Notes under the pieces: generated by a model | What the model saw: the letters and a program-made list of their open reading frames with translations, nothing else | Told to the model about the DNA's origin: nothing | The model's database searches: none | Source of the DNA: Escherichia coli O157 typing phage 4 | Sequence record: KP869102 | Direction: 5' to 3' (one strand) | DNA: 64,000 bases | Shown: positions 1-64,000 of the stretch, piece by piece | How positions within the stretch are numbered: position 1 is the first letter of the stretch | How the letters are laid out: each line of letters opens with the position of its first letter | Made by a program: the position numbers and the translations under genes

Positions 1-893
1 TGAGCATACTCTTTCTTAAGCTCAATGGTGACTACGTGCAGTGTTTTAGCCACGCCCAGTGGGTCGTCTACCTTAAACCCGCGATCCAGGATGATCTGCA
101 ACGCATTGATGCTATGCCCCGTTTCCACACCGATAGGGTCGTAAGAGGATTTACGCTTGCCACCAGAGCCTTGAGTGCCGTTCTCTGCCTTAGGAGGATA
201 GGCCTTGAAACCACTGATAATGTTTCCGGTGTCTTTGTCAACAATGGCTGCAACACGACCACCTACCACCAGGTCTTTAAGCTGCTCATCAGTTACAACC
301 ATAGCACCTTCGCCAATCTTGTGGTCATTAACAGTAACCACGTTGCCAACAATCTGAGTCACATCACCATAGATGCGTAAAACGTCCTGATTGGCATTCT
401 GCTGAGGTTTCTGCTTCTGGCCTTGTGATTGTGCACCTTGTTGCTGTTTTTGCTGCTGAGTCGCTGCTGGAGCCTCTCCTACACCCAGCTTAACCATCTT
501 AGCCAGTGAGCCTTTGTAATAGGTCTTACCGTTATGCTCGTTTGCCTTCAAAGGAATATTTACGATCCATCCTGGCGTTACGGTTTCCCACTTGTCATCA
601 ATCTTAACAGAGACAGAGTCTTGATGCCCCGGTTTAAGCAGCTTATCACCCATGCTGATCCAGACTTCTTCACCGCCTTGAAGCAGGTTATCAGAGGAAT
701 CCAGTTCAGAAATCAGTAAAGAGATAGTGTGGCTGGATTCAATTTTCTTACCTTGCCACACGGTGGTTTTAATACCTGTTGCAGGATCAGCCCCTTTAAT
801 AGGTTTAATGCTAACACGCTTGATCATGCCGTGAGCCAGTAAAACAGTTTCACGCGGATTCATCGGGTTAGCGAATTGTTGAATAACGCTCAT
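1..893 (-). CDS. hypothetical protein with Gln-rich linker, C-terminus outside window; possible replication-associated DNA-binding protein
   Basis: Manual minus-strand translation from ATG at 893-891 (RBS AAGGAGA upstream) stays open to position 1; absent from ORF track because no stop lies in the window; heads the replication block. Confidence 0.5.
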   Translation of the reverse strand, partial: MSVIQQFANPMNPRETVLLAHGMIKRVSIKPIKGADPATGIKTTVWQGKKIESSHTISLLISELDSSDNLLQGGEEVWISMGDKLLKPGHQDSVSVKIDDKWETVTPGWIVNIPLKANEHNGKTYYKGSLAKMVKLGVGEAPAATQQQKQQQGAQSQGQKQKPQQNANQDVLRIYGDVTQIVGNVVTVNDHKIGEGAMVVTDEQLKDLVVGGRVAAIVDKDTGNIISGFKAYPPKAENGTQGSGGKRKSSYDPIGVETGHSINALQIILDRGFKVDDPLGVAKTLHVVTIELKKEYA

Positions 894-1258
894 TATTTGT
901 CTCCTTGTTCTTCGTTAGTGTTTGCCGTGTGTGCAAACCCTGCTTGAATTAATTTGTCCTGAACTTGAGCCAACAGGCCCATTGCAAAACTTGTGGTCCC
1001 AGAGAGGGCCATCAGCATATCTCGTTGTTGAGCTACCCAACCTAAGGCATAGTCCAAACGACGATATTTTTCTTCTTCACGCAGAGCCTGAAATAATTGT
1101 TCAGCCTCCGGTTGTTGTGTGAGCTCCTGAAGTCTTCCCATGAAAGAAGAAAGCACTAGCAAAAGAGACACTTGATCTTTACTTAACCCTAAGAAAAATT
1201 CTTGAGGTTGTTCTTGCTCGTTCATCGCAACCGACTCTTGATCGTTCATTTGTTCCAT
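893..1258 (-). CDS. hypothetical acidic protein
   Basis: ORF track 121 aa; GGAGA RBS upstream; stop overlaps downstream start. Confidence 0.5.
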   Translation of the reverse strand: MEQMNDQESVAMNEQEQPQEFFLGLSKDQVSLLLVLSSFMGRLQELTQQPEAEQLFQALREEEKYRRLDYALGWVAQQRDMLMALSGTTSFAMGLLAQVQDKLIQAGFAHTANTNEEQGDK

Positions 1259-1341
1259 TATGGAATCTCCGATTTTATTTGAACAACATAGAAGGAGACA
1301 CTATTTTAGCATCCCCTTCTGTAAATTACAATAGGTATTTG

Positions 1342-1587
1342 TTAGCCAATCACTTCGAAAGTTCCCCAATTCCCGTCCAGCAGGCAGGTGATCGGATCCC
1401 CATCGTCGTCAAAGATTTCAAAGTTTTCAGCATCCAGGATGTGGCCCTCGAACACAATACTTTCGTCGCCACCACCAGAGATAACAGCGTATTCCTTACC
1501 TTGAGTCAAGTTTTGACACCCTTTGCCACCAAAACCTACTTCAACACAACGTACTTTCTGTCCTGCGCGAGCAACTACTTCAGTCAT
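1342..1587 (-). CDS. hypothetical small protein (DDDGD motif family)
   Basis: ORF track 81 aa; AGGAGA RBS upstream of ATG. Confidence 0.5.
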   Translation of the reverse strand: MTEVVARAGQKVRCVEVGFGGKGCQNLTQGKEYAVISGGGDESIVFEGHILDAENFEIFDDDGDPITCLLDGNWGTFEVIG

Positions 1588-1604
1588 CTTAAGGTCTCCT
1601 GATA

Positions 1605-1925
1605 TTAATCGTCAAGTTCAAAATAGATTTTAACAGCTTCATCGAAGATTGGAATCCCGATGTTGTTGATAAGCTGCCAAACTACCATATCTTTACCTGG
1701 ATCTGGGAGAATGTCAACCTTTCTCCATGCGCTGTATACCCAGTTCGGACCGCCTTCTGCACTAACTGGCAGATTTTCACCAGCCTCCTGTAGATACTTA
1801 TACAGCAAAAGATATTCTGGATACTCCAGAACACTGTCCTCTGTAGTATATAGCAGTTCACGGTATACTTTTAAGAACCCTGCTGGGGTGATGTTTTCAG
1901 TCTTCATTTGCTGCTTCTCCTGCAT
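1605..1925 (-). CDS. hypothetical protein
   Basis: ORF track 106 aa; internal ATG at 1907 has a better RBS (AGGAGAA) and may be the true start. Confidence 0.5.
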   Translation of the reverse strand: MQEKQQMKTENITPAGFLKVYRELLYTTEDSVLEYPEYLLLYKYLQEAGENLPVSAEGGPNWVYSAWRKVDILPDPGKDMVVWQLINNIGIPIFDEAVKIYFELDD

Positions 1926-2286
1926 TCATCAGATCTGCCATAGCGTCACCCACGAAGAGAACAACCACATCGTTTACCGCGTCAGCATCATCTTTGTTGA
2001 CGTTGCTGAATTTAGGACACACAGCAATAATCATATAGACACCGTTACCCACCTGAACTGTCCGTGTGGTGCACATCATGGCGGTATTTGTGCCTTCTTT
2101 GAAGGCGAAGCCTTGAAGACGCTCCTCTAGAGTGTTACCGGTAGACTTCAGAAGCGCCAGCTCGTCCAAGGCATAGATGATATCTCCGGAAGTTAGTGTT
2201 GCCTTGCCATCAGACACCATAATCACTTCATCAGCACCGTCAAGCTTAGAGGCTTCAAAGATATCAATATCCCAAATATTTTTCAT
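1897..2286 (-). CDS. hypothetical protein
   Basis: ORF track 129 aa; tightly packed in minus-strand operon. Confidence 0.5.
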   Translation of the reverse strand: MKNIWDIDIFEASKLDGADEVIMVSDGKATLTSGDIIYALDELALLKSTGNTLEERLQGFAFKEGTNTAMMCTTRTVQVGNGVYMIIAVCPKFSNVNKDDADAVNDVVVLFVGDAMADLMNAGEAANED

Positions 2287-2618
2287 TACGCTTCCTCGTC
2301 GTCTAAGTAATCATCAAGAGAGGTGAAGATTTCACCGAAGTATTCTAAGATTTCTAGCTCACGTGTGGTGCAGCAAACATAATCGCCTTGGTCGTCCTTA
2401 ATAGTGGCCTCTTTACCCAGAATATCTACTTCAAGTTCATCGTTCAACAGGACGGCCCCTGTGTAAACTTTGTCAGCTGTGCAGTCCCGAAAAGCAGAGT
2501 CCTTCTCCAGATAGTCTGGCTTAACCTTGGCTTTAATTCGTTGGTATTGTTTGGTCATTGTTGTGGTCCCCTTTCGTTTTGATAGGACCATTGTATTAGG
2601 TCCTATCGCTGTTGTCAA
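2286..2618 (-). CDS. hypothetical small protein, paralog of 2622-2876
   Basis: ORF track 110 aa; shares AFRDCT and KDDxGD motifs with the neighbouring ORF. Confidence 0.5.
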   Translation of the reverse strand: MTTAIGPNTMVLSKRKGTTTMTKQYQRIKAKVKPDYLEKDSAFRDCTADKVYTGAVLLNDELEVDILGKEATIKDDQGDYVCCTTRELEILEYFGEIFTSLDDYLDDEEA

Positions 2619-2621
2619 GTA

Positions 2622-2876
2622 TTAATGTTCAGGTTTTACAAAAACGACTTCATTAACAGTGCACCAGACAGAGTCTCCTTCATCATCTTTAAAGGTAAGG
2701 CACTGTGCTGAGTTTTCCAGCTCATCGATCTCTTCTTGTGATAAAGGGGCCCCTTCTTCCAGAAGGGCTTTTACCAGAGGGTTCTCACAAAACTCTGCTT
2801 CATAAATTGCACCGACTGTGCAATCTTTAAAAGCTCGGTCATTTGCAACGCATTCTGGCTTCAAAGTAATTTTCAT
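2622..2876 (-). CDS. hypothetical small protein, paralog of 2286-2618
   Basis: ORF track 84 aa; AFKDCT and KDDEGD motifs. Confidence 0.55.
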   Translation of the reverse strand: MKITLKPECVANDRAFKDCTVGAIYEAEFCENPLVKALLEEGAPLSQEEIDELENSAQCLTFKDDEGDSVWCTVNEVVFVKPEH

Positions 2877-2952
2877 CTTGGCAGTCTCCTTAGTTATTTA
2901 AAAATCACCGATCTGTTTGTGTGAAGCATCTTATATCTAATCTTACTTCTTG

Positions 2953-3351
2953 TCAATGGCTATTTTCAATCAGCCACACAGGGTCGAGGTAAATTTGTTG
3001 GCGTGTTGCCCAATGACAAACTTCATTGTACATCTGAATCTCTTTGTCCGTCAGTTCACGAATAGGCTCATCTATACCCTCATTTTTGTGGTAATCCCAG
3101 TCGGCATCGATTTCCCACAGCCATGACTTGTTGTCACCACGCTTACGCACACAGAAGTCACCGGGACGGCCTGCCAATGCATTTAAGAACTCGTTCTCCG
3201 CTCGCTCTTGGAGAATACTAAGGAGCAAAACGTTAGAACATGACCGTAGAATATGCTTCAGCTCACAATCATCAATCTCAACTTCAATACGTTGTTTGAC
3301 TGTGTGGGTACCTTTTACTAACATCCTACCTCCTCTAAACGAACTCTGCAA
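2953..3351 (-). CDS. hypothetical protein
   Basis: ORF track 132 aa. Confidence 0.5.
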   Translation of the reverse strand: MQSSFRGGRMLVKGTHTVKQRIEVEIDDCELKHILRSCSNVLLLSILQERAENEFLNALAGRPGDFCVRKRGDNKSWLWEIDADWDYHKNEGIDEPIRELTDKEIQMYNEVCHWATRQQIYLDPVWLIENSH

Positions 3352-3529
3352 GGGTTGTGTTGTTCACTGCACCGCAGTAAATGGAGTATCCCAGCCCATT
3401 AGAGTGCAGAAACCACGGCGTGCCGAAATTATCTTTCACGTAGACATCACCGTTGCTTGTAAAGGGCCAATATTCTTCACCAAGGGTGAAATACCTACTC
3501 ATACCCTCAGCCAGATACTTTACTTTCAT
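3335..3529 (-). CDS. hypothetical small protein (paralog family with 3526-3753 and 3750-4124)
   Basis: ORF track 64 aa; shared G..W[FY][IL] and LA[EK]FV motifs. Confidence 0.45.
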   Translation of the reverse strand: MKVKYLAEGMSRYFTLGEEYWPFTSNGDVYVKDNFGTPWFLHSNGLGYSIYCGAVNNTTLAEFV

Positions 3530-3753
3530 AGGCCCTCTTCAACAGCTACAAACTTGGCAAGCAGGGTGGTTCCGTAGATATGATACTCACCGTTTGCCAG
3601 ATGGGAGATAAACCAGGCAATCCCTTCCTCGTCTTTAATCATCTTGTTTGCACGATTTTTATCGTAATAAACCTCGTAGGTCTTTCCTTCTTTAAAGAAT
3701 GACAGGTCTGTCATCTTTTCTTCTACAAAAGTAGCTTTAACCAAAGTTGTCAT
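3526..3753 (-). CDS. hypothetical small protein (paralog family)
   Basis: ORF track 75 aa; KDEEGIAWFI motif. Confidence 0.5.
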   Translation of the reverse strand: MTTLVKATFVEEKMTDLSFFKEGKTYEVYYDKNRANKMIKDEEGIAWFISHLANGEYHIYGTTLLAKFVAVEEGL

Positions 3754-4124
3754 TGATCGGTCTCCTTCTTGTTAAGTCTGAATACTGCAATAATAGCATT
3801 CCCAAGGTGCAGTGTCAAATCATTTCCAAGATACCACAACATTCCACGGTCATCTTTAATGAAAGGGTAACAATCTGGTGCCTTCCAGACATTGTACACT
3901 TTCCCAACCTGAAAGAAATCAGGCCCTGTTGGGATTTTGGTGCCAGGCCACACTTGGGATACCTGAACACACTCCACCTGCATAATAACAGGAATAGTCA
4001 TGGATGTAAATGTTTTTGTTGGTTCTACTACCATAAAAGTCTCCTCTTTGCTTAACAGCACCTCCCTGTGCTGATAGTTTACATTAGTGACAATCACCCC
4101 AGTTACGACCACACAAGTATTCAC
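3750..4124 (-). CDS. hypothetical protein (paralog family)
   Basis: ORF track 124 aa; KDDRGMLWYL motif. Confidence 0.5.
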   Translation of the reverse strand: MNTCVVVTGVIVTNVNYQHREVLLSKEETFMVVEPTKTFTSMTIPVIMQVECVQVSQVWPGTKIPTGPDFFQVGKVYNVWKAPDCYPFIKDDRGMLWYLGNDLTLHLGNAIIAVFRLNKKETDQ

Positions 4125-6861
4125 CTGTGATCTGGAACGGGACTCCCATCATTTTAGAAGCTTGCCAGAAGCAATGTACCACCATCTCGCCCACAGGGCT
4201 CCAGATAAGTTCAAGCTTTCCGTCATCGTTCAGGATAGGATCGTACACCGTGTTTCCGTCTCTGTCAACCACTTCGTTTCCGTTTTCATCCTTGCGTGCC
4301 TTTTTGTACTTATGACCGTCGAACACATGAAGTTTGGCCTCCTGCTCTGCCTTAAATGCTTCCAATTCTTCAATTGTGTCGAAGGTGTACACAGTCTTAT
4401 ACTTCGGTGTGTCAGGTACTTGAAGCTGATATTCGTCATGGTAATAGATAATACGACGAACACCTTCATCGTACCACCCACGCTTCACCATTTGGTGGTG
4501 CATAAGTATCCCAACTAAGTCACACAGCGATGCACCACCATTCTGTTGGTATGCATTAAGTAAAGAGTGTTTAGATCGGGTCCAGATGGCATGACCATCA
4601 AAAGAGTAGATAAACTTCTTACCCGTTGCTTCCCAGAATTTCTCCAGATCCTCTTTACGCCCCTTAAGACCAGGGTTGGCATCCCAAAGTGCATCGATCA
4701 CCCTTTGTCCCAACTCTGGAGAGATGTCCAGCATATCTGCAACTTTATCTTTTTGTGCCCCGTACATAACCCCATACGTGATAGGTTTACCGTCGTTACG
4801 AGACACCTCTCTGCCTGCTACTTTTGTATATGCCTCAGCATTGTTTTGGTGTGCGTCCCCGTTACTTACAACATCATAATACAAGCCGTTGTCGAACTCA
4901 AAGGCACCCCAAGCCCCGATAAGCTGCTCTAAGTTGGACCCGTCAATACCGATCTCAAAGTATCCTGGAGGAACACCCCACAAGCTACGCATCTCTTTAC
5001 CCATAACCACTTTAGGAGAGGGTTTAGGCATGTTTGCACAAATACTGTGTTTCTGTCTGGAAGTGTTTGTTAATCCAGAGCTTTTAGCAGGAAGCTTATG
5101 GTCAATCTTCAAACGTGGGTGATTAAGAAGACCAGTGTCAACCTTATCCTCCTTGATTGGATCAAGTACCGATCTGCGGTTTCGCAATGATAACCATAAG
5201 ACGATATCTTTAGCCATCTCTCCGTTCAATTTTTCAAGATTCGGACACAGGTGTCCAAACGTATCTTTCAGTTGCGGAGAAGTAATAAGTGCCCTAGCTT
5301 TTCTACGTATTTTCCCGAATACTTCCTTTTTAATCCTTTCGGAGTTAGGAAAGCTTCGGAACTTGTGCACGGTTGTCTGGAACTTAGCATCAGTTTTGTT
5401 CCAGAAGTTGATAATTAGGTCACAATACTCTGACTCTAAAAGCTCGTCCATATATGCATATACTCGTGCATCAACATCTGCATCAGGTAGAGCTTTCTTC
5501 TTGCTGTCTTTAGTTACATCCTTAGTTCTCCACATTGTCGGAAGCCAACCAGCACTGATCAGGTATCGCTTAATGTCGTCCTGATTGCTGATTTTCATAG
5601 GTATCTTGCAGTCCGGCATTCGCTTCTGCTGTAGATCACTTATTGCCTGATCCATTAGCTCTTTAGGTAAAGGTTGTGGTGTGGAGGTGCCCTTAATATA
5701 ACCTCTCAAGAAATCAGCCATCTTGTCGGGGTCTTTGCAGCCCATCTCTTCGCACCATTTTATCCCCATCTTGCTGACATCTCCTGTGGAGGTAAATGCT
5801 CGCTTAGGCGGGGCTTTGAACTCTAAAGCGCTCATGTCTACAGGATAGCCAAGCTTATCTTTTAACCATTTCCAACCATTATTGGAGATTGTCCCATCTT
5901 GGTTAAACGGCTTTTCAGGGAACTTGGGCCGCTGAGACATTGACAGCTCTTTTAAAGGTAGTTGTGGTTCAACACGATCAGCTATTTCTTTCATCCACGC
6001 ATCACAACGGTCACGTAAAGCAATAGCTCCATCTATGTCAAAATACACACCCTGACGGGCCTGCAGCTCCATCAGGAAGTGCTGCAGCATGCCTCGGCGT
6101 AGTGCGTTCTTCCAGGTGATCTTCTTGAACCCTTTCGGCTTCTCTTTGGCAGGATCGTACATAAAGTTCTGCATGTCAGATTTGCCGTAGAATACACCTT
6201 TTGATTCCGCTACCAGCTCTTTCCAGAGCAGCTCCTGGATGATAACGTCCTCGAATACACGATCCACATACTTCCACAATGGAAGATCGCGCCAGTCATC
6301 AATTTGAACTTTCTGGTTACCAAGGGCGTAGCCCCATGCCATAAGGCCGTGAGGACCAACAGGCTGCATTTTCTTAGTAACCGGGTTGAATACAGAGTCC
6401 GGACAACCTTTTGGTAAAGGGCGATCAGGCCACAAGATTCGGCTCATCGCCAACGTATCAAACAGATTAACCTGGTGGTCGTTGATAGTCCCCATGCATT
6501 TAGGATCACGGAACATATCAAAATGAATACCGGATAATCTTTCCATCAGCATAAAGTCATAACTGTAGCAGTTATGGCAGTTCAAAGCTGTTGGTGACCA
6601 GTCGGAATTTCCTGTAAGCCAACCTTCCAACTCCGAAAAATCTGCTATGCGAACTTCAAAATCTTTATAAAGAGTTTTCTTTGCCAGAATAAAGTTCTTA
6701 GCCTTCTCTATATCCTCCTCGGAGTAGTGTGTGCGGTCATTTAGAGGAAGGAACAGCATAAAACGGTTCTTATTCAGCTCTTTAAACAGGCCGCAATGAT
6801 AATAAAGATCTGGGTCTTCCAAGAGCCCGGAGGCCTCCAGATCGAAGCACCAATTACTCAT
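4084..6861 (-). CDS. DNA polymerase, family A (Pol I/T7-like) with 3'-5' exonuclease domain
   Basis: 925 aa; exo motif FDLEASG; polymerase motif A-like DGSNLEQL, motif B KPITYGVMYG, motif C YYHDEYQ. Confidence 0.9.
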   Translation of the reverse strand: MSNWCFDLEASGLLEDPDLYYHCGLFKELNKNRFMLFLPLNDRTHYSEEDIEKAKNFILAKKTLYKDFEVRIADFSELEGWLTGNSDWSPTALNCHNCYSYDFMLMERLSGIHFDMFRDPKCMGTINDHQVNLFDTLAMSRILWPDRPLPKGCPDSVFNPVTKKMQPVGPHGLMAWGYALGNQKVQIDDWRDLPLWKYVDRVFEDVIIQELLWKELVAESKGVFYGKSDMQNFMYDPAKEKPKGFKKITWKNALRRGMLQHFLMELQARQGVYFDIDGAIALRDRCDAWMKEIADRVEPQLPLKELSMSQRPKFPEKPFNQDGTISNNGWKWLKDKLGYPVDMSALEFKAPPKRAFTSTGDVSKMGIKWCEEMGCKDPDKMADFLRGYIKGTSTPQPLPKELMDQAISDLQQKRMPDCKIPMKISNQDDIKRYLISAGWLPTMWRTKDVTKDSKKKALPDADVDARVYAYMDELLESEYCDLIINFWNKTDAKFQTTVHKFRSFPNSERIKKEVFGKIRRKARALITSPQLKDTFGHLCPNLEKLNGEMAKDIVLWLSLRNRRSVLDPIKEDKVDTGLLNHPRLKIDHKLPAKSSGLTNTSRQKHSICANMPKPSPKVVMGKEMRSLWGVPPGYFEIGIDGSNLEQLIGAWGAFEFDNGLYYDVVSNGDAHQNNAEAYTKVAGREVSRNDGKPITYGVMYGAQKDKVADMLDISPELGQRVIDALWDANPGLKGRKEDLEKFWEATGKKFIYSFDGHAIWTRSKHSLLNAYQQNGGASLCDLVGILMHHQMVKRGWYDEGVRRIIYYHDEYQLQVPDTPKYKTVYTFDTIEELEAFKAEQEAKLHVFDGHKYKKARKDENGNEVVDRDGNTVYDPILNDDGKLELIWSPVGEMVVHCFWQASKMMGVPFQITGEYLCGRNWGDCH

Positions 6862-7592
6862 ACTGTCTCCTCCTGTGTCTTCTCAGCATTCTTTCTTGCA
6901 GCTATTGCATCGTCCCTGTTCTTGAAATACCCAAGGCATTTCCTTTTACCATCTACATAAATTCTGGCTACCCATCTTTCATGGGTTTTATCCCAATTCA
7001 CCCCTGAGCAACCGCTGGTGTTATTATACTGCACGGCTCTTCCACTCTTGTGCGAAAAACCATTATCTTCGAAGAACTTTCTTGCCCACTCTGCCTCTTC
7101 AAAAGTTCTGTACTGGCCTAGCCAGACCCTTTCACCTACAGAGTCTGTGCCTTGAGCTACCCACGCCTCTCTTTCTTCAGAATAGTGCACCCCGACCCTG
7201 CCAGATTTGTTGTTGCTACGAGGTATCTTGCAACTTTTCTTTTTGTTATCTGTAGGTTCGAGTAGTTGCAAATTTTGAATACTGTTGTCAGCCACACCAC
7301 CTGTTTCCCTTATCTCCTTGATGTGGTCAACCTCATACCCTTCTGGTACAGGACCGTTAAACATTTCCCAGATTATAACGTGGGCACCTTTAGTGCAATG
7401 CTTTCCTAGACTAACCACAGGCCTGCCATCAGCATCTTGCCCCTTGTCAGCTCTGGAGCCTGCTGAAGTTTTAACATATCCTACACCGCTGCCTGCCAGA
7501 ATGTCTATCTTCCAAAAAAGATTTTGACCGTCATACTCCAATATTTCTGACCACAAGTGATTGGCTACACAGTGATCTCTGAACTCGTTCAT
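6858..7592 (-). CDS. HNH homing endonuclease with two AP2 DNA-binding domains
   Basis: 244 aa; HNH_3-like VIIWEMFNGPVPEGYEVDHI...NLQLL; two AP2-like repeats (GVHYSEEREAWVAQ, GVNWDKTHERWVARI); free-standing between pol and primase-helicase. Confidence 0.85.
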   Translation of the reverse strand: MNEFRDHCVANHLWSEILEYDGQNLFWKIDILAGSGVGYVKTSAGSRADKGQDADGRPVVSLGKHCTKGAHVIIWEMFNGPVPEGYEVDHIKEIRETGGVADNSIQNLQLLEPTDNKKKSCKIPRSNNKSGRVGVHYSEEREAWVAQGTDSVGERVWLGQYRTFEEAEWARKFFEDNGFSHKSGRAVQYNNTSGCSGVNWDKTHERWVARIYVDGKRKCLGYFKNRDDAIAARKNAEKTQEETV

Positions 7593-7650
7593 AAAGTGTT
7601 CTCCTTAAAGGGGAGGCGGTTGTACTACCCCTCCCACTCTTTGTTAAACA

Positions 7651-9729
7651 TTAAAAAGGTGTTTCATCATCCTCAAAACCAGGAACATGGTCAGAGGACG
7701 GATCATCGTACTGGAGGTCTTCCTGCGTGTCAACAGGCTTAACAGTAGGAGTTACAACCTTATCAGCCACAACCTTACCCATAGGTGTTTCTACAACTGC
7801 ATGCTCCTGATCCTCAAACATAGCCTGAGGTCTCCAAACAACCTCCCCACCTTCTCCATCTGTAAACATTTGCATTTCTTTGTCCCAGTACCAATTACTG
7901 GCATCATGGAACTTACCTGTATGTGGGTCCATAACCAAAGTGTCTGCAATACCTAAAGTTTTTGCTGGACGGTTTTTAAGACCTACCAGTCGGACACGCC
8001 CACGAGAACGATCCACCATTTCTTCGGCCTCGACACCTATGACTACCCAACTCAACTGTTCAAGCCCAGCCGATCCTCGCAAATTCTCTTTTCGCACAGG
8101 ATACCAGAAAGGTAACGGGTTACCATCCTTGTCCTTAGGAGGCACAATCTCTGTACGTTTGAGGTGAGCGATCACCAAGATAAACACATTGAACTGCTTA
8201 CAAAACGCAGCCAGCTGGGTCATAGCCATGTCCAGTTCTTTTCGCTCATCCTTAACATTAAGCCCCGAAATTACCATGGACAGGTGATCCAGCACAATAT
8301 AACGGCAATGGTACAGGCAAACCATTTGCTTAAGCTTGGTAATCAACTCGTCCACCGGAATAGACCCGAAATGTTTGAACACTTTGATTTTTCCAGCTTT
8401 TGCCCATGATTGGTGAATCTCTGCGTGTTCTTGATCAGTTAAAAACTGGCTAGGATCTTCAACAAACTCTTTAACATCAAACCCTAGCTGGTTTGCATAC
8501 AAGGAGTTAATTGCTTCCTCTGGGTCCTCCTCAAGATGGATCATGCATAGACGATCATCCTCTTCATAGTCATCGGCCTTCGGGCATGTCGGGTCCATCA
8601 AGTATCTTGCAATACAATGTTCCAGTTTTTTAGCTACAGTTGTTTTACCGCCCCCTGATGGCCCTGTAAGCATTACGAGTGTCCCTTTGTGCAAGCCTTT
8701 TAGCATTTTTTGCAGTTTTGGAAACTCTGCGCTGATATCTACCCCGTTGGAAGTCTTTTTCCGCAAAGATTCGATAGAGAAGTCTTCTAAATCCGACACA
8801 GCATCAGGCACATACTTAACAGGATGCCGGAACATGTTTACAATATCTTCCAGCTTTTTAGCCTTTAGCATGTCACGGATATCTTTTACACCGTCAGGAT
8901 CGTTTACCTCACCGGGGTATTCTACGTGGTAAACGTTATCAGCCATCAAAAATGCTGCGATATTGTGCGTGGCCTCAACACCTTTAATGACGTGTTTTTG
9001 CTTCTCTACCTCGTTAGCTGCATCGTTATCCATTGCCAGCACAACTGTTCCATAGCTACGGATAAACTTCTCATTGTTTGCAAAAGTATCTACTGCGTTT
9101 GCACATCCACAGTTAATTCCAACAAAAGGCAGGCATGGTTTTCCTGCCAGATCGCCACCGTTGATAACTGCATCGATCCCGTCCTGGACCTCTTTAGCCC
9201 ACTGTTTCACCTTTGCCGGGGCTTTAGCGTTGGTGAGAATCCCTTTTACTTGTATCTGATATGCAGCCTGCCATGCTGCAATAACATCACCTTCTCCCTC
9301 ACAAACGTTAATCTGCTTACGGTTGTTGGAAGATGCACACAGCTTTTGACCAAACATCTGAGAGTTAGCCTTTACTATGCCAACAACGGAGAAATGGCCT
9401 CTTTGCTCTTTAGGAATCGTCCAGTCACGCTTTTTGAAACCGGACAGATTTCCGTAGCGGTCGTAATATGGGAAATATGTTGCAGTGACTGTCACACCAT
9501 CTTCTTGGGATAATGCTGATCGCACACCAAAATATTGTGCAGCCATCAGACCGATATTTTGTTGTGGGACAGGGACAATTTTAGTATTTTCTAAAACAGT
9601 CTCTACAGTTTCAACTTCTTTTTCATCACGATAGTCTCGTTTCACACTTCCCCCACTTTTATACTTAGTTGCTTTCGGGTTTGGCTCACCGAAACGGTTG
9701 TATGCAGATGCCATAAATTTACTTCCCAT
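7651..9729 (-). CDS. bifunctional primase-helicase (T7 gp4-like: TOPRIM primase + DnaB-family helicase)
   Basis: 692 aa; TOPRIM VCEGEGD and MDNDAANE; Walker A TGPSGGGKT; Walker B IVLDHLSMV; acidic C-terminal tail ending in Phe. Confidence 0.9.
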   Translation of the reverse strand: MGSKFMASAYNRFGEPNPKATKYKSGGSVKRDYRDEKEVETVETVLENTKIVPVPQQNIGLMAAQYFGVRSALSQEDGVTVTATYFPYYDRYGNLSGFKKRDWTIPKEQRGHFSVVGIVKANSQMFGQKLCASSNNRKQINVCEGEGDVIAAWQAAYQIQVKGILTNAKAPAKVKQWAKEVQDGIDAVINGGDLAGKPCLPFVGINCGCANAVDTFANNEKFIRSYGTVVLAMDNDAANEVEKQKHVIKGVEATHNIAAFLMADNVYHVEYPGEVNDPDGVKDIRDMLKAKKLEDIVNMFRHPVKYVPDAVSDLEDFSIESLRKKTSNGVDISAEFPKLQKMLKGLHKGTLVMLTGPSGGGKTTVAKKLEHCIARYLMDPTCPKADDYEEDDRLCMIHLEEDPEEAINSLYANQLGFDVKEFVEDPSQFLTDQEHAEIHQSWAKAGKIKVFKHFGSIPVDELITKLKQMVCLYHCRYIVLDHLSMVISGLNVKDERKELDMAMTQLAAFCKQFNVFILVIAHLKRTEIVPPKDKDGNPLPFWYPVRKENLRGSAGLEQLSWVVIGVEAEEMVDRSRGRVRLVGLKNRPAKTLGIADTLVMDPHTGKFHDASNWYWDKEMQMFTDGEGGEVVWRPQAMFEDQEHAVVETPMGKVVADKVVTPTVKPVDTQEDLQYDDPSSDHVPGFEDDETPF

Positions 9730-10513
9730 TAATTCTGCTCCTTACTACAGGCTCGTTTGCTAAGAATACGGCTTTTGCCCAGCCACGTGGTGTGAGGCTT
9801 CGAATCATCTTCGTTCTTGCACTCTTTCCACCCAGCTTGGCGTGTTGCATGGAATACCCGCTAACCACGTCAACTATTTGCGGGACAGGTTTTGTGGCCG
9901 GGATTATAAATCCATTACCTATCCAGCCGCAAGTTATTTTTGGATAGGCATCACGTGGAGCTATAAATTCAGGAAACCATGGGTTTACATCATCTTCCGG
10001 TAAATACCCGCCATAGTCAGAAGGATGAAAACGGTAATCAGGTTTGCGCCACAGTGTGGACATAACACCTACAGGATTCTCTACATGCCACGGGCAATCG
10101 TAAATCTCTCCCAGCTCTTCCGCAACCCGAGCATCCCTTACAGCATTAATTTGGATCATGGGGTCCTTAGCCAGCTTTTTCTTAAAATGTGCAGCACCTG
10201 ATACCGCTAAATGCGTGCACGGAGGAAATGCAAGAATAAAGTCTGGAGCTGGGTACATGCAAAAAGTTTCCTGAGGGAACCATGGGTCAATCCAATAATC
10301 CACATAGTGAATGTTGGGATGATCGGTTATCACCTCTGCATAACTGCCGTGATCAGCACCTTCTGCATTAAAGCACAGGCACAGATACCCAGCTTTTGCC
10401 CAGTCAATGACTGCACCACCAGATCCGTCAAATAGGCTCCACACAACACCTTTGTGGTAGTGTTCTTTGTAGATAAATTTCAATTTGCTGTCTCCTAATG
10501 CAAAAAGCCCCAC
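9719..10513 (-). CDS. short C5-cytosine methyltransferase-like protein (no obvious target-recognition domain)
   Basis: Motif I-like LFDGSGG, motif IV-like FPPCTHLAVSG, motif VI-like ENPVGV; track start is GTG inside an upstream hairpin, TTG near 10483 with AGGAGA RBS is more likely. Confidence 0.6.
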   Translation of the reverse strand: MGLFALGDSKLKFIYKEHYHKGVVWSLFDGSGGAVIDWAKAGYLCLCFNAEGADHGSYAEVITDHPNIHYVDYWIDPWFPQETFCMYPAPDFILAFPPCTHLAVSGAAHFKKKLAKDPMIQINAVRDARVAEELGEIYDCPWHVENPVGVMSTLWRKPDYRFHPSDYGGYLPEDDVNPWFPEFIAPRDAYPKITCGWIGNGFIIPATKPVPQIVDVVSGYSMQHAKLGGKSARTKMIRSLTPRGWAKAVFLANEPVVRSRINGK

Positions 10514-10534
10514 CCTTTCGGGCAGGGCCTAGTG

Positions 10535-11017
10535 TTAAACCCGGATACCTATTGTATACTCGGTGGATACCAATGTCAAATCTAAATTTAAAATTTCTTG
10601 CATCTCATAATATGCGTCCAGGGTGAGATACATTTCCCCATCCTTTTCTACATACTTGTCCAAGTGCTTGAGGCATTTCGGATAACTATCGAGTGCAGCT
10701 TTCAGACACTCAAACTCTGTGCTGTTGATGAGTCCTTCCATCTTGGCTACCCGTTCTGGGGTAACGATAGCACTGTAGTGAGATTTAGCTTCCTGAATGC
10801 AATGGGTCCAAGCATCAACTTTCTCTTCGAAAAGCCCGAAGAATTTCTTTTTGGTGAGCTTCAGATTCTTTAAGTGCTTAAGCACTCGGTTGCCGATCAC
10901 AGCCACATCACGAAACTTAAGGATCACTTTGTCGATATCCTCGCGGCCTATTTTCACAAAGCAAGCCTCACACATTTCAGGAGCTGCGTAACCTACTTTC
11001 CACATAAAATCTGACAT
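10535..11017 (-). CDS. hypothetical protein
   Basis: ORF track 160 aa. Confidence 0.5.
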   Translation of the reverse strand: MSDFMWKVGYAAPEMCEACFVKIGREDIDKVILKFRDVAVIGNRVLKHLKNLKLTKKKFFGLFEEKVDAWTHCIQEAKSHYSAIVTPERVAKMEGLINSTEFECLKAALDSYPKCLKHLDKYVEKDGEMYLTLDAYYEMQEILNLDLTLVSTEYTIGIRV

Positions 11018-11029
11018 AACACTATCTCC

Positions 11030-11428
11030 TTATTCTTCCTGAAAAGCAACGATATCATATGAACTTGCAGACGATCCTGGTGAAGAATGACTCCAGTCTA
11101 GGTCATCAGAGTAGTCAGCGTACTGTGCACCACTACGTAGTTTATATTTTACCCACTTACCTGGTGCAGGGTTTTCACCACCTTCCCATACTTCCCAGCC
11201 TTCTGGCAGGCCGTCCTGGGAATAGTCATCCACCTCACTAATAATCTTAGGGTTTGGCACCAAGATCCCTGCAGGCTCTTCCTTCCGGATAAGTGTCCAC
11301 ACAACGTAGGTGTCTGAGCAGGCGCATGATAGCAAAGTATATCCACTATTCAGAACTTCTGCAAGCTCTTTTTCAGCATCTTCCAATTTGGTTAAGTGGT
11401 ATTGGAGAATCTTCACACCTGTAATCAT
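11030..11428 (-). CDS. hypothetical protein
   Basis: ORF track 132 aa. Confidence 0.5.
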   Translation of the reverse strand: MITGVKILQYHLTKLEDAEKELAEVLNSGYTLLSCACSDTYVVWTLIRKEEPAGILVPNPKIISEVDDYSQDGLPEGWEVWEGGENPAPGKWVKYKLRSGAQYADYSDDLDWSHSSPGSSASSYDIVAFQEE

Positions 11429-11772
11429 CAGAAACCTCCCACTTCTTCGGCAAATGCAGCTGCTGTCGTCGCTGCATCCAGATAGGACTCTAGTTCACGG
11501 GCTGCACGTTTGTAAATTGAGTGGCGAATATCGTTTGGCAGTTGGTGGAAGTCCACCTCTTCACCGTTGTGGTAAACATGCACATCAGTGATCTGTCTAA
11601 ATCCGTAATAGTCAACATCAGAATCACGGCACTCCGGGTCTGGCAACTGGACAACTGCCTGAGCTTCTACAGTGAACATATCGTCAAGTTCGAAATCGAT
11701 TTCAAAAGTGTATGGTTTATAACGTTTCATCATTTGATTGTACTCTTTATTGATCAGACTTATCTTTCGCAA
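11428..11772 (-). CDS. hypothetical protein
   Basis: ORF track 114 aa. Confidence 0.5.
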   Translation of the reverse strand: MRKISLINKEYNQMMKRYKPYTFEIDFELDDMFTVEAQAVVQLPDPECRDSDVDYYGFRQITDVHVYHNGEEVDFHQLPNDIRHSIYKRAARELESYLDAATTAAAFAEEVGGF

Positions 11773-13072
11773 TTAAGGTCGGGGCAAGTTTGTAATAACG
11801 GAAGCCACCACCACCTTGCCAGTTTACAGACTTAGAAATACCACCTTGATCTTCCCCATCGATCACTTTTTCCAAGCGCGGAATAATATGGGTATGGCAA
11901 TGATCACCAATCTCGATGGAGATCCAACGTCTTTTCATCTTGTGAGCTACAGCGGCAGTAGTTCCCGAACCACCGAATGAATCCAATACCAAATCACCTT
12001 CTCGCGTACACATTTCGAAAATCCGCTTCAAAAGCGCTTCTGGTTTTTTCCCATTTTTGAAACTAACGCCGCCTTCATTTGCTATTCCATTCCAACTAAT
12101 GTCTGTCCAAACATCAGTTATTAGTTCCGCAGGTTGCATATCACCGTCAATTTCCAAAAGCCTGTTGGAGTAAAAGACCATTTGCCTACCATTTGCGATA
12201 TAAAATCCTTCAACATCCTCATTTGGATGTACATAAACCTTATCCCTATCTTTCTTTGACTTCTCTATAGTTTCTTTTCTCTTTATTTTAGCACCACCAC
12301 CAATTGCAACAGATTGAAATACACGTTCTGCATTATCAATTGCAAATTGTGCTAATTCATCATCGAATGTGTCAGGCAGTTTTTTCTTGGCTTCTTTTGC
12401 ATCTTTATAGCCATTGGCCTTTGCAAACGCATCGGCAATACCGCACCACGTCCAATTTTTATAATGATCATCCGGGTTTAATAGGTATTTGTTATATCCG
12501 GTATCATACCCTTTAGGTATATAGATTTTGTTAAGCGGTTTCTGGGTGCGATCTTTTGCATATACAAGCAAAAAGTTTGCTGTGGAGAAAACTGTGGCTC
12601 CTGTTGCCTTAAATCCCGAAGGGGAATTTGTGGTCATCGATATGGTATTTAACTGATTTGCACGACCAAAAATCTCGTCCATCAAAACTTTTAAATACGC
12701 CATTTCGCAATCATCTAAGTGAACGAATATTACCCCGTCATCACTTAGAAGATTACGAATTATTTCTAACCTATCCCTCATTAAGCCCAACCAAATGGAA
12801 TGCTCCAGACTATCATCGTAGTGCTCAAAAGCCCTCCCGGTGTTGAATGGTGGGTCTATGTAAACACACTTCACTTTGCCTGCGTACTCTTGCTCTAGCG
12901 CCTTCAATGCTAATAAGTTATCTCCAAAAATCAGCTTATTATCAAAAATATCGTTTTCGGTAACTCTCTGGCTGTGGTAAGACTTACTCGAATCTTCTAA
13001 CAAAATGTGCGGCTCTAATTTTTTGCGCTCGTTTTTACCTATCCAGGTAAGTTCTAATTTGGTTTTGCTCAT
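11747..13072 (-). CDS. DNA amino-methyltransferase (N6-adenine or N4-cytosine), beta-class motif order
   Basis: 441 aa; motif IV VYIDPPFNTG near N-terminus, motif I DSFGGSGTT near C-terminus. Confidence 0.8.
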   Translation of the reverse strand: MSKTKLELTWIGKNERKKLEPHILLEDSSKSYHSQRVTENDIFDNKLIFGDNLLALKALEQEYAGKVKCVYIDPPFNTGRAFEHYDDSLEHSIWLGLMRDRLEIIRNLLSDDGVIFVHLDDCEMAYLKVLMDEIFGRANQLNTISMTTNSPSGFKATGATVFSTANFLLVYAKDRTQKPLNKIYIPKGYDTGYNKYLLNPDDHYKNWTWCGIADAFAKANGYKDAKEAKKKLPDTFDDELAQFAIDNAERVFQSVAIGGGAKIKRKETIEKSKKDRDKVYVHPNEDVEGFYIANGRQMVFYSNRLLEIDGDMQPAELITDVWTDISWNGIANEGGVSFKNGKKPEALLKRIFEMCTREGDLVLDSFGGSGTTAAVAHKMKRRWISIEIGDHCHTHIIPRLEKVIDGEDQGGISKSVNWQGGGGFRYYKLAPTLIAKDKSDQ

Positions 13073-13133
13073 CGTTTGGTGCTCTCCTTAGTTTTTTGTG
13101 GGGAGGAGGCCTCCCCTTTATACTCACATCTTA

Positions 13134-13475
13134 CTACTCAAGGTCTTCAGAGTCAAGCTCAAAAAGAATCAAACTGTGCATGCCTGCAGAGAGATCAACA
13201 CACCCTGCAACAATAAGGGTCTGATAGTAAGGTTCAGCACCCTCGATGTCTTCGTTAAAATCCACAACAAGGTAGTCACCTTTGTTAAAGGTGTATTTGT
13301 CCGATGTGAATGCAAAACCTGCCCAGTCCCCTACTGCAGGATCTTTATCAGTCACCTTTGTTAGCAGTAGATCTTTTTCACGAGATCTTTTAGTAAAATC
13401 GTGAATCACAACATCCTTCTCTTCAGGAGTTGGATTGCCACACACGTAGTTAACGATATTTCTCCACAAACTCAT
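13134..13475 (-). CDS. hypothetical protein
   Basis: ORF track 113 aa. Confidence 0.5.
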   Translation of the reverse strand: MSLWRNIVNYVCGNPTPEEKDVVIHDFTKRSREKDLLLTKVTDKDPAVGDWAGFAFTSDKYTFNKGDYLVVDFNEDIEGAEPYYQTLIVAGCVDLSAGMHSLILFELDSEDLE

Positions 13476-14842
13476 ACGTCCCCCTCTTCGGCTCTGGTTT
13501 CAAAATCTTTCCTGACAATTTTGTCTAAGTCAGGGAATGTTGTATTGTAAAACTCTACGACTCGCGGGTCAACAATAATGTCAACTTCTCTTAGTGGACG
13601 CAACAAGTTTATTCCTTGTATTGTCTTAACTCTGCTCAAAGCGACATACGTCATCCCAGGAGAGAAAGCTCCGTTCTTTCCAAGGTCTAGGTTGTAACAA
13701 TCTAGCGTAAGTCCTTGACTTTTATGAGATGTTACGGCGTACCCAGATTTCAGAGGAAGTTGCTTGTATGACCCAATCACTACCCTCTCTATAAACTTCT
13801 CCATCTTCCTTTCTGCAATGTTGTATCTCTGAGATGGCTTATACTCGTTATTCTCCCACAACCTCTGCTCTATGTCAACCTGTGTTCCATCTTCAAGCTC
13901 TACCACCACCGCCTTGTTCTTAAATTTAACAATTGTGGCACGTGTTCCGTTAACATAATAAGGTACTTTGTGCGTCGGGTCAACATCGTTGGCGGTTATC
14001 ATAACTTTCATGCCAATTTTCAACTTCATCTCCTGCTCAACTGGCAGGGTGGAGGGAAACTTACCCTTCATTTCCCCAGTGTATACCTTCTCCGGGGCGT
14101 TGATGGCATCATAGAACCTTCTGTTCACTTCCTCTGCTTGTTTGTTGGTGGCGCAAATTGTGAGAGCGTCTGTTGGTACACCGCCTTTGTAACAGCGAGC
14201 ATTAAGTTCTGCTACAACCTCTTTTATGCGACGACCCTCACGAACACAGTTGAGCATTGTGGCAAATCGAATAGACTCCTGTCGGAACTGATCTATTAGG
14301 GCTATGTTGTGGAGGTCAAGCTCTTTCCAAGATTCGGTATAGCAACACAGGTCTGTATGGTAGAAGTTGAAGTAGGCTTCCTTCTCCATAGAAGAGACAA
14401 CAGGAGGTGCCTGGTAAAAATCGCCAAACAATATGACCTGTATGCCTCCGAAAGGTTTGTCATTTTTTCGAAGGAAGCGAAGTTTCCTATCCATCTCTAT
14501 AAACTTATCAGCACGGATCATAGAGATTTCATCGATAATCAGGATGGTAAATGCCTTGCTTTTCAAAGGCTTTGCTGTTTTTGCCCTTATTGCGGTCCAG
14601 TCTGACTCCATGCTCACACCTGCTGCAAGATCGAAGGTTCGGTGTGCTGTTGCTCCATTAACGTTTAAAGCGGCTACCCCTGTCGGGGCAACCGTTATGC
14701 AAGAGTCTCCATACATTGACTGGATCATGTTGATGAGGTACGTCTTCCCACAACCTGCGGGTCCTGAAACGAAGACATTCTCACCGCTCATGATTGCAAC
14801 GAGGGCAGCATCTGTGCCTACATCATACTGCCCTTTTTCCAT
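13472..14842 (-). CDS. SF1 DNA helicase, Dda/Pif1/RecD-like
   Basis: 456 aa; Walker A GPAGCGKT; IIDEISMI; C-terminal YAVTSHKSQGLTLD. Confidence 0.85.
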   Translation of the reverse strand: MEKGQYDVGTDAALVAIMSGENVFVSGPAGCGKTYLINMIQSMYGDSCITVAPTGVAALNVNGATAHRTFDLAAGVSMESDWTAIRAKTAKPLKSKAFTILIIDEISMIRADKFIEMDRKLRFLRKNDKPFGGIQVILFGDFYQAPPVVSSMEKEAYFNFYHTDLCCYTESWKELDLHNIALIDQFRQESIRFATMLNCVREGRRIKEVVAELNARCYKGGVPTDALTICATNKQAEEVNRRFYDAINAPEKVYTGEMKGKFPSTLPVEQEMKLKIGMKVMITANDVDPTHKVPYYVNGTRATIVKFKNKAVVVELEDGTQVDIEQRLWENNEYKPSQRYNIAERKMEKFIERVVIGSYKQLPLKSGYAVTSHKSQGLTLDCYNLDLGKNGAFSPGMTYVALSRVKTIQGINLLRPLREVDIIVDPRVVEFYNTTFPDLDKIVRKDFETRAEEGDV

Positions 14843-16047
14843 TACGCCTCCTCGTAAAGAATGTCGATAGTGTTACCGTCTCGGTCAACCACGTATTCAA
14901 TCGGGTCTCCGTCCTTGCGTGCTTCCGGAGCTACCACAATCTCATAGCGGCATGCACGGCACTTAGCGCTATTGTGTTGGTATGGCACACTAACCACATC
15001 TGCAGGGTCAACCATGACAGTCATTACAGTGCCGTAGCTCTTCGCATACTCTTTGCTGGCGCAGTGTAAGCCATAGGAGCACGCAGCTTCAGGATCATCC
15101 TCTACAAAGTTACGAGGCATGGATACAAAAGCACCTTGGTATTGTGGGACTTTACCACTGTGCCAATCCACCCACTTGCTACCGTTAAACTGAACCCCTT
15201 TGTAGCAAATGATTCGACCATCTTCTGCAATCTGAATATCATTGGCCTGCATAAAATCGTAGAGCATGTTTACAGATTTTGCAGAAGGATTGCGTAGCAG
15301 GCGAACGAGGAATTTCACATAGCGGTCATCCAGCGTTCCGTCTGCATAATCTTTCTCAATTTTCTTTGCAATGGTGGATCGCATCTCTACACCGTAGTAG
15401 TAGAGCTTACCATCTTTCATGATCAGGTTGTCTGCAAGTGTGGTGAACTCATTCTTGCGTTCCAGCCAGACAAGGATTTCACCAATTGCCTCGTCATATT
15501 CCTGAACAGAGATATGGTCGAAGACTTTCTGGTAAACTTCCTCACTTTCGCTGCGGCGAATTTCAAAAATGCCTTCGTTGCAGGTGATCTGGAGGAGTTC
15601 CCCACAAATAACTACCAAAGGCTCGATGCTTCGAGTTTGTTGCTGAGACACACTGCTCACCACCTCCAGCACCGGATCTTTGACTTCTACTAAAGGTTCT
15701 TCTGACTTGATTGCCACCCCAGTGAACCCCACACCGTGAACAACACACAGTGGGTATACCACGCCCCAACGTTTAACGGAACCTTCGCCTAAGTCTAAGA
15801 TCATGGCGTACTTACCATTATCTTCCAATCCATAGCGGAATAAACGGGCCTCTTCGCGGGTTTCAAAATCCTCACGGGTGTAGCAGACGCTGTCACGGTC
15901 AGGATCGAACAACTCTGGGGCACCCACTGCCAGTGTCCAGGTTGTGTCGCCTTTCTCAATGGCACATGTGAAACCCTTCTTCTCAAGTTCTGCACGGCGG
16001 TCTCGTGCTTCTTTACGGGTTTTGAAATGTTCGTAGATGAAAATCAT
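14842..16047 (-). CDS. hypothetical protein, putative rIIB-like (by position next to rIIA-like gene)
   Basis: 401 aa; ATG with AAGGAGA RBS; the contig overlap places it directly downstream of the rIIA-like gene; no diagnostic motif. Confidence 0.5.
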   Translation of the reverse strand: MIFIYEHFKTRKEARDRRAELEKKGFTCAIEKGDTTWTLAVGAPELFDPDRDSVCYTREDFETREEARLFRYGLEDNGKYAMILDLGEGSVKRWGVVYPLCVVHGVGFTGVAIKSEEPLVEVKDPVLEVVSSVSQQQTRSIEPLVVICGELLQITCNEGIFEIRRSESEEVYQKVFDHISVQEYDEAIGEILVWLERKNEFTTLADNLIMKDGKLYYYGVEMRSTIAKKIEKDYADGTLDDRYVKFLVRLLRNPSAKSVNMLYDFMQANDIQIAEDGRIICYKGVQFNGSKWVDWHSGKVPQYQGAFVSMPRNFVEDDPEAACSYGLHCASKEYAKSYGTVMTVMVDPADVVSVPYQHNSAKCRACRYEIVVAPEARKDGDPIEYVVDRDGNTIDILYEEA

Positions 16048-16120
16048 CTTGGTCTCCTTATTTGATGTTATTCTTTGTATCGATCAGTTCACGGTATTCA
16101 ATCATAGCAGGAGTGTCCCA

Positions 16121-16130
16121 NNNNNNNNNN
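16121..16130. other. assembly gap (N10)
   Basis: Run of 10 N. Confidence 0.95.
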
Positions 16131-16440
16131 CTCAATGGTGACTACGTGCAGTGTTTTAGCCACGCCCAGTGGGTCGTCTACCTTAAACCCGCGATCCAGG
16201 ATGATCTGCAACGCATTGATGCTATGCCCCGTTTCCACACCGATAGGGTCGTAAGAGGATTTACGCTTGCCACCGGAGCCTTGAGTGCCGTTCTCTGCCT
16301 TAGGGGGATAGGCTTTGAAACCACTGATAATGTTTCCGGTGTCTTTGTCAACAATGGCTGCAACACGACCACCTACCACCAGATCTTTAAGCTGCTCATC
16401 GGTGACAACCATAGCACCTTCGCCAATCTTGTGGTCATTG
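16131..16440. repeat. 310-bp near-identical copy of window 21-330 (synonymous variant contig)
   Basis: By-eye alignment: about 6-7 substitutions; track translation of 16098-16454 (-) is identical to my translation of 21-330 (-). Confidence 0.85.
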
Positions 16441-16450
16441 NNNNNNNNNN
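16441..16450. other. assembly gap (N10)
   Basis: Run of 10 N. Confidence 0.95.
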
Positions 16451-16605
16451 GCACGATTGCATACCTTTGACAGATAATCTCATTACAGAGCGTTTAAGAG
16501 CTTCCTACAAACAAATCTCTCTTTCGAGCGTAGCGAGAACGCACGTCCGTTTTGACCCAAATCACCATACGCTCGGATTTTAACCAAACCCTCGCGGCGT
16601 TTCTA

Positions 16606-16634
16606 TTGACACATTACCGCTCCAGTGATAATAT
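16606..16634 (+). promoter_or_regulatory. sigma70-type promoter (TTGACA-17-TAATAT)
   Basis: -35 TTGACA at 16606-16611, 17-nt spacer, -10 TAATAT at 16629-16634; ATG at 16667 follows. Confidence 0.5.
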
Positions 16635-16666
16635 CCACACATAGTTTGTAGAATATGGGGTACACT

Positions 16667-16756
16667 ATGAGAACATTGTCCGAAGTTTTGGTGGTGATCC
16701 TGATGATCATTACGTCCATAGCGGCTGTTGCCGGAATACTCACGGGTGGAACATGA
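16667..16756 (+). CDS. hypothetical 29-aa hydrophobic micropeptide
   Basis: Manual ORF MRTLSEVLVVILMIITSIAAVAGILTGGT just downstream of the promoter; weak RBS. Confidence 0.35.
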   Translation: MRTLSEVLVVILMIITSIAAVAGILTGGT

Positions 16757-16965
16757 TAAACACACATGCATCTGAAGAGACATCCAAAGGAGTGACTATA
16801 TGTCCCTTGGCTGAGCCAGTGAAAGAGGAAAACTTCGATTCTGAAGATTCTCCATCTTCGCTCCAGGTAGATCCTGAGGCTGATGACCTAACGTGGGAAG
16901 ACATCGTAGATATCTGGTTCTCTATTATGCCTGAGCACGAAGAGTTCAGGGGTGGTAGACTATGA
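16753..16965 (+). CDS. hypothetical acidic protein
   Basis: ORF track 70 aa; same strand as promoter; no clear RBS. Confidence 0.3.
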   Translation: MINTHASEETSKGVTICPLAEPVKEENFDSEDSPSSLQVDPEADDLTWEDIVDIWFSIMPEHEEFRGGRL

Positions 16966-17086
16966 AGCACCGAGCCCACACAGGTTCCTCATGCTAAAGC
17001 ATGGCCTGAAGAGGCAAACGTGCATAATTCCTGTACATTGGGACGTATAAAACCCTGTTCACATTCTCATTTCCAGAGGAGATTTC

Positions 17087-17302
17087 ATGAAGATAGAAAT
17101 ATTTGGTGGAGCTGACAATACTCGTGGCCTGATTTACCTTGAATTCGATGAATCATACCTGCCAGAGGTGTTAAATATGGACTCTGTTGCTGATGCTTTG
17201 GGAGTAAGTCCTAAAGATCTCTACTCTGGTGCTGAGATTGATGGTTGGGAGGAGACCATGAACATTGATTTCAGTGAAGTAGGTGATGAACCACTGGACT
17301 GA
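17087..17302 (+). CDS. hypothetical acidic protein
   Basis: ORF track 71 aa; RBS AGGAGA upstream of ATG. Confidence 0.5.
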   Translation: MKIEIFGGADNTRGLIYLEFDESYLPEVLNMDSVADALGVSPKDLYSGAEIDGWEETMNIDFSEVGDEPLD

Positions 17303-18142
17303 CACACAATTAGCTACCCGGCTAAAGTGCTGGGAGCACCTATAACACATCTTTCAACTAAATTTCCTACCACCACAATCACTTACCTCCCACACATGAC
17401 TGTTTGCTTGTTTAGTGAGCAGTCATGCCTTGACATTCTTGCCTATCCTGATAAAATTAAGTTCTTCTCTTTTCTTTTACCGAGTAATTCGGGTTTTCTG
17501 TTCTCTTCGGTTTGAAGGGGTATGGAGATACACCTGAGTGAACAGGGTGAACAACCGAACATTTGGCTATGGCATTAGCATGGCGAAGCGGACGGGTGAC
17601 GAAAGAGGGGCCGGAGGACACCAGTCACTGCCATATGGTATATGGGTGATAACCTGAAGAGTCTGAATAAGTGTTTAAGTACCAGTCAGAGGAAAAGGTG
17701 AATGGTAGCCGAAGGGGGAGGGGGGTTTCTTGTATCTTTAATTTGTATATTATGTATACACTTGTAAACCAATCTCATTTGAATTTGTTTACCACACAAA
17801 GTGGATAGAGACAAATATTACCTATTAAACTTGAATTATTTATAGAAAATACCACAACACTACTTAAGTCTTTGATTTTACACACAAATCCTGCAGATAT
17901 TCACCCTCCATATTTAACATACTTGTAACATATTCCATACTCTACCTGCCCGATCAATTCACCCAACTACATCCCCATATTTTCCCTGTCTGTACTACCC
18001 CTGCCCCGCCGGGAGTCCCGTCATATCTGGCTTTCCAGCAAATATCACACCCACAAATATCATTGCCTGAAGAGGGTTTCGTCCCATAATACATGCCTTA
18101 CCTGAAGAGCGCTTCATATACCCCGTAAATTTTTTAATTGAC

Positions 18143-18172
18143 CCCCTCCCCGCCGCCGGAGGGGTCGGCTTT
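18143..18172 (+). terminator. possible intrinsic terminator hairpin (weak T-run)
   Basis: Stem CCCCTCC/GGAGGGG with loop CCGCCGCC followed by TCGGCTTTTCC. Confidence 0.25.
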
Positions 18173-18719
18173 TCCCACACAGACCTGAAGAGTCAGCCAG
18201 AAATATCTGAATGGACCCAATTCTGCCCTGTTATGAGCCGTAGCGACTGGAGTGCTGCCAGGCGGACGAAATGGGAATACTTCTCATTCTTATAACAATT
18301 CTCAAATATCGAGGCAGTGAGGCAAATTAATAGGTAAGGCCGTTCACATAGTGGCACAACATTTGCAGTCTATCTGATGTGGTTGAATGAGAATACCTAT
18401 CATTGTGAGAATAGTTATCATTACGGGCAATTTAACATAATACCCATTATGCGCACCACTGGCGATACATACAGGGATTGATAACATGAGTTACTGTTTA
18501 CGCATATAACAATTATATTTCTTATCATTTGTGTGGGATATAGTTAGCAGCCGATAGATTAGATATTGACCTGCGGACTTCTGACCGTCTAGACGTCTAA
18601 ACGCCCACACAACAAGGCTTATACATACATCGCTGAATGTAAACATGGCCGCAAAAATGCTACCATACAAGATTGTAAATTTTTCATGCAGCACTTGACA
18701 AAGAGGAGAAAAACTTGTC

Positions 18720-18762
18720 TGACACTTTAGACATACTGGTGACACAATATGACACTTTAGAC
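18720..18762. repeat. direct repeat, 2 x TGACACTTTAGAC
   Basis: Identical 13-mers at 18720-18732 and 18750-18762. Confidence 0.8.
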
Positions 18763-18779
18763 TTAATTGACATGCCTGA

Positions 18780-18956
18780 CTGTTTACGCTGTCACTATTC
18801 GCGCTATTACTATTCACTCCCTTTACTGTTCACGCTCTTACTGTTTACATGCTTAATGGTTTACATGCTTAATAGACTGCATGTCTAATAGTTTACATAG
18901 CTAACTGTTCACATACTTATCATTTACATGATTGACTGTTTACACAGAGATGATAA
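18780..18956. repeat. iteron-like array of TGTTTAC(A) motifs, including a tandem 16-bp unit
   Basis: (C)TGTTTAC at 18782, 18843, 18859, 18891, 18948 plus variants CATTTACAT, CTGTTCACAT, CTTTACTG; GTTTACATGCTTAATG twice in tandem at 18843-18874. Confidence 0.75.
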
Positions 18957-18963
18957 GCCATGA

Positions 18964-19234
18964 CATTCGTTTGCATGACAATAATTAACAAGATAACAAT
19001 TGACAAGCTAACAGCCAACAAGCTGACAATTAACTTGTTTACAATAGATGACATAATATAAAAGCAGGGCAACTATTAGAAGATCTATAGTTGCCTTGCT
19101 TGTTATGTCATGATTAACTAAATACAAGGCAACTATGATCTGATTAATAGTTTGCAAACAAACTATCACGGGGGTGATGGTTACTGCTTTTATATTATGT
19201 CGCGACTCCGTCGCGCCATGCCATTCGTTTGCAT
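18964..19234. repeat. 13-bp direct repeats CATTCGTTTGCAT bracketing the palindromic element
   Basis: Copies at 18964-18976 and 19222-19234. Confidence 0.8.
19050..19201. repeat. 152-bp element bounded by perfect 18-bp inverted repeats with nested palindromes (MITE-like or cruciform-forming)
   Basis: GACATAATATAAAAGCAG at 19050-19067 is the exact reverse complement of 19184-19201; internal inverted copies of AGGCAACTAT/ATAGTTGCCT and palindrome ATAGTTTG..CAAACTAT. Confidence 0.75.
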
Positions 19235-19850
19235 AGTTGCCTTATTGTTACAGATAAAATAATTGTATTGTTAATTATTTCTTATCTTTCTATTAGTCAT
19301 CTAATGATTCCAGTCAATATAGTAATGTACAGTAAACATTAGACGACTAAAGATTTATCTGCTTATAATAACTTACCGTGACAATTTCGGACTGTTTACG
19401 AAAAATGTTGGCACCTAAGCTGATTTATGTTATGCAGTTTACACGAATAATTATTTTATGCAGGTATTGACTATTCCATTATTCTATGGTTGGAATAAAT
19501 ACTTAGCAGACTATAGAATGGTGAGCGTACGTAAATTCTGAGATCTGGCGGCTATAGTTATACTCGATTTTTCACGTAGAGCACGCTTTTGTGGTTATGT
19601 AAGTGTATGACTTATAAAGATTTTTAGTTGTTGACAAGACACTGAAGATATGCATCAGGTTAAATTTTGTGCAATAGCTGCATTACGTGCAATTTTGGAA
19701 GGAAAAACGGGTAAAAATAGCCCTGCTACCACACAATGAAAAGTTATGCAATAGTTATTTTACATGTATATTTGTACAGTGTGTGGGGTTGATGGCTCGT
19801 CAATTATTCCACTTGCCAGGTAGGGCCGTTTATGGTAGGGGGAAGATCAG

Positions 19851-19876
19851 ACAAAAAGAAAGGGGCCTAAGCCCCT
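19851..19876 (-). terminator. intrinsic terminator
   Basis: Hairpin AGGGGC-CTAA-GCCCCT preceded on plus strand by an A-run (U-run on minus transcript), just downstream of the 19896 gene end. Confidence 0.55.
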
Positions 19877-19895
19877 TGATAATTCAGTTAAAAAA

Positions 19896-20315
19896 TTATA
19901 ATGATTCGTATATTTCAAAAATCCGATTTGCCAGGTCGTTACGGTACCGGAATTTTTCATCACGTTTGATCATAAGATCTTTATAGCCGTACTCTTTAAG
20001 CACTTCATTAACTTTATGGCGGCACACCTTCATATTATCCTGAGCGTCACCAATAAACCTGTTGCTATGGTGCATGGCTTTAATTTCTTCTTCCAGGACC
20101 AGGGCAACTATGCGGACCGGATCAAGCTGATAGGCGGTAACATCAATGCGGCATTGTAAACGGCTTTTTACGTCTGCCACCGGATATACTGCAACCTCTT
20201 CCCCGTCAACATTGACAATAATTAGTTTACCATCGATTTCGAATCCTTTCGCCGCCGGACCGTGACAAAAAGCGTTATCAAAGCTATATGCCGGATTATT
20301 AGATTTAATGTTCAT
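19896..20315 (-). CDS. hypothetical protein
   Basis: ORF track 139 aa; RBS GAGGTAAAAACACC before ATG. Confidence 0.5.
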   Translation of the reverse strand: MNIKSNNPAYSFDNAFCHGPAAKGFEIDGKLIIVNVDGEEVAVYPVADVKSRLQCRIDVTAYQLDPVRIVALVLEEEIKAMHHSNRFIGDAQDNMKVCRHKVNEVLKEYGYKDLMIKRDEKFRYRNDLANRIFEIYESL

Positions 20316-20354
20316 GGTGTTTTTACCTCTTAGTTAATTTTCTTACAACTTCCC

Positions 20355-20383
20355 TTTAAAAAAGAATATAGCAAAACTGCCGA
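20355..20383 (-). promoter_or_regulatory. sigma70-type promoter (TTGACA-17-TATATT on minus strand)
   Basis: Reverse complement gives TTGACA, 17-nt spacer, TATATT upstream of the 20315 start. Confidence 0.45.
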
Positions 20384-20460
20384 TCCTTGTCAATAAGGAT
20401 AGCATAATTTTTATGTGATCAAGGGGCTTTATTGCCCCCCTGACCATGTAACTTGTTGTA

Positions 20461-20724
20461 TTATTTGTTATTCATCCAGTTTTCCCAAGCTGCCTGATAA
20501 TCTGCTTCACTGCGGCGGATCTCTTCTTGCTCTTCAAGTCGGATCTCTTCTTCCAGGTACCCCAGGATATCGGCTTTTTTGGTCTGGCGTAACATCCAAT
20601 CATCTTTTTTACGGGTAAAGATCTTATATGCTTTCTCGCAAACCTCTTTTTTGCTACCTTTTTGGACTTCAAGAACTTTGTAGGCCATGTACTGAACTAG
20701 TTTGAGCTGATCAAGACGTTTCAT
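20461..20724 (-). CDS. hypothetical protein
   Basis: ORF track 87 aa; RBS AGAGGT; preferred over the overlapping 20472-20672 frame. Confidence 0.5.
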   Translation of the reverse strand: MKRLDQLKLVQYMAYKVLEVQKGSKKEVCEKAYKIFTRKKDDWMLRQTKKADILGYLEEEIRLEEQEEIRRSEADYQAAWENWMNNK

Positions 20725-20784
20725 GATGTTTACCTCTTTATGCGGTTCTGATTAGTGGGCCTTTTGGCCCGTGTCATTATCTTA

Positions 20785-21057
20785 TTACTTATGGCGGCAG
20801 AATTCAAGCGTTTTTAATTGATAATCTTCCTCAGCCTGGAGTACGACCGCCTCGATCATTTCGTTGGCATTGTTAAAGCCATAACCTTTAGCGAAATCAT
20901 CCGCGCCACCTTCGTGATCATGTTCTGCGTTCATCGCTTCCACAAAATGGAATTCCAAATTGTTGAGGTAGGGGCTTGATGTTCCGTCCTCTTTTTCGAT
21001 GAGATCCCAAATAGCATTAAAACGTGATTCTACTTCTTGATTAATCCAGCTTGACAC
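20785..21057 (-). CDS. hypothetical protein
   Basis: ORF track 90 aa. Confidence 0.5.
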   Translation of the reverse strand: MSSWINQEVESRFNAIWDLIEKEDGTSSPYLNNLEFHFVEAMNAEHDHEGGADDFAKGYGFNNANEMIEAVVLQAEEDYQLKTLEFCRHK

Positions 21058-21268
21058 AGTGTTTTCCTCTCTTCTGGTTGTTGTGTGGGCACTTTTGCCC
21101 CTTCAAGATAAATGTTACCCCACCCCATGGCAGATGTCAACGGTTTTTATAGTTCTTATATGACAGGCAGGCCCGGTGATTGTCTCCCCCCGTCGCCAGG
21201 TGCCTGCCGTGAAACAAGTATAACAAAAAACAGGACCATTGCAAGCCCTGTTTTGTAGTTTATAAATA

Positions 21269-21460
21269 TTATATTTTTTCGCCTATGTAGTCCGGTCGGT
21301 TTTTCTCTGTCATGCGCTTTAGCAATTCTTGCATGTTGCTTATGGCTTGTAGTGTATCCCCTTCCAGGCTTGAATCGACATAATCAGGATCGTCTATGAC
21401 CTTTCTATGATTATGATAACGCAGTACCGCCAATACCTTTCTGACTTGTTCGATATTCAT
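21269..21460 (-). CDS. hypothetical protein
   Basis: ORF track 63 aa. Confidence 0.45.
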   Translation of the reverse strand: MNIEQVRKVLAVLRYHNHRKVIDDPDYVDSSLEGDTLQAISNMQELLKRMTEKNRPDYIGEKI

Positions 21461-21472
21461 TTTTACCGCTCT

Positions 21473-21607
21473 TTAAAACAAGGTGCCAACCGTTTCCAAT
21501 AGATCACTGACTGCCAGGACAATACCGATCAGCACATATCTAACCATAAGGGGAAAGAGCGCCAATATTGCCACCACAATCCCCAAGGTGATAATTATCT
21601 TTCTCAT
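21473..21607 (-). CDS. hypothetical 44-aa membrane peptide
   Basis: Manual ORF MRKIIITLGIVVAILALFPLMVRYVLIGIVLAVSDLLETVGTLF; below the track length cutoff; abuts the upstream gene. Confidence 0.35.
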   Translation of the reverse strand: MRKIIITLGIVVAILALFPLMVRYVLIGIVLAVSDLLETVGTLF

Positions 21608-21609
21608 GG

Positions 21610-21903
21610 TTAACGGTTCACGTAAGTTTTCCCGTTCACGGTTATGGGCAGATCCTCCAGGTCTGGATCTTCCTTAAGGTCGCGAGCAAGCTCACCGCAC
21701 CGGATACCCTCGAATCCGTAGTACTCTGTTGTGCCGTCCTTAAAAGTTTTAGCGGCAAGGCATAAGCGATAAGTAACCCCGATTTGATTGACGGCATGAA
21801 TATCCGTTAGATTAACCTCTTTTGCCAGCTCTTTAGCCATTACAGGCGCATTAAGTCCAACAACCAGGGCAACCACTGCGATCATCTTTTTCATTGTGTC
21901 CAT
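21610..21903 (-). CDS. hypothetical secreted protein (N-terminal signal peptide)
   Basis: 97 aa; N-terminus MKKMIAVVALVVGLNAPVMA. Confidence 0.55.
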   Translation of the reverse strand: MDTMKKMIAVVALVVGLNAPVMAKELAKEVNLTDIHAVNQIGVTYRLCLAAKTFKDGTTEYYGFEGIRCGELARDLKEDPDLEDLPITVNGKTYVNR

Positions 21904-21985
21904 CCTCTTTCTGCTACGTTTAAGGCGGCGGTAACCGCCTGTTTATGCTTTGTTGGTTAATTTTCGGGTATAGGTATAAATTAAA

Positions 21986-22201
21986 CTATGCTGTACGCTC
22001 AACTATAACAACGGCTTGAGGGATCTCACCTTCAACCACTATCAAGGCTTTTTTCTGCGTGATAGATATCTTTACCCGCTTCAGCGTGGCGGTAAAATCT
22101 TTCATTTCGTCACGTGGTGTTTTAGTGCAATACCAGATCTCAGGCTTGCCGATCTGTAAGTTGCGTAAAAATTCTGTTTTGCCTGTTTTGTTAGTGATCA
22201 T
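21986..22201 (-). CDS. hypothetical protein
   Basis: ORF track 71 aa. Confidence 0.45.
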   Translation of the reverse strand: MITNKTGKTEFLRNLQIGKPEIWYCTKTPRDEMKDFTATLKRVKISITQKKALIVVEGEIPQAVVIVERTA

Positions 22202-22210
22202 TTGGCAACC

Positions 22211-22315
22211 TCACCCGATACCGTTGGAAGACAAGATCGCATTAGCCATGGTTGCAATCAGGCCAATACCCAGGGCAATAACCAAGATCACTGCATCGAT
22301 TAATTTCTGTTTCAT
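22211..22315 (-). CDS. hypothetical 34-aa membrane peptide
   Basis: Manual ORF MKQKLIDAVILVIALGIGLIATMANAILSSNGIG; weak RBS. Confidence 0.35.
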   Translation of the reverse strand: MKQKLIDAVILVIALGIGLIATMANAILSSNGIG

Positions 22316-22392
22316 GGTGTTTATTCTCTTCTGTTAGTAACCTTATTCATGGGGCCGCTACCACAGCCCCAAGGTAAGGCAGCTATGTGCTT

Positions 22393-22638
22393 TTAGTGTT
22401 TCATTCCAACCATCGCGGCACGGATCGCCGTAGTGCTGTACTTGAAGCCGTCCGGGGTCTTATCTTGTCCGGTTAGCTCCAGAAAAAGCATCATATCCCG
22501 CGCCGCATCATTACGATTAGCATTGGCGTTAATAAAGCCTTGGGCCAACCGGTACAATGACTCATCGTTATTAATCCAAAGGCTTACATTCCAATGAGTT
22601 TTGTTTTTGTAACCGTTATAACCTTTATTGCTTTTCAT
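22393..22638 (-). CDS. hypothetical protein
   Basis: ORF track 81 aa. Confidence 0.5.
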   Translation of the reverse strand: MKSNKGYNGYKNKTHWNVSLWINNDESLYRLAQGFINANANRNDAARDMMLFLELTGQDKTPDGFKYSTTAIRAAMVGMKH

Positions 22639-22729
22639 GGTGTTTACCTCTTCTTTGTTCCAGGTGGCGGATCATTCTACCACCTTATGTATTATGCTTT
22701 GTTAGATGGTTGTTTGTTGTCAAACTATT

Positions 22730-22909
22730 TTACCGATAATCATCATATGCTTTATTTACCTGGCGAATATAACATTCAAAAGCCAAATCAATAGATTTAT
22801 ATTCACGGATATACTCACCATAGGAAACCACATACATTTCTATAGCTTCCTCATATGCGAGGAGAATAGAATCTAAGCCTACGATCTCAGTCTTTGCAAT
22901 AATAGCCAT
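22730..22909 (-). CDS. hypothetical 59-aa protein
   Basis: Manual ORF MAIIAKTEIVGLDSILLAYEEAIEMYVV... with RBS AAGAGGA upstream. Confidence 0.45.
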   Translation of the reverse strand: MAIIAKTEIVGLDSILLAYEEAIEMYVVSYGEYIREYKSIDLAFECYIRQVNKAYDDYR

Positions 22910-22985
22910 GATTTTTTATCCTCTTTGTGGTTGGTGGGGTTCGTTGCCCCCTTTGATTTATATATTACAGTCTTATATGGTCATG

Positions 22986-23219
22986 TCAACTATTTTCAAA
23001 AAATTTTTCTGCTGTGATATTCTTCCCGGTAGGGTTCGCTACTTTCAAAATTTTATCATGCACTGGACGCCCAAAAGAATAAGCGCCGTACACAGTAAAC
23101 CAATAATCGCCGTCAGGTTGTACTATTACTGCCGCATATGGTACGCCTTTTTCGTTTTTGCTGACAAAATAGATCACGTTGCCATTAATAGCCTCGGCGC
23201 GTTTAATTTGTTCCATCAT
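22986..23219 (-). CDS. hypothetical protein
   Basis: ORF track 77 aa. Confidence 0.5.
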   Translation of the reverse strand: MMEQIKRAEAINGNVIYFVSKNEKGVPYAAVIVQPDGDYWFTVYGAYSFGRPVHDKILKVANPTGKNITAEKFFENS

Positions 23220-23275
23220 GATGATTTGCCTCTCTTTATTTTCATAATTGGGGGGCCTTTTCGGCCCCGCCAGGT

Positions 23276-23626
23276 TTATTTATTGATAGCGTGCAGCGGG
23301 AAAGGTACGCCAGGTTGATAGATAACCTTTACAACCTCATCAGGACAAAAGAAGTTGCAGAACTCACCGCAATAGGCCTCATCCTCTTTCAACTCTTCAT
23401 CAACATACTCAAAAAAGTAGTCGATGCTTGGATAATCTTGACCAGGGTTATAATCAACCATAGTGAGGACCAGTTCAAGATCATTGCGGATGATATGCAT
23501 ACCAGCTTTTAAATACTTCGCTTCCATTTTTACTACATCGCCAGCGGTAACAATAGCCATGGTTTTAACTCCTGTTTCTGTTAATGATTGGAGGCATAAC
23601 CCCCCTCGACAACTCTTATTATCCAT
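23276..23626 (-). CDS. hypothetical protein
   Basis: ORF track 116 aa. Confidence 0.5.
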   Translation of the reverse strand: MDNKSCRGGLCLQSLTETGVKTMAIVTAGDVVKMEAKYLKAGMHIIRNDLELVLTMVDYNPGQDYPSIDYFFEYVDEELKEDEAYCGEFCNFFCPDEVVKVIYQPGVPFPLHAINK

Positions 23627-23785
23627 ATTGTAGGGCTTGATGCAAGTACTTCTTTAAAAAATTTTTAAGTGCCTTGGAGGCCGCTGTAACGCCAAAATAA
23701 TAAAGGCCATGCAACCGCATAGCCTTTATGTGATTATATCGCTGCAGGCCCTGCTAGGGGCCTTATTTTGCATCATTTGCCGGAA

Positions 23786-24094
23786 CTATACAGAGAAAAC
23801 ATCGTTCACAATAGCGATCACAATGCCGCCCACCTTGTCACGGTCAACAATGCACAAATCACCATAGATCATGTGGTAGTCTGGATGATCTTTCACGGAA
23901 TAGTCAATGAGCGTTTTCTTGTCGTCCAGCTTTGTAACTTCCATTCTCATAACGATATGAGAATCATCAAAGGCATTATTCCGAAAAGTCATAGCCTGAC
24001 CACCAGGGCACCCAGTGATCTCCACTTCCACACCGTCTACGATCTGACCATCAAAGAAATAAAGATTATTAGCCAGGATAAACATGTTTATCAC
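23786..24094 (-). CDS. hypothetical protein
   Basis: ORF track 102 aa. Confidence 0.5.
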   Translation of the reverse strand: MINMFILANNLYFFDGQIVDGVEVEITGCPGGQAMTFRNNAFDDSHIVMRMEVTKLDDKKTLIDYSVKDHPDYHMIYGDLCIVDRDKVGGIVIAIVNDVFSV

Positions 24095-24177
24095 TCCTTG
24101 TTAACTGCGTGTTATTTTACCACGATTAAAATTTACTTTACTGATGGCCCTGGCGTCAAGGCCATCTAAAAATAAAT

Positions 24178-24378
24178 TTACAGGCCTACAATCTCTTTGA
24201 TTCGTTTAACTGCTGCCTCAGCGCCTTGGGGGTAGAAATTATGGTAACCGATCACGCGAGTGATACTAATCGCAGTTTGATGATCTTCATAATAGCCCTT
24301 GAAGATTTCTTGACCGTCAATCAGCACGGCAATTTTTTCTTCTTTTTTGAAGTTAATAACGCGGATATTGTTGCTCAT
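24178..24378 (-). CDS. hypothetical protein
   Basis: ORF track 66 aa. Confidence 0.45.
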   Translation of the reverse strand: MSNNIRVINFKKEEKIAVLIDGQEIFKGYYEDHQTAISITRVIGYHNFYPQGAEAAVKRIKEIVGL

Positions 24379-24493
24379 TTTGTTTCTCCTTTCTGGTTTT
24401 TGTGTTGGTGGGGATTAGCTCCCCGTTGATTATTATTATCCATATTTCGGACCGGATTGCAACACCCCGGAAGAAAAATTTTTTGAAAAAGTT

Positions 24494-24517
24494 AGGCCCC
24501 CAGGGATCGGGGGCCGT
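24494..24517 (-). terminator. intrinsic terminator
   Basis: Hairpin GGCCCCC-AGGGATC-GGGGGCC preceded on plus strand by an A-rich run. Confidence 0.5.
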
Positions 24518-24519
24518 TA

Positions 24520-24639
24520 TCAGTTACTTACAGCGATAAAATACATCCCTACGCCTAACAATATTTCAAGGGCGATGATCTCAAGCCATACCATAACCCG
24601 GCGCACCTTATCGGTGCGGGGCTTATCCTTGGTTGTCAT
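24520..24639 (-). CDS. hypothetical 39-aa membrane peptide
   Basis: Manual ORF MTTKDKPRTDKVRRVMVWLEIIALEILLGVGMYFIAVSN; strong RBS AGGGGGAGA. Confidence 0.45.
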   Translation of the reverse strand: MTTKDKPRTDKVRRVMVWLEIIALEILLGVGMYFIAVSN

Positions 24640-24881
24640 CGTCTCCCCCTTTCATCCTGGTAGTAGTGACGTGGTTTACAATGGCCCCCAGGAGTACCAT
24701 CACCACGCACATCACAAGAAAAATTATCTCTGTCGTTGTTCGATCCATTGTTATAAAATTCCTTAAGATCAGGCCTGAAAATAAAGCGTTCGTTATTGAA
24801 TCCATCACGCCAGGCGGCTGGCTTCAAATCTTCATCAAAGGGATTAATTAACGTGGTATTATTTAAACGGCTGGCCCACAT
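24636..24881 (-). CDS. hypothetical low-complexity protein
   Basis: ATG at 24881 with GAGAGGAA RBS; preferred over the RBS-less overlapping frame 24623-24808. Confidence 0.4.
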   Translation of the reverse strand: MWASRLNNTTLINPFDEDLKPAAWRDGFNNERFIFRPDLKEFYNNGSNNDRDNFSCDVRGDGTPGGHCKPRHYYQDERGRR

Positions 24882-25263
24882 ATTTTCTATTCCTCTCAAA
24901 TAGGCGATCCGCCTCAGTTAAACAAATCTCATGGGCGTGATCTCTGGTTTTAGCTTCATCGAAAACCTGTTGTGCAAGGCTGCAGCGTAGGGAGACTGGA
25001 AGATCACTATAATAGGCGTTGACAAATGTTTGCGCGTCATACAGGTCGGAAAATACTTTACCCTTTCTATTATCGCCTTTGTCAACAATTGCAAGGATAA
25101 CAAGTACAATAGTTGCAACCACCCCCAGGAAAATAGATATAATAAACCATAAAAAGGCGGATCTACCCATCTTGCCAGCGATCCAGGCGTTAAACAAGGC
25201 AACTAATACGGCCAAAATAATAAATTCCATTCTATGTACCTCTTTTGCAGTTCTGTTTAACAA
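24859..25263 (-). CDS. hypothetical membrane protein
   Basis: 134 aa; two hydrophobic helices (FIILAVLVALFNAWIAG and FLWFIISIFLGVVATIVLVILAIV). Confidence 0.5.
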   Translation of the reverse strand: MLNRTAKEVHRMEFIILAVLVALFNAWIAGKMGRSAFLWFIISIFLGVVATIVLVILAIVDKGDNRKGKVFSDLYDAQTFVNAYYSDLPVSLRCSLAQQVFDEAKTRDHAHEICLTEADRLFERNRKYVGQPFK

Positions 25264-25294
25264 TAAGGCGGCAAATATGCCGCCTGTTACCTGA

Positions 25295-25675
25295 TTAAAA
25301 ATTATCGCCGTAAATCTTTCCGCTTTCTGCCCACACCACCACGCGGGGCATACTATCCCACACGTCTTGTTTTAGATTGAGCGCGTGCAATTCTTCGGTG
25401 GTGCCCATACCAGGCACGGGCTGATTGTATACTGCAAAACGACCACCTGCATAATCATAGGCCAGGGTTAAATCACACTGAATCATCTTTTTGATCATGG
25501 CGTTGAGCATAGCGTTAGCCGCATACTGGTCACGTTTTAAAGGCAACTCTTTGATTAGTTTGCGATAGTTTTCAATGTGATCGCACACTGTTTCACGTGG
25601 AAGATCTTTCATATCCTCGCGAAAGGTAACCAGGTTAAACATAACGGTGTCAATAGCTTTAGTAGTGTTTTTCAT
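25295..25675 (-). CDS. hypothetical protein
   Basis: ORF track 126 aa. Confidence 0.5.
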   Translation of the reverse strand: MKNTTKAIDTVMFNLVTFREDMKDLPRETVCDHIENYRKLIKELPLKRDQYAANAMLNAMIKKMIQCDLTLAYDYAGGRFAVYNQPVPGMGTTEELHALNLKQDVWDSMPRVVVWAESGKIYGDNF

Positions 25676-25766
25676 AATGTTTTCCTCTTTGTTTTGTGTG
25701 GGGCAAACGTCTTGCCCCCCCTTGAGTTTTAATATAGCAAGTTTTTAGATTATTGCAACACTTTAT

Positions 25767-26295
25767 TTATGAAAAACTCATCTCTCCATATTCATCCACA
25801 TCAAACCGCCAATCATTGGCCTCAATAAGGCCGATCAGGTTTTCGGTAGTGAACTGTTCTAGATAGGCCTCCTCCAGGTCTACGTAAACCTTGCGGGATA
25901 GCTCCCGTACCGTCTCGGTGATCAGCTCTTCCAGGTCTTCCACTTTGTTTTCTTGTTTGGCGGTCAGATCTAGCCAGGTGGTATCAATGTATCCGCTTAC
26001 AGTGTTTTCATGGCTGTAATGGCTGTACTTGTCGCGTTCAATACTGGCTGATAACTCGCCATCGTGCATTGTGCCAAACAAGTGACGAATTGATCGGAAC
26101 TTGGTCAGGGCCTTTACTTTACGCAAGAATTTTTCTAAATCCACGTTTTCAGCACTGATTGACGCGCCGTCACCCTGGCACCAAAAGCCGGACCAATGTA
26201 CATCGGTATCTTCAAGGCCGTACTCTGGAAAAACTTGCTCTTTATAATATTCAATTACACTTTCTGCGAAAAAATCCTCTCCGCTGTGTTCTTCT
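25767..26295 (-). CDS. hypothetical protein, N-terminus cut off by the assembly gap
   Basis: Track reports 125 aa from an internal GTG, but the frame stays open upstream to the N-run at 26296. Confidence 0.5.
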
Positions 26296-26305
26296 NNNNN
26301 NNNNN
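26296..26305. other. assembly gap (N10)
   Basis: Run of 10 N. Confidence 0.95.
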
Positions 26306-26448
26306 CTTCTTCTCAAGTTCTGCACGGCGGTCTCGTGCTTCTTTACGGGTTTTGAAATGTTCGTAGATGAAAATCATCTTGGTCTCCTTATTTGATGTTA
26401 TTCTTTGTATCGATCAGTTCACGGTATTCAATCATAGCAGGAGTGTCC
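26306..26448. repeat. exact 143-bp copy of 15977-16119 (contig-end overlap)
   Basis: Identical sequence by eye; contains the start of the 14842-16047 gene and the stop of the rIIA-like gene. Confidence 0.85.
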
Positions 26449-28370
26449 CGATATTTCAAGCCCACATGCTTCAAAAGTGGATATTTCTTTTCCAATCTTG
26501 CAATATAGGCCTTCCCGCACTTAACCCGGTTGGCGATTAAGATTTTGGCACGATGATTTAGCTCACTGTGCTTCCACGCGGTGTTACCTTCCCACTTGTG
26601 GAAATGTGGCCGATAATTTCCAAAATCCTGCATGGGGATAATTTTCCCTAATTGTCTATACAGGCTGTCATATGAAGTTTCATTTGCTGCGCGAGTCAGT
26701 AAGAATTTCCAGGCGTCCTCTTTCAACAAATGTTCCACATTTTTCTCTGTAACATACTGGCAATCAGGATTAGTCCAAAGCAGACGGGATTCTGATACCA
26801 GGTACAGGTCTTCCCCTTCAGGAATCTGGAGTGCCGCACGCACACGGTCATAATTTTGCTGGTAGATGTTACTCAGCTGTCCCAGCCAACAACTTCCACG
26901 TTGGATATCACCCTCATAAGGAATGCAGTGCTTAATCTTCTTGAACTCTGCCTTAGTAATACGTTCACGGCGGAAGTAACCATCCTTCTCAAGCTTTTTA
27001 ACCCAATAACCTGGCTCGTAATGAGTTTTTGTTTCACCTTTCTTCGCAGGTCGGCGAGGGAGCTCTGATAACAATTTGACCGTATCTGCAAAGAACGGGT
27101 GGTGTGCCGCTTCTTTAAACTCTTCCACCAGATCCGTGTTACGGCAATAGAAAACGTTGCGTCCGGTGATCTCGCTTAAGTAGTTACATTTATTTCGGTT
27201 ATATTTGCCGTCTCCGTCGTTAAATACAAGGTATACACCTCGTAAGAACTCCGACTTTCCGTAACGAGCATAGCCTATGCGGCCTTTATTTAAGCCGCCA
27301 GCGAAAATTTCACAATCGCCTAAGTCGCCAAGCCCTGTTTCTTCCCAACGGTTCCACATAAAGTTTTTGCCGAAGATGTGTCCGAACACCCCACTATTCT
27401 TCATCATTTCACGTGCTTCTGCTGAGGTTTTTGCCGTCTCCAGTTCTGCAACAACTTCTGCCCCGCGAAGACGTATACCTTCTTTAACAAAGGCCTCCAG
27501 GCGATCCTGGAATCCACCGTCGTCATGGCCCTCTATGGTCCATTCACGCCCAGGGTTAATATTGCAATCCCCGATAGGAATTTCCACGCAGATTGCAGGG
27601 TAATCGGTCAATGTCTCCAGGAACTTAGAGCGGTAAGGTTGGTGACCCATCACAACACGGCTCTCATCAGAACTGGTATAACCTTTCAGGATGGTCATTT
27701 TCCAGCCATCCTTCTCGTAATGATACTGTGCCTCAACCTTGTCACCTTCTAACATCTTACTGGTCATGGGATCGGTGACGGTGAACGGAAACTTCGCATA
27801 GCGTAAGCACGATGCAATAGCAGTGCGATATTTCAGGACATGCTCTTTCTTAACATGAAACTGAACTTTTACCCCGTTGTGCTCTTCAGTCTTCCGCTCG
27901 CGGATCTTGGTAACGTTTGGGATACCCTGATCCAAGAACAATAGATATGTGCTTTCAACACCATTGTGCACACTGATAACATCGAAAGTGTCCACCATGC
28001 TGAACGGAGCCTTTGAACCAACACCTTTATTACCTACCAGAGCATTACTGTTGCGCTTGGTTGACTCTCCAAGGTTCATGAACGTGTTGCGGACCATCTC
28101 TTCTGACATGCCCAATCCAACGTCCTGCACAAAGAAGTATGGTTCAAGGTCTGTAGGAGAGTGAATGATGATCGGTACATCACCCCGTCCAGACTCAACA
28201 TGGGAGTCTACAGCGTTGAAGATTGGTTCACGGCAGCTTGCCAGCACCTTATCTTCGTAAATCCCTTTAATAATTAGCCCAAAAGTCTCTTTGTTCAGAG
28301 AAATTGAGCCCCTGGTGACCTCCATATTTCCGGTTAGCACTGCTTTAGTTTCATTACTGTTTACAATCAT
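26388..28370 (-). CDS. rIIA: rIIA-like protein with N-terminal GHKL-type ATPase domain
   Basis: 660 aa; GHKL N-box REPIFNAVDSH, G1 box QDVGLGMS, G2 box GNKGVGSKA. Confidence 0.7.
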   Translation of the reverse strand: MIVNSNETKAVLTGNMEVTRGSISLNKETFGLIIKGIYEDKVLASCREPIFNAVDSHVESGRGDVPIIIHSPTDLEPYFFVQDVGLGMSEEMVRNTFMNLGESTKRNSNALVGNKGVGSKAPFSMVDTFDVISVHNGVESTYLLFLDQGIPNVTKIRERKTEEHNGVKVQFHVKKEHVLKYRTAIASCLRYAKFPFTVTDPMTSKMLEGDKVEAQYHYEKDGWKMTILKGYTSSDESRVVMGHQPYRSKFLETLTDYPAICVEIPIGDCNINPGREWTIEGHDDGGFQDRLEAFVKEGIRLRGAEVVAELETAKTSAEAREMMKNSGVFGHIFGKNFMWNRWEETGLGDLGDCEIFAGGLNKGRIGYARYGKSEFLRGVYLVFNDGDGKYNRNKCNYLSEITGRNVFYCRNTDLVEEFKEAAHHPFFADTVKLLSELPRRPAKKGETKTHYEPGYWVKKLEKDGYFRRERITKAEFKKIKHCIPYEGDIQRGSCWLGQLSNIYQQNYDRVRAALQIPEGEDLYLVSESRLLWTNPDCQYVTEKNVEHLLKEDAWKFLLTRAANETSYDSLYRQLGKIIPMQDFGNYRPHFHKWEGNTAWKHSELNHRAKILIANRVKCGKAYIARLEKKYPLLKHVGLKYRDTPAMIEYRELIDTKNNIK

Positions 28371-28867
28371 TTATTGCGCTCCTTGTAGTAGATATGGCTC
28401 CCGAATTGAGCTGTCCTCTGCATCTTTTTTGCCCATTTCGGTCGTACTTTGGTTGTATGGTAGTGTGTTGCTCCACCTGTTATATCCATAGCCATGTATG
28501 CAACATGGTTGTTATTATAGACCTTTAGAAGCATCTTTGCAAGACTTTTAGCGTGATCCCATGAATCTTTTTCTGTCACCTTAAAAGTTTTGCCGTGGTT
28601 TGTCCACGAAAACTGGTTAGGTTGGTAGACAATCTTTCTTATAGTGTCTGGGTATTTAGGGTGAGATTTCCTGTTTAATGTGGCAAACCCAGATGCCAGC
28701 ATACCCATCGTGCCATCCCCTCTAGCTTCCCTGTAGATATTACATGCCAAAATGTTTTCCTTAGTATCTGAGGGCTTGCAAGTATGATATACTTTTTGTT
28801 TTGGTGCTGCAACAACAGGCAGCGATAAAAATGCGCTCAAAATAATAGCAAAGATCTTAATTTTCAC
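28367..28867 (-). CDS. secreted cell-wall hydrolase, SleB/CwlJ (Hydrolase_2) family; endolysin candidate
   Basis: 166 aa; signal peptide MKIKIFAIILSAFLSLPVVAAP; motifs YREARGDG, ATLNRK, QPNQFSW, ATHYHTTKVRPKWA. Confidence 0.75.
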   Translation of the reverse strand: MKIKIFAIILSAFLSLPVVAAPKQKVYHTCKPSDTKENILACNIYREARGDGTMGMLASGFATLNRKSHPKYPDTIRKIVYQPNQFSWTNHGKTFKVTEKDSWDHAKSLAKMLLKVYNNNHVAYMAMDITGGATHYHTTKVRPKWAKKMQRTAQFGSHIYYKERNK

Positions 28868-28878
28868 AATAACTCCAA

Positions 28879-28903
28879 ATAGAAAATCCCCGCCGAAGCG
28901 GGG
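28879..28903 (-). terminator. intrinsic terminator (CCCCGCCGAAGCGGGG hairpin)
   Basis: Perfect stem-loop at 28888-28903 preceded on plus strand by AGAAAAT. Confidence 0.6.
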
Positions 28904-28915
28904 TGGTCTTAGAAA

Positions 28916-29296
28916 TTAATCGTAGTGTGCCAAAATCTCTCCATCGTTGCAAGTTCCCTCTACAAAGTTATGGAGATTCATGCACTCATCTTGATAGAAG
29001 AATTTACCGCTTTTCAGCCGTAAGCCAAACAACTCCGCATCTCCACGATGGCAAGCCTCTACAAGTTCATAGATTTCATACGGCAACTCTCCGTCGTCAT
29101 GGAAGAACCCAGCCTTATCGTTGACATAGATGAAGAAATAATCACTGCTATCGCAAGCGTCCAATATTTTAAACCAGATTTCATCTACATCTTTTTCTCG
29201 GATATCGATCACGCAAGTGGAGCTGCATTCGTACTCCTTCTCCGGCTCCTCGGTCAATACCACCAGGTAGTTTCCCCGCTTACCTACTTTAGCCAT
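28916..29296 (-). CDS. hypothetical protein
   Basis: ORF track 126 aa. Confidence 0.5.
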   Translation of the reverse strand: MAKVGKRGNYLVVLTEEPEKEYECSSTCVIDIREKDVDEIWFKILDACDSSDYFFIYVNDKAGFFHDDGELPYEIYELVEACHRGDAELFGLRLKSGKFFYQDECMNLHNFVEGTCNDGEILAHYD

Positions 29297-29305
29297 ACAA
29301 CCTCC

Positions 29306-30490
29306 TTAAGCTTTAGCCAAAATGGCGCTAAACTCTTCACCAAACTCTTTTACAATCTTCATCAGGTTTGGGTATGCTTTGATCAGCTGAGCAACAATCT
29401 TGTCACGACCTTTACCGATAAGCAAGGCATTTCCTAAGGCATTAGGTTTCATCATCGCCATAAAGACTGAGAATACAAAATCTCGGTTCTCGTCCTTGAA
29501 GTTTTCCCAAAGGAAATCGAGGAAGTTTGCCACACAGCTAACAAGATCTTCGTCGGAGATACTTGCATTTTCCATCATATTACGAATAGCGATACAACCT
29601 TCAGATCCAAGAATCCACAAGATGTCTGGCTGTTTAGGGCCTACGTATTCTTTGCAACCTCCTGCCATAATCCGACCGATTTCCGGTAAGTTGCGTTTCT
29701 TGGTGTGGTAAGTCCAGATCTCTACCGCTGCAGTGTGACCAATAGCACCTTGCAGAAGAACACGGGCCATAGCGTCAGAAATAATACCGCTGTCAAAATC
29801 GTGCAAGATATCAGATGCAGCAACCCAAGATCGCGGTGTGGCAAAAGATGGACAATTAATCTCAGCCATGGCCTCATAATTATCAATAGCTGATGGAACT
29901 CTTTTCAGATATCCAATTACAGAGGAGTGCACCCCATTAAGGAATGCGTAGTCCTCAATAAACACCTCTGCGTTGCTTGTAACTTCTACAATGATAAAGC
30001 GGTTAGCCAGAGGGGCTTCGAGCGCCGAAAGAACAGCACCATCTGTAGAACGGTTACCTGCAGCTACAAAAACAGAGCCCTTAGGGAATGCATAGGTGCC
30101 GCACTTGTGGTCGAGCATAATCTGCATTGCAACCTTTTGCAGGTAGTTATCTGCATGAGTGAGCTCATCCAGAAAGACAATTCCGCTCCAGTCAGGATCC
30201 GCAGGCCAAAATTCTGGGATTGCAAACACTGTACGTGTAGTCCCATCCGCTTCTACAGGGATAGGTAGCCCAGATAAGTCGGCAGGATCTTTATCTGACA
30301 GCCGCACGTCAACCAGGTTGTCATCTCGCTCACCGAACATATTATCAGCGATCTGCTTCATCACCTGACTCTTTCCCACACCCATTGGTCCTAAAATCAG
30401 GACAGATCGGTTATGACGCTGGGCAAACTGAATGATAGCTGGCAACTCACGGACAGTGATTTGACCACTTTCAAATACGTTTCTTGACAT
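29306..30490 (-). CDS. AAA+ ATPase, MoxR/AAA_5-like
   Basis: 394 aa; Walker A GPMGVGKS; Walker B IVFLDELTHA. Confidence 0.85.
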   Translation of the reverse strand: MSRNVFESGQITVRELPAIIQFAQRHNRSVLILGPMGVGKSQVMKQIADNMFGERDDNLVDVRLSDKDPADLSGLPIPVEADGTTRTVFAIPEFWPADPDWSGIVFLDELTHADNYLQKVAMQIMLDHKCGTYAFPKGSVFVAAGNRSTDGAVLSALEAPLANRFIIVEVTSNAEVFIEDYAFLNGVHSSVIGYLKRVPSAIDNYEAMAEINCPSFATPRSWVAASDILHDFDSGIISDAMARVLLQGAIGHTAAVEIWTYHTKKRNLPEIGRIMAGGCKEYVGPKQPDILWILGSEGCIAIRNMMENASISDEDLVSCVANFLDFLWENFKDENRDFVFSVFMAMMKPNALGNALLIGKGRDKIVAQLIKAYPNLMKIVKEFGEEFSAILAKA

Positions 30491-30792
30491 TAGTAAAAGT
30501 CCTCTACTTGTGTGTAAGTGTTTTCAAAGTTTTCCAAAACAGATGTCACATCGGATCTGTCAATATCGTACACAACTTCCCAGTTGTATGCAACCCTTTC
30601 TGCTGTCGCCTCTTCAGGACTTAGCCGCCTGCTGGGGTGAAAGAATGCTGGAGTGCATCTTCTTAGTTGTCTTCCGGTTTTTCCATAACAATATCTGTGG
30701 ATAGCTTTGTCAAAATTTAACTCTTTTTCTGCACAAAGTTCGTGTTTCTGGTATAACATGTTTATTACTCTTTTAAGTGGCATCCTTGCCAC
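30490..30792 (-). CDS. hypothetical protein
   Basis: ORF track 100 aa. Confidence 0.5.
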   Translation of the reverse strand: MARMPLKRVINMLYQKHELCAEKELNFDKAIHRYCYGKTGRQLRRCTPAFFHPSRRLSPEEATAERVAYNWEVVYDIDRSDVTSVLENFENTYTQVEDFY

Positions 30793-30798
30793 TACCTG

Positions 30799-31179
30799 CT
30801 AGAATACAGTCCGAATCCAGACAAGGTTCTTATCTGCCCAATCGTAGAGGCAAGTCATTGCGCTATTAAATTGCTCGCACGGAGGATAATCTTCTTCCAT
30901 CTGGCGCATAGCAGAGCCTTGTGGGTAAAGCTCTCGTGCTGCAAACCACGCATCGTAGTCATCCACGGTATCGAAGTAGTATACAACATCCTCCAACTCA
31001 GGATCGAACTTTGAATTATCAGGATCCAGTTGTTCAGGGAACTTGGAGCGTAACTTGCCAGCCACAATGCTTGCCAACTCGCTAACATGCTTATTGTCCC
31101 ACTCCACTAGTTTCCCGTCTTCAGTGATGCGTCCTAACCACTGATCATGAAGGTCAACTGTTGTCTTCCACCGTGCCAT
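30799..31179 (-). CDS. hypothetical protein
   Basis: ORF track 126 aa. Confidence 0.5.
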   Translation of the reverse strand: MARWKTTVDLHDQWLGRITEDGKLVEWDNKHVSELASIVAGKLRSKFPEQLDPDNSKFDPELEDVVYYFDTVDDYDAWFAARELYPQGSAMRQMEEDYPPCEQFNSAMTCLYDWADKNLVWIRTVF

Positions 31180-31181
31180 TA

Positions 31182-31439
31182 TCAGTCCACCTCTTCTTCT
31201 CGTTGTAGTTCAAGATACCCGTAGGTCTGGACATTTTGAAGGGTGTGGAACTCCCCCTCTGCCGCCAAGGCACGAACAACTTGGCACAAAACCTTATGAG
31301 GAACTTCATCCAGACCCAGATTCAGTGCAGGAAACACCTTATCTAAGTCAACAAAATAAACAAACTGTAGCTCACCAGCTTCAAAAGGTGTATCTTCAAT
31401 AAACATCTTCTCGGCATTAGTCAAGATCTGCACTTTCAT
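31182..31439 (-). CDS. hypothetical protein
   Basis: ORF track 85 aa. Confidence 0.5.
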   Translation of the reverse strand: MKVQILTNAEKMFIEDTPFEAGELQFVYFVDLDKVFPALNLGLDEVPHKVLCQVVRALAAEGEFHTLQNVQTYGYLELQREEEVD

Positions 31440-31816
31440 TATTCTACCTCCTCTTCTTTTTCTTCGACATTAGTTTCAGGGCTGCCCCACTCTGGAGTTT
31501 CAACCTCGATAGTAAACTCACGCACTACACGGTAATTACCCATGAAGCGCTCCACTTCGTCAAGGCTTACGGAGAAGCCATTGGCAACCAGGTCTGCAGC
31601 ACCCTCTTCTACCAGGTAGTCCAGATTGGCTTCCAGAGCTTCAGGCTCAAACCCTGTCAATGCAATCAGATAACCTTCCCCTTCATCAGGTAGGACAATA
31701 CAGCCCAACTGATTTTCTTTAAAAAGGCAGTGACCATCATTATTGATCGGGTGTTCATTGCAGTAAATAGCTGCACGATAAGTAACTTTAGACATAGGTA
31801 AGGCCTCCTTAGGCAA
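31439..31816 (-). CDS. hypothetical protein
   Basis: ORF track 125 aa. Confidence 0.5.
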   Translation of the reverse strand: MPKEALPMSKVTYRAAIYCNEHPINNDGHCLFKENQLGCIVLPDEGEGYLIALTGFEPEALEANLDYLVEEGAADLVANGFSVSLDEVERFMGNYRVVREFTIEVETPEWGSPETNVEEKEEEVE

Positions 31817-32087
31817 TTGTCATTTTACATTCTTGAAATTTTAACACAAGACGGTGATTGTGCCTAGTGTCTAAAAAGATTTTCTCAACCATCAGGCACA
31901 CGGTATAACCGTCCATCTTGTTGATAACAAAATCTCCAGGGTGAGGGAGGATGTCTCCCGGATTGGGGAAACATAGTCCACTCAGAAAGGCATCGTCAGT
32001 GGTGGACTTAATAGATTTCCACACACTGTCTGCCTGAACATGCTCACCGACGTAATATACATTACCACATGCCTTCATCATAGTCAA
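31809..32087 (-). CDS. hypothetical protein
   Basis: ORF track 92 aa. Confidence 0.5.
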   Translation of the reverse strand: MTMMKACGNVYYVGEHVQADSVWKSIKSTTDDAFLSGLCFPNPGDILPHPGDFVINKMDGYTVCLMVEKIFLDTRHNHRLVLKFQECKMTIA

Positions 32088-32983
32088 ATCCCCGCATAAA
32101 TTAAACTTGTATCAGTATACTTCTTTAACGGGTAAATATCCTGTCCGTAGATGTAGTCATTAAACACCTCATCTACCCAAAGACTGCATTTATACCCCAT
32201 CATTTCTAAAACACCCATCTCTTCATCAGTAAATTTATCACCACTTTTGCAGGATGTCAATACCTCATTTTGTACTCTTGCCAGTTCAAAAATGTTGTTA
32301 GCAATGTCACTATTAACGATCAGGTATTCACCTAAAGGGTGTGCGGCATTAAAGATGCACAGTGGGCGGTTGACGTAATAGTCCCCAGGTGTATAGAAAT
32401 TGTTGAGGTCCTTCACTAGAACATTCTTATCAGTCACTTCATTTATAACATCATGCATATCGCACATCTTTATGTGCTTGAGGATTCCATCCCCCATCAC
32501 AAAATAAAAACTTGCTGAGATACTCTCGGCATAGATCTTACTGGACCCGTTGTAGTTGTATTTTACGCGAATGCTCACGGGGGTTTTTCCTGTCGCGTTA
32601 GCCATCATCCAAAGGAACGGAAGTTCAAACTTCTCTTCTGAGGAAACAAAAGGTGAAGTTGCCAGAGATCGGAAACCTCCAGAAAAGTTGAAAGTCACAG
32701 AACCGCTCCGGCGGTATGATACCGCGTATTCTACTTTTATATCGACATACCCGTTGGAATAGGTGTGTCCTTCATTATCTAAATATGTCCACTTATCAGA
32801 CCCCGATACCAATCTACGCTCAATCACCTTCATCACTATAGGAATTAGCGGGTTGGTACAAACCGCTTTTGAAGTAGCTTTAGCATCTAAATCCTCGTAA
32901 ATTGCAGAAAGGATGTCTCCAGCTGAAAGATTGGTTGTTATATCCTGTTGCCACCGCGTACTAAAACTGTTAAGATTTGCCAT
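32084..32983 (-). CDS. hypothetical protein
   Basis: ORF track 299 aa. Confidence 0.55.
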   Translation of the reverse strand: MANLNSFSTRWQQDITTNLSAGDILSAIYEDLDAKATSKAVCTNPLIPIVMKVIERRLVSGSDKWTYLDNEGHTYSNGYVDIKVEYAVSYRRSGSVTFNFSGGFRSLATSPFVSSEEKFELPFLWMMANATGKTPVSIRVKYNYNGSSKIYAESISASFYFVMGDGILKHIKMCDMHDVINEVTDKNVLVKDLNNFYTPGDYYVNRPLCIFNAAHPLGEYLIVNSDIANNIFELARVQNEVLTSCKSGDKFTDEEMGVLEMMGYKCSLWVDEVFNDYIYGQDIYPLKKYTDTSLIYAGI

Positions 32984-33065
32984 GAGTGAGTGCTCCTATG
33001 TTAGTTTTCTTTCGAATGGGTGCACTATATCGGAGATTTAGAGTAAAGTCAACACGTTTTTGATG

Positions 33066-33094
33066 TTGACATCTGTTGAGACAATTGATAAGAT
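33066..33094 (+). promoter_or_regulatory. sigma70-type promoter (TTGACA-17-TAAGAT)
   Basis: -35 at 33066-33071, 17-nt spacer, -10 at 33089-33094; sits inside the track-predicted N-terminus of the next ORF. Confidence 0.45.
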
Positions 33095-33125
33095 TTCTTC
33101 ACTTACAGAGCACGAGAGACAACTC

Positions 33126-34103
33126 ATGAATCTTGAAAAATATTATACACCAGAAGAGTTAGAGCGCCTGCTCAAAAAATATAGACGCAAACAGAATAAT
33201 GCACGGAAACGAGATATAGAGTTCGACCTGTCGTGGGAAGAATACCTACTATTTGGTAAAAAACTTTTAGGGGAAGGGGTATGCGACTACACCCTTATAC
33301 CTTTCGACATGCACACAGATGAAAACGGACTGGGAAATCCTTTCTATCCATCTCTGGAGCGGATAGATGATGAAGGTCCTTACGCAATTGATAATTGTTG
33401 TGTGGTAGGGTTGAGGTGCAACGCTCTGAAGGACTGTCTGGTAGATAAAAAGACTGCAATCTTGATAAAAGACAAAACTGATCGAAAAATTGTCCAGCAG
33501 ATGATGCTCCACCTGAGCGAAGAGCGTATGGAGAAATTGAAAGGTGATTATACTTTTGAAGATTTCATCTTGCAATACGGGACAGAAGAAGATAAACTAG
33601 CACTTTTTGACGAAGAGGAAGAAGATATGTCACCAATGCAGGACTTTAAAAATTTCATGGCTGATCGTGCAGCCAACAAACACATTTCAGATATCGTAAA
33701 CGAAACTGTGACAGAAGAAATTGAAGAACAGAACTCTGAAGAGGAAAAAGAGCCTCAGGAGGTCGAAGAGGAGATTGCAGAAGAGGTTCCTGCACTGCCT
33801 GATGATGTTGAGGTTGCTAAGGCTTACACTTTCTATTGTCAAACGTTCTACGATGCAGGTATGAAAGTTGATCTGTCGTTCAGCCAATTTAAGAGTTCAT
33901 ATATTCGCAAATGCTGTGCTTTAACTGGTGAACGTCTCGGAGCTGGACTTAAACCGCTGTTGGTGACCGACTGGAATAAAGGTTTCACTAAAGGAAACTT
34001 TATGGTAGTATCTCCAATTATGGAAAAAGCCATGACAGATCTTATGAAGACCACTCGCATGACAATGACTGAGTTGGCAGGTATTTTCAAACACGTTAAA
34101 TAA
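33126..34103 (+). CDS. hypothetical protein with internal duplication, degenerate HNH-like motif and acidic linker
   Basis: Track ORF 33060-34103 (347 aa, TTG start); ATG at 33126 lies downstream of the promoter; the two halves resemble each other; HNH-like RIDDEGPYAIDNCCVVGLRCNALK; Glu-rich linker. Confidence 0.5.
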   Translation: MNLEKYYTPEELERLLKKYRRKQNNARKRDIEFDLSWEEYLLFGKKLLGEGVCDYTLIPFDMHTDENGLGNPFYPSLERIDDEGPYAIDNCCVVGLRCNALKDCLVDKKTAILIKDKTDRKIVQQMMLHLSEERMEKLKGDYTFEDFILQYGTEEDKLALFDEEEEDMSPMQDFKNFMADRAANKHISDIVNETVTEEIEEQNSEEEKEPQEVEEEIAEEVPALPDDVEVAKAYTFYCQTFYDAGMKVDLSFSQFKSSYIRKCCALTGERLGAGLKPLLVTDWNKGFTKGNFMVVSPIMEKAMTDLMKTTRMTMTELAGIFKHVK

Positions 34104-34107
34104 TGAC

Positions 34108-34124
34108 AGGGGCCAATGGCCCCT
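34108..34124 (+). other. GC-rich hairpin (AGGGGCC-AAT-GGCCCCT), no T-run
   Basis: Perfect 7-bp stem between the two plus-strand genes; overlaps the track start of the vWA ORF. Confidence 0.4.
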
Positions 34125-34136
34125 TCTGGAGTTTTA

Positions 34137-35597
34137 ATGGATAGCAGAAGTTCAGAAATCGTTGCCTCACAGAAAGATGATGCCCTGAGAATGTTGCAGG
34201 CTGCACGTATGTATCTCCTTGAAAAGCTGCCGTTTTATGGCACACTGCTGTCAGGGTTGCAGTTCGTAGAAAACCACACATGGTGCTCCACCATGGCAAC
34301 CGACCATAAACGCATCTATTACAGCCCTGAGTTCATTATGGGATTGGCTGATGAACGCAAGGCTATTCTTAAGGCTTCTCTAACTGACAAGCAGTTTGAG
34401 ATGGCTGAGGTTTTCTATTCCCCCAAATCTGTGAAAGAGGTGGCCTTTCTTCTGTCGCATGAGGTGGGGCATATTATCTGTGATCACCTGGTCCGTGGTA
34501 AAAGCTTTGAGCCGGAACTGTTCAATATTGCTTGTGATCACGTTATCAACACAGGCCTTGTGGTTGACTTTAGCAAACCTCCTTGTGTTTTCTTCTCGAA
34601 GGGGAAAAGCACTACGTTCGTGAAAGGTAAGCCTTTTGGCTTCTTAGCCAGCTGCTACTGCGACATGAAGTTTCATGGATGGATTGCTGAGAACGTCTAT
34701 GCAGTTCTTGATAAGCAAAGAGATCAGAATAACGGTAAAAGTAAGAGCGGTAAAGGTGAGAACTCTCAAGGAGATAAGCGACAAACCGATGATCACATGA
34801 GCGGGAACGGTGGCACCAGTGATGATCTTGGAAAGGCTATGGGGTATGATCAGCCACAACCTGTAATCAGCCAATCTGATAAAGATCAGGCCATGCAGGA
34901 CTCTGGTGACATGCTGGAGGCAGCAATGCAAGCTTCTGGAGGTCGTTGCCCTGAGGCGGTGCGTGAGTTTGTCAAGAATAGAGGTAAGCCTGTAATCAAT
35001 TATATAGACATCATCAAGCAACGCATGTTGTCTAAAAGAAAGGCCGAACTGACCTACAGAAAACCTGGTCGCCGATCTGGGTCTTTGACCAGCACAATGC
35101 GAAAAGTCGGAGCTATAAACAAGAACCAACACGTTATTGTTCCTGGTCGTAATCCGGAAAACACTATAGATATTGTGGTGGCTTTGGACGTTTCTGGTTC
35201 GATCTCTCAAAGAACTTTAAAGAAAATGTTCAATGAGATCACAGGATTGTGCAATCTGTATAAAGAGTTTAAGGTTACAATGTTCTGTTGGTCAACTGAG
35301 GTTGGAGAGGTTAAAGTATACACTCGCGGCAACATAGACGAGATGATCAACTATGAGGTACACTCAACATGGGGCACAACGGCTGCTTGCGTGTTCGAGT
35401 ATCTGGATGCCAACATACCGAATGCAAAAGATGTCATCGTCCTGACCGACCTATACTTTGAGCATAACTTTGAACAAAAGGCTGTTGACAACAAGTGGAA
35501 AAAGTACGATACTTTATGGGTTCTAACCGAAGGGTATAATAAAAATTATATCCCTAGCTTTGGTAAAACTGTGGAATTAATCGAGTACGCTAAGTAA
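34137..35597 (+). CDS. vWA-domain protein with N-terminal HExxH metallopeptidase-like domain
   Basis: Track ORF 34116-35597 (493 aa); HEVGHIICDH zinc-binding motif; vWA MIDAS motif VVALDVSGSI; second ATG at 34137 avoids the hairpin. Confidence 0.75.
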   Translation: MDSRSSEIVASQKDDALRMLQAARMYLLEKLPFYGTLLSGLQFVENHTWCSTMATDHKRIYYSPEFIMGLADERKAILKASLTDKQFEMAEVFYSPKSVKEVAFLLSHEVGHIICDHLVRGKSFEPELFNIACDHVINTGLVVDFSKPPCVFFSKGKSTTFVKGKPFGFLASCYCDMKFHGWIAENVYAVLDKQRDQNNGKSKSGKGENSQGDKRQTDDHMSGNGGTSDDLGKAMGYDQPQPVISQSDKDQAMQDSGDMLEAAMQASGGRCPEAVREFVKNRGKPVINYIDIIKQRMLSKRKAELTYRKPGRRSGSLTSTMRKVGAINKNQHVIVPGRNPENTIDIVVALDVSGSISQRTLKKMFNEITGLCNLYKEFKVTMFCWSTEVGEVKVYTRGNIDEMINYEVHSTWGTTAACVFEYLDANIPNAKDVIVLTDLYFEHNFEQKAVDNKWKKYDTLWVLTEGYNKNYIPSFGKTVELIEYAK

Positions 35598-35603
35598 GAG
35601 AGG

Positions 35604-35870
35604 ATGTTATTTATGGCAACAGAGGTAGTAATTAAAGCTGAACGCCCAGTTAAAAAAGCTATCAACACGTTCCCTGTGGGAACCATTGTGAGCATGATCA
35701 CAGAGTCAGGTCGTGTATCTACGCTACTGATTGTGAAATCTGCATGTTCTTCTTGTGTGTGGGCTTACGATCTGGACGAGAAAGAACTAAAAGATTTTGT
35801 TGGGGAGCTGAAAGCAACCGAGCTCGATGCTCGTATCGAAGTATTTGGTGAAACTATGGAGGAAGAGTAA
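35604..35870 (+). CDS. hypothetical protein
   Basis: 88 aa; RBS AGAGGA. Confidence 0.5.
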   Translation: MLFMATEVVIKAERPVKKAINTFPVGTIVSMITESGRVSTLLIVKSACSSCVWAYDLDEKELKDFVGELKATELDARIEVFGETMEEE

Positions 35871-36133
35871 TGACCACGAAAATCACTATTGCAGAACCGA
35901 AAGCTAACACACAACCTATCGAAAAGTTTAAATGCGGCGAGGTGGTAACATTCACACCAGATAATGAAGATGCTAAGATTTTCGCTATGGTCACAGCTGA
36001 GTGGATGTGTGACAATACCACACAAGTACTACGTTTCGATACCTACCTCACAGATGAGATCCGAAACGATAAGATCGTGACAGGTGTGGACACTGAAATT
36101 ATTTTCTACAAGAGCTTTTTAGAGGGTTTCTGA
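35870..36133 (+). CDS. hypothetical protein
   Basis: 87 aa; RBS GGAGGAAGAG; ATGA overlap. Confidence 0.5.
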   Translation: MTTKITIAEPKANTQPIEKFKCGEVVTFTPDNEDAKIFAMVTAEWMCDNTTQVLRFDTYLTDEIRNDKIVTGVDTEIIFYKSFLEGF

Positions 36134-36134
36134 T

Positions 36135-36368
36135 ATGGCAAAAATTCGTAAATTATCCAGCAATCAGGTTGTGAAAGACTTTGAATCTGGAGAGATTCTG
36201 TATGTTCGTGATGCAGATGACGAAGGTGAAGATCTTGTTATGTTGGTGGGGCACGCTGAGGACGGATGCATCCAAGCTGTTTTTCTTGAAACAGCCATGG
36301 TGCACTGGATAGAGCTGGACTTGAAAGCACGAAAACCTAAAGCAGAAATCCTGATTTACGAAGATTAA
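36135..36368 (+). CDS. hypothetical protein
   Basis: 77 aa; RBS AGAGGG. Confidence 0.5.
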   Translation: MAKIRKLSSNQVVKDFESGEILYVRDADDEGEDLVMLVGHAEDGCIQAVFLETAMVHWIELDLKARKPKAEILIYED

Positions 36369-36384
36369 CAAAAAGGAGATAGCC

Positions 36385-36834
36385 GTGTTGAGCAAGCGTG
36401 AATGCGACAGCATTAGCCTGAATTCTTATAAGAAACAATGGTTTGGGGTAGAAGTTTGCCGACTGCGGCTAGGCTCCTACCTGAACTTCGTTTATTATGA
36501 GAGCGATAGTCGTATCGTTTCTTATGAAGTGTTCTACACTAAGAACACCTTCGAACTGCGCCGTAAAGTGGATGGTGGGAGAACTACCCCCCAGAATAAT
36601 TGGGAAACTATCCTCCCTACAGATGTTATAGGAAGTCCCCTGAATGTATCTGAAGATGAAAATCTTATGGTTCATGCTATGATGGGACTTGACAGCTTAG
36701 AGCTGGCGATCTATGATATGTCCATCGAAGCAGTTAAGCTGGACTACATCGAAAACACTTTAGAGGAAGGTATCAAGAAGTTTCTCAGTGAGAAATTAAA
36801 AGACCACTTTCATAAGGAGCTATACCTGTTATGA
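36385..36834 (+). CDS. hypothetical protein
   Basis: 149 aa; GTG start with AAGGAGA RBS. Confidence 0.5.
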   Translation: MLSKRECDSISLNSYKKQWFGVEVCRLRLGSYLNFVYYESDSRIVSYEVFYTKNTFELRRKVDGGRTTPQNNWETILPTDVIGSPLNVSEDENLMVHAMMGLDSLELAIYDMSIEAVKLDYIENTLEEGIKKFLSEKLKDHFHKELYLL

Positions 36835-37076
36835 AGACCCGTAAAGAACGTAACAAAATTTTACCAGGAGCTCTCGAACACCTGATGAAGTGCAGGTCTA
36901 TTTGGCACTCTGCCAAGGAAGGGCAGAAGGTGGTTGTGGTTAGTGACAATACCAACCCGTTTGGAGATTATACCACCATGATGGCCCCATATGTCCGTGA
37001 TGGCGTTGTAGAAGTGGTCCCTTACAACGGTCTGCATGAACGGCACTTTGAAAGCACTTTGTTAGTGGAGCTATAG
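36831..37076 (+). CDS. hypothetical protein
   Basis: 81 aa; overlaps the previous stop. Confidence 0.5.
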   Translation: MKTRKERNKILPGALEHLMKCRSIWHSAKEGQKVVVVSDNTNPFGDYTTMMAPYVRDGVVEVVPYNGLHERHFESTLLVEL

Positions 37077-37078
37077 TC

Positions 37079-37645
37079 ATGGCGGTCAATGTGGCTTACA
37101 ACACAGGAAAGCTTGACAGAGACATTGGGTGTCTTGTCCTTTCAGATACAGAAGAATATTGGGGTTATGGGTTGCTGTCAGACCCACACCCGAGCAACCT
37201 TGTATCAACAGTGCTATACCGCTACGACCCTGTGCCAACGGTACACGACAAAGACATTCACGACCTTCGTATCAAGTGCCTGGAAGATCTGCTGAACAAT
37301 GGTTGCAACGATCTGCGGGTAGCCAGGGAGAAGCTTACAAACATTCACAAAGAGGAAGTGATGAGCACCCTCAGTAAGAGATCAGTGCACAAAAAGATGA
37401 TGCTGAACTTTGCAATGGGTATCTACATGGACGGGTATAAGGGAGGTGATCCGATTCTCAAGCTTCGCTGCCCAACACTGTGGGAAAGAGTGGTTGACAG
37501 TAAGGACGGTACTGCCCTGCTCGAACTCCACACTGCAGGTTGGATTTGGCGGTATGTAGACGGATACCCTCTGTGGGCATGTGGACCTGGGGAATTTGTT
37601 GACAGACCTAGTGCGGTGGTGGACTTACTATTGCAGTTTGAATAA
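37079..37645 (+). CDS. hypothetical protein
   Basis: ORF track 188 aa. Confidence 0.5.
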   Translation: MAVNVAYNTGKLDRDIGCLVLSDTEEYWGYGLLSDPHPSNLVSTVLYRYDPVPTVHDKDIHDLRIKCLEDLLNNGCNDLRVAREKLTNIHKEEVMSTLSKRSVHKKMMLNFAMGIYMDGYKGGDPILKLRCPTLWERVVDSKDGTALLELHTAGWIWRYVDGYPLWACGPGEFVDRPSAVVDLLLQFE

Positions 37646-37703
37646 AAAAGGTGAGTTATAAGGTATTCATACACCTACCAACAATACAACAGGAGAGACT
37701 GAG

Positions 37704-37979
37704 ATGACGAAAGAAGAGGCCGACGTATTAGATTTTGCACTAGAGGCTACGCAGGAGGCTTTGGTGTTAGCTTGGAAAATGAACCAGCGTGCTGCAGAAT
37801 GCAACCGTCGCATCAATGAGATTCTGGGCATGTCTATGTATGATTTCACTATGCATGCCGGAGAGATTCCTGAATTAACTGCAGAGATGAATGATCTTGA
37901 CAATAAGATTAATATCATTCTGAAGACAGCAGAAACAACTCACCAAACCGCCCGTAAATTTATCAACGAGAAGGTGTGA
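37704..37979 (+). CDS. hypothetical protein
   Basis: 91 aa; RBS CAGGAGAGA. Confidence 0.5.
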   Translation: MTKEEADVLDFALEATQEALVLAWKMNQRAAECNRRINEILGMSMYDFTMHAGEIPELTAEMNDLDNKINIILKTAETTHQTARKFINEKV

Positions 37980-38455
37980 ATATGGACTACAGCTACTGCG
38001 GGGAAGAAGTTCCTTTTAACTACGGTAATCTTACCACAAGCAATCCATACGAGACTCGCCACGGCACACACATCATTGCCATTGACTTTGATGAAACGTT
38101 TAATGCGAGCCCTTTCATCTTCTCCCGCCTGATCAGGGACCTGAAGAAGGAGAGGTGGACAGTATACCTTGTGACTTCCCGATTCATTACTCAAGACAAT
38201 GTGGACATTGAGTATTGGCGCAAGGAGCTTGATGTTGGTGTGTTTTATACTGGAGGTATTCAGAAGGCAGCCTATCTGGCGCAGTTTGATATCTATCCAG
38301 ATATTTGGATTGATGATTCTCCGGCATGTATTCCGGCTAAAAATCAGTTAGAGTTTGCAATGAAGGAGATCGAGTATAAGTCTGAGGCTAAGCGGAACGG
38401 ATGGCCCTTTATTATTGAAGATTACCCAGATCCTGAACCGGAGAAAGAGCCATGA
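37976..38455 (+). CDS. hypothetical protein, possible HAD-superfamily phosphatase
   Basis: 159 aa; HIIAIDFDETF resembles HAD motif I (DxDxT); weak. Confidence 0.45.
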   Translation: MNMDYSYCGEEVPFNYGNLTTSNPYETRHGTHIIAIDFDETFNASPFIFSRLIRDLKKERWTVYLVTSRFITQDNVDIEYWRKELDVGVFYTGGIQKAAYLAQFDIYPDIWIDDSPACIPAKNQLEFAMKEIEYKSEAKRNGWPFIIEDYPDPEPEKEP

Positions 38456-38622
38456 GGCGAAGATATCATTACCTGATGTGGAAGTTATATCATGGTGCTG
38501 CTAAAGCCTACCGCACCGTGTTTGGTAATGACAATCACTGCATTATGTTACACCTTACCGCCATTGAACATCACAATGAGTGGATTCGTGCAATCGTAAT
38601 AGGTGACAAAGATTTTAAGTAA
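38452..38622 (+). CDS. hypothetical 56-aa protein
   Basis: Manual ORF MRRRYHYLMWKLYHGAAKAYRTVFGNDNHC...; ATGA overlap with the previous stop. Confidence 0.35.
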   Translation: MRRRYHYLMWKLYHGAAKAYRTVFGNDNHCIMLHLTAIEHHNEWIRAIVIGDKDFK

Positions 38623-38652
38623 AGTATTGCTTTCTAGATGGAGACTGATTAA

Positions 38653-39033
38653 ATGTGCAAGTGTAAATCCTATAATTGGAAAGTGAAAGGTGCCAAGCAT
38701 CAAAATGTTATCGTTGATGTGCCTAAAAAGCTCCGTGACGGCAAAAAACGTGTGTGCCTTGATAAGTGCATGGCTAAGCCTATCATGAGTCTATGGGCGG
38801 CAGGATTGAAAACTCTAAACTGCTGCTGTGGTCATAACAAAGATGTTCCAAGTATCATTATCCCAGAGGATGCAGACCCTAAAGCTTATGCCAAAATACT
38901 GACTCGCTACCCCAGCACCTTTCTGATCGGAAAATGGTGTCACGATGAACTTCAATGGTGGGTAGCATACGGTAGTATAGGTACTGCTTTTGGCTTCCCA
39001 GCTTTGTCAGAGCGCTACGTCAAAGTGTCATAA
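38653..39033 (+). CDS. hypothetical Cys-rich protein
   Basis: 126 aa; several Cys pairs (CKCKS, CLDKC, NCCCGH). Confidence 0.5.
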   Translation: MCKCKSYNWKVKGAKHQNVIVDVPKKLRDGKKRVCLDKCMAKPIMSLWAAGLKTLNCCCGHNKDVPSIIIPEDADPKAYAKILTRYPSTFLIGKWCHDELQWWVAYGSIGTAFGFPALSERYVKVS

Positions 39034-39138
39034 CCTATTTTAAGGCCTCAAACGAGGCCTGTGCCTTCATAAATTGCCCTACCCTGTGAGATTACCCTCC
39101 TGAACAAAATACCTCCCCAGAATCGCTTAAAATTAAAC

Positions 39139-39167
39139 TTGACACCAACACCAGATCTATGTATGAT
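39139..39167 (+). promoter_or_regulatory. sigma70-type promoter (TTGACA-17-TATGAT)
   Basis: -35 at 39139-39144, -10 at 39162-39167; overlaps the track start of the next ORF. Confidence 0.45.
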
Positions 39168-39197
39168 TATCTCACCAACCGAACAGAGGAGATCGTC

Positions 39198-39605
39198 ATG
39201 GATAATCTTGCGGATGTAAATGTCGAGATTGTTAAACTAAAGTTCTTGGGCTTTCGAGACCCTTATTCTTTAACAGCTATACTAATGGACACTCACTTCA
39301 CACCAGGTAAAGAGTACCCAGCCTTCCGTTATATTTGTGGAGATCACGAATCAGCTTATAGTGTGAATACAAACCTCGGCGAGGGATATTTCATCAGAGA
39401 TATCACAGATCACTTATGGGGAATGTGGGAGTTGGTGGAAGAAGAGAATAAATCCCTTCCTAAAGAGATTTGGGTGCACACCTTCCACACAGGCAAGTTT
39501 GGAGGTACGGAACATAAGTCTATCCACTATGATGAAGAAAGTGCCATCAAACAACAAGCTGTGCTTGGTGGATCTGTAGAAAAATTTGTTAAATGCGAGG
39601 ACTGA
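39198..39605 (+). CDS. hypothetical protein
   Basis: Track ORF 39159-39605; ATG at 39198 with AGAGGAGA RBS lies downstream of the promoter. Confidence 0.5.
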   Translation: MDNLADVNVEIVKLKFLGFRDPYSLTAILMDTHFTPGKEYPAFRYICGDHESAYSVNTNLGEGYFIRDITDHLWGMWELVEEENKSLPKEIWVHTFHTGKFGGTEHKSIHYDEESAIKQQAVLGGSVEKFVKCED

Positions 39606-39608
39606 GAA

Positions 39609-39809
39609 ATGGCTGATTTTTGTAAAGATTGCTCTGAAGAGTTATTTGGCTTTGACTGCAAAGATTTGGAAGGTCTGATCACTGAGGATCAGTGGAAGGA
39701 AGGCTATGCAGCACCTGTTATTTGTGAAGGCTGTGGTTACACCTATGTCGATCATGAAGGTAAGCGTGTCCAGCCGTCTGAAGATGGGTCGTGTTGGGAA
39801 TACTACTAA
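39609..39809 (+). CDS. hypothetical small Cys-rich protein, possible zinc ribbon
   Basis: 66 aa; CKDCS...CEGCG; RBS GAGGA. Confidence 0.5.
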   Translation: MADFCKDCSEELFGFDCKDLEGLITEDQWKEGYAAPVICEGCGYTYVDHEGKRVQPSEDGSCWEYY

Positions 39810-39813
39810 TTAT

Positions 39814-39850
39814 AAAAAGAAAGGGGCCAAACGGCCCCTTTTTATTTACC
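39814..39850. terminator. bidirectional intrinsic terminator
   Basis: Hairpin GGGGCC-AAAC-GGCCCC at 39824-39839 with an A-run upstream and a T-run downstream, between convergent transcription units. Confidence 0.7.
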
Positions 39851-39855
39851 CCTTG

Positions 39856-42800
39856 TTAACGAGAAAAGGTTGCGTAGGCTTCTAGACGATACTGCTGGTC
39901 ACCAGGGAACATAACACCTATAGAGGCTGTCCCTAGAATCCTGCCTTCCTTTCCAGACTCCATTCTGAACCCTACCCATCCTGAACTTCTTGCAGCCTCG
40001 ATGTTGTCGCTATACCCGAAAGTGGCAAGATCGTCAACACCAGCCCCAAACAGCAACTGAAGCTGACTTCTCGGAAGCCCTATAATTTCAGGAATATACG
40101 CACCAAAGTACACCATCTGCCCTACCTTAGGACCGCTGCCGTACTCCATCGGTTTGCTTGTAGAGAAAGTCTTCATACCAGAAGTACCTGCCGGATTAGG
40201 GTATGCCCCGTTTGTTGCTGTACCTATCCACATTCTCCACTGTGGTGCCATCTGTTTGACAGTAAAAGATGTTGAAGACGTTTTGCGCCCTGCATCATCA
40301 GTAACTACAAACTTTATGGTGACATTCCCAGTAGCTTTAAATGTTACCAGTCCTGTGGTAGCATCTACTGTTGCAATGTTGGTATTACTACTTTCCCAAG
40401 TCTTTCTAATCCCGGCTACGTTGGAAGGGGTAATAGAAGGTTCCTGCATCTGCAGTTTACCACCAACAATCCCTATGCCGTTGCCCGGATTATACAGCAC
40501 ACCAACCTCATCTATAATGTTCCCTGCTTTGAGAATATACTTCCTTGAGAAGTTGTAAGTTCCGTTATAAGTGTGTGTCCCTGAGAAGGTGACATCTGCT
40601 TTTCCGTAAGAGATGCAAACCAAAGCATACTTCCTGTCAGGCAACGTTGCTCCCGTCTCCGGGTGAGTTTTACCAACCTGGAACACGCTGGGGTCAGTAG
40701 AATCGTGGCTATCGCTGACAGAGCTTGGACCACCCATCAACTGAGGTAAGCAATTCCTTACCCACGTCCAGTTATTGTCACTAGAGAAGTCAACAGCCAG
40801 ATCAAATACAACCCACTCATTTGGCTTCCATACAGGTGTTGCAATGGATTTACCTACACCACCTCCTTGAAGTGTTGCCGACTGTTCAGTGATCAGGGCC
40901 GCATAGGCCAGAGTTCCTAAACTCAGAGTCTGGCTTGCTGTCCTCACTACCTTAGAATCAGCATCTGTGAAGTTGTTGATGATCTGGAATGTGCCATAAG
41001 TGTTTTTACAGGTAATTCTGGCGTTCAGCGTGTCAATCTTCCTCACATCTGCCATAGCAGTGTTAGACACAGAGAAGTCAGAAGCTTTAGCTGAGTTTGC
41101 CGCAACAGCAGGATCAACGTTAAGAGTTGCGTTGAACTGACAGGCAGGGGTAACCAGCAGCTTGTTATCACCTATTTGTTTCCATGAAACACTTTGAACA
41201 GGAAGATTCCATTTAATACCTGAGAAAACTTTAGCAACCCTTGGCCCCAAAGCTCCAGTCCTGTTGTCTTTACAGCACATGGACATGGTGATCGTTGACG
41301 GAGTGGCCTGACCAAATAATTGCTGTGCTTTTGCAGAGGACATAATATAGAAATTGTCCTTAACAAACTCATCAGCAGCTAAAGATCCATCAGCTCCCCA
41401 CCACTGAACCTGATACCCTGTTTTGTCCCAACCACCGACCTGCTTCAAGTCCTCCCAGGAGATTTCCAGATCCCCAGTGGTAGGGTTGATTGCAGCAGTT
41501 CCCGGTGTTCCAGAGGACCATAATGGGATATCGAACCACGCTGGTTTAACAGATTGTACTGCGTTCGGTCCTATTGCAGCAGCAAGTTGCTGACCCATCA
41601 ACACACGAGCATCTTTTACCAAGCCCCATTCAATCATGGACCCGGAGTAGCCTTCTTTCTTATAGGCCGAAGATCCGTTCAAATGGATAAGCCTGCTGCA
41701 GTCGAAACCATACGCCCCGCCACCGTTAGGATCTGCAAAGTTAGTTATGATTCTATCCCTTATATTTTTCCATGCCCTGCCTCCAATCTCATAGTCATGG
41801 TCATAACATCTCTGCAGCGTTGTCCAGCAAATGATTGCCATTCTTCTGCCACCAGTAAACCCGAAAGCGCCGTCATTCAACTCTTTCCACAGATAGCAGT
41901 TAGTTGCCCACATAGCTCTGTGGATATTGAACCAGTTTATAGACTTAGCAGAATTGTCCCACTGAGTTCCCGGTAATTCAGGCCACACCGCATTCACCAG
42001 CATATCCTCTGTGCCAGCATCGACCAAGAAGCCTCTTACCTTCCTACCCATCCCTTCTCTGTCTTTAGCAATCCAATTGCCAAACAGCCTCAGTTTTGGA
42101 CCATAAACAACATCTTCAGGGTGCTCAAAAGAGACATACTTCAAGTATACCGTAGGATCACCGTAGGTGCCATCACAAACACTTTTATGCATGTTCTCAC
42201 CCAGGTCTAGACGAAGTCCTGTCACCACTTTAGATGTGTCGGTGAATTTGTCTGTTAAATCAAATTCATACCACCACCATCCGCCACCAAGCATAAATTT
42301 CTTGCACCGCGCAGTGTCTGTATCTGATATTCTCTTATCCCCTGCAAAAGGTGAATCAGCAAACTGATAGTGCAGAGCAGTCTCAAATAGATGTGTTGAG
42401 GTTCCGTTTTCTGCAAGAACTTGCTTACCTATTAAGTCGCACTTAATGATCATCACAACACGCTTGTAGCCGTTTGTTATCGGAACCTGCATAGATATGG
42501 ATGTTCCGTCCATGTTCGATCTTAGTGCGGTCATGATGATGTAAGGATCAACAGCATTACCCAAAGTTTCAGGTCCTGGAATTATCTTGTACTTCTTGAC
42601 CTGCCCCATGAATCTGTCACTGGCGTAAGTTGCAGCCTCGAAGCAAGACCCACCACCAGGTAGTTCCCCCGGACCCCAGAAAAATGCGCCATAACAGTTA
42701 TAAAACCACTTGTTAGGGTCATATTTATTCTTGAAGGTCTGAACCTCGTTGGCCTGTTTTGTCAAGAAAACCTGCGTATCTGTGAAGATTGCAGGGTTTA

Positions 42801-45492
42801 CTCTCGCCTGTCTTGGAGGGTAACCTGTTGATTGGTTAAACCACTGATTGCAAGAGATATCCCTCATATAGTCATAATCAGAGTATTTGTTTACATCTTC
42901 GTTCCAACACATGTTCAGGTTGGTACCGCCCATGCATACAATATACTCTGCGACATACTTATCACTTCTGGTAGGAATACCTATGAACCATCTGTTAACA
43001 GGCTCATCCCAAGCTGTGCGCTCATCTTTAACGCAGATAGCAATCCAGTCATGTGTTCCTGTTTTCTTGCACACATCTCGCTTCATACCATAGTAGAACT
43101 CTTTAGTATTCGGCTCGGGTGCATTTATCAGGTAACTCCATGCCTGATTTGCATAAGTTCCATTGGTGCGCGGATCATGATCAAAGGCATACATGATGAT
43201 CCTTTCCCCACCAAGATGTTCGCCAAGAGTAACTTTGACATTCACATCGCCGTAACCATTGCGAACAACATCCATATTGTCAATAGAGATACCTCTGGGC
43301 GTGTAGGCAATTTTCAGTGAGTTATCTTCACTAGTGCCGCCAAGTGTAATCCCTATGTTGTTTGTTGTCCCGTCGGCATATCTTACTGTAGCTTCCCAGC
43401 GTATTCCGAAATATCCTGCATCATGGCTGACAATTTTCAGTGTACGAGCGCCAGGGTGAGGTTTTCCAGGATCAGGCCAAGGGTCTGGGTGTTCGTGGAC
43501 AGTTAACGACGTTCCGTTTTGCTCGTTAACCTGCAACATTTTACCACCTCTGCCGTTAGGGTTGAACTCCCATACGGCCTGTGTCTGCACCAAGTTGTTG
43601 TAGGTATTTCTTCTCTGATCATAAATCTCTTGGGTAACATCATAAGTGACTGATCCAGCATCCATTCTGTGGAGTCGGACCATATACGATGTATCCCCTT
43701 CTACTGCAGGCTGAGTACCATTCAGCCCAAAGTATACAGTATCGTTAACATGGAACTGCTTGCTTCTACCAACGGTATGCCACTTGCCGTTAGACGGATA
43801 CGCAGGAACTATAGTGTTCCAGTTCAAAGTCCTTGTTGTGTGAGTTCTGCCTGTGCCATGCTTGTCATGATAGGTTATTTTTACAGAGTACAGGCCACGT
43901 CTGTTAACATTTCTGTTATACTGGGTAACAACAACTTCGTTGGCCCCACCGTGGTTCCAGTTGGTGGAGAATTGATAATTTGCATCTGTAACAACCGTAC
44001 CTGCAGCATTTACCAGTTCAATCTTGTCAATAATGAACGTAGCCCCCTCTGGCTGAGGCTTCAATTTCATCTTGACCGTGTCGCCAATGTAAATATTGCT
44101 AACGCTGCTAACACCGTTGACGTCGAAAATATCATCAACACCCCAACTGTCTACCGGGACATTTTTATACCAATTCTCAGGAACCTCTGTGAACCCCTGA
44201 CTATTAAGTCTGCCGCCAAACAGGTTGTTAGAGCCTGCAAAACTTCCCCTTGGGATGCCTGACCACCAAAGTTTGCCATTAACAACAGTAAAGGTTCCTA
44301 AGAAACCTTCCCTGTGGATGCCTTGGAAATAAACACTCTCTGTCCAGCTAACTGGCAGGCGTTGCTCAACATATTTAGCTGTAGCAAGAGCCTGATAGTG
44401 GATAAAATTGGCCCTAGGGCTATTGTTTGCAGATTGTGCACCAATATCATTACACAAGTTGCGAGAGAATCCACGATACTGTTTAGTGCCATTATTGAAG
44501 AAAATGCCACTTGTGCCGTATCCACGAGCCATTATCACCTCATGGGTGTAGGTGATATTTAAGGAACGCCATGTGTCATCTCCCCAAACGTCTTGCCCGT
44601 AGAATACGTTAACAAGCTGCTGGTCATTGGGTTTGTGCATCCTCTGCGTGGCAATTATTGCCCCGTTAGGACCACACATAAACCCTTTCCACTCCTCATC
44701 TGCAGGAATGCCCCTCAAATCGTTACGAGTAATCTGCACAGGAGGCCAAACAAGGTCGTTTCTACTGTTATTTCTCAGAAAGTCGTATCCAGCAATCCAG
44801 AAACCTCTAGGACCACCGAAAATAACAGAGTTGTCATGCACCTCACAGTTAATGCTTGGGTTTTTCCAAGGGCCTGTTTCAGGATTTTCCGATGTCTCAC
44901 CAATCTTTACAGGGGTTGCATGCTGATTTTTATCTACATGCAAAGATCCGTAGGTGTTGTTACCAGATCCATACAGGTTAAGTATGCCAGTGCCTTCTGC
45001 TTCTGCAATAACCCAGACCGTGTTGTTAATACCACCCATCACCTCAATAAGGCGCTCTGGGTGGGTGTCAAGGTGCAACCCTTTAACGATCTGTTCAGGA
45101 AGAGGTGTCCACTCTCTTACACAAACATCATTACCGCCTGCAGCATCAGACCCGATAAGCCCTGCAGTGCAGCCGATGTAGAAAAACTGGTTATCAAAAG
45201 TTCGGATCACAAACGCGCGGTCTGCTCTCCACACATGATCAACGTTCCAGGCAGCCTCGTTGGGGTAGTTTATCGTGTCAAGATCCCCAGTGCGGCACTC
45301 TCCGAACCTGTTATAGCCCGTGATATTAAGTTGACCATCATCAAAAAGTATAGCTAAGCTATTTACATAGGATACTGTAGTACTTGTGCCATCACTGTTG
45401 TCTATTGGGTATGACAGAACAGCAAGTTCCTTAATTCCACCCCTCTTATCGAGGAAATGACGACCAAGTTTTAGCAAAGGGATTGGAAGCAT
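39856..45492 (-). CDS. very large beta-rich structural protein with C-terminal Big_2-like Ig domain
   Basis: 1878 aa; last gene of the minus-strand late operon; Big_2-like segment NIATVDATTGLVTFKATGNVTIKFVVTDDAG; Gly/Thr/Asn/Trp-rich. Confidence 0.7.
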   Translation of the reverse strand: MLPIPLLKLGRHFLDKRGGIKELAVLSYPIDNSDGTSTTVSYVNSLAILFDDGQLNITGYNRFGECRTGDLDTINYPNEAAWNVDHVWRADRAFVIRTFDNQFFYIGCTAGLIGSDAAGGNDVCVREWTPLPEQIVKGLHLDTHPERLIEVMGGINNTVWVIAEAEGTGILNLYGSGNNTYGSLHVDKNQHATPVKIGETSENPETGPWKNPSINCEVHDNSVIFGGPRGFWIAGYDFLRNNSRNDLVWPPVQITRNDLRGIPADEEWKGFMCGPNGAIIATQRMHKPNDQQLVNVFYGQDVWGDDTWRSLNITYTHEVIMARGYGTSGIFFNNGTKQYRGFSRNLCNDIGAQSANNSPRANFIHYQALATAKYVEQRLPVSWTESVYFQGIHREGFLGTFTVVNGKLWWSGIPRGSFAGSNNLFGGRLNSQGFTEVPENWYKNVPVDSWGVDDIFDVNGVSSVSNIYIGDTVKMKLKPQPEGATFIIDKIELVNAAGTVVTDANYQFSTNWNHGGANEVVVTQYNRNVNRRGLYSVKITYHDKHGTGRTHTTRTLNWNTIVPAYPSNGKWHTVGRSKQFHVNDTVYFGLNGTQPAVEGDTSYMVRLHRMDAGSVTYDVTQEIYDQRRNTYNNLVQTQAVWEFNPNGRGGKMLQVNEQNGTSLTVHEHPDPWPDPGKPHPGARTLKIVSHDAGYFGIRWEATVRYADGTTNNIGITLGGTSEDNSLKIAYTPRGISIDNMDVVRNGYGDVNVKVTLGEHLGGERIIMYAFDHDPRTNGTYANQAWSYLINAPEPNTKEFYYGMKRDVCKKTGTHDWIAICVKDERTAWDEPVNRWFIGIPTRSDKYVAEYIVCMGGTNLNMCWNEDVNKYSDYDYMRDISCNQWFNQSTGYPPRQARVNPAIFTDTQVFLTKQANEVQTFKNKYDPNKWFYNCYGAFFWGPGELPGGGSCFEAATYASDRFMGQVKKYKIIPGPETLGNAVDPYIIMTALRSNMDGTSISMQVPITNGYKRVVMIIKCDLIGKQVLAENGTSTHLFETALHYQFADSPFAGDKRISDTDTARCKKFMLGGGWWWYEFDLTDKFTDTSKVVTGLRLDLGENMHKSVCDGTYGDPTVYLKYVSFEHPEDVVYGPKLRLFGNWIAKDREGMGRKVRGFLVDAGTEDMLVNAVWPELPGTQWDNSAKSINWFNIHRAMWATNCYLWKELNDGAFGFTGGRRMAIICWTTLQRCYDHDYEIGGRAWKNIRDRIITNFADPNGGGAYGFDCSRLIHLNGSSAYKKEGYSGSMIEWGLVKDARVLMGQQLAAAIGPNAVQSVKPAWFDIPLWSSGTPGTAAINPTTGDLEISWEDLKQVGGWDKTGYQVQWWGADGSLAADEFVKDNFYIMSSAKAQQLFGQATPSTITMSMCCKDNRTGALGPRVAKVFSGIKWNLPVQSVSWKQIGDNKLLVTPACQFNATLNVDPAVAANSAKASDFSVSNTAMADVRKIDTLNARITCKNTYGTFQIINNFTDADSKVVRTASQTLSLGTLAYAALITEQSATLQGGGVGKSIATPVWKPNEWVVFDLAVDFSSDNNWTWVRNCLPQLMGGPSSVSDSHDSTDPSVFQVGKTHPETGATLPDRKYALVCISYGKADVTFSGTHTYNGTYNFSRKYILKAGNIIDEVGVLYNPGNGIGIVGGKLQMQEPSITPSNVAGIRKTWESSNTNIATVDATTGLVTFKATGNVTIKFVVTDDAGRKTSSTSFTVKQMAPQWRMWIGTATNGAYPNPAGTSGMKTFSTSKPMEYGSGPKVGQMVYFGAYIPEIIGLPRSQLQLLFGAGVDDLATFGYSDNIEAARSSGWVGFRMESGKEGRILGTASIGVMFPGDQQYRLEAYATFSR

Positions 45493-45540
45493 TGTGTTCT
45501 CCAGATAAGAAAACCGCCCCGTCAGGAGCGGTTAGATATA

Positions 45541-47286
45541 TTAACGTTGTGCAATTACTACGTCTACGATATCACCAACACCACAATACGTTAATTGCAG
45601 CAAGGTAACACTGTTAGCCTTGTTGTTAATAACAGGTGTTGCCGACAGGATAGCATACTTATCGTGCAAAGTCACGTTGTGACCTACAGCATCCTGAATG
45701 ACATAGATAACTGCAGTGAATGGATAAGGTTTATCTTCAGCTGATGTCCCAGGCCACTGACCTATTGTAAAATCCCCCTTAGCGTGGACAACATACATAC
45801 TGGCCTGCCCGTTAGGTGTCCATGTCCCACTAGACGCGTCAACCTCCTCTAAATCAAAATCTACCTTTCCTGCGTGGAAAGTAGGGGCAGTAATGGTTTT
45901 ACCTGCCTCAATTTCTTGAGAGGTGGTTATCTTACCGCTGGAGTTAATGCCATTACAAACAAAGTTGACATTAGAGAAGTCTGGCAGCCACCCAGTCACT
46001 GTGCCGGATATTTCAAGGTTGTGAAGGTAGGTGGTGCCCGTACCTGCTGCGTTTAAACTAACATCCCCATTTACCTGCAAGTTTCTGGTAACGTTGCAGT
46101 TTTCAGAGTTTGCAGTTGTTGCAGTTAAAGTAGTTGTTGTCAGCTCGGTAATTATGCCTTTGTTGGCTGTAAGCCCTTCCCCTTCAAAAGTTGCACGCTC
46201 ATTGACTCTCAGGGTATTCAGAGCTATGTTTTGGATAGAGGCTGTGCCTCGAATAACTACAGACCCACCAACCTCTAAATCGCCATTTATCAATGCATCA
46301 CCCGTGCTTTCAATATAGCTAGGGTAGATCATGGTGCCATCGACAGAGTAGGTTATCCCTGTAACGGTGCCTGTCACCTCAAGGTTCTTAACCCTGGTGG
46401 TCCCATCGACCTGCAATGTCGGTTCGGTTGCTGCCTTCATGGCATTACCACGAATGTACACGTAGTCAAAAAAGTTATTACCCAGACCATCAAAATGTAC
46501 ATCGTTATTATTAGCCACTGGTTTCCCAGAAGTTATAGTGTCAGCTATAACCCTGTGGGTGGACACTTCATGAGGTTGCAGCTCTGTGCTTCTCCAGTCT
46601 GCATGCTTAGGATCGCTCCACGCAAAAGTAAGTGTAGAAGTATTTGCCGTGAGGATTAGGTTCCTGAAGCGTGCAGTAGAATCTGCTCCATTAACAGGTC
46701 CATGTAAGGTAAGGGTGCCCCCAACTATGGTGTTGGCGAGTTCTGTAAGACCTTTTACCACCAAAGACCCTACAGTAACTTTCATCCCCTCCATGGCTTC
46801 AAATATGCTATCAACATAGTCAACAACAAACTCTGTGTTTGCTATGGACTCTGACTTATCGTCCATTGGAGGTGTAGGTACTCGCGGGTCACCTTCGAAC
46901 CTTGGGCTGTTAAGTTTTGCGTAGTATTTTGCCATTACTGCAGAGTCGGTGTATAATCTCCAGTTTGGAGATTGTGAAGGATCTGCTGGCATTCTAACCG
47001 GGTTAGATTTTGATGCTGCGGGAGCGTACCACCACTGAGGGCCTGTATCCCCTTTAAACTCATACAGCTGGTTAAAAACTGTTGTGGATGCACCATACGC
47101 CCAAGGGATCGGTGGCGTTTTAAAATAAAGGGTGTCAAGCATGGCTTTTCGTACCGTAGGGATGGTGGTCCCATCCTCTACGACAACTTCATCCACAGCG
47201 TTACCGTTGACAATCAGGTGCAAACGTTCAGAATCAACAATTACTTGATCTACCGCCTGCTCAAAGCTTGTCATGTCTTGCGCCAT
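45541..47286 (-). CDS. tail fibre or tail-associated beta-helix-like protein
   Basis: 581 aa; Thr/Gly/Asn-rich repeats typical of fibre or beta-helix proteins; late-operon position. Confidence 0.6.
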   Translation of the reverse strand: MAQDMTSFEQAVDQVIVDSERLHLIVNGNAVDEVVVEDGTTIPTVRKAMLDTLYFKTPPIPWAYGASTTVFNQLYEFKGDTGPQWWYAPAASKSNPVRMPADPSQSPNWRLYTDSAVMAKYYAKLNSPRFEGDPRVPTPPMDDKSESIANTEFVVDYVDSIFEAMEGMKVTVGSLVVKGLTELANTIVGGTLTLHGPVNGADSTARFRNLILTANTSTLTFAWSDPKHADWRSTELQPHEVSTHRVIADTITSGKPVANNNDVHFDGLGNNFFDYVYIRGNAMKAATEPTLQVDGTTRVKNLEVTGTVTGITYSVDGTMIYPSYIESTGDALINGDLEVGGSVVIRGTASIQNIALNTLRVNERATFEGEGLTANKGIITELTTTTLTATTANSENCNVTRNLQVNGDVSLNAAGTGTTYLHNLEISGTVTGWLPDFSNVNFVCNGINSSGKITTSQEIEAGKTITAPTFHAGKVDFDLEEVDASSGTWTPNGQASMYVVHAKGDFTIGQWPGTSAEDKPYPFTAVIYVIQDAVGHNVTLHDKYAILSATPVINNKANSVTLLQLTYCGVGDIVDVVIAQR

Positions 47287-47295
47287 GATTTCTCC

Positions 47296-47562
47296 TTAAG
47301 CTTTTTGCTCTTCGTTTTTAACGTGGTCAGGGTGCTGGCAACCCCACCGGAGCGAGATGAATTTGCTAATAAGCTGGGGGCAAGCTACCGAAGGCGCGTA
47401 TATCCACGCATACCATTCAGGAAGCGTATCATTATACCCCATATGAATAAACACCCCAGTCATTACCGCCATGCCTATGTTCGACCATAGCTTAGATTGG
47501 GACACTTTCGTAGGGTCATCAGATGCCGCAACCAATCCCCATAAAAACTGAGTTAGTTTCAT
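47296..47562 (-). CDS. small membrane protein, holin candidate
   Basis: 88 aa; hydrophobic helix WSNIGMAVMTGVFIHM; lies between fibre genes. Confidence 0.4.
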   Translation of the reverse strand: MKLTQFLWGLVAASDDPTKVSQSKLWSNIGMAVMTGVFIHMGYNDTLPEWYAWIYAPSVACPQLISKFISLRWGCQHPDHVKNEEQKA

Positions 47563-47573
47563 TTACCCTCTTT

Positions 47574-48617
47574 TTAAGCATAAGATATAGTGATCCATTG
47601 ACCGTTTACAAGTTTTTGGATAGCACCTGTCCAGTAATCACCTTGATAAGGGTGTTTATAAGCGTAGTTACCAGAGCACATCACATGTCCAGGGTAGACT
47701 CTTGACTCTCTGTAGGTGGTTTTGAAACGGTTTGCTATCCTTACATCGTCAACCCCTCTACTAGGCATAGGGATAGTAAGGTTACCACTACCGTCTGCGC
47801 TGTTACCATTTACCCTGCGGACCACGTTTCTTCCACCAACTGTTGCATATTGGCCTCTAACGGTTTCATCGTTACAATCAACTCTTCCACCTATTTGAGC
47901 GCTTCCGCAGGATTGTTGTCCGTTAACAGTGGCTCTTGGTATCGTGACCGCATTGGCATTTGCAGAGGAACTTTTTGCATCGTTGCATTCAAGATTTCCT
48001 TGGATAGCCAGTCTTGCACGGTTGGCAGTTATAGCATTGAGCTTCATAGCCGAAAACACAGGCTGCCCACCAGAAGGCTGAAATCTCCAACGGAACCCGT
48101 CTATTTGGTGAGAAGGATCATCAAGATCTGTGCCGTCAGCACCACCAATGTTGTCCATAATCCAGAAATCCATCATCGTCTTGTCTGAGGTTATGGTGGT
48201 ATATATTGCCGCATTGTCTGTTGACGCAGATGCAAACTCGATTCTTTGAAGGCCCAAAGTTTGAGTCTGAGTCATTATGTCTCCAGACTTGTCAACATAC
48301 AGATCGTCCATTTCTTCAGGCGAGTATACATTGAGAACTTGACGTGCAGCAGCTTTGTCTGGAACGTCTGCTAGATTATTAGTAACCCTTAAGAATCTAT
48401 TATCCCATCCTGGGACAACATCTTCTGTTAGATGCTTTAACCACGCAGAAAGCATGTGAAGTTCAAAGTTAACAACTTCACATGCCACTCTTTGTGTCAT
48501 ATCCCAACCTTTCAATCTCTCTTCTTTTTTTGGTTGAGACTTATTCAACTCTCCCGTATTTTCAAGCACAACATCCTGATTGGCCCAAATATCAAGAGGG
48601 ATAACTGGTTTAGTCAT
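47574..48617 (-). CDS. tail fibre protein (paralog of 49632-50672)
   Basis: 347 aa; N-terminus MTKPVIPLDIWANQD and C-terminus QKLVNGQWITISYA shared with the paralog; C-terminus resembles P2 gpH. Confidence 0.7.
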   Translation of the reverse strand: MTKPVIPLDIWANQDVVLENTGELNKSQPKKEERLKGWDMTQRVACEVVNFELHMLSAWLKHLTEDVVPGWDNRFLRVTNNLADVPDKAAARQVLNVYSPEEMDDLYVDKSGDIMTQTQTLGLQRIEFASASTDNAAIYTTITSDKTMMDFWIMDNIGGADGTDLDDPSHQIDGFRWRFQPSGGQPVFSAMKLNAITANRARLAIQGNLECNDAKSSSANANAVTIPRATVNGQQSCGSAQIGGRVDCNDETVRGQYATVGGRNVVRRVNGNSADGSGNLTIPMPSRGVDDVRIANRFKTTYRESRVYPGHVMCSGNYAYKHPYQGDYWTGAIQKLVNGQWITISYA

Positions 48618-48706
48618 CGCGTTCTCCTGAGAAAATTCCTTAGGACTATTTTAACACTTTAGAGAACAAAATGCAAGAACGGAGTCCTTTCCGTTCTGAC
48701 CTTTGT

Positions 48707-49021
48707 TTACCTTTTACTATGCTCTACGAGCATGTGCAAAATCTTTTGTACATCAGCTCGGATACCGGAGACATCTGTCCTGACATCCTGCTTAAGGTCG
48801 TTAATATCGGCCTCTAGCTTGCTTAACCGGGTCTCGATAACGGAATCAAGTTTATCTTTTGTAACCATACTGTTTTTCACTAAGATGAGGTCTTTCTCCA
48901 GTTCATCCAACCTCTTGGAAATGCCTTTCCATTTGGTGTGCCACTGGTTGAAAGCCCATACACAGATCGGGACAACGGTACCCATGCAGATACCGTACAA
49001 TGCCGCCAAATCCAACTCCAC
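48707..49021 (-). CDS. small membrane and coiled-coil protein (holin or spanin-like candidate)
   Basis: 104 aa; N-terminal hydrophobic segment then charged coiled-coil. Confidence 0.4.
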   Translation of the reverse strand: MELDLAALYGICMGTVVPICVWAFNQWHTKWKGISKRLDELEKDLILVKNSMVTKDKLDSVIETRLSKLEADINDLKQDVRTDVSGIRADVQKILHMLVEHSKR

Positions 49022-49032
49022 AACACCTCCTC

Positions 49033-49617
49033 TTAGAGGGTAGGTCGCTCCGGGAAGAAAATGTCAGGGGCTTTAGATGTATCTATTTCAAGAAGTTTTA
49101 CCCTGTACATTTTCAAATCTCTGATGTTACGTTTCTGGTCATCAGTAAGATCATATTCAAGGTCAATCATGTCTTGATAGGCACCAATTCTAGCAGTAGC
49201 CCAAGCAAGTTCTGTCTCTATGACACCCTCTGCCTGTTGAACAAAGAATTCATTATCTGTGACAAATTCATCACCAACTAAACGCAAAGCGTCGTGGTGA
49301 AGCATAATGTTTTCTGGTACCTCTTCTTTTTTGGCGATAACCACACGAAGACCTGGAGCAGGCCATAAGGCATCAGGTTCTTCTGTAGATGTCTTAAGAA
49401 TTCCCTTCTCGTCAACAAGTAGGAAGATACAACCCGGATTTTCTTGTCGTAATGTTCGTGACTGCACATACCAATCGCCATCATCATTACGTAAAAAATA
49501 CCCAGTGTATGCGGTGTAATCCTCAACCTCTTGGGGGGTCAGCTCCTTGGTTTCCTTGTTGGCGTGGTATTCGCCAGATCCCGGTTGGTAAAGTTTAAAC
49601 TCTTGAAGTATTTTCAT
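49033..49617 (-). CDS. tail fibre assembly chaperone (Tfa/gpG-like)
   Basis: 194 aa; C-terminus YRVKLLEIDTSKAPDIFFPERP matches the conserved Tfa C-terminal motif; directly downstream of a fibre gene. Confidence 0.7.
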   Translation of the reverse strand: MKILQEFKLYQPGSGEYHANKETKELTPQEVEDYTAYTGYFLRNDDGDWYVQSRTLRQENPGCIFLLVDEKGILKTSTEEPDALWPAPGLRVVIAKKEEVPENIMLHHDALRLVGDEFVTDNEFFVQQAEGVIETELAWATARIGAYQDMIDLEYDLTDDQKRNIRDLKMYRVKLLEIDTSKAPDIFFPERPTL

Positions 49618-49631
49618 GCTAGTCCTCCGAT

Positions 49632-50672
49632 CTATGCATAATTAACAGTGATCCATTGACCATTTACAAGTTTTTGTAAAGGTCCTGCCCAGTAGGTTGA
49701 ACCACGCATCTCTTTTTTGTCACCGAAATGCCAGCCTGTGACAACGTAGCCGTTGCGAATTGGAGATTCAGAAACGCCGTCAACAAGTCTTGCACCGATT
49801 CTGATGTCTTGCACACCTGTCTGCGGGATAGTGATTGTTACATCACCGTTACCGTTAGCCGTCACTCCATTCACAGAGCGCACCACATTTCTGTTACCGA
49901 CAACACAGTGCTGACTTCTTACAACCATACTGTCACAACTTGCACCACTATTAACATACACTGACCCAGTCGTCAACTGACTAGCCACATTACAGTTGGT
50001 GAATGTTGCTGTATTGCTGATAGTAAGGTTATTACACCTCATGTTATCGACAACTTCAACATTGCCGACCACTTTCAACAGCGCACGGTTAGCCGTGATC
50101 GCGTTAAGGTACATCAAAGTGAACTCTGGATTAATATCCGGCTGAGTTGGCTGGAATCTCCAACGAAACGCATCTACTGTAGATGTACCACCATCATCAA
50201 ACGACCCGGTATTATCACTTAACCCAAAGTCGAGAGTTGTCTTATCTGGGCCAATAGTTGTCTCTATCCAAGCCTTATCTGTCTCGGCAGCTTTAAAGTT
50301 GATACGTTGCAAACCCAATGGGCCTGTCATTGTATCACCTGTAACTTTTACATACCTGGCGTCTGCCTCTTCCTTAGTAATAATCCCAAGGTTTCTACGG
50401 GCAACAGGAATGTTCAAAAGATCACTCAAGTTATTATCACGTACCAGATAACGGCCTTCTTGAGCGGGGATCTGCTCGTCAGCAATGTATTTTGCCCAAG
50501 TTCCGAGCATATTGAAAATATAGTTAAGTTCTTCACATGAGGGCTTTTGACCAAGATCCCAACCTTTTCTCCACAAATCATCAATCGGGCGTAGCCTGTT
50601 CTGTCTGTGGGTGTTAGGCAGAACCTGATCCTCCTCTGCCCAAATCTCTAATGGAAAACTAGGTTTTGACAT
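49632..50672 (-). CDS. tail fibre protein (paralog of 47574-48617)
   Basis: 346 aa; N-terminus MSKPSFPLEIWAEED and C-terminus QKLVNGQWITVNYA. Confidence 0.7.
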   Translation of the reverse strand: MSKPSFPLEIWAEEDQVLPNTHRQNRLRPIDDLWRKGWDLGQKPSCEELNYIFNMLGTWAKYIADEQIPAQEGRYLVRDNNLSDLLNIPVARRNLGIITKEEADARYVKVTGDTMTGPLGLQRINFKAAETDKAWIETTIGPDKTTLDFGLSDNTGSFDDGGTSTVDAFRWRFQPTQPDINPEFTLMYLNAITANRALLKVVGNVEVVDNMRCNNLTISNTATFTNCNVASQLTTGSVYVNSGASCDSMVVRSQHCVVGNRNVVRSVNGVTANGNGDVTITIPQTGVQDIRIGARLVDGVSESPIRNGYVVTGWHFGDKKEMRGSTYWAGPLQKLVNGQWITVNYA

Positions 50673-50684
50673 TTTATCTCCTGA

Positions 50685-52757
50685 TTATGAGAAGTCTGGC
50701 GGGACAACATCCTCTACATACCCTTTCAGAGCAACCTGCCCCATATGAAGCACGGTAGAATCTCTAGCGGTAACAGTGATGCTGTCAGACATTACTTGCG
50801 GGTATGCCCACACATACTGTTTTACCTCAGGGTATCTATACTCTATAGTTGCCATGTTTCCGCAAATACATCTCCATAAAAATTCTTGGTAATTCCTAGT
50901 TGGGTCGTAGCCATATACCGGAGCAAGCTCTTTACTAGGAACGAACCCTGCAAGGTATTGTATTTCAGACGGTTGCCAACCTAACTTAACGATAGGTATG
51001 TTTACAGACTCTTTTGCCTTTTCAATACCCCCCTGCATTACCCAATCGTAGCACTCGGTGCAGAAGAAATCAAGAGCACCTGCTTCTTTTTTATATTGGT
51101 CAGCAAGGTTCAGCTTTTGCGTAAGCTCGGTTTCCATAATGGTTGGGAAAAACAGCAGAGCTGTCATCTGAGCTGATGCAGCGTGTGCCTTTATTGCCTT
51201 TGAAATAGCCGCAATACGAGCGCCAAGCTTACCACGACAAAATGCTACATACTTGTCGTAAACACCGCCAGTTTTAGGATCGTCAATAGTCCCAATATCT
51301 AATGCATACTCACCTGTCTCATCATAAAACGCCTGCTTTGTAGGGTAATCATAAATACAAGGTCTACGAGTATCGGTATTGTACCACCACCATGGTTCAC
51401 CAACCTGCATAATCACTGGCAGGTTGTTTCTCATGGCGGCTGATGCAAAATTCTTAAATACTGCAGTAAGGAAATTCATACCCTCTTCAATGGTTGGAGA
51501 CAGGAGGTAGCTACAAGGTGTATACCCTGTTTTAGCGTAGTTATCGTTCCAGTCTCTTTGGGTCCATTCCAACGGACAGGCATCGCTGTAAAGCTCAAAA
51601 CTTACAGACTGCATAACGTCGAAGTTATGTCGTTTGGCATTGTACATAAAATCATCATGCCATTTATAAGCTGCAGCGTTTAGCGCTCCTGTTCTGTTTA
51701 TAGACCATTGGGTTCCTGACCATGTGTAGTCATAATAATGACTCATACCAACATAATGGTTTATGGTTCCGGTATAGCCCAGACGCTTGATATTGTTCAA
51801 CACCCTTAAAGGAGATACGTTCCACATATCGTCATATGCGGTGCAGATCCCAACGTCGTGCTCTTTAACCTGAATATTGTTAAGTTGCATCATTTTCCAG
51901 CCCGTGTCTGGCTGAAGCAGATCTAGGCGCAACTCACACTCTACATTTTCCGTTCTCGGGTCTGTGCTATTACTTACCCAATCTTTAGGCATAAGCGGTA
52001 TTAAAATCCTTCTCACCTGGCGAGGATCAACACCCATCATGTTGTTGTTCTGATCCATCCCGACGCAGTCCTCGAAATCAATATGAATCTCTGCAACATT
52101 CTTATCCTCTGAGATGCTGGCAGCATATTGAGCTAAAGGAACATAGATGATTGTGCCATCAACAAGGTCTACAGTCATAATCATCTTTTCAGGGGTGGAG
52201 AAGTTGCTGGCATTGGTTATTGACATTCTGAACCAAAGCTTGGTGTTTCTCATCTCATAGTGATCATCAAACCCAATACCGAAATGGTCATACTTATCAA
52301 CTGTTTCCCAAATGCACCCGGCCATACCTCCATATGTTCTTGACACTAAACGGTTAATACAACAGTTGTTATCTGCAACAATACAGGTACTTTCAGTCTG
52401 CTGAGTGGTTGTAACCCAATATCTTGGGTGAAACATTCTCTCCTCAACAGTATCCCAAGATATCCTGTCAAGATTCTCATCTGAAACTATTGTACATTTC
52501 GCCCTTTGTGTTCCAATCATTACCCCTTGGGATTTTGATGAAAACTCCATGAAGAAGCTTCGTGGCAACCTGTTGGGTAATTTGTCAACAATTTCCACGG
52601 GGATCTCAATACTGGTTGCCCCAACTGGGATAGTTATATCGCCCTCAACATGATCATAATCCCTACCAGGAACGGCAGTATCCTGAACTGTGCGGTAATG
52701 AAACCGTGCAGCCATTGTAGAGTAATCACGGTAAGGTTTAAAAACAGCTGTTGCCAT
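50685..52757 (-). CDS. tail-associated structural protein, function unknown
   Basis: 690 aa; late operon between J-like and fibre genes; Trp/Tyr-rich. Confidence 0.55.
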   Translation of the reverse strand: MATAVFKPYRDYSTMAARFHYRTVQDTAVPGRDYDHVEGDITIPVGATSIEIPVEIVDKLPNRLPRSFFMEFSSKSQGVMIGTQRAKCTIVSDENLDRISWDTVEERMFHPRYWVTTTQQTESTCIVADNNCCINRLVSRTYGGMAGCIWETVDKYDHFGIGFDDHYEMRNTKLWFRMSITNASNFSTPEKMIMTVDLVDGTIIYVPLAQYAASISEDKNVAEIHIDFEDCVGMDQNNNMMGVDPRQVRRILIPLMPKDWVSNSTDPRTENVECELRLDLLQPDTGWKMMQLNNIQVKEHDVGICTAYDDMWNVSPLRVLNNIKRLGYTGTINHYVGMSHYYDYTWSGTQWSINRTGALNAAAYKWHDDFMYNAKRHNFDVMQSVSFELYSDACPLEWTQRDWNDNYAKTGYTPCSYLLSPTIEEGMNFLTAVFKNFASAAMRNNLPVIMQVGEPWWWYNTDTRRPCIYDYPTKQAFYDETGEYALDIGTIDDPKTGGVYDKYVAFCRGKLGARIAAISKAIKAHAASAQMTALLFFPTIMETELTQKLNLADQYKKEAGALDFFCTECYDWVMQGGIEKAKESVNIPIVKLGWQPSEIQYLAGFVPSKELAPVYGYDPTRNYQEFLWRCICGNMATIEYRYPEVKQYVWAYPQVMSDSITVTARDSTVLHMGQVALKGYVEDVVPPDFS

Positions 52758-53443
52758 TAACCCTCCTGTCTAGTTGCGTTTACTGTAATACTTTCACAAT
52801 AAATGGTTGTGGTGTCCCAATCAGGTCTTACGTCAGGAACATATAGCAAAGTAGCCAGCCCACCAACTCCGAATTGGTTTTCTTCCCACACTGATCCGAA
52901 GCCAAGAGCTGTAGAGTCCCCTTCAAAACCAAAAGCTTGCCCTTGCGATTCTGTAAGACGCAAATGACAAGGCAATGGTAGCATATCTAAGATCTGATCG
53001 ATAGACTGCAATATGTCAAAGCAAGTTTTTCTAATATTTATGTCAAACCTGAAGTTGTCTCCTTTCCACGTATCGAAATTGTCTCTTCCGAACAATTGTC
53101 GCAAGGTGGAGATGACATCTTCGCGAGTCCCGCCCCTTGATGCTGCGGCCTGCTGAATAATTAGTGTGGCACGAAAATCAGCATCTGAAAGTCCATTCCT
53201 AAGAATACCAAGTTGATTACCAACTTCGTCGAGGTATCTTCCGCTGGCATTGTTAAGCAATCTTCCTTCAGCCAAACCTACCAGCATCTTATCAACATCC
53301 TCCAACCTTTTAAGGTATACGGTTAAGAATGTGACTAAATTAACCTTCTCAGCCAGAAAATCTCCAGGTAGGTAGTCAAGACCTCCCTGAACAAAATCTG
53401 GCAGAGTGTGGATGTGGTTAACATCCGACTTAATCTCTGCCAT
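52757..53443 (-). CDS. tail-associated protein, function unknown
   Basis: ORF track 228 aa; late operon. Confidence 0.5.
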   Translation of the reverse strand: MAEIKSDVNHIHTLPDFVQGGLDYLPGDFLAEKVNLVTFLTVYLKRLEDVDKMLVGLAEGRLLNNASGRYLDEVGNQLGILRNGLSDADFRATLIIQQAAASRGGTREDVISTLRQLFGRDNFDTWKGDNFRFDINIRKTCFDILQSIDQILDMLPLPCHLRLTESQGQAFGFEGDSTALGFGSVWEENQFGVGGLATLLYVPDVRPDWDTTTIYCESITVNATRQEG

Positions 53444-53454
53444 ATCTCACCGCC

Positions 53455-54945
53455 TTAAATAGTTTGTTGGAAAGTTATATTACTTTCGTCGAGGTCAAAC
53501 ACCTCGGTCATGTTCGCAACAATGTCGTTTGTGGTGTAAGCTTCATCAGAAGCTCCTACTGGTTTAACTTGAATTACCAGTCTATTAAATCTACCTATTG
53601 ACACAGCAGCAGATGCAGCACCGACCAATTGGATATTATACAACGTATCTGCAACATCCAGTCCGTTAACAACCTGCAAAAGAGCCTCTACAATGGCATC
53701 TTTTTCGGTTGTGGAAAGCGCAGCACCAGAGTAGGTAATTCTTACATCCAAGCGGTAGGTATTTGCCTTGGAGTAATAAATTCTTTCAGTTTGACCGTCA
53801 GATGTAGTGACATCGTAGAAAATATTACCATAAGTCCTGTTCGTACAGGCTATAGTTTGGTAAAGTGCTTGGCAAATGTCCTCCGTTGCACCACCAAACA
53901 CAACCACTTGGAACTTGTAAGGAGGTATACCTTTAGCATCAGTTTTATCAGTGTTGTTGGAGAACACTCTCACTTTCTCAACACCTTTCACCTCGCTTAC
54001 AGCGCTAAGGATTGCAGGACGGGTAGCCTTCGATGTTAACTGTTTTGTGCTGGAAGCTCTTAAGCGATACTCGGAATCTTTCTCAACATCCCTGCCCTCG
54101 TTGAATCTTTCTCGGTTGGTAAGCTTGATAAATCCGCTGGGAGTAGGTGACATTGTTGTCACGGTCTCTGCCTCTCTTGACAGCTCACCAGCCTCGTTAG
54201 CTATAACATCTAGGGTGATAGTTCTTTCCCCTACAATCGGGGATACTCTGAAATCTACCCTGCTATTAAGTCCAACTTGATCAAGATTAGAATTGTACCC
54301 TATCCACAACGTTCCTGTCAACATATCGATCTGAATCAGATCGTCGTTCAATAGAGTTGTATTATCGACAATGAATTGCTTAATCTCTCCGTAAAAGCTT
54401 GGCAGATCAGAAGAGTCCAGAGCCTTATCTGTTAAAACCAGACTTTTTGTTTTGATACTTCCATCTGTCTGGTTGGTAATTTGAAAGTTGTATTTCCCAA
54501 TTCTTAGATCTGGAGCGTTTATCCTGTGAGCAATAAGATTCCCTGCTACCTGCACGTCATTGCTAAGAACAAAGTTCCCACTGTCTAATGTGTAAGTTTT
54601 GGAATCGTAAATCATGTTGTACGGCACAGTTGTGTTGATCGTCAACTGGCAGGTACCTGATGATTTAGAACGGCCTCTTCGGTAAATACCCTGTCTTCCA
54701 AGAAGTTCATCTAGGTAAATACCTTCTGCCCCATACAGCGTCTGCGATGCGTATACAGATGCTGCCATAAGAATAAGTTGATACTCTCGCTCGTTGAAGA
54801 TAGTGGTCAGCTTATCTGCAACGGAGTTACTCTGTACGTTGAAGTTTTCGCCAAAAGCACGGATCAGGCTTTGCTTAGTTTCAACGATTAGGTCATTTAG
54901 GGTTGGTATAACGAAACCAGCCTCTGTCAATCCATACTTAGCCAC
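53455..54945 (-). CDS. tail-associated structural protein (weak resemblance to baseplate-J-type N-termini)
   Basis: 496 aa; N-terminal pattern GLTEAGFVIPTLNDLIVE...AFG only loosely resembles baseplate J/gp47 starts. Confidence 0.45.
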   Translation of the reverse strand: MAKYGLTEAGFVIPTLNDLIVETKQSLIRAFGENFNVQSNSVADKLTTIFNEREYQLILMAASVYASQTLYGAEGIYLDELLGRQGIYRRGRSKSSGTCQLTINTTVPYNMIYDSKTYTLDSGNFVLSNDVQVAGNLIAHRINAPDLRIGKYNFQITNQTDGSIKTKSLVLTDKALDSSDLPSFYGEIKQFIVDNTTLLNDDLIQIDMLTGTLWIGYNSNLDQVGLNSRVDFRVSPIVGERTITLDVIANEAGELSREAETVTTMSPTPSGFIKLTNRERFNEGRDVEKDSEYRLRASSTKQLTSKATRPAILSAVSEVKGVEKVRVFSNNTDKTDAKGIPPYKFQVVVFGGATEDICQALYQTIACTNRTYGNIFYDVTTSDGQTERIYYSKANTYRLDVRITYSGAALSTTEKDAIVEALLQVVNGLDVADTLYNIQLVGAASAAVSIGRFNRLVIQVKPVGASDEAYTTNDIVANMTEVFDLDESNITFQQTI

Positions 54946-55012
54946 GTCACTCCTCCGGTATGAAAATCTCTACAAGGTATTTTACCAAATTTTGTAACAA
55001 TAGTCAATCTGA

Positions 55013-55041
55013 GCATAAAAATAAACCCCGCCGAAGCGGGG
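55013..55041 (-). terminator. intrinsic terminator (CCCCGCCGAAGCGGGG hairpin)
   Basis: Same hairpin as at 28888; preceded on plus strand by an A-rich run; immediately after the 1279-aa gene stop. Confidence 0.6.
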
Positions 55042-55050
55042 CTTTAAAGG

Positions 55051-58000
55051 TTAGTCGTGAGACTCGTTCCAAGGTCCTTGGAAGCTTGAGTTAGAACGGC
55101 TTACCACAACAGTAGGACAGGATATTGCGACCCCTGTTACAGAAGACGTTGACCATGGTGTGTAGATTTCAACAACAATATCTATGGTTTGTTCACCAAG
55201 ACCTGTTATCCCTACCGCACACATGCCGTTGTTGTCGTTTCCGTACTTCTTCCCTGCAAGGATTTGATGTCCGGCTATCCAAACGTTGAGCTGGGAGCCA
55301 GACAAGGTTCCGTTTAGTTTAAAGAAGAATGTTACGTTCTTACCTTGTCCTGAAACGTTGTCCACATATCTCCACCTCCAACGGCAAACCCTCTGCTGCG
55401 AGTTATATACTGGAGGACAGTCACCGTAGGTTCTGTGTGCAACTATTGCACCTTCGAACTGGTTAGCACGGATAACAGAAGCTTCTACACGCCCACGGAA
55501 GGTACCTCCGGTTGCATCTATGGTGCCCCTAAAGCTACCATTATTGGCATAAACATCCCCACGGAAGGTACCACTAGTGGCGTTAACTGCCCCTGTGAAG
55601 TTACCAGAACTAGCGTTGATGTTGCCTTTCACCCACACATCCATAAATTGGGCGTGCCCGTTCTTGTTAATATACCAACCGTATTTATGGTACCCGTTGC
55701 CATCGTAGTTGTTTGACGAGATTTCTTGTGCGATCTTGGCAGAGGAGATCGTGCCATTCTCTATAAAAGCGTCTTTCAAGAACGCTTGGTTGTTCTTGAT
55801 TGCGAAAGCAAGGGTTGCTGTTCCATTTCCTGGGTTGTATACCGCAAAATTGTTTGCACTAACCATGAAGTAGGATTGAACTTGGCCTCCAGACCCTTCC
55901 ATCCCCAACTGAATACCTGCAACATATTTATTCCCTGCGGAGTCTACCTGTATTTTTGTGCCCCATTGAGCATTTACTTTACCCTCTAAGTCGGTTACAG
56001 CCTTAGATGTTGTAGCTACTGCAGCCCTGATCTCAGACACATCCCCAACATCATCCATGATCTCCTGCTTAGCAACAGCAAGTTCTTGACGAATAGCTGA
56101 CGCTGTGCCGTTGATAAGGTCCACAGTGGCTTTGTTGGTATCGGAAATTGTAGCATCCAGCGCTGTTTTTGTGGAGGTCAGTTTTCCATCCAAAGCATCA
56201 ATCGCTTGCTTGTTGGTAGAAATCTCCCCACGTGCAGAAGTTATCTGCTCTGACAGTGCAGATGTTTTCTGATTCAGCAGGTCAGTGGTGGCCTTGTTGG
56301 TATTGGCAATCAAGGTGTTGAGGTCAGTTTTTGCGGTAGTTATCTTTCCGTCAAGGGTGGTATAGTTTTTAGATACCGTCGCGTTTGTCTGACTAATCTT
56401 TTGATCCAGAGTTTCAGATGTCCTGTTCAAAAGATCCACAGTGGCTTGGTTAGTGCTCAAGATGCTTGCGTCAAGTTCTGTTCTCTGAGTATTGATCTTA
56501 CCATCTAGAGTTTTATCTCCGGCTAAATACCCGCTCTCAACTCCCTCTAGCTGCTCTACCAGTTCACCTTTGGCGGCAACCAATTTCTCATCTAAAGCCT
56601 CTGTCTTTTTGTTCAGAAGATCAGTAGTTGCTTTATTGGTTGTCTCAATCAGAGATGCCAATCTTCCACTTTCAGTGTTCAGATCGTTGGTGAACTTGTT
56701 CTGTGCAGCAACAAGTTTCCTATCCAGCGCTGTGATATTGCCATTGACATCCTCAAACTTCTGAGTTGTCTCTGTAACTACCGCACCTATTCTGTCCCCA
56801 AGTTGCTGGAATGCCTCATCTACCCTACCATCCATGTATTTATTAAGCTCTGTGACACGATTTTCAACCTCTTCAATAGAGGAATCCAAAGTGCTCATCA
56901 ACTCTTTATAAGTTTCTGTCTTTTTGAATTCAGCATCTATCTGAGGCATCAAATCCTCGATAGAGGTGTAGCAGTGTGCAGCGCATTCTACAAACTGAGA
57001 GCTACCAAAAGCGTTTGTGGTTCGAATATACCAATAATAAACCTTATCGTTCTGCAGGCCTTCAGATGTCCAAGTTGAACCAACACCCATACGGGTGGCG
57101 TTTGAAGTAACGGTTGCATCACTGGTGTCTGGCAACCTTGTCATACCAGATGTCCAAAAGTCATACTGGGTGCTAACACTTGCTAAATCCCTACTATGCG
57201 GAATCAAGGTGATAGCAAAGTATCCTTGCTTAACCTCTACAGAAACCGGAGCTTCAGGTGCCTGAATGTTAAACTCACAGTACGCTTCTGGAGATACACC
57301 ACCTTTATAGGATGTTGCAACCACGGTTGCTGTGTATGACCCTTTGGTCAAGCCTTCTACTCGGACAAACTGCTCAACTGTCTGTGCTGTCCAAACAATC
57401 TCTCCGTTCTTTCTTACCTGCACAATATTTTGAGCGTAAGTCCCAACGTTGTCCCAAGCCAAAACACCGTGAGTTACTTCCCCAGCTTGGAGAACGGAAT
57501 ATCTGAAGTTTTGCGGTTGAGCTACACCAGATGGAGATATTGGAATATCTACATCGCCAGAATCCGGAAGTTGTCCTGTGGCATCATTCCACTCTTTAGC
57601 ATCTTGACGAAGTTTTACCTTGACACCACCCTTTTTGGTAAACTCCCATTCAAGAACTCTCATTTCTTGGCCCACTATACCAATACTTGGGAGGTCCATT
57701 GTAACGTAACGACCAGGTTTAAATTTGAAACCTCGCATATTGCAGGTGACTTCAATAATCCTGCCAGCTCTGGCACGTCTTAGGAAGATTGCAGAAACAC
57801 GCTGAGCTTGATAAGGACTGGTAACAAAGCGATAGTCTATATCGATTATCTTTCTTTCTCCATCCTTCTCTATCCACTCTGGGACAAACACTGATGGAAA
57901 ATCTGTTTCAGAATACCCTTTGGTAGGACTGGTGAATCTGCCAGTTATTGTGTTGGATCTTTTGTCAAATGAGGCTTCCGGATAGATCTTGACCTCACCA

Positions 58001-58890
58001 CAGACACAATCCTCACTCAGTGTCATTGTTGCCGGGCCATAGTATGCACCAACCAGCAAACCATACTTACCAGCTACATAGCTGAGATCTGCGCCACAAG
58101 CTTTCAGCATTTCTGCCATAATACTTGCTGGGGCCTCATCCATATCGAACTCGCCATTAATTGTGTAACGGCGCTCACTGGTTCCGTCTGCGTTTTTTAC
58201 CGCCTCGTCGCATATGTTGGCAGCCTCCTTGAAGGACTCCCAGTTGATGGTTTCGTCAGGACATTTAAGGTACGTTCTTAAATAGTCTAGAATCACCAAG
58301 GCTGCGTTATTGGTGTACACCTCTTTACTGATACGAGGATCATAGCATTTTTTACCAACCTTAACGAGTGTAACGTTTGGCAACCCAAAAGGAAACTTGT
58401 TAGGGTCAAACTTGAAGCTGGCACGTAGCCAACTGATCCCTCTACCTATCATGTCTGGTGACCACGATGGGCAGTGTGTCCCCATGAAAGGATCAGCTGT
58501 TTTTCTGTCGTTATGTAGCTCCCACGATACCAAATCCCCATATGAGGAAATAGGATTACCGTCGATAAGTATATCCTCTATACCTTCCAAAGGGTGATTG
58601 GCAAGAACAATAGCACAATGGAGAGTTCTGTCTCTATCCTGCTCCAAAAACGCAAGCAATCCGGATGTGCGTGTCTTCCCATACACTACAGAGCAAGGTG
58701 CAGCAGAAGATCTGAGAAGCTTTTGTCTATCTTGCTGACTTCTGTAAGATTTGTTGCCCTCAAAAATCTTATCCAGAGTTCTGGTGGTAACAGTGTTCAG
58801 GCTGTCAGCCAGAGCTGCCTTGGATGCGTTCCAGTCATAACTTGAAGATCTTGCAGAAGCAACGATGTTATCAATCATTGCAATTGGCAT
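55051..58890 (-). CDS. lambda J-like tail tip / host-specificity protein with expanded coiled-coil repeat array
   Basis: 1279 aa; segments QGYFAITLIPH...YDFW...YYWYIRTTNAFGSSQFVE and NKYVAGIQLGMEG...FMVSANNFAVYNPGNG recalled as matching lambda J; central heptad repeats of about 300 aa. Confidence 0.75.
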   Translation of the reverse strand: MPIAMIDNIVASARSSSYDWNASKAALADSLNTVTTRTLDKIFEGNKSYRSQQDRQKLLRSSAAPCSVVYGKTRTSGLLAFLEQDRDRTLHCAIVLANHPLEGIEDILIDGNPISSYGDLVSWELHNDRKTADPFMGTHCPSWSPDMIGRGISWLRASFKFDPNKFPFGLPNVTLVKVGKKCYDPRISKEVYTNNAALVILDYLRTYLKCPDETINWESFKEAANICDEAVKNADGTSERRYTINGEFDMDEAPASIMAEMLKACGADLSYVAGKYGLLVGAYYGPATMTLSEDCVCGEVKIYPEASFDKRSNTITGRFTSPTKGYSETDFPSVFVPEWIEKDGERKIIDIDYRFVTSPYQAQRVSAIFLRRARAGRIIEVTCNMRGFKFKPGRYVTMDLPSIGIVGQEMRVLEWEFTKKGGVKVKLRQDAKEWNDATGQLPDSGDVDIPISPSGVAQPQNFRYSVLQAGEVTHGVLAWDNVGTYAQNIVQVRKNGEIVWTAQTVEQFVRVEGLTKGSYTATVVATSYKGGVSPEAYCEFNIQAPEAPVSVEVKQGYFAITLIPHSRDLASVSTQYDFWTSGMTRLPDTSDATVTSNATRMGVGSTWTSEGLQNDKVYYWYIRTTNAFGSSQFVECAAHCYTSIEDLMPQIDAEFKKTETYKELMSTLDSSIEEVENRVTELNKYMDGRVDEAFQQLGDRIGAVVTETTQKFEDVNGNITALDRKLVAAQNKFTNDLNTESGRLASLIETTNKATTDLLNKKTEALDEKLVAAKGELVEQLEGVESGYLAGDKTLDGKINTQRTELDASILSTNQATVDLLNRTSETLDQKISQTNATVSKNYTTLDGKITTAKTDLNTLIANTNKATTDLLNQKTSALSEQITSARGEISTNKQAIDALDGKLTSTKTALDATISDTNKATVDLINGTASAIRQELAVAKQEIMDDVGDVSEIRAAVATTSKAVTDLEGKVNAQWGTKIQVDSAGNKYVAGIQLGMEGSGGQVQSYFMVSANNFAVYNPGNGTATLAFAIKNNQAFLKDAFIENGTISSAKIAQEISSNNYDGNGYHKYGWYINKNGHAQFMDVWVKGNINASSGNFTGAVNATSGTFRGDVYANNGSFRGTIDATGGTFRGRVEASVIRANQFEGAIVAHRTYGDCPPVYNSQQRVCRWRWRYVDNVSGQGKNVTFFFKLNGTLSGSQLNVWIAGHQILAGKKYGNDNNGMCAVGITGLGEQTIDIVVEIYTPWSTSSVTGVAISCPTVVVSRSNSSFQGPWNESHD

Positions 58891-59327
58891 TAATACCTCC
58901 AGACATCAACAACGATAGAATCTTTCATGTCGAACATAAAGACCCCTTTATCACCTTTCGCCCAAATCTGGTTGTTCCAGAACACACCAGCGGTGAGCCC
59001 GTTCAGACCTTCGAAAATGACAATATCTCCACGCTGAACCTGTTTAGGAGTGTCCAGGCGAGTCATAAAGAAATCAAAAATAGTGGGCAAATGTGTGGTT
59101 TTGAAATGAAGCATGCACCATCTCTTGCTTTCCAACTCTGTTTTATACGTTCCTTCGAAGTTAGAAAGAAAATCTGTTCCGTATTGGGCATCAACACACT
59201 TAGCCGCAAAAGTGCAACAATCGTGGAATCCCCATTCAAAAGGTATGGTGGCCTCTTCGTCAAATACTTTCCACAACCTTTCTTGCCAGTCCACTAGACG
59301 AGGATGTGTGCTCATTAAACCTCCCAA
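58890..59327 (-). CDS. minor tail protein, possible NlpC/P60-like
   Basis: 145 aa; directly upstream of the J-like gene; Cys-containing FHDCCTFAAKC. Confidence 0.5.
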   Translation of the reverse strand: MGGLMSTHPRLVDWQERLWKVFDEEATIPFEWGFHDCCTFAAKCVDAQYGTDFLSNFEGTYKTELESKRWCMLHFKTTHLPTIFDFFMTRLDTPKQVQRGDIVIFEGLNGLTAGVFWNNQIWAKGDKGVFMFDMKDSIVVDVWRY

Positions 59328-59881
59328 ATGATCGGGCGGCTCGCCACCTGATCCACATATTTAAAAAATCTGTCATTATCGTTTCTTGAGCTGTGGCTTT
59401 CCTCCGTGTACCGATAAGGAAAACCTCTTAACCAACTGTTGAAGATGGAAGAGATGGATATGGACAAAGCACTATTCTCACCCGTCTGAATAGCCATATC
59501 TGTTATAAGTCCGTCAAACAAGCCATTAGTTGTAACAGGCAGACCATTCTCCATAGCGGTAATGTACAACGTGGCACGACAACCAGAATACTCCGTCTTC
59601 AGCAGATCACCCACATACTTAGGATCAAACCCGTTTAATGTTGCTACCACAGATCCGAAGTTGGTGGCATCTTTCTCAGACACAGCAGTTAATGTTGCTG
59701 ATCCACCTATCCCTATAAAATGTTGTCCCTCAATTACTACAACACCAGTACCTGAGCACACCCTGACAGTTCCTGTCGGGAGCTCCAGTTTTGCAGCAAT
59801 CAAGATCTCAACACCATCAAGCTCCAGTTTTTCAAGAAATAAATTATCTAATGGCGCTCTAATCATCTTAGAAATCCTCAA
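59315..59881 (-). CDS. minor tail protein
   Basis: 188 aa; position in the tail-tip cassette. Confidence 0.5.
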   Translation of the reverse strand: MRISKMIRAPLDNLFLEKLELDGVEILIAAKLELPTGTVRVCSGTGVVVIEGQHFIGIGGSATLTAVSEKDATNFGSVVATLNGFDPKYVGDLLKTEYSGCRATLYITAMENGLPVTTNGLFDGLITDMAIQTGENSALSISISSIFNSWLRGFPYRYTEESHSSRNDNDRFFKYVDQVASRPIIWEV

Positions 59882-60458
59882 AGAAGTTGATAACTATATT
59901 ATCACCTTTTTGCATAGCATCGACTTTTTGCTTAATTTTATAAATATCTCTGATATGAAACCTGCCCTTCGGAGATTGAGTTATTATCTTCATAGTGTCC
60001 CCTGCGGCAATAGGTTTTCTAAGTCTTGGAGATATGCTTATAACAGCAGACCCAACACCATCGCTACGCACTGGAGCTGTTACCACTTTCAATTCATCAT
60101 TGACAGATATTTTATCTCCGGCTCTGGCTATGTCTCTGTTTGGCTCCCACCCAACCGTCTTCAAAAAATCGTCGTTACCAGTAGGCCCAAGGGCGATTGG
60201 CTCATTAGCTGTTACTGAGTGACCGTAAGTTTTAATAAGAAAGATGTTCCCATCTTTATACACCTGATCAACAAAACTCTTAAGCTCTAGCAACTGTGAC
60301 TCGCTGATATTGGAGACCGTCAAAGTGCCTTTCCAGTTAGGTGTGGCATAGGTTACTTTTTGCGTTTTACCTGTAAACGGACTTTTAAACGTAACAATAT
60401 CTGCCAACAGCTCCAATCTAATATCTGGAAGGTATCTAGGCCTTTCCCATAAAAACAT
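59868..60458 (-). CDS. minor tail protein
   Basis: 196 aa; position in the tail-tip cassette. Confidence 0.5.
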   Translation of the reverse strand: MFLWERPRYLPDIRLELLADIVTFKSPFTGKTQKVTYATPNWKGTLTVSNISESQLLELKSFVDQVYKDGNIFLIKTYGHSVTANEPIALGPTGNDDFLKTVGWEPNRDIARAGDKISVNDELKVVTAPVRSDGVGSAVISISPRLRKPIAAGDTMKIITQSPKGRFHIRDIYKIKQKVDAMQKGDNIVINFFEDF

Positions 60459-60520
60459 TGTGCCTCCAGGTTAAACAATCATGATAGTTATTTTACCAGA
60501 TTTTGAGTTAATACGCAATA

Positions 60521-60550
60521 CAAACAAAAAGCCCCCGCCGAAGCGAGGGC
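60521..60550 (-). terminator. intrinsic terminator (imperfect CCCCGCCGAAGCGAGGG hairpin)
   Basis: 8-bp stem with one mismatch, preceded on plus strand by CAAACAAAAA. Confidence 0.5.
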
Positions 60551-60556
60551 AATACT

Positions 60557-60889
60557 TTAAAGTACTTCCAAGGTGGATACTGATGGGTCGAACATGTTCA
60601 ACCTTATCGGATCTACAACTTTTCCGCTTTTAGAGATGATGTTTTCTGCATCCTCGTCCAGAGCCAGAACGTTAACATAAAACAATTCACTTTTCTCGCA
60701 AACTGGGTAGACAACCATGTTGCCAAACTCATCTTCGGCCTCATAAGTATCTCCAGTCTCTGTGTAAATGAACCCGACAACCTCTACAAGAAGGGTGTTT
60801 TGCAACACCTCATTCTCGTAAAAGCCGATTTCGTCCATGAAACCATTAAAATCCTCCCTGTCAGTAAACCCAAGGGTAAAAGTATTCAT
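60557..60889 (-). CDS. hypothetical acidic protein
   Basis: ORF track 110 aa; followed by a terminator. Confidence 0.5.
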   Translation of the reverse strand: MNTFTLGFTDREDFNGFMDEIGFYENEVLQNTLLVEVVGFIYTETGDTYEAEDEFGNMVVYPVCEKSELFYVNVLALDEDAENIISKSGKVVDPIRLNMFDPSVSTLEVL

Positions 60890-63800
60890 TATTCAACACT
60901 CTCCATCATAAGCTGGGTGTCTGTCAGTGCAGAGTTCCAAACCCTTATGTCCTTAATATGACCAAATAAGTGTCTTTCACCTGTCGCCGTTTGACCACCA
61001 ATGCGGATGAAAGCGCCTCCTGCCAGGAATTCCCAAGAAGACTGCGTTTCCGTGCTCACCAGTCCGTTAGCAAAAGAGCAGGTTTTACCATCATCTTTTA
61101 TCCTGAACCCAATTTTCAATTTACGGGCTTTAGCCATCTCGTAAACACGTCTGTTTGACCCTCCAATATCACAGTATGGGTGACCATCATCCGCAATATT
61201 TGTTGCAGAGCCAAATCCCATGATAAATGCAGCACCGGATTGATGACCTTCTGTATCAATAACCCTAGGAGCTGCGTTAGGAGCTTTGCCCCAGCCTCTC
61301 CAGTTGGCATCAACCGTAGCGGCGATAGTGAACGGTCTGGGCGCTAGGTTATCCGTCATTGGAAATTTACAAAGATCTGCCGCCCTGGTTACAGGTGAAG
61401 ACCCTGTAGGGATAAACGAGGACTCACAAGATCCTAACTCAAACTGAGGTATTGCAACGTCAACCCAATCTCCTACGGCATGTTGAGAACTCTTCGGCGG
61501 GACAATCTGGAATTGGCACCCGATATTCCTGTCAGAGGCCACTGCCTCAAACGTAGCAACAACCCTTGTCCAAGCAGGTCCGGCTGTTTGCCATCTCTCA
61601 GCTTTTACTTTAATTCTCCCCGCTGCACCACCTGTTGTTTCCACTTCAAGTGTTGACAGGTTAACATAAGCATCGCCTTGAAATGTTGTGGTGGATCCGT
61701 CGTACATGTCGAATCTTATACGCAGTCTCTGGTGAGCTTTACCGCCTCTTGCAAGGATAGACCCAGTACAGAATTTCTCAGCACCTGTTACATCGGCACC
61801 TCTGGTGGCTGGAACTACAGCCAAGTTTAACGCCGTTGTTTCTACACCGGACGTGGTGTTTACTGTAAATCTTGCACCTTTTGTGCCGTTGGTGTTTGTT
61901 ACAGTGCTACCGACAGTAATCGCCTGCTGTGCACCCCATTTACTCGGGTCTTCACTGTTAAGCATCAGGTTTGTCCTTTGCCCCTCAATAAGCAACCCAT
62001 CTCTTTCAAAACGTGGTTGGTTTGCTTGTGCAACAGCCATAACACCGCGCTTAGTGAAATAGGTTGCTGTAGAAGGTCTGGAGAAGACCATCTCACCTTC
62101 ACCCAGTGCAGGTTTTAGGTTAGAGGTTAAAGGCAACCACAAGTCAGGCATAACTGGAGCGGTGGTGTTTTCTGGGAAGCTTGTTCTCTTCCAAGGGCTC
62201 CAAGCCATTCCGCTGCCAAGGTTATTGTAATACCTTTCCCATGTTCCGCCAAGATACATTTTATATATCTGGATACAACCTGTTCCTTCGTTAGCGGAGT
62301 TTCTAAGCACGATCAGCGTACCTGCCATCTGCTGACCTGGTGGGTAATTTCTTTCCGCTGTGGCGTTGGCATTCGCCTCTTGATGGTAAATCCCTTCACG
62401 ATCTGCCTTGTAGTCGTTAAGGTCATTAGTTCCCAACCCTTGACCACGGTGCTGAATAACTTTGTTCCACGCTCTGTGGTTTCCTTGCTCTATGGAACGA
62501 GTGTATAGCTGGTCTAAACGACCTGCCATCTGGAAAGCGTAGTTTCCAGAAAATGCCACAGACAACCCGCCAACAACCATGGAACCTTCAGGTCCGTTGA
62601 CGTTACCAGCCATTATTTTAGAAGGGTTGTTATTCCCGAACTGGTTGTTCCAGTCTGCACCTGTGTGGCATACAAAACCACCAGGAGCTGAGAAAGTGCC
62701 ATCTTTGTTGAAGTTGTAGAATCTATGGGCTGAACCAACAACATCTCTAACAATGACCTGACCCGCCTCTGGGGTAGATCTGAACTCGGCCTGTCCTTTG
62801 AGACCAGCACCATTACCGCATTTAGAGGTAAATGTACCGTTAGTTAAATCCTCTGTTCCATCTGATGCACACTGGAATCCTGCATTAGAGAATAACGCCT
62901 TTCTAGGACTGCCGTAACACAAATAGTCAAGACCGTCTGCCCATAGCTCGACTTTTGGCATATTCATTTTGCTCATCACAGCATAGCGTTCAGCAGTGCC
63001 TATATAGTGCCACTGTGTGCCGCCGCCAGTGTAGAACCCAGAGGTACCTTTGAAGTCAACAATAGGTCTGGTATTGGTGTTGTTATCTCCAAGAACAGCG
63101 AGATTCAAATCTGCTGACTGGAGAGGTGCAACGAACTTAACACCGTCCTGATTGTTTGTTACAGAGCCGACCTGGTAATCTTGCTCTCTGGTAAACACTT
63201 CGACAACATTTCTACTTGCGTATATGCTGACAGGGAAAGCACGAGCCTCTACATAGAAAGCAACATACTCTTGTTTACCCCTTGTTGGAGCAACCATCCC
63301 AAGAAGTGCTTTTTCATTCTGGTAGAAATTTACTACCCCGTAGAAAGAGTCTCCTCTGTCTGTCCAACCACCAGTCCTATAGTGACACTGTAAGGTAGCA
63401 CAGTTCATAGGGTCATTTCCAGATGACGATCTGGTAACTATGGTAATATCAGTACCAGTTGCTGGAGCATAGTACGGATCTGTTCTAACGATGATCGGGT
63501 AGTATTTCCCATCTTCCATCCCTGCGGTTCTTGGCAGTGTTAAGAAGTCTTTCACACCTGCTGCTATAGGAACTTTGAACAGATTCTGAGCATCTGCTAA
63601 AGTTGTAGCCCCAGTACCACCTGCGGCTTGAGGTAAAGGTTCCCACTTGGCCTTCCGGTTGTTATAAACACCCCATTCCAGAGTGCCGTTACCGGATTCG
63701 TCCATCCCACCATCCCAGACAACCATCTTGGCGGCTTTCTTGGACCCCCAGAAGCCTCTTTCTGCCCCTGAACTACGGATCCATTCTCCAAGACCCCAGT

Positions 63801-64000
63801 TTGTCAGCTGACCAGTAAGATCCCCAACCTGCATGTATTTAGGGCAGTCTAACACGCCATCTTCGCGGAAACCTAAATATCTATGAGTTTCAGATCCTTT
63901 TGCACCTTTGTGCAGGTGGATTGTCAACCAAGCCTTATTGTCGTTTCTTACCTCAGAGTAGATCCTATATCCATGCTCAAGGACACCGTCAGCGCTGTAT
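60889..64000 (-). CDS. large beta-rich tail fibre/spike-like protein with C-terminal LamG-like lectin domain; N-terminus outside window
   Basis: Track starts at TTG 63927, but the frame stays open to position 64000; C-terminal HLFGHIKDIRVWNSALTDTQL resembles LamG domains; Gly/Thr/Asn-rich. Confidence 0.7.
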   Translation of the reverse strand, partial: YSADGVLEHGYRIYSEVRNDNKAWLTIHLHKGAKGSETHRYLGFREDGVLDCPKYMQVGDLTGQLTNWGLGEWIRSSGAERGFWGSKKAAKMVVWDGGMDESGNGTLEWGVYNNRKAKWEPLPQAAGGTGATTLADAQNLFKVPIAAGVKDFLTLPRTAGMEDGKYYPIIVRTDPYYAPATGTDITIVTRSSSGNDPMNCATLQCHYRTGGWTDRGDSFYGVVNFYQNEKALLGMVAPTRGKQEYVAFYVEARAFPVSIYASRNVVEVFTREQDYQVGSVTNNQDGVKFVAPLQSADLNLAVLGDNNTNTRPIVDFKGTSGFYTGGGTQWHYIGTAERYAVMSKMNMPKVELWADGLDYLCYGSPRKALFSNAGFQCASDGTEDLTNGTFTSKCGNGAGLKGQAEFRSTPEAGQVIVRDVVGSAHRFYNFNKDGTFSAPGGFVCHTGADWNNQFGNNNPSKIMAGNVNGPEGSMVVGGLSVAFSGNYAFQMAGRLDQLYTRSIEQGNHRAWNKVIQHRGQGLGTNDLNDYKADREGIYHQEANANATAERNYPPGQQMAGTLIVLRNSANEGTGCIQIYKMYLGGTWERYYNNLGSGMAWSPWKRTSFPENTTAPVMPDLWLPLTSNLKPALGEGEMVFSRPSTATYFTKRGVMAVAQANQPRFERDGLLIEGQRTNLMLNSEDPSKWGAQQAITVGSTVTNTNGTKGARFTVNTTSGVETTALNLAVVPATRGADVTGAEKFCTGSILARGGKAHQRLRIRFDMYDGSTTTFQGDAYVNLSTLEVETTGGAAGRIKVKAERWQTAGPAWTRVVATFEAVASDRNIGCQFQIVPPKSSQHAVGDWVDVAIPQFELGSCESSFIPTGSSPVTRAADLCKFPMTDNLAPRPFTIAATVDANWRGWGKAPNAAPRVIDTEGHQSGAAFIMGFGSATNIADDGHPYCDIGGSNRRVYEMAKARKLKIGFRIKDDGKTCSFANGLVSTETQSSWEFLAGGAFIRIGGQTATGERHLFGHIKDIRVWNSALTDTQLMMESVE

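Follow-up and report, generated by a model that had tools for sequence, protein, structure and literature searches.

The bacterial regulators AcrZ, MgrB and MgtS are single-pass inner-membrane proteins of 30–50 aa with a cytoplasmic N-terminus, each of which binds a larger membrane protein. Imm and Sp (Spackle), the superinfection-exclusion proteins of phage T4, are an early small inner-membrane protein and a small Sec-exported periplasmic protein, respectively. The hyperplastic regions of T4-type phages are built from cassettes of promoter-early stem-loop (PeSL) elements and ORFans (Arbiol et al. 2010, PMC2839356). The locus described here lies within a window of 64,000 nucleotides from Escherichia coli O157 typing phage 4 (KP869102), whose positions are used throughout. 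Its sequence matches that of Escherichia phage JES2013 (Vequintavirus, rV5-like) at 100% identity, and the gene names ORF159–173 are taken from the record of that phage. Every gene of the region is carried on the minus strand.

ORF173, ORF169, ORF167, ORF165, ORF164 and ORF158 are each preceded by a predicted cassette that combines a host-type, sigma-70-like promoter with a G/C stem-loop and a Shine-Dalgarno site. Upstream of ORF173 the promoter reads TTGCAA-16-TATATT with a TG before the -10 box (25,731–25,758) and is followed by a GGGGCAAG...TTTGCCCC stem-loop. The ORF161 leader contains a G/C stem-loop (21,923–21,940) and Shine-Dalgarno site, with AAAGAGGA after the stem-loop, but its promoter is reduced to a -10-like box, CATAAA, before it. 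A sigma-70-like promoter with an adjacent G/C stem-loop and a Shine-Dalgarno site, placed before ORFans in a variable region, is the arrangement by which PeSLs are defined (PMC2839356). The likeness extends to the GGGG...CCCC form of the stem-loop and to the differences between close relatives, in which whole genes are inserted, deleted or replaced at cassette boundaries; ORF163 and ORF160 also have alternative alleles. The cassettes differ from those of T4-type phages in belonging to the rV5-like lineage. In the clear examples here the stem-loop also lies downstream of the -10 box and may therefore be in the transcript leader. The first-pass annotation had assigned the genes to the early region and this agrees with our results, as the arm looks early, with sigma-70-type promoters predicted here and also annotated in the same arm of the rV5 record. 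The rV5 paper proposes a leftward transcription unit spanning its genes 10-1-238-164 (PMC3606486).

The three ORFs of 44, 34 and 39 aa that drew attention to this region (ORF160, ORF163 and ORF170) are present on the minus strand, hydrophobic on the Kyte-Doolittle scale and interleaved with small soluble ORFs, as first described. Their description as unannotated is wrong for this genome, because the GenBank record of JES2013 lists all three as hypothetical and a separate PHROG exists for each, although among the related records listed 15 of 27 annotated ones have no feature under ORF160. ORF160, ORF163, ORF170, ORF172 and ORF161 match the profiles of PHROGs 16005, 14631, 13629, 13090 and 9845 over their full lengths (1–44/44, 1–34/34, 1–39/39, 1–123/123 and 1–94/94; E-values 2e-22 to 3e-84), all of them families of unknown function. 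Public records already list the genes as hypothetical proteins. The proposed cluster is borne out in part. Hydrophobic proteins are mildly enriched, at 5 of the 14 genes of ORF159–172 versus 3 of 41 other genes in the same arm (Fisher p=0.02), but the genes form three separate modules and not a single cluster. Hydropathy, AlphaFold helices and an N-terminus like that of a signal peptide uphold the membrane or secreted character of these small proteins.

Conservation and selection argue that ORF160, ORF163 and ORF170, along with the two larger neighbours that are membrane-bound or secreted, are genuine genes conserved among rV5-like coliphages. Among 21 related loci compared, a homologue is present in 18 (ORF160), 20 (ORF163) and 16 (ORF170). 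In all loci with a homologue an intact ORF opens with ATG and its length is maintained (43/44, 34 and 39/40 aa, respectively), with length changes in-frame only. Loss of these frames in related phages had been named in the first-pass annotation as grounds for rejecting the genes; as the frames are conserved, that objection fails. Every micropeptide allele stays hydrophobic, with T at the second position in 38–68% of codons. It could be argued that the micropeptide ORFs have no peptide function and are leader or spacer ORFs kept because their translation supplies ribosomes to the gene downstream (ORF162 after ORF163, ORF159 after ORF160), or are simply tolerated. Their stop codons lie within or next to the following Shine-Dalgarno site, clean deletion of ORF160 re-couples ORF159 to ORF161, and dN/dS is higher for ORF160 (0.36) and ORF163 (0.34) than for their neighbours ORF161 (0.21) and ORF162 (0.08). 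All micropeptide values, including 0.17 for ORF170, are however well below 1, and the hydrophobic helices survive both 40–50% amino-acid divergence and allele replacement. Across 16 distinct ORF160 sequences, in which 80 of 132 sites vary, there is no stop codon or frameshift, and the ORF170 helix is nearly invariant even though its 3' neighbour is a terminator and not a gene. We consider a purely translational role improbable. The conserved junctions within modules, found across Vequintavirus and Phapecoctavirus, indicate that the three micropeptide genes and their neighbours are three separate co-translated modules rather than one system.

The first module comprises ORF161, ORF160 and ORF159. 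ORF161 (21,610–21,894, start ATG 21,894), the signal-peptide protein of the first-pass annotation, is 94 aa long. Its N-terminus resembles a signal peptide (MKKMIAVVALVVGLNAPVMA/KE) and precedes a small domain in which three beta strands are followed by a helix and one more strand; two Cys residues of the protein are invariant. AlphaFold gives pLDDT below 50 for residues 1–19 and about 90 for residues 21–94, which represents a disordered N-terminus and a confident mature domain, and ORF161 is predicted to be Sec-exported to the periplasm. A fold search returned no informative match, and members of the family are confined to the rV5-like and phAPEC8-like phages. The ATG of ORF160 (21,473–21,607; MRKIIITLGIVVAILALFPLMVRYVLIGIVLAVSDLLETVGTLF; maximum Kyte-Doolittle 19-mer 2.94) lies 2 nt past the ORF161 stop in a conserved TAAccATG junction. 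After the ORF160 stop comes the Shine-Dalgarno site of ORF159 (21,269–21,460), which encodes a soluble protein of 63 aa and closes the unit; a terminator-like hairpin with a T run (21,227–21,254) follows ORF159. ORF160 is found in 164 phage records at 59–100% identity, including Phapecoctavirus, where the ORF161-ORF160 pair is also conserved. The pair is not obligate, because ORF160 can be lost with ORF161 staying: it is cleanly deleted in the phages Murica, isim and MiataMamis. A spanin pair, which would call for an outer-membrane lipoprotein with a lipobox Cys and an inner-membrane partner with a long periplasmic domain, was considered and rejected, as the ORF161 leader ends NAPVMA/KE without a Cys and ORF160, at 44 aa, has no soluble domain.

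With ORF160 predicted in the inner membrane from its hydropathy and ORF161 in the periplasm from its signal-peptide-like N-terminus, the pair would have the same cast as Imm and Sp. The resemblance has its limits, in that coupling of the two genes is not a feature of T4 and ORF160 is dispensable in some phages. Homology to the T4 proteins was rejected, there being no Pfam hit, Imm_superinfect included, and no similarity of fold to Spackle. Nothing was found that points specifically to superinfection exclusion.

The second module pairs ORF163 with ORF162. ORF163 (22,211–22,315; phrog_14631) encodes a 34-aa single-helix micropeptide (MKQKLIDAVILVIALGIGLIATMANAILSSNGIG; maximum 19-mer 2.55) and exists as two alleles that are 53–56% identical and both hydrophobic. 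A GGGGC...GCCCC stem-loop without a T run (22,351–22,370) separates it from ORF164. ORF162 (21,986–22,201), a strongly conserved 71-aa soluble protein, starts 9–10 nt past ORF163, and its Shine-Dalgarno site is formed by the last codons and stop of ORF163. The C-termini of ORF163 and ORF160 may owe some of their conservation to the ribosome-binding site of the gene that follows and not to the peptide. Upstream of more distant ORF162 homologues, that of Cronobacter phage CR9 among them, there is no ORF163.

The third module, ORF172-ORF171-ORF170, is bounded by two hairpins annotated as terminators in Murica, one with a weak T run between ORF173 and ORF172 (25,266–25,285) and a strong one after ORF170 (24,495–24,515; GGCCCCCGATCCCTGGGGGCC then a T run). 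No promoter was found between the first hairpin and ORF172, and ORF172-170 are therefore probably read through from the ORF173 promoter. ORF172 had been described as a 134-aa two-helix membrane protein. The two helices hold (residues 2–20 and 25–55, AlphaFold model, pLDDT 72), but the length does not. The TTG at 25,263 that would give 134 aa directly abuts the hairpin, while the ATG at 25,230 is preceded by AAAGAGG and 372 nt is the annotated length in most records; the most likely product is 123 aa from ATG 25,230 (24,859–25,230). It consists of an N-terminal two-helix membrane hairpin and a C-terminal three-helix domain, whose side of the membrane is ambiguous by hydropathy and the positive-inside rule, the only guides used. 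ORF171 (24,636–24,881), 81 aa, hydrophilic and of low complexity, shares 23 nt with ORF172 and 4 nt with ORF170; it has a weak coding signature (omega 0.50, compared with 0.06 for ORF172) and is truncated to 73 aa in six loci. ORF170 (24,520–24,639) is a 39-aa peptide with a basic N-terminus and a helix containing two Glu (MVWLEIIALEILLGVGMYFIAVSN; maximum 19-mer 2.15), whose start either overlaps ORF171 as ATGA or is served by a GGGGGAG Shine-Dalgarno site. The tiny ORF172 family is present in 118 phage records, all Vequintavirus, and ORF170 likewise in 118, and the two sets of records have the same distribution over organisms and hosts. ORF170 is missing in just two independent variant alleles (six loci), in which the same ORF172 C-terminal domain is carried on a single-helix anchor and ORF173, ORF171 and ORF169 stay.

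This co-variation, together with the label "putative holin" on the ORF172 homologue in several BASEL-collection records, might be taken to mean that the third module is lysis machinery, with ORF172 holing the inner membrane and ORF170 as antiholin or regulator of lysis timing. Like a class II holin, ORF172 is small, with two predicted membrane helices, where holins are expected to have at least one, and its C-terminal part is charged. Holin genes can also sit apart from the lysin gene, as in T4. However, ORF172 has no holin family match in Pfam, NCBIfam or PHROGs. In place of a short basic tail at the C-terminus it is predicted to have three helices folded into a domain of about 65 aa that is nearly neutral overall (residues 50–123 include 12 acidic and 12 basic ones). 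The variants that carry this domain on a single-helix anchor also argue against a two-helix holin. The gene sits among ORFans in the sigma-70-type promoter arm, away from the lysin; in rV5 the lysin, gp89, and the only holin candidate, gp129, are located elsewhere (PMC3606486). The holin label is unsupported, and we regard a lysis function as quite unlikely.

Searches of Pfam, NCBIfam, PADLOC, PDB and predicted folds gave no function-giving match for these genes, and the literature yielded no transcriptomic or functional study of them. Superinfection exclusion, defence evasion and lysis timing, the roles raised in the first-pass annotation, are candidates. Since they are already annotated as hypothetical and nothing here reveals function, the region is best described as an ordinary block of phage accessory genes. 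We favour, with a probability of about 0.6, the explanation that these are genuine accessory protein-coding genes of the variable leftward arm which act at the cell envelope early in infection, are dispensable and are exchanged as cassettes; a role at the envelope is the most likely one. Promoter sequences suggest early expression. Judged by hydropathy and the positive-inside rule, the micropeptides would sit in the inner membrane of the host with a cytoplasmic N-terminus, and they would act by binding larger partners and not as enzymes. In size, single-pass topology and this proposed mode of action they resemble AcrZ, MgrB and MgtS, differing in being phage-encoded and in having no sequence similarity. 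The partners may be co-translated neighbours, most clearly the two-helix module of ORF172 for ORF170, and/or host envelope proteins, and the effect would be an envelope altered in the phage's favour. For the ORF161/ORF160 pair the leading guess is the blocking of a second infecting phage. The genes would be dispensable and swapped between phages as cassettes, consistent with insertions and deletions that fall between cassettes.

A bolder version sees new envelope-acting systems in two of the modules. ORF161 and ORF160 would be a two-part superinfection-exclusion or envelope-protection device common to Vequintavirus and Phapecoctavirus and unlike T4 Imm/Sp in both sequence and fold, and ORF170 would be indispensable to a membrane complex as a subunit that joins the two-helix module of ORF172; this we think unlikely, if somewhat less so than the other readings weighed here. 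That the peptides are instead membrane-damaging toxins akin to type I toxins, shutting down or killing the host early, is highly doubtful: their size and hydrophobicity are like those of small membrane toxins and many early phage products are toxic when cloned, but Pfam and NCBIfam return no toxin family, Hok/Gef, Ldr and TisB included, early depolarisation would hurt a phage dependent on an energised host, and the close coupling of the peptides to partners that are soluble or periplasmic points to regulation.

Our analysis reveals no new mechanism. It provides a clean list of real small ORFs, their grouping into modules, with Murica and isim among the natural variants that have lost a gene (here ORF160), and one testable pairing, that of ORF170 with ORF172. 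Phages of the rV5-like and phAPEC8-like groups are in wide use as candidates for therapy and biocontrol, while most of their early genes are functionally uncharacterised, and small membrane proteins of the kind described here are a plausible source of exclusion and anti-defence functions.

Positions 21200-25700 are 100% identical to Escherichia phage JES2013, an rV5-like myovirus (Vequintavirus), and match 286 related phage records. All genes in this interval lie on the minus strand, where the JES2013 record places 15 genes, ORF159 to ORF173, all named as hypothetical proteins. The first-pass annotation reported here a cluster of unannotated membrane micropeptides; since the JES2013 record annotates ORF159-ORF173, "unannotated" is wrong for this genome. 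The micropeptides correspond to ORF160 (21473-21607, 44 aa), ORF163 (22211-22315, 34 aa) and ORF170 (24520-24639, 39 aa), accompanied by a membrane protein, ORF172 (24859-25230, 123 aa), and a signal-peptide protein, ORF161 (21610-21894, 94 aa), all on the minus strand. Each of the five has an end-to-end match to its own PHROG family of unknown function, and a scan of the rV5 proteome had already listed 15 transmembrane-domain proteins (PMC3606486). ORF160 has no overlying feature in 15 of the 27 annotated related records listed. Taken together, this is a commonplace set of phage ORFans, catalogued before, whose members are real, hydrophobic genes grouped and exchanged as modules and cassettes.

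Two observations concern the records themselves. The window contains three 10-N runs (16121-16130, 16441-16450 and 26296-26305). Left of the third, the sequence is identical to JES2013 (its ORF174); to the right, where a 660-aa ORF directly follows (26388-28370, minus strand), it matches elsewhere in rV5-like genomes at ~98.7%, without collinearity to the JES2013 record. From the N runs and this break, the window looks like joined contigs or a scaffold and not a single uninterrupted piece of that record. Separately, 17-22 "Campylobacter phage" records (MG0656xx; host C. jejuni) are almost identical in sequence to the genomes of rV5-like coliphages, which suggests that they are mislabelled or contaminated.

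Evidence that the micropeptides are coding comes from 21 related loci, 17 Vequintavirus-type and four Phapecoctavirus. Every homologue present is an uninterrupted ORF with an ATG start and a preserved length (ORF160, 43/44 aa in 18 loci; ORF163, 34 aa in 20; ORF170, 39/40 aa in 16). Pooled Nei-Gojobori dN/dS is 0.36 for ORF160, 0.34 for ORF163 and 0.17 for ORF170, with clearly coding neighbours at 0.04-0.21. No stop codon or frameshift occurs in 16 distinct ORF160 sequences that vary at 80 of 132 sites, and all three ORFs retain their hydrophobicity in every allele. Because the frames are conserved in related phages, contrary to the refuting condition named in the first-pass annotation, and because dN/dS lies below 1 and hydrophobicity is kept, ORF160, ORF163 and ORF170 are real genes.

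Hydropathy favours the membrane reading, with maximum 19-residue Kyte-Doolittle scores of 2.94 for ORF160, 2.55 for ORF163, 2.15 for ORF170 and 3.14 for ORF172. The last has two hydrophobic stretches, in line with the two-helix membrane protein first described at 134 aa, but not that start site: the TTG of the longer form (25263) directly adjoins a hairpin (25285-25266), and the most likely start is ATG 25230, which has AAAGAGG upstream and gives 123 aa. ORF161, starting at ATG 21894, bears out its description as a signal-peptide protein with a typical export leader, MKKMIAVVALVVGLNAPVMA|KE. A hydrophobic segment is present in 5/14 genes of ORF159-172 versus 3/41 other genes of the variable leftward arm (Fisher p=0.02). 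The "cluster" stands as a mild enrichment but not as one system, the small membrane and secreted genes forming three modules. Homologues of the neighbouring ORF173 (25295-25675), navn_146 and naam_119, are labelled "membrane protein"; a 19-residue hydropathy scan of ORF173 peaks at 0.72 and finds no hydrophobic segment, and the label seems to have been passed on from an erroneous annotation.

The first module comprises ORF161, ORF160 and ORF159. Two nucleotides separate the ORF161 stop from the ORF160 ATG (TAAccATG) in almost every Vequintavirus locus and in two of the four Phapecoctavirus loci; the remaining two Phapecoctavirus loci show a 4-nt overlap, and at one divergent locus the spacing is 5 nt. 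ORF160 is found by tblastn in 164 phage records (59-100% identity), evolves faster than ORF161 and occurs with two alternative C-terminal tails, both in-frame. Murica, isim and MiataMamis lack it through a clean deletion that leaves ORF159 16 nt behind ORF161, and the ORF161/ORF160 pair is therefore conserved, not obligate. The AlphaFold model of ORF161 has a disordered leader followed by a beta-beta-beta-alpha-beta fold (pLDDT ~90 at residues 21-94), with two invariant cysteines. Its wider homologues are only unnamed proteins of related phages, and spanin features are absent from ORF161 and ORF160. Because ORF160 consistently occupies the +2 frame, a programmed frameshift fusing it with ORF161 into one anchored protein was considered and rejected, given that this reading frame stays open across just 7 upstream codons in many loci and that the sequences inspected share no conserved slippery sequence. 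The alternative tails were also rejected as frameshift products and represent in-frame allelic replacements.

In the second module, ORF163 and ORF162 are separated by 9-10 nt in 20/20 loci. ORF163 exists as two alleles, 53-56% identical and both hydrophobic, and part of its C-terminal conservation may be explained by the ORF162 Shine-Dalgarno site lying within its last codons. No small membrane ORF is found upstream of distant ORF162 homologues (e.g. in Cronobacter phage CR9), and the wider homologues of ORF162 are only unnamed proteins of related phages.

The third module consists of the mutually overlapping ORF172, ORF171 and ORF170, followed by a strong terminator-like hairpin (24515-24495, minus strand). 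ORF170 and ORF172 each occur in 118 phage records with an identical breakdown of organisms and hosts. ORF172 is modelled by AlphaFold (mean pLDDT 72) as a two-helix membrane hairpin (residues 2-20 and 25-55) and a three-helix domain (63-117). Homologues were sought by a word-indexed search and a full HMMER search, the latter, run on 1.84 billion representative proteins, giving a tiny family of just 8 hits; only the generic N-terminal two-helix motif recurs beyond close relatives, joined there to unrelated C-termini. The variant alleles P0006 and P0007, syntenic with ORF172 between the ORF173 and ORF169 homologues, keep the C-terminal domain and have a single helix instead of the two-helix hairpin. 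ORF170 is missing in 6/6 loci with a single-helix ORF172. With two independent alleles behind it, this absence is a modest indication that the 39-aa protein works together with ORF172's two-helix module. The helix of ORF170, which includes two glutamates, varies hardly at all.

Homologues of ORF172 in BASEL records are called "putative holin", a label we find not supported: ORF172 has no match among holin families, it ends in a folded, neutral domain instead of a short basic tail, and it lies in an early-type genomic context. In rV5, a holin candidate, gp129, and a lysin, gp89, have been placed elsewhere, and neither is ORF172 (PMC3606486). The hydrophilic, low-complexity ORF171 (24636-24881) overlaps both its neighbours, has a dN/dS of 0.50, with variation spread almost evenly over the three codon positions, and in six loci is cut short at 73 aa; its coding signature is weak, as would fit either a fast-evolving or a marginal gene.

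Most gaps of the stretch, upstream of ORF173, 169, 167, 165, 164 and 158, carry a recurrent cassette with the order sigma-70-like promoter, GGGG...CCCC-type stem-loop a few bases on, CA-rich spacer, AAAGAGGA and ATG. Examples on the minus strand of 20500-25800 are 25758-25690, 24462-24385, 22989-22915 and 21140-21060, with another at approximately 22722-22645. The ORF161 leader has a stem-loop and a Shine-Dalgarno site, and the only promoter box assignable is -10-like. Sigma-70 promoters are annotated in the same arm of the rV5 record, and a leftward transcription unit taking in these genes has been proposed for rV5 (PMC3606486); together with the promoters predicted here, these would make the label "early region" reasonable. 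The promoter and stem-loop pattern before small ORFans resembles the promoter-early stem-loop (PeSL) cassettes described in T4-type phages, where they border ORFans and bring about their shuffling (PMC2839356), although the lineage here is rV5-like and non-T4. Close relatives vary by whole-gene insertions and deletions positioned between cassettes, consistent with PeSL-type shuffling. No RNA gene was identified by Rfam family match in 16-27 kb.

Individual gaps and genes differ among relatives. The ORF168-ORF167 gap (23561-23785, 225 nt) holds two hairpins, promoter-like boxes and a 33-aa ORF (23619-23720) that is probably spurious; in many relatives an additional 351-nt gene occupies this site (e.g. 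MaxTheCat bas57_0117, Murica gp116), and the gap is therefore likely a deletion scar. ORF164 (22393-22638; Pfam DUF7249, E=7e-13) encodes a protein almost invariant over 12 loci yet absent from rV5 itself and several others, and therefore appears to be a recently spread cassette. In rV5 (NC_011041), 5645-5946 is homologous to 23786-24085 of the window, and the ORF168 homologue is split into ORF177 and ORF178, with only residues 30-98 aligning, possibly through a frameshift or sequencing error in this type genome.

Pfam, NCBIfam and PADLOC gave no significant family match for any of the membrane proteins, PDB sequence searches gave no match, and the literature yielded no study of the function or transcription of these genes. 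From their sequences and context we infer the expression timing, membrane topology and role of the genes. ORF160, 161, 163, 170 and 172 would be dispensable accessory proteins, made early in infection, placed in the host inner membrane or exported across it, and acting through partner binding rather than catalysis. The first-pass annotation, largely correct in substance apart from annotation status and one start site, pointed to superinfection exclusion, defence evasion or lysis timing, a plausible interpretation; for ORF161/ORF160 the leading guess is that they may exclude a second phage. Useful by-products of the analysis are the division into modules, the phages that naturally lack ORF160, the co-variation of ORF170 with ORF172, and the presence of PeSL-like cassettes in a non-T4 lineage.

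Follow-up and report, generated by a model that had tools for sequence, protein, structure and literature searches.

Directly next to rIIA, Escherichia coli O157 typing phage 4 encodes a small cell-wall hydrolase with an apparent export signal, and the question raised by this locus is whether that enzyme is the principal endolysin of the phage or serves another purpose. The window analyzed here, the whole 64,000-nucleotide stretch of sequence record KP869102, comes from a Vequintavirus (rV5-like E. coli myophage) with 99.7% identity to phage ECML-10 and is a draft put together by scaffolding. A first-pass annotation had proposed a split lysis system, in which the hydrolase acts as a Sec-exported endolysin and small membrane proteins encoded about 20 kb away, between fiber genes, are its candidate holins. 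The evidence presented below favors a different role: with a probability of about 0.6, the enzyme is an accessory, Sec-exported SleB/CwlJ-type peptidoglycan hydrolase, most likely a lytic transglycosylase, and not the principal endolysin. Coordinates of all features are listed in Table 1.

TABLE 1. Features of the window that bear on the role of the exported hydrolase (positions refer to the whole window; KD, Kyte-Doolittle hydropathy; TMD as in the text).
Feature	Coordinates	Strand	Remarks
SleB/CwlJ-type (Pfam Hydrolase_2) cell-wall hydrolase precursor, rV5 gene 2 orthologue	28367..28867	-	ORF, 166 aa
Glu47 codon, predicted catalytic glutamate (motif YREARGD)	28727..28729	-	Aligned to E of YGESRGE in 4F55/4FET
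Signal peptide, aa 1-20 (MKIKIFAIILSAFLSLPVVA)	28808..28867	-	Predicted signal-peptidase-I cut after Ala20
GGAG ribosome-binding site	28873..28876	-	6 nt 5' of hydrolase GTG; read from sequence
Strong intrinsic-terminator hairpin CCCCGC-TTCG-GCGGGG + T-run	28888..28903	-	Directly upstream of hydrolase ribosome-binding site
Sigma-70-like promoter TTGACT-17-TATAGT	33024..33052	-	Candidate start of leftward early/middle unit with hydrolase
rIIA (660 aa)	26388..28370	-	PHROG 612, E 6e-124; HATPase_c_3 domain
rIIB (401 aa)	14842..16047	-	Real downstream neighbor of rIIA
123-aa protein, two strongly hydrophobic TMDs	24862..25230	-	96% identity to BASEL bas56_0110; different scaffold contig
88-aa conserved fiber-module protein (rV5 gp29), holin candidate 1	47296..47562	-	PHROG 1322 'membrane protein'
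104-aa protein (rV5 gp31), holin candidate 2	48707..49021	-	One N-terminal TMD + coiled-coil-like tail
DUF6950 protein, NlpC/P60 fold, tail module	58890..59327	-	Second hydrolase-like protein in window

The open reading frame, which starts with a GTG codon, matched the Pfam family Hydrolase_2 (PF07486) with a score of 70.4 bits (cut-off 27; E 2.1e-19). This match aligned residues 51-161 with positions 2-100 of the 100-position profile, and a further match was obtained with PHROG 938 ('endolysin'; E 1.7e-27). An AF2 model of the protein had a pLDDT of 87.6, and Foldseek searches with this model returned the SleB catalytic domain structures 4F55 and 4FET on top, with a probability of 1.0 and as the sole significant fold matches. 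Glu47 was invariant in the alignment (A2), the catalytic motif x-Y-x-E-[AS]-R-G-[ED] was present, and the family-invariant residues N43, Y45, E47, Q85-T89, D128, and W145 were all retained. These results indicated that the gene is real and that, by domain, fold, and catalytic residue, its predicted product is a cell-wall hydrolase. Both the signal-peptide-bearing Hydrolase_2 ORF of the first-pass annotation and its exact boundaries were confirmed.

The Bacillus SleB domains share the fold (TM 0.74-0.78, normalized to target) and the catalytic glutamate motif of the phage protein, although sequence identity is only ca. 24% and the N-terminal peptidoglycan-binding domain of SleB is missing. The SleB equivalog profile TIGR02869 scored 48.3 bits, below its cut-off of 236.5, with only profile positions 83-201 matched, and no second Pfam domain was detected in the protein. 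The substrate of the phage enzyme would have to be ordinary Gram-negative murein, whereas that of SleB is the muramic-lactam spore cortex. Many phage papers refer to Hydrolase_2 proteins as 'amidase,' but the entry for a solved SleB structure gives it as a (germination-specific) lytic transglycosylase.

Export of the enzyme is predicted from its N-terminus, MKIKIFAIILSAFLSLPVVA followed by APKQK, whose sequence features follow the n/h/c layout of a signal peptide cut by signal peptidase I. It contains two lysines, a 12-residue Leu/Ile/Phe core (IFAIILSAFLSL; mean KD 2.7), and then P-V-V-A, of which V-V-A precedes the predicted cut and another alanine follows it. In the AF2 model, residues 1-16 had low pLDDT, and a spacer of ca. 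30 residues separates the signal peptide from the catalytic domain. The hydrolase thus appears to carry a classical, cleavable Sec signal peptide, of the kind that characterizes Lys44-type endolysins. SAR (signal-anchor-release) endolysins retain an N-terminal TMD of weak hydrophobicity that is rich in Gly, Ala, and Ser and stays uncleaved. Because the h-region of the hydrolase is short and strongly hydrophobic and is followed by an AXA-type signal-peptidase-I site, identity as a SAR endolysin was rejected. A lipoprotein was likewise rejected, as there is no lipobox cysteine, and so was a virion-associated lysin: the protein has a signal peptide, its locus lies outside the structural module, and gene 2 is not tagged with 'MS evidence' where the genes of rV5 are tabulated.

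Orthologues of the hydrolase in Vequintavirus genomes represent the same gene as rV5 gene 2 (98-99% identity in more than 100 genomes), and the protein was at least 95% identical across 115 phage records. While a word-indexed search yielded only 10 relatives, an exhaustive search of representatives made the whole family visible. Among the 150 nearest cluster representatives, 126 had a signal peptide. Equivalent signal peptides were found in homologues from Certrevirus, Seunavirus, a VivaForever-type phage, and a T5-like phage, and export-type N-termini were conserved in homologues of five phage lineages despite their differing sequences. Seunavirus and Certrevirus representatives (PVP-SE1 gp243, CB7_83) showed ca. 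46-52% identity and shared both the Hydrolase_2 domain and the signal peptide. In T5-like phages (T5.083), Phapecoctavirus, and Nankokuvirus, the homologues are likewise small, consist of a single Hydrolase_2 domain behind an export signal, and are encoded away from a lysis cassette, but identity is lower (ca. 35-40%) and their neighbors are different. The CHA_P1 protein differs in having a longer N-terminal anchor that is SAR-like or TMD-like rather than cleavable. For the CB7 homologue, a signal peptide has been predicted and toxicity in E. coli has been mentioned as data not shown (Buttimer et al., PMC7344957). Beyond this unpublished remark, a literature search found no biochemical study of a SleB-like phage protein.

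An assignment as principal endolysin has to be weighed against the lysis genes of closely related phages. These phages encode a soluble, 156-aa lambda-R-type endolysin without a signal peptide (match to lambda lysozyme 1AM7 at E 3e-56), which was found in 114 phage records, nearly all of them Vequintavirus-type genomes. In ECML-10, the closest relative, a divergent 165-aa endolysin allele occupies the same locus. A purified 156-aa rV5-like endolysin of lambda-R-type description, LysECP26, has been reported to lyse Gram-negative cells (PMC9728275) and, by description, matches the common allele. Lambda R and LysECP26 probably share bond chemistry (lytic transglycosylase) and substrate with the exported hydrolase, but have an unrelated GH104-type fold and no signal peptide. 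In the relatives, the lambda-R-type gene lies on the strand opposite to the hydrolase gene, and a distance of ca. 70 kb along the record separates it from rIIA; the endolysin is therefore expected outside the window. Rz/Rz1-type spanins adjoin the terminase gene in relatives including ECML-10. Canonical lysis functions encoded elsewhere, which would speak against a split system built on the exported hydrolase, were thus largely found, although the lambda-R-type endolysin and Rz/Rz1 do not form one cassette. What stands of the proposed split system is the dispersal of the genes and the predicted Sec export; the role as principal endolysin is not supported in view of the lambda-R-type enzyme of the relatives. 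Dispersed lysis genes without a cassette have already been described for rV5, LL12, and CB7. The presence of two lysins in one genome has been reported for PVP-SE1/BME3, Phapecoctavirus, and CB7, and applies also to T5-like phages (T5.083); a separate canonical endolysin is present in both T5-like phages and Phapecoctavirus.

The gene is flanked upstream by a hypothetical protein and a terminator and downstream by rIIA, whose start codon overlaps the hydrolase stop codon by 4 nt (ATGA). The reported adjacency to rIIA was thereby verified, and the overlap suggests translational coupling of the two genes. In Mangalyan, the annotation places a ribosome-binding site at the equivalent position, and the record of phage Murica carries a 'terminator' feature inside the 4.1-kb matched stretch. 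No ORF with a TMD was found adjoining the hydrolase gene, nor any on the same strand embedded in or beside it. The rV5 late-promoter-like motif has intergenic copies in the structural module, and no copy was found before the hydrolase gene. In the rV5 paper, the transcription unit runs through genes 10-1-238, and the unit with the hydrolase gene is one with sigma-70-like promoters; transcriptome data for rV5-like phages were looked for in the literature and not found. From the gene layout, we infer that the hydrolase belongs to an early/middle unit rather than to a late operon.

Neighborhood in the window has to be read with its assembly in mind, since the scaffold contains misplaced contigs. 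The rIIA-rIIB junction is unbroken in Mangalyan and C7, and in the window it is split by scaffolding alone. Small membrane-protein genes at 16-26 kb were accordingly rejected as downstream neighbors of rIIA, this stretch consisting of other contigs inserted by the scaffolding. A position before rIIA is common to the hydrolase genes of Vequintavirus and Seunavirus.

These observations are compatible with the following sequence of events for an accessory, exported hydrolase. The gene would be transcribed in the leftward early/middle unit together with rIIA/rIIB and replication genes, with a probably low expression in view of the strong terminator just upstream and the GTG start, and the ATGA overlap would couple its translation to that of rIIA. 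The signal peptide would route the precursor through SecYEG, after which leader peptidase would cut behind Ala20 and release into the periplasm a mature protein of 146 aa (16.9 kDa, basic, pI about 10). There, the enzyme could cut glycan strands via Glu47 without the need for a holin. Final lysis would be brought about by canonical proteins whose genes lie in other parts of the genome, namely the soluble lambda-R-type endolysin, Rz/Rz1 spanins, and a holin; the exported hydrolase would probably weaken or remodel the sacculus beforehand, or hasten its breakdown after membrane de-energization. A freely active periplasmic hydrolase should, however, be harmful before the late genes are expressed.

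A role outside lysis, in which the enzyme remodels the wall from the periplasm in the early or middle phase and takes no part in terminal lysis, is possible but unlikely. Possible purposes would include loosening of the sacculus for cell enlargement, a block of cell division, release of muropeptides, and interference with superinfecting phages. Such a role would fit the placement of the gene in a unit with the rII and replication genes, away from late genes, and also the position of T5-like and PAK_P3-like homologues among replication or other non-structural genes, with no lysis cassette. It would also fit the retention of the protein in several families, no two of which share their canonical endolysin. 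Two observations nevertheless point to lysis: the adjacency, in sister genera, to a holin-like gene with two TMDs and to the rII lysis-timing genes, and the toxicity of the CB7 homologue upon expression, which fits a lytic activity.

The holin-like neighbor in the sister genera also bears on a more doubtful alternative, in which exported endolysin and pinholin form a second lysis pathway, redundant with the lambda-R-type system, whose membrane partner was lost or replaced in Vequintavirus and whose enzyme is activated when another holin collapses the proton-motive force. In Seunavirus (PVP-SE1 gp244; 54 records) and Certrevirus (CB7_82), a small ORF with two TMDs and a charged C-terminus directly follows the hydrolase gene, while in the window the hydrolase gene directly overlaps rIIA; otherwise, nothing substantive differs between these loci. 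The neighbor resembles a holin or pinholin, and this arrangement hints that the hydrolase is part of a real second module for lysis and more than an auxiliary enzyme. Endolysins that are activated by membrane de-energization after Sec or SAR export are well established, with fOg44 Lys44, P1 Lyz, and phage 21 R as examples. Like these proteins, the hydrolase is a muralytic enzyme predicted to reach the wall compartment through the host Sec system instead of through a holin hole. Each of them is, however, the only endolysin of its phage, whereas relatives of the window phage have a second, soluble endolysin, and the N-terminus of the hydrolase looks cleavable, unlike a SAR domain. Moreover, tblastn searches of the window and of the whole Mangalyan genome with the sister-genus gene returned nothing better than E 0.5. 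CB7_82 has been proposed to be a class II holin.

It is improbable that the hydrolase is the principal endolysin, with Sec as its export route and holins encoded ca. 20 kb away among the fiber genes as its trigger. In addition to the signal peptide and the intact catalytic domain, the label 'endolysin' in many database records would agree with this proposal, and the family is evidently suited to the task. Pseudomonas phage PAJU2 gp74 has the same catalytic domain and motif, but lacks a signal peptide and is encoded in a cassette composed of Q, a holin with three TMDs, the Hydrolase_2 protein, and an Rz-like gene, whereas the window protein is predicted to be exported and lies outside any cassette. 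Situated in that cassette without a signal peptide, gp74 must depend on the holin; as the sole endolysin of the cassette, it implies that Hydrolase_2 enzymes are fully capable of the main lysis role. A holin gene beside fiber genes also has a precedent in T4, where holin gene t follows fiber gene 38. Against these points stand the canonical soluble endolysin and spanins found elsewhere in relatives, the location of the hydrolase gene outside the late operons as judged by layout, and the properties of the proposed holins.

Both small ORFs of the first-pass annotation were indeed present between tail-fiber and fiber-assembly genes, an arrangement also seen in relatives with named neighbors, but they adjoin no endolysin or spanin gene. 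Their description as membrane proteins held for the 104-aa protein, with one TMD (KD 1.9), and is doubtful for the 88-aa protein. The latter has a charged C-terminus and reached a KD of only 1.05 in its best 19-residue window, and by its sequence it is not hydrophobic enough for a membrane span to be assigned with confidence; Table S3 of the rV5 paper lists no TMD for this protein (gp29). The 88-aa ORF occurred in 368 phage records, adjoining tail or fiber genes wherever neighbors were named. Its gene lies within an operon behind a late-promoter-like motif, which would agree with a holin function. The 104-aa gene is the last of the fiber/tail-fiber-assembly operon and is followed by what we read as a terminator-like hairpin and by a late-promoter-like motif. 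Hydropathy values were compared with those of lambda S105 and S21, which served as a rough yardstick only.

Neither the 88-aa nor the 104-aa ORF matched a holin family in Pfam, NCBIfam, or PHROGs, and searches of Pfam and NCBIfam also gave no holin match for the 123-aa ORF, the rV5 gp129 equivalent, or the sister-genus ORFs with two TMDs. Specialists have either failed to identify a holin, as in the LL12 paper, or picked other ORFs: the rV5 paper favors gp129, and bas56_0110 of BASEL phage AlexBoehm, the counterpart of the strongly hydrophobic 123-aa protein (KD19 3.1), is annotated as 'putative holin.' The assignment of the two fiber-module ORFs as holins was therefore not upheld. The DUF6950 protein of the tail module is probably, by prediction, a virion-associated peptidoglycan endopeptidase.

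Loss of catalysis or a new use of the domain, such as binding or inhibition in the periplasm by a protein resembling T4 Spackle, which is likewise small, periplasmic, and early, as the hydrolase probably is, is hardly credible in view of the retained catalytic glutamate and other family-invariant residues, the fold modeled with high confidence, and the toxicity of a homologue upon expression.

As a discovery, the accessory hydrolase has little value. Annotation of the gene dates back to the rV5 genome, and a description from 2020 covers its signal peptide as well as its conservation throughout the Vequintavirinae; protein, signal peptide, and conservation are thus already published (rV5 gene 2, PVP-SE1 gp243, CB7_83, T5.083); the occurrence of two lysins per genome has also been remarked on in several genome papers. 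For users of the window, it is relevant that the true endolysin and spanins fall outside it, that contigs are misplaced, and that a candidate with an NlpC/P60 fold is listed under a DUF label. More broadly, large, virulent phages of Gram-negative hosts related to rV5, PVP-SE1, CB7, phAPEC8, and T5 carry a Hydrolase_2 protein with predicted export besides a canonical endolysin. It is conceivable, though quite speculative, that the SleB-type transglycosylase, the sister-genus protein with two TMDs, and rIIA/rIIB go back to an ancestral periplasmic module for lysis timing, a second, Sec-dependent route parallel to holin, lambda-R-type endolysin, and spanins, from which Vequintavirus would have lost the membrane partner and in which the enzyme would be restrained by the rII proteins or by the membrane potential. 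If this were true, the 'membrane integrity' function of rII, which has long been obscure, would in these phages be matched by a definite enzyme.

The hydrolase gene preceding rIIA, an orthologue of rV5 gene 2, proved to be real. Its product matched the full length of the Pfam Hydrolase_2 domain (70.4 bits, cut-off 27; E 2.1e-19) and also PHROG 938 'endolysin'. In a PDB sequence search, the SleB catalytic domains 4F55 and 4FET were the sole matches and, because their YGESRGE aligned with YREARGD of the hydrolase, the catalytic glutamate is retained as Glu47. An AlphaFold model built from nine sequences had a mean pLDDT of 87.6, with disorder limited to the first ~16 residues, and its only significant Foldseek matches in the PDB were these same two entries (probability 1.0, TM 0.74-0.78 on target). 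It belongs to the Hydrolase_2 domain family but is not an equivalog of spore SleB, given a score of 48 bits versus 236.5 and the lack of a peptidoglycan-binding domain. Although several phage papers speak of the hydrolase as an amidase, the solved SleB structure is labelled a lytic transglycosylase in its entry.

The signal peptide claimed in the first-pass annotation was also recognized. As read from the sequence, the N-terminus (MKIKIFAIILSAFLSLPVVA/APKQK), with two lysines, a 12-residue hydrophobic Leu/Ile/Phe core and a V-V-A site, has the pattern of a predicted cleavable Sec signal peptide; a SAR anchor or lipoprotein was rejected on this basis. The predicted mature protein has 146 aa, a mass of 16.9 kDa and a pI of ~10. 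Export is predicted to be the rule in this family branch: homologues from four further lineages (see table) have N-terminal signal peptides whose sequences are unrelated, while a PAK_P3-like homologue had a longer N-terminal anchor. Searched exhaustively, a set of 1.84 billion cluster representatives yielded 11,334 relatives at E <=0.001; of the 150 nearest, 126 carried an N-terminal signal-like segment as judged by a crude test of hydropathy. A survey placed Hydrolase_2 among the domains that dominate Gram-negative phage lysins, 27.9% of which had predicted signal peptides (PMC8223927).

The 4.1 kb around the gene showed 99.7% identity to ECML-10, an Escherichia phage, as well as to three 'Campylobacter phage' records that lack annotation and are classed as Vequintavirus, and 98-99% identity to JES2013, Mangalyan and BASEL Vequintavirus phages. 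These matches, from 121 records in total, showed that the window derives from the genome of an rV5-like E. coli myophage. About two dozen MG0656xx records ('Campylobacter phage C7, C9, A112b' and others), which carry an UNVERIFIED flag, were near-identical to E. coli Vequintavirus genomes; their host labels are probably wrong. The window consists of four contigs linked by three 10-N linkers (16121-16130, 16441-16450 and 26296-26305). Real genomes have rIIB and rIIA side by side, and in the ungapped C7 record rIIA passes straight into rIIB, but the scaffold puts contigs 16131-16440 and 16451-26295 between the two genes. Window 15976-16120 duplicates 26306-26450 (144/145 positions identical), and 16451-26295 corresponds to one unbroken stretch of the JES2013 record (101851-111695). 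Because of the inserted contigs, genes at 16-26 kb are not true neighbours of rIIA, and gene neighbourhoods spanning the linkers are artefacts. The hydrolase coordinates are untouched by the scaffolding.

The first-pass annotation took the hydrolase for the phage's endolysin. However, it is not the main endolysin: a lambda-R-type endolysin was present in 114 phage records, almost all of which are Vequintavirus-type genomes. Mangalyan, a relative with careful annotation, has an 'endolysin' (record 71883-72353) that lacks a signal peptide, matches PHROG 90 and is clearly homologous to lambda lysozyme R (1AM7, E 3.4e-56); its I- and O-spanins (61124-61806) adjoin the terminase gene. Both spanins are also encoded by ECML-10 (L009), to which the window is most closely related. 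At the endolysin locus, ECML-10 carries an unannotated, divergent 165-aa lambda-R-type allele (L009:13914-14411) that shows 51% identity to the common allele and agrees with it in the first and last residues. A 253-aa HNH-type ORF (L009:14466-15227) follows, and the arrangement looks like an allele replacement tied to a homing endonuclease. A 68-aa ORF shortly downstream of the locus (L009:15291-15497, after the HNH ORF; L002:22417-22623 in Mangalyan) starts with a lipoprotein-like signal (MKDFLLAILFMAACLACG...), matches PHROG 4641 and could be a candidate lysis accessory protein. In the rV5 paper the lysin is Gp89, and the section on lysis makes no mention of gene 2. Purified LysECP26, a 156-aa lysozyme-like endolysin of the rV5-like phage ECP26, lysed 29/29 Gram-negative strains (PMC9728275); it fits the common lambda-R-type allele by size and description only. 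The parts of a canonical holin-endolysin-spanin cassette, which the first-pass annotation had set against its own reading, were thus largely found elsewhere in relatives, as a lambda-R-type endolysin and spanins, although dispersed and not as a cassette.

The hydrolase gene is gene 2 of its leftward unit, with rIIA, rIIB and replication genes downstream; its stop codon shares bases with the rIIA start (ATGA), and the rIIA ribosome-binding site (AAGGAG) lies within it. Just upstream of the basic hydrolase, 28916-29296 (minus) encodes a very acidic, Cys-rich hypothetical protein of 126 aa (rV5 gene 3, PHROG 12370), and a terminator stands between the two genes. Since only ~10 nt separate this terminator from the hydrolase ribosome-binding site, leaving no space for a promoter, transcription must come by read-through; this and the GTG start suggest a low level of expression. 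The T4-late-like promoter motif TGGTAAAATA, reported for rV5, was enriched in the window (17 observed versus 6.6 expected, one mismatch allowed), with copies in intergenic gaps ahead of structural genes. A motif scan of the window found none before the hydrolase. The rV5 genome is not known to encode homologues of the T4 late-transcription factors. No transcriptome of any rV5-like phage was found in the literature, so that we infer the timing of hydrolase expression.

Features of the hydrolase locus, promoter-like elements and related genes (L005, SPLA5a; L013, PVP-SE1; L004, P7_Pc)
Feature	Position	Strand	Details
Hydrolase ORF	28367-28867	minus	166 aa, GTG start, GGAG 6 nt upstream
Strong hairpin terminator	28903-28888	minus	six G-C pairs, TTCG loop, T-run
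Promoter-like site	33024-33052	minus	
Promoter-like site	33066-33094	plus	
TGGTAAAATA motif copy	24113-24122	minus	
TGGTAAAATA motif copy	48647-48656	minus	intergenic, structural module
TGGTAAAATA motif copy	54978-54987	minus	intergenic, structural module
TGGTAAAATA motif copy	60489-60498	minus	intergenic, structural module
Signal-peptide homologue			Certrevirus P7_Pc
Signal-peptide homologue			Seunavirus SPLA5a; annotated start truncated
Signal-peptide homologue			VivaForever-type phage
Signal-peptide homologue			T5-like DT57C (T5.083)
2-TMD protein, ~55-62 aa	L005:3536-3709		SPLA5a (Seunavirus), unannotated
2-TMD protein, ~55-62 aa	L013:2280-2444		PVP-SE1 gp244 (Seunavirus)
2-TMD protein, ~55-62 aa	L004:3477-3665		P7_Pc orf094 (Certrevirus)

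Two ORFs of 88 and 104 aa among the fibre genes had been put forward as holins. Neither matched a holin family in family profile scans. The 104-aa ORF (rV5 gp31), last gene of the fibre and fibre-assembly operon, has a single N-terminal TMD followed by a coiled-coil-like tail. The best 19-residue hydropathy window of the 88-aa ORF (rV5 gp29) reached a KD of only 1.05. The latter ORF, for which the rV5 gene table gives no TMD, is labelled 'membrane protein-holin' in one record. It is conserved among Vequintavirinae, phAPEC8-like phages and some phages of Aeromonas, 368 phage records in all, with tail or fibre genes as neighbours throughout in records that name them. Small membrane proteins adjoining receptor-binding fibres may instead act in receptor masking or superinfection exclusion, as does T5 Llp. 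The rV5 authors proposed gp129 (78 aa, two TMDs) as holin and the BASEL annotators bas56_0110, whose orthologue in the window (24862-25230, minus; 123 aa) has two very hydrophobic TMDs. This 'putative holin' belongs to a cluster of small proteins, predicted to be membrane-bound or secreted, on the misplaced contig (further members at 24623-24808, 21610-21903 and 21473-21607, all minus); one of the cluster is a 97-aa protein whose signal peptide is clear.

The hydrolase is most likely an accessory periplasmic lytic transglycosylase. It would be produced at a low level together with the rII proteins and reach the cell wall via Sec without a holin, while terminal lysis would be performed by the lambda-R-type endolysin, the spanins and a holin. 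The hydrolase could be more than a helper, since a Hydrolase_2 protein, although without a signal peptide, is the only endolysin in the textbook cassette of Pseudomonas phage PAJU2. Moreover, the hydrolase gene has a small ORF directly after it in Seunavirus (PVP-SE1 gp244, in 54 records) and in Certrevirus (CB7_82, for which the role of class II holin was proposed). The encoded 2-TMD protein, whose tail is charged and in the Seunavirus form basic, may be a candidate (pin)holin that partners the exported hydrolase, but a search of the window and of Mangalyan found no Vequintavirus homologue.

The first-pass mechanistic reading is therefore correct only in part. The 2013 rV5 paper already listed gene 2 as 'cell wall hydrolase, PF07486'. 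Homologues across all Vequintavirinae genera, and for the CB7 homologue a signal peptide and toxicity in E. coli (data not shown), were reported by Buttimer et al. 2020 (PMC7344957), and a 'two endolysins' pattern has been noted for PVP-SE1/BME3 and Phapecoctavirus. The hydrolase is thus a real feature of this phage, yet an ordinary one that had been described before.

Follow-up and report, generated by a model that had tools for sequence, protein, structure and literature searches.

Pairs of an AAA ATPase and a vWA-domain protein have been described in several groups of phages. In the N4-like phages (Schitoviridae), the AAA ATPase gp24 and the vWFA protein gp25 are two of the 14 core genes and their function is listed as unknown (PMC4193335, PMC2784036); both are made from middle transcripts (PMC4193335). 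A MoxR AAA+/metallopeptidase-vWA pair was reported in group 2.2 jumbo phages by Iyer et al. 2021 (Viruses 13:63; PMC7824862), and MoxR-vWA ternary conflict systems (VMAP, iSTAND, FtsH, beta-propeller) were described by Kaur et al. 2020 (eLife 9:e52696). A mechanistic template for MoxR-VWA machines is also available (PMC13036017, PMC9976466). The label 'MoxR ATPase' has been attached to gene 4 of phage rV5 since its original record, and our literature search found no paper connecting rV5 and MoxR. The CRISPRi-ART paper, in which N4 and the rV5-like phage EdH4 were used, reported nothing on genes of the gp4/gp12 type.

The window analysed here is a stretch of 64,000 nucleotides from Escherichia coli O157 typing phage 4 (sequence record KP869102). 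Its source is a lytic rV5-like coliphage (Vequintavirus), which is not a jumbo phage, since the genome is 135-140 kb. Colinear counterparts of the region, 90-99% identical, are present in 114 sequenced Vequintavirus records. An initial annotation had proposed that a MoxR-like ATPase and a vWA protein are encoded about 3.6 kb apart on opposite strands, as a pair split across a strand switch. Both points were confirmed by the ORF coordinates. The start codons of the two genes, which lie on opposite strands, point apart with 3,646 bp between them; nine genes are found in between, and the strand switch, at about 32984-33100, separates the ATPase gene from the vWA gene. The main features of the locus are the following.

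29306-30490, minus strand: MoxR-class AAA+ ATPase (rV5 gp4; N4 gp24 family), 394 aa; phrog_1297 at 2e-110
30490-30792, minus strand: small ORF (rV5 orf5); its stop codon and the start codon of the ATPase gene overlap (TAATG)
33024-33094, both directions: back-to-back sigma-70-type promoters, from a promoter scan
33063-34103, plus strand: Srd-like 'anti-sigma' gene (rV5 gp11); phrog_3118, phrog_4592 and phrog_1400; start codon uncertain
34137-35597, plus strand: DUF2201 protein (rV5 gp12; N4 gp25 family), 486 aa, with a zincin-like domain, a linker and a vWA domain

We considered the possibility that orf5, which is translationally coupled to the ATPase gene and has the PHROG label 'ATPase', was a third component of the module. 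This was rejected because orf5 has no Pfam domain and no homologues outside Vequintavirus; none was found in the Seunavirus or Mydovirus loci. The PHROG label is unsupported and membership of orf5 in the module is doubtful.

Sequence and predicted fold of the two proteins

The ATPase itself scored below every Pfam gathering threshold (AAA_5, 16.4 versus 22 bits; bpMoxR, 15.8 versus 27) and had no match to AAA_3 in Pfam. Homologues at about 35% identity (E~1e-45) have precomputed matches to PF07726, PF07728 and PF20030 (AAA_3, AAA_5 and bpMoxR), some of them flagged as weak, and the Pfam link of the ATPase to MoxR is transitive only, via these homologues. PDB searches with single sequences returned the P-loop only or nothing, and family profiles were needed; the ATPase family profile matched the Midasin AAA modules at 4e-9. 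The AF2 model (pLDDT 85) contains the hairpin inserted after helix 2, a short pre-sensor-1 hairpin at about residues 129-134 and an additional helical C-terminal extension of about 120 aa. Its best fold matches in the PDB (Foldseek, E~5e-8) were NorQ, including NorQ-NorD VWA complexes, CbbQ2, cso-CbbQ and CHU_0153. The motifs of the ATPase are located as follows.

30368-30391, minus strand: Walker A, GPMGVGKS, residues 34-41; G34, G37, G39, K40 and S41 invariant or nearly so in 29 homologues
30221-30268, minus strand: beta-hairpin insert after helix 2, residues 75-90; strands at 75-81 and 84-90 in the AF2 model
30164-30181, minus strand: Walker B, IVFLDE (D108, E109), invariant in the 29 homologues
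30050-30055, minus strand: sensor-1 N146 and the adjacent R147, invariant in the 29 homologues

R164 and R220 are, like R147, invariant in the 29 homologues, in keeping with arginine-finger and sensor-2 positions. The homologues' domains, the profile match to Midasin and the predicted fold all assign gp4 to the MoxR-class AAA+ ATPases, as had been claimed from its sequence, with its own Pfam scores remaining sub-threshold. An insert at helix 2 is typical of the MoxR/dynein/midasin clade. By analogy with NorQ, the helix-2 insert of gp4 is presumed to be the contact for a pore 'finger' of the partner, as in NorQD (PMC13036017).

The start of the partner gene is almost certainly ATG 34137, which is preceded 7 nt upstream by a GGAG Shine-Dalgarno sequence and agrees with the length of 486 aa found in database clusters and in the GenBank annotation. 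The alternative ATG 34116 lies within a GC hairpin (34109-34123). In Pfam, gp12 matched DUF2201_N (1.9e-28, 100.3 bits versus a threshold of 23.2) and DUF2201 (VWA-like; 3.5e-11, 43.7 versus 26.4), PF13203 and PF09967 both being over the gathering score and in N-to-C order. Its features are the following.

34458-34487, plus strand: HEVGHIICDH, HExxH(x4)H, a putative zinc-binding and catalytic site, with HEVGH at 34458-34472
34728-34865, plus strand: low-complexity linker of variable length, residues ~205-250; pLDDT <50 at 211-234, and alignment columns 290-400 gapped and variable
35055-35075, plus strand: YRKPGRR, [YF]x[RK]PxRR, shortly 5' of the vWA core; R319 and R320 kept in ≥90% of the aligned sequences
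35187-35201, plus strand: MIDAS DxSGS (DVSGS); the rest of the MIDAS is G420-T421 (35373-35378) and T444-D445 (35445-35450)

In an alignment of 32 phage and bacterial homologues, H115, E116, H119, H124 and D141 (34536-34538) were invariant, H124 (position +5) and D141 being candidate third metal ligands. In zincins, the glutamate of HExxH is the catalytic base. Pfam classes DUF2201_N as a putative metallopeptidase, and gp12's N-terminal domain gave weak matches to Peptidase_M48 (0.0088), the minigluzincin MJ1213 and BepA; its comparison with solved peptidase structures gave no significant match. Because of this lack of a structural match and the weakness of the M48 and minigluzincin links, the HExxH of gp12 may bind metal rather than cleave. 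At the other end of the protein, D358, S360, G361, S362, T421, T444 and D445 of the MIDAS were invariant in the 32 sequences, and the partner family profile matched an integrin I-domain at DVSGS (E=4e-5). The vWA domain is minimal (about 150 aa) and has the Rossmann-like vWA fold. The proposed vWA protein with an N-terminal HEVGH motif was thus borne out by the Pfam DUF2201 domains, the invariant HExxH and the complete MIDAS. Domain searches supported both assignments, that of the partner by Pfam and that of the ATPase by homologues, profile and fold.

Pairing of the two genes and its lineage-specific split

With the ATPase alignment as query, we gathered 80 loci from IMG/VR. The ATPase gene was followed by an adjacent, co-directional DUF2201 gene in 68 of them; nine of the other 12 end at a contig edge, which leaves 71 informative loci. 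Two of these are split, and one, L035, has a radical-SAM-like ORF after the ATPase gene and no sequence beyond that ORF; L035 was not counted as an ATPase without partner. Both genes were no more than 6 kb apart in 70 of the 71 informative loci (68 adjacent and two split), so that co-occurrence, whose failure had been set beforehand as refuting the pairing, was near-universal. A linked vWA partner was also present in all nine GenBank phage lineages sampled. The genes are adjacent or nearly so in K64-1, Atu_ph07, LUZ7, an N4-genus phage, A73 and ABPH49, and Sulfurivermis fontis and related Gammaproteobacteria carry them side by side on the chromosome. The expectation that such families usually lie side by side therefore held in 68 of the 71 informative viral contigs, in diverse phages and in bacterial chromosomes, and pairing of the ATPase and DUF2201 genes is far above chance. 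The bacterial contexts were taken from contigs encoding homologues; a separate contig scan gave 10 MAG contigs, with the phage-type subfamily only. Few phage gene sets without an assigned function are conserved as widely as this pair, which also occurs in Vequintavirinae, in numerous uncultured large phages and in jumbo phages of the RaK2-like and Atu_ph07-like groups.

The pairwise divergences of the ATPase and DUF2201 proteins were strongly correlated (Mantel r=0.969; none of 999 permutations as high). This speaks against independent replacement but not for physical interaction, because any two vertically co-inherited genes would show such a correlation. Gene neighbourhood and co-divergence together indicate that gp4 and gp12 are a cognate pair.

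The split arrangement is found in one clade of Vequintavirinae (Vequintavirus, Seunavirus and Mydovirus), and in the deeper relatives A73 and ABPH49 the ATPase and DUF2201 genes are still adjacent. Split and unsplit Vequintavirinae alike keep the Srd gene on one arm and an orf6-like gene followed by the ATPase gene on the other. The DUF2201 gene, now directly downstream of the Srd-like gene, is the only one that changes place between split and unsplit relatives. The sequences at the strand switch resemble sigma-70 promoters (leftward, TTGACT-17-TATAGT; rightward, TTGACA-17-TG-TAAGAT), and strand-switch sigma-70 promoters with divergent units have been described in rV5 (PMC3606486). This comparison indicates a lineage-specific move in which the vWA gene left its place directly downstream of the ATPase gene and came to lie on the other arm of a bidirectional sigma-70 promoter. 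Since it is the opposite arm of the same promoter region, both genes would still be turned on together by the host RNA polymerase, early; we infer this timing from the promoter consensus matches and gene position.

Opposite strands and nine intervening genes might also mean that the two proteins have become independent in Vequintavirus and that the old partnership is void. The annotation of rV5 itself could be read in the same way: it divides the DUF2201 gene into two overlapping ORFs (ORF12 and ORF13), which suggests a frameshift in that record. Against such a decoupling, both genes are retained full-length in the three split genera at 43-53% identity, with all catalytic and MIDAS residues intact, which means that they have long been kept together since the split; the divergence of the two proteins has remained matched since then (53/47% and 49/46% identity). 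Moreover, colinearity extends through the entire region in the 114 Vequintavirus records, and one bidirectional promoter region is common to both arms. We therefore regard decoupling as very improbable and retain a partnership that has outlasted the move. The genes being separated yet co-retained in tractable E. coli phages (rV5, EdH4), each can be perturbed without polar effects on the other.

Proposed function

By analogy with characterized MoxR-VWA machines, we find it reasonably probable that gp4 and gp12 form one early/middle, non-virion machine, performing ATP-driven remodelling or proteolysis of a target found via the MIDAS. The domain identities, the conserved motifs, the partnership and the move of the vWA gene were observed, and from them the complex, its protease activity, its timing and its target are inferred. 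Gp4 would be a hexameric MoxR-class motor and gp12 a single adaptor/effector protein, whose vWA domain would dock onto the ATPase ring, as in NorQ-NorD, CbbQ-CbbO and Midasin. A specific target would be held by one of its acidic residues, captured by the MIDAS metal, and ATP hydrolysis would then, via the linker, twist the vWA domain against the N-terminal one. Because this N-terminal domain is an HExxH metallopeptidase-like module, the captured target would probably be cleaved or remodelled under the control of ATP. The role would be intracellular and non-virion, at an early/middle stage, in replication or host takeover, in line with the middle transcripts of N4 gp24/gp25. If this protease-plus-motor model is true, it would represent a new design among ATP-dependent proteolytic machines.

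Genomic context bears on this proposal. The recurrent neighbours of the pair are thymidylate synthase, helicase, DNA polymerase, RNA ligase and exonuclease genes, and the bacterial copies sit among HtpG, Hsp15, thioredoxin and Lon genes; no flanking gene was conserved beside the pair across the lineages compared. An assembly chaperone and processing protease, in which the MoxR/vWA proteins assist the folding or assembly of structural proteins that are trimmed by the zincin, would accord with some contexts: in K64-1 the pair comes after genes annotated as virion structural proteins and a head completion protein, and roseophage RPP1 has, near its gp24/gp25 homologues, a 'second structural module' whose expression falls in mid-infection (PMC4193335). 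Virion assembly was indeed proposed for the jumbo-phage pair by Iyer et al. 2021, and a study cited there describes MoxR/vWA proteins as needed for tail development in Acidianus two-tailed virus (PMC7824862). Yet in the present phage the genes belong to sigma-70-driven divergent early units, with Srd-like, rIIA/B and SleB genes as neighbours and the late morphogenesis block (genes 27-66) a long way off, the commonest neighbours elsewhere are replication and nucleotide-metabolism genes, and the chromosomal copies have no virion to build. The main text of the rV5 virion mass-spectrometry report, a shallow proteome, names neither gp4 nor gp12 among the virion proteins, which is weak evidence for a non-virion role. 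Assembly thus appears unlikely, and we keep to the intracellular machine.

The recurrent nucleotide-metabolism neighbours would also fit an activase or metal-cofactor insertion system (as NorQD, CbbQO, CobST and BchID) that remodels a phage or host metalloenzyme such as ribonucleotide reductase, the HExxH binding or delivering the metal. NorQ and CbbQ, the closest solved structures, act in metal insertion or enzyme activation (PMC13036017, PMC4660213), and rV5 has both aerobic and anaerobic ribonucleotide reductases (PMC3606486). However, flanks are not conserved and no single metalloenzyme gene is linked to the pair across lineages. In addition, the invariant Glu of HExxH is the signature of a zincin catalytic base, which simple metal storage would not need, and Pfam groups the domain with putative metallopeptidases. 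These considerations make an activase quite improbable.

A further conjecture, which we think unlikely as a whole, is that modules of the gp24/gp25 type are two-component AAA+ proteases of a class so far overlooked, with a MoxR motor and a MIDAS-targeted zincin, shared by bacteria and many lytic phages. In rV5-like phages such a module would have been rewired beside the Srd-like factor, with one bidirectional early promoter for both of its genes, so that a particular host protein is destroyed or remodelled when the host is taken over.

Comparison with known systems

The ternary conflict systems share with gp4/gp12 the MoxR and vWA core and the design principle of joining an effector domain to the vWA partner. 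Membership was rejected, as the gp4/gp12 module has no conserved third component: VMAP, iSTAND, FtsH and beta-propeller domains were absent among the neighbours of the pair, and the bpMoxR match is sub-threshold. PADLOC gave no defence-system matches on the window, and NCBIfam nothing useful. Unlike the conflict systems, the gp4/gp12-type module is found in lytic phages and in housekeeping bacterial contexts.

NorQ-NorD, CbbQ-CbbO, RavA-ViaA and Midasin resemble the present pair in the MoxR fold with its helix-2 insert, in the usual gene adjacency and in the layout of the partner, whose N-terminal domain is joined by a disordered linker to a C-terminal, MIDAS-bearing vWA domain. They differ in that the HExxH zincin-like N-terminal domain of gp12 is absent from NorD, CbbO and ViaA, that the gp12 vWA domain is minimal and that gp4 has the extra helical C-terminal extension.

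The family itself is already known from N4 gp24/gp25 and from the jumbo-phage pair of Iyer et al. 2021. The link to N4 comes from tblastn matches to records annotated 'N4 gp24-like' and 'N4 gp25-like', and from family profiles, which matched the two genes of LUZ7 and those of an N4-genus phage at values from 1e-49 to 1e-78. The N4 proteins are homologous and encoded in the order ATPase then vWA, but at 21-28% identity and with one small ORF between them on the same strand, versus 3.6 kb and opposite strands here; the N4-type gene order is kept in other lineages, while the orientation is not kept in the Vequintavirus clade. The jumbo-phage pair has both families and the same domain architecture, ASV44729.1 and ASV44728.2 of Agrobacterium phage Atu_ph07 being direct homologues. 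It is adjacent there and split here, and virion assembly was proposed there, whereas the context here suggests early/middle, non-virion expression. What the present locus contributes is an evolutionary detail, namely that one gene of the pair crossed a bidirectional promoter, and not a new system.

Layout of the divergent gene pair

A MoxR-like ATPase gene and a vWA/HExxH gene had initially been annotated about 3.6 kb apart on opposite strands, with an N-terminal HEVGH motif in the vWA protein. This was confirmed: the start codons are divergent and 3,646 bp apart, and the motif is present.

29306-30490, minus strand: ATPase ORF (gp4), 394 aa
34137-35597, plus strand: DUF2201 ORF (gp12), start ATG 34137, 486 aa
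34458-34472, plus strand: HEVGH motif in the DUF2201 protein, present in the sequence
35187-35201, plus strand: DVSGS motif in the DUF2201 protein, present in the sequence

Nine ORFs separate the pair, including five small hypotheticals, a 299-aa 'fucosyltransferase' without Pfam support and the Srd-like gene (33063-34103, plus strand). The DUF2201 start was placed at ATG 34137 because GGAG lies 7 nt upstream and database clusters and GenBank annotations support the 486-aa form; an alternative ATG (34116) was rejected, being buried in a GC hairpin.

About 120 sequenced rV5-like coliphages (Vequintavirus) match the 7 kb around the pair at 95-98% identity, 114 of them colinearly throughout. The window's best matches are MG0656xx records, titled 'Campylobacter phage' and with C. 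jejuni given as host; at least 16 of these unannotated records share 95-98% identity with E. coli Vequintaviruses over the pair region, and their host labels look doubtful.

The pair is of a known kind, and public records already carry annotations for it. The first rV5 entry (DQ832317) lists the ATPase as ORF4 ('MoxR ATPase') and the DUF2201 gene as ORF12/13 ('hypothetical'); later records name the latter 'metallopeptidase' or 'VWA-like domain containing protein'. In DQ832317 the DUF2201 gene (7756-9217) is broken into the overlapping ORF12 and ORF13, which both match the family profile; this looks like a frameshift or a sequencing error affecting the vWA part. The window and most relatives have an intact gene. 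PHROGs (phrog_1314, phrog_3118) and RefSeq call both the DUF2201 and Srd-like genes 'HNH endonuclease', and elsewhere DUF2201 is a 'DNA repair ATPase', 'tail protein' or 'anti-sigma factor'; such names seem to be errors passed from record to record. Upstream of the ATPase, a small ORF (30490-30792, minus strand) bears the label 'ATPase' or 'MoxR ATPase' in PHROGs and GenBank, with no domain to back it up. Its stop codon and the ATPase start codon overlap in TAATG, an arrangement suggestive of translational coupling; no homologue was found in Seunavirus or Mydovirus loci.

Elsewhere in the window, a block of ~10.19 kb (16120-26305) lies between rIIB (14842-16047) and rIIA (26388-28370). In reference Vequintaviruses it lies ~25 kb from rIIA (e.g. 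JES2013 101851-111695, 99.5% identity). In the window, each side of the block carries one copy of a perfect 144-nt direct repeat (15976-16119, 26306-26449), a duplication of the rIIB-start/rIIA-end junction, and none of the ~120 sequenced relatives has sequence across either junction. This placement (15976-26449) reflects either a rearrangement of recent date or a chimeric assembly.

Domain assignments of the two proteins

Queried alone, the window's ATPase falls under all Pfam thresholds. We nevertheless assign it to the MoxR class, as initially annotated, because relatives at ~35% identity match AAA_3/AAA_5/bpMoxR, its family profile reaches Midasin AAA modules (4e-9), all AAA+ motifs are invariant among homologues, the AF2 model (pLDDT 85) contains the helix-2-insert hairpin, and its closest PDB matches, NorQ, CbbQ and CHU_0153, are MoxR proteins.

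The partner exceeds Pfam thresholds for DUF2201_N ('putative metallopeptidase', 1.9e-28) and DUF2201 ('VWA-like', 3.5e-11). In its AF2 model (pLDDT 82) the N-terminal domain is helical and the C-terminal one alpha/beta, with disorder between them at 211-234 (pLDDT <50). Across 32 phage and bacterial homologues, H115, E116, H119, H124 and D141 are invariant, as is the complete MIDAS set (D358, S360, G361, S362, T421, T444, D445), which bears out the vWA assignment. Structure and profile searches found no solved relative of the N-terminal domain and only weak matches to M48 and minigluzincins, so 'metallopeptidase' stands as a prediction, if a well-motivated one. Between linker and vWA core, phage and bacterial members carry a [YF]x[RK]PxRR motif (YRKPGRR, 35055-35075, plus strand), with R319 and R320 kept in at least 90% of the alignment; it may be the 'finger' that enters the pore, or else a site of autoprocessing or regulation.

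Partnership across genomes and origin of the split

Among 80 IMG/VR loci retrieved by way of the ATPase, DUF2201 lies directly downstream on the same strand in 68 (median stop-to-stop gap ~75 nt). Nine of the other 12 end right after the ATPase, two are split as in the window, and in one (L035, 2938-4004) a radical-SAM-like ORF (CxxxCxxC) follows the ATPase before the contig ends, so this locus is not counted as an exception. Co-occurrence is thus near-uniform and adjacency the norm, as had been proposed. The pair is also adjacent in Klebsiella phage K64-1, Agrobacterium phage Atu_ph07, coliphage A73 and Acinetobacter phage ABPH49, and in ordinary chromosomal DNA of Sulfurivermis fontis and related Gammaproteobacteria. 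One small ORF intervenes in LUZ7 and an N4-genus phage, and three small ORFs plus a 'homing endonuclease' in Pseudomonas phage Cassandra (L093, 7141-9901); insertions recur at this junction. Over 71 loci, pairwise divergence of one protein tracks that of the other (r=0.969; 0/999 permutations as high), which indicates strict co-inheritance and is not in itself proof of interaction. On all genomic tests that could be applied, the two are partners.

The bacterial neighbourhood (five loci) is conserved and made up of proteostasis and redox genes: HtpG, Hsp15 and thioredoxin, then the AAA gene and DUF2201, often followed by a 370-aa protein without domain matches. Lon (one genome), ferrochelatase or peroxiredoxin lie nearby.

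In ABPH49, the Srd-like gene points away from a promoter region whose other side reads through to ATPase and then DUF2201. In Vequintavirus, Seunavirus SSE121 and Mydovirus Seu621, DUF2201 instead follows the Srd-like gene, after zero to two small genes, and the opposite arm ends with an orf6-like gene and the ATPase. The split thus departs from the usual adjacency, as initially suggested. Because Srd, the orf6-like gene, ATPase, SleB and rIIA keep their places and DUF2201 alone moves, we conclude that the split is derived and that a single gene relocated in the ancestor shared by the three genera. Since then both genes have remained intact, even as identity between genera fell to 43-53%.

A promoter scan found back-to-back consensus sigma-70 promoters at the strand switch, corresponding to bidirectional promoters reported in rV5 (PMC3606486). 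Relocated DUF2201 would therefore still be fired from the ATPase's control region. Our addition is this reconstruction of the split as a relocation with co-regulation preserved. In the gap from the Srd-like stop to the DUF2201 start lies a perfect GC-rich palindrome, GGGGCCAATGGCCCC (34109-34123), with a T-containing tract after it; the palindrome may act as a partial terminator, attenuator or mRNA-stability element modulating read-through into DUF2201.

Predicted mechanism and comparison with known systems

In solved MoxR-VWA machines, one VWA adaptor serves each hexamer, its 'finger' in the pore touches the helix-2 insert, the MIDAS site holds an acidic patch of the target, and an ATP-driven twist stretches the linker to the N-terminal domain (PMC13036017; PMC9976466). 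Since gp12 has the same three-part plan, with an HExxH module as its N-terminal domain, we expect gp4 and gp12 to form an ATP-gated device in which a target caught via the MIDAS site would be cleaved or remodelled. Alternatively, the pair may perform NorQD-like metal insertion.

Homology searches place the pair in the N4 gp24/gp25 families, two of the 14 core genes of N4-like phages, which are of middle-class transcription and unassigned function (PMC4193335; PMC2784036). A literature search found no experimental data on any family member, and the function of so widespread a phage module is worth pursuing. For jumbo phages, Iyer et al. 2021 proposed a role in virion assembly and processing (PMC7824862). 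Assembly has some support from the pair's genomic context in K64-1 and from a mid-expressed structural module near gp24/25 in roseophages (PMC4193335). Yet the pair sits in sigma-70 early units, replication and nucleotide-metabolism genes recur as its neighbours in other genomes, its N4 counterparts are middle-class, gp4 and gp12 are absent from the reported rV5 virion proteome, and bacterial homologues exist; together these favour an intracellular, early/middle function over one in the maturation of heads or tails. The jumbo-phage pair described by Iyer et al. 2021 belongs to the same MoxR and metallopeptidase-vWA families, and its Atu_ph07 example proteins are direct homologues of the window's, encoded adjacently there and split here.
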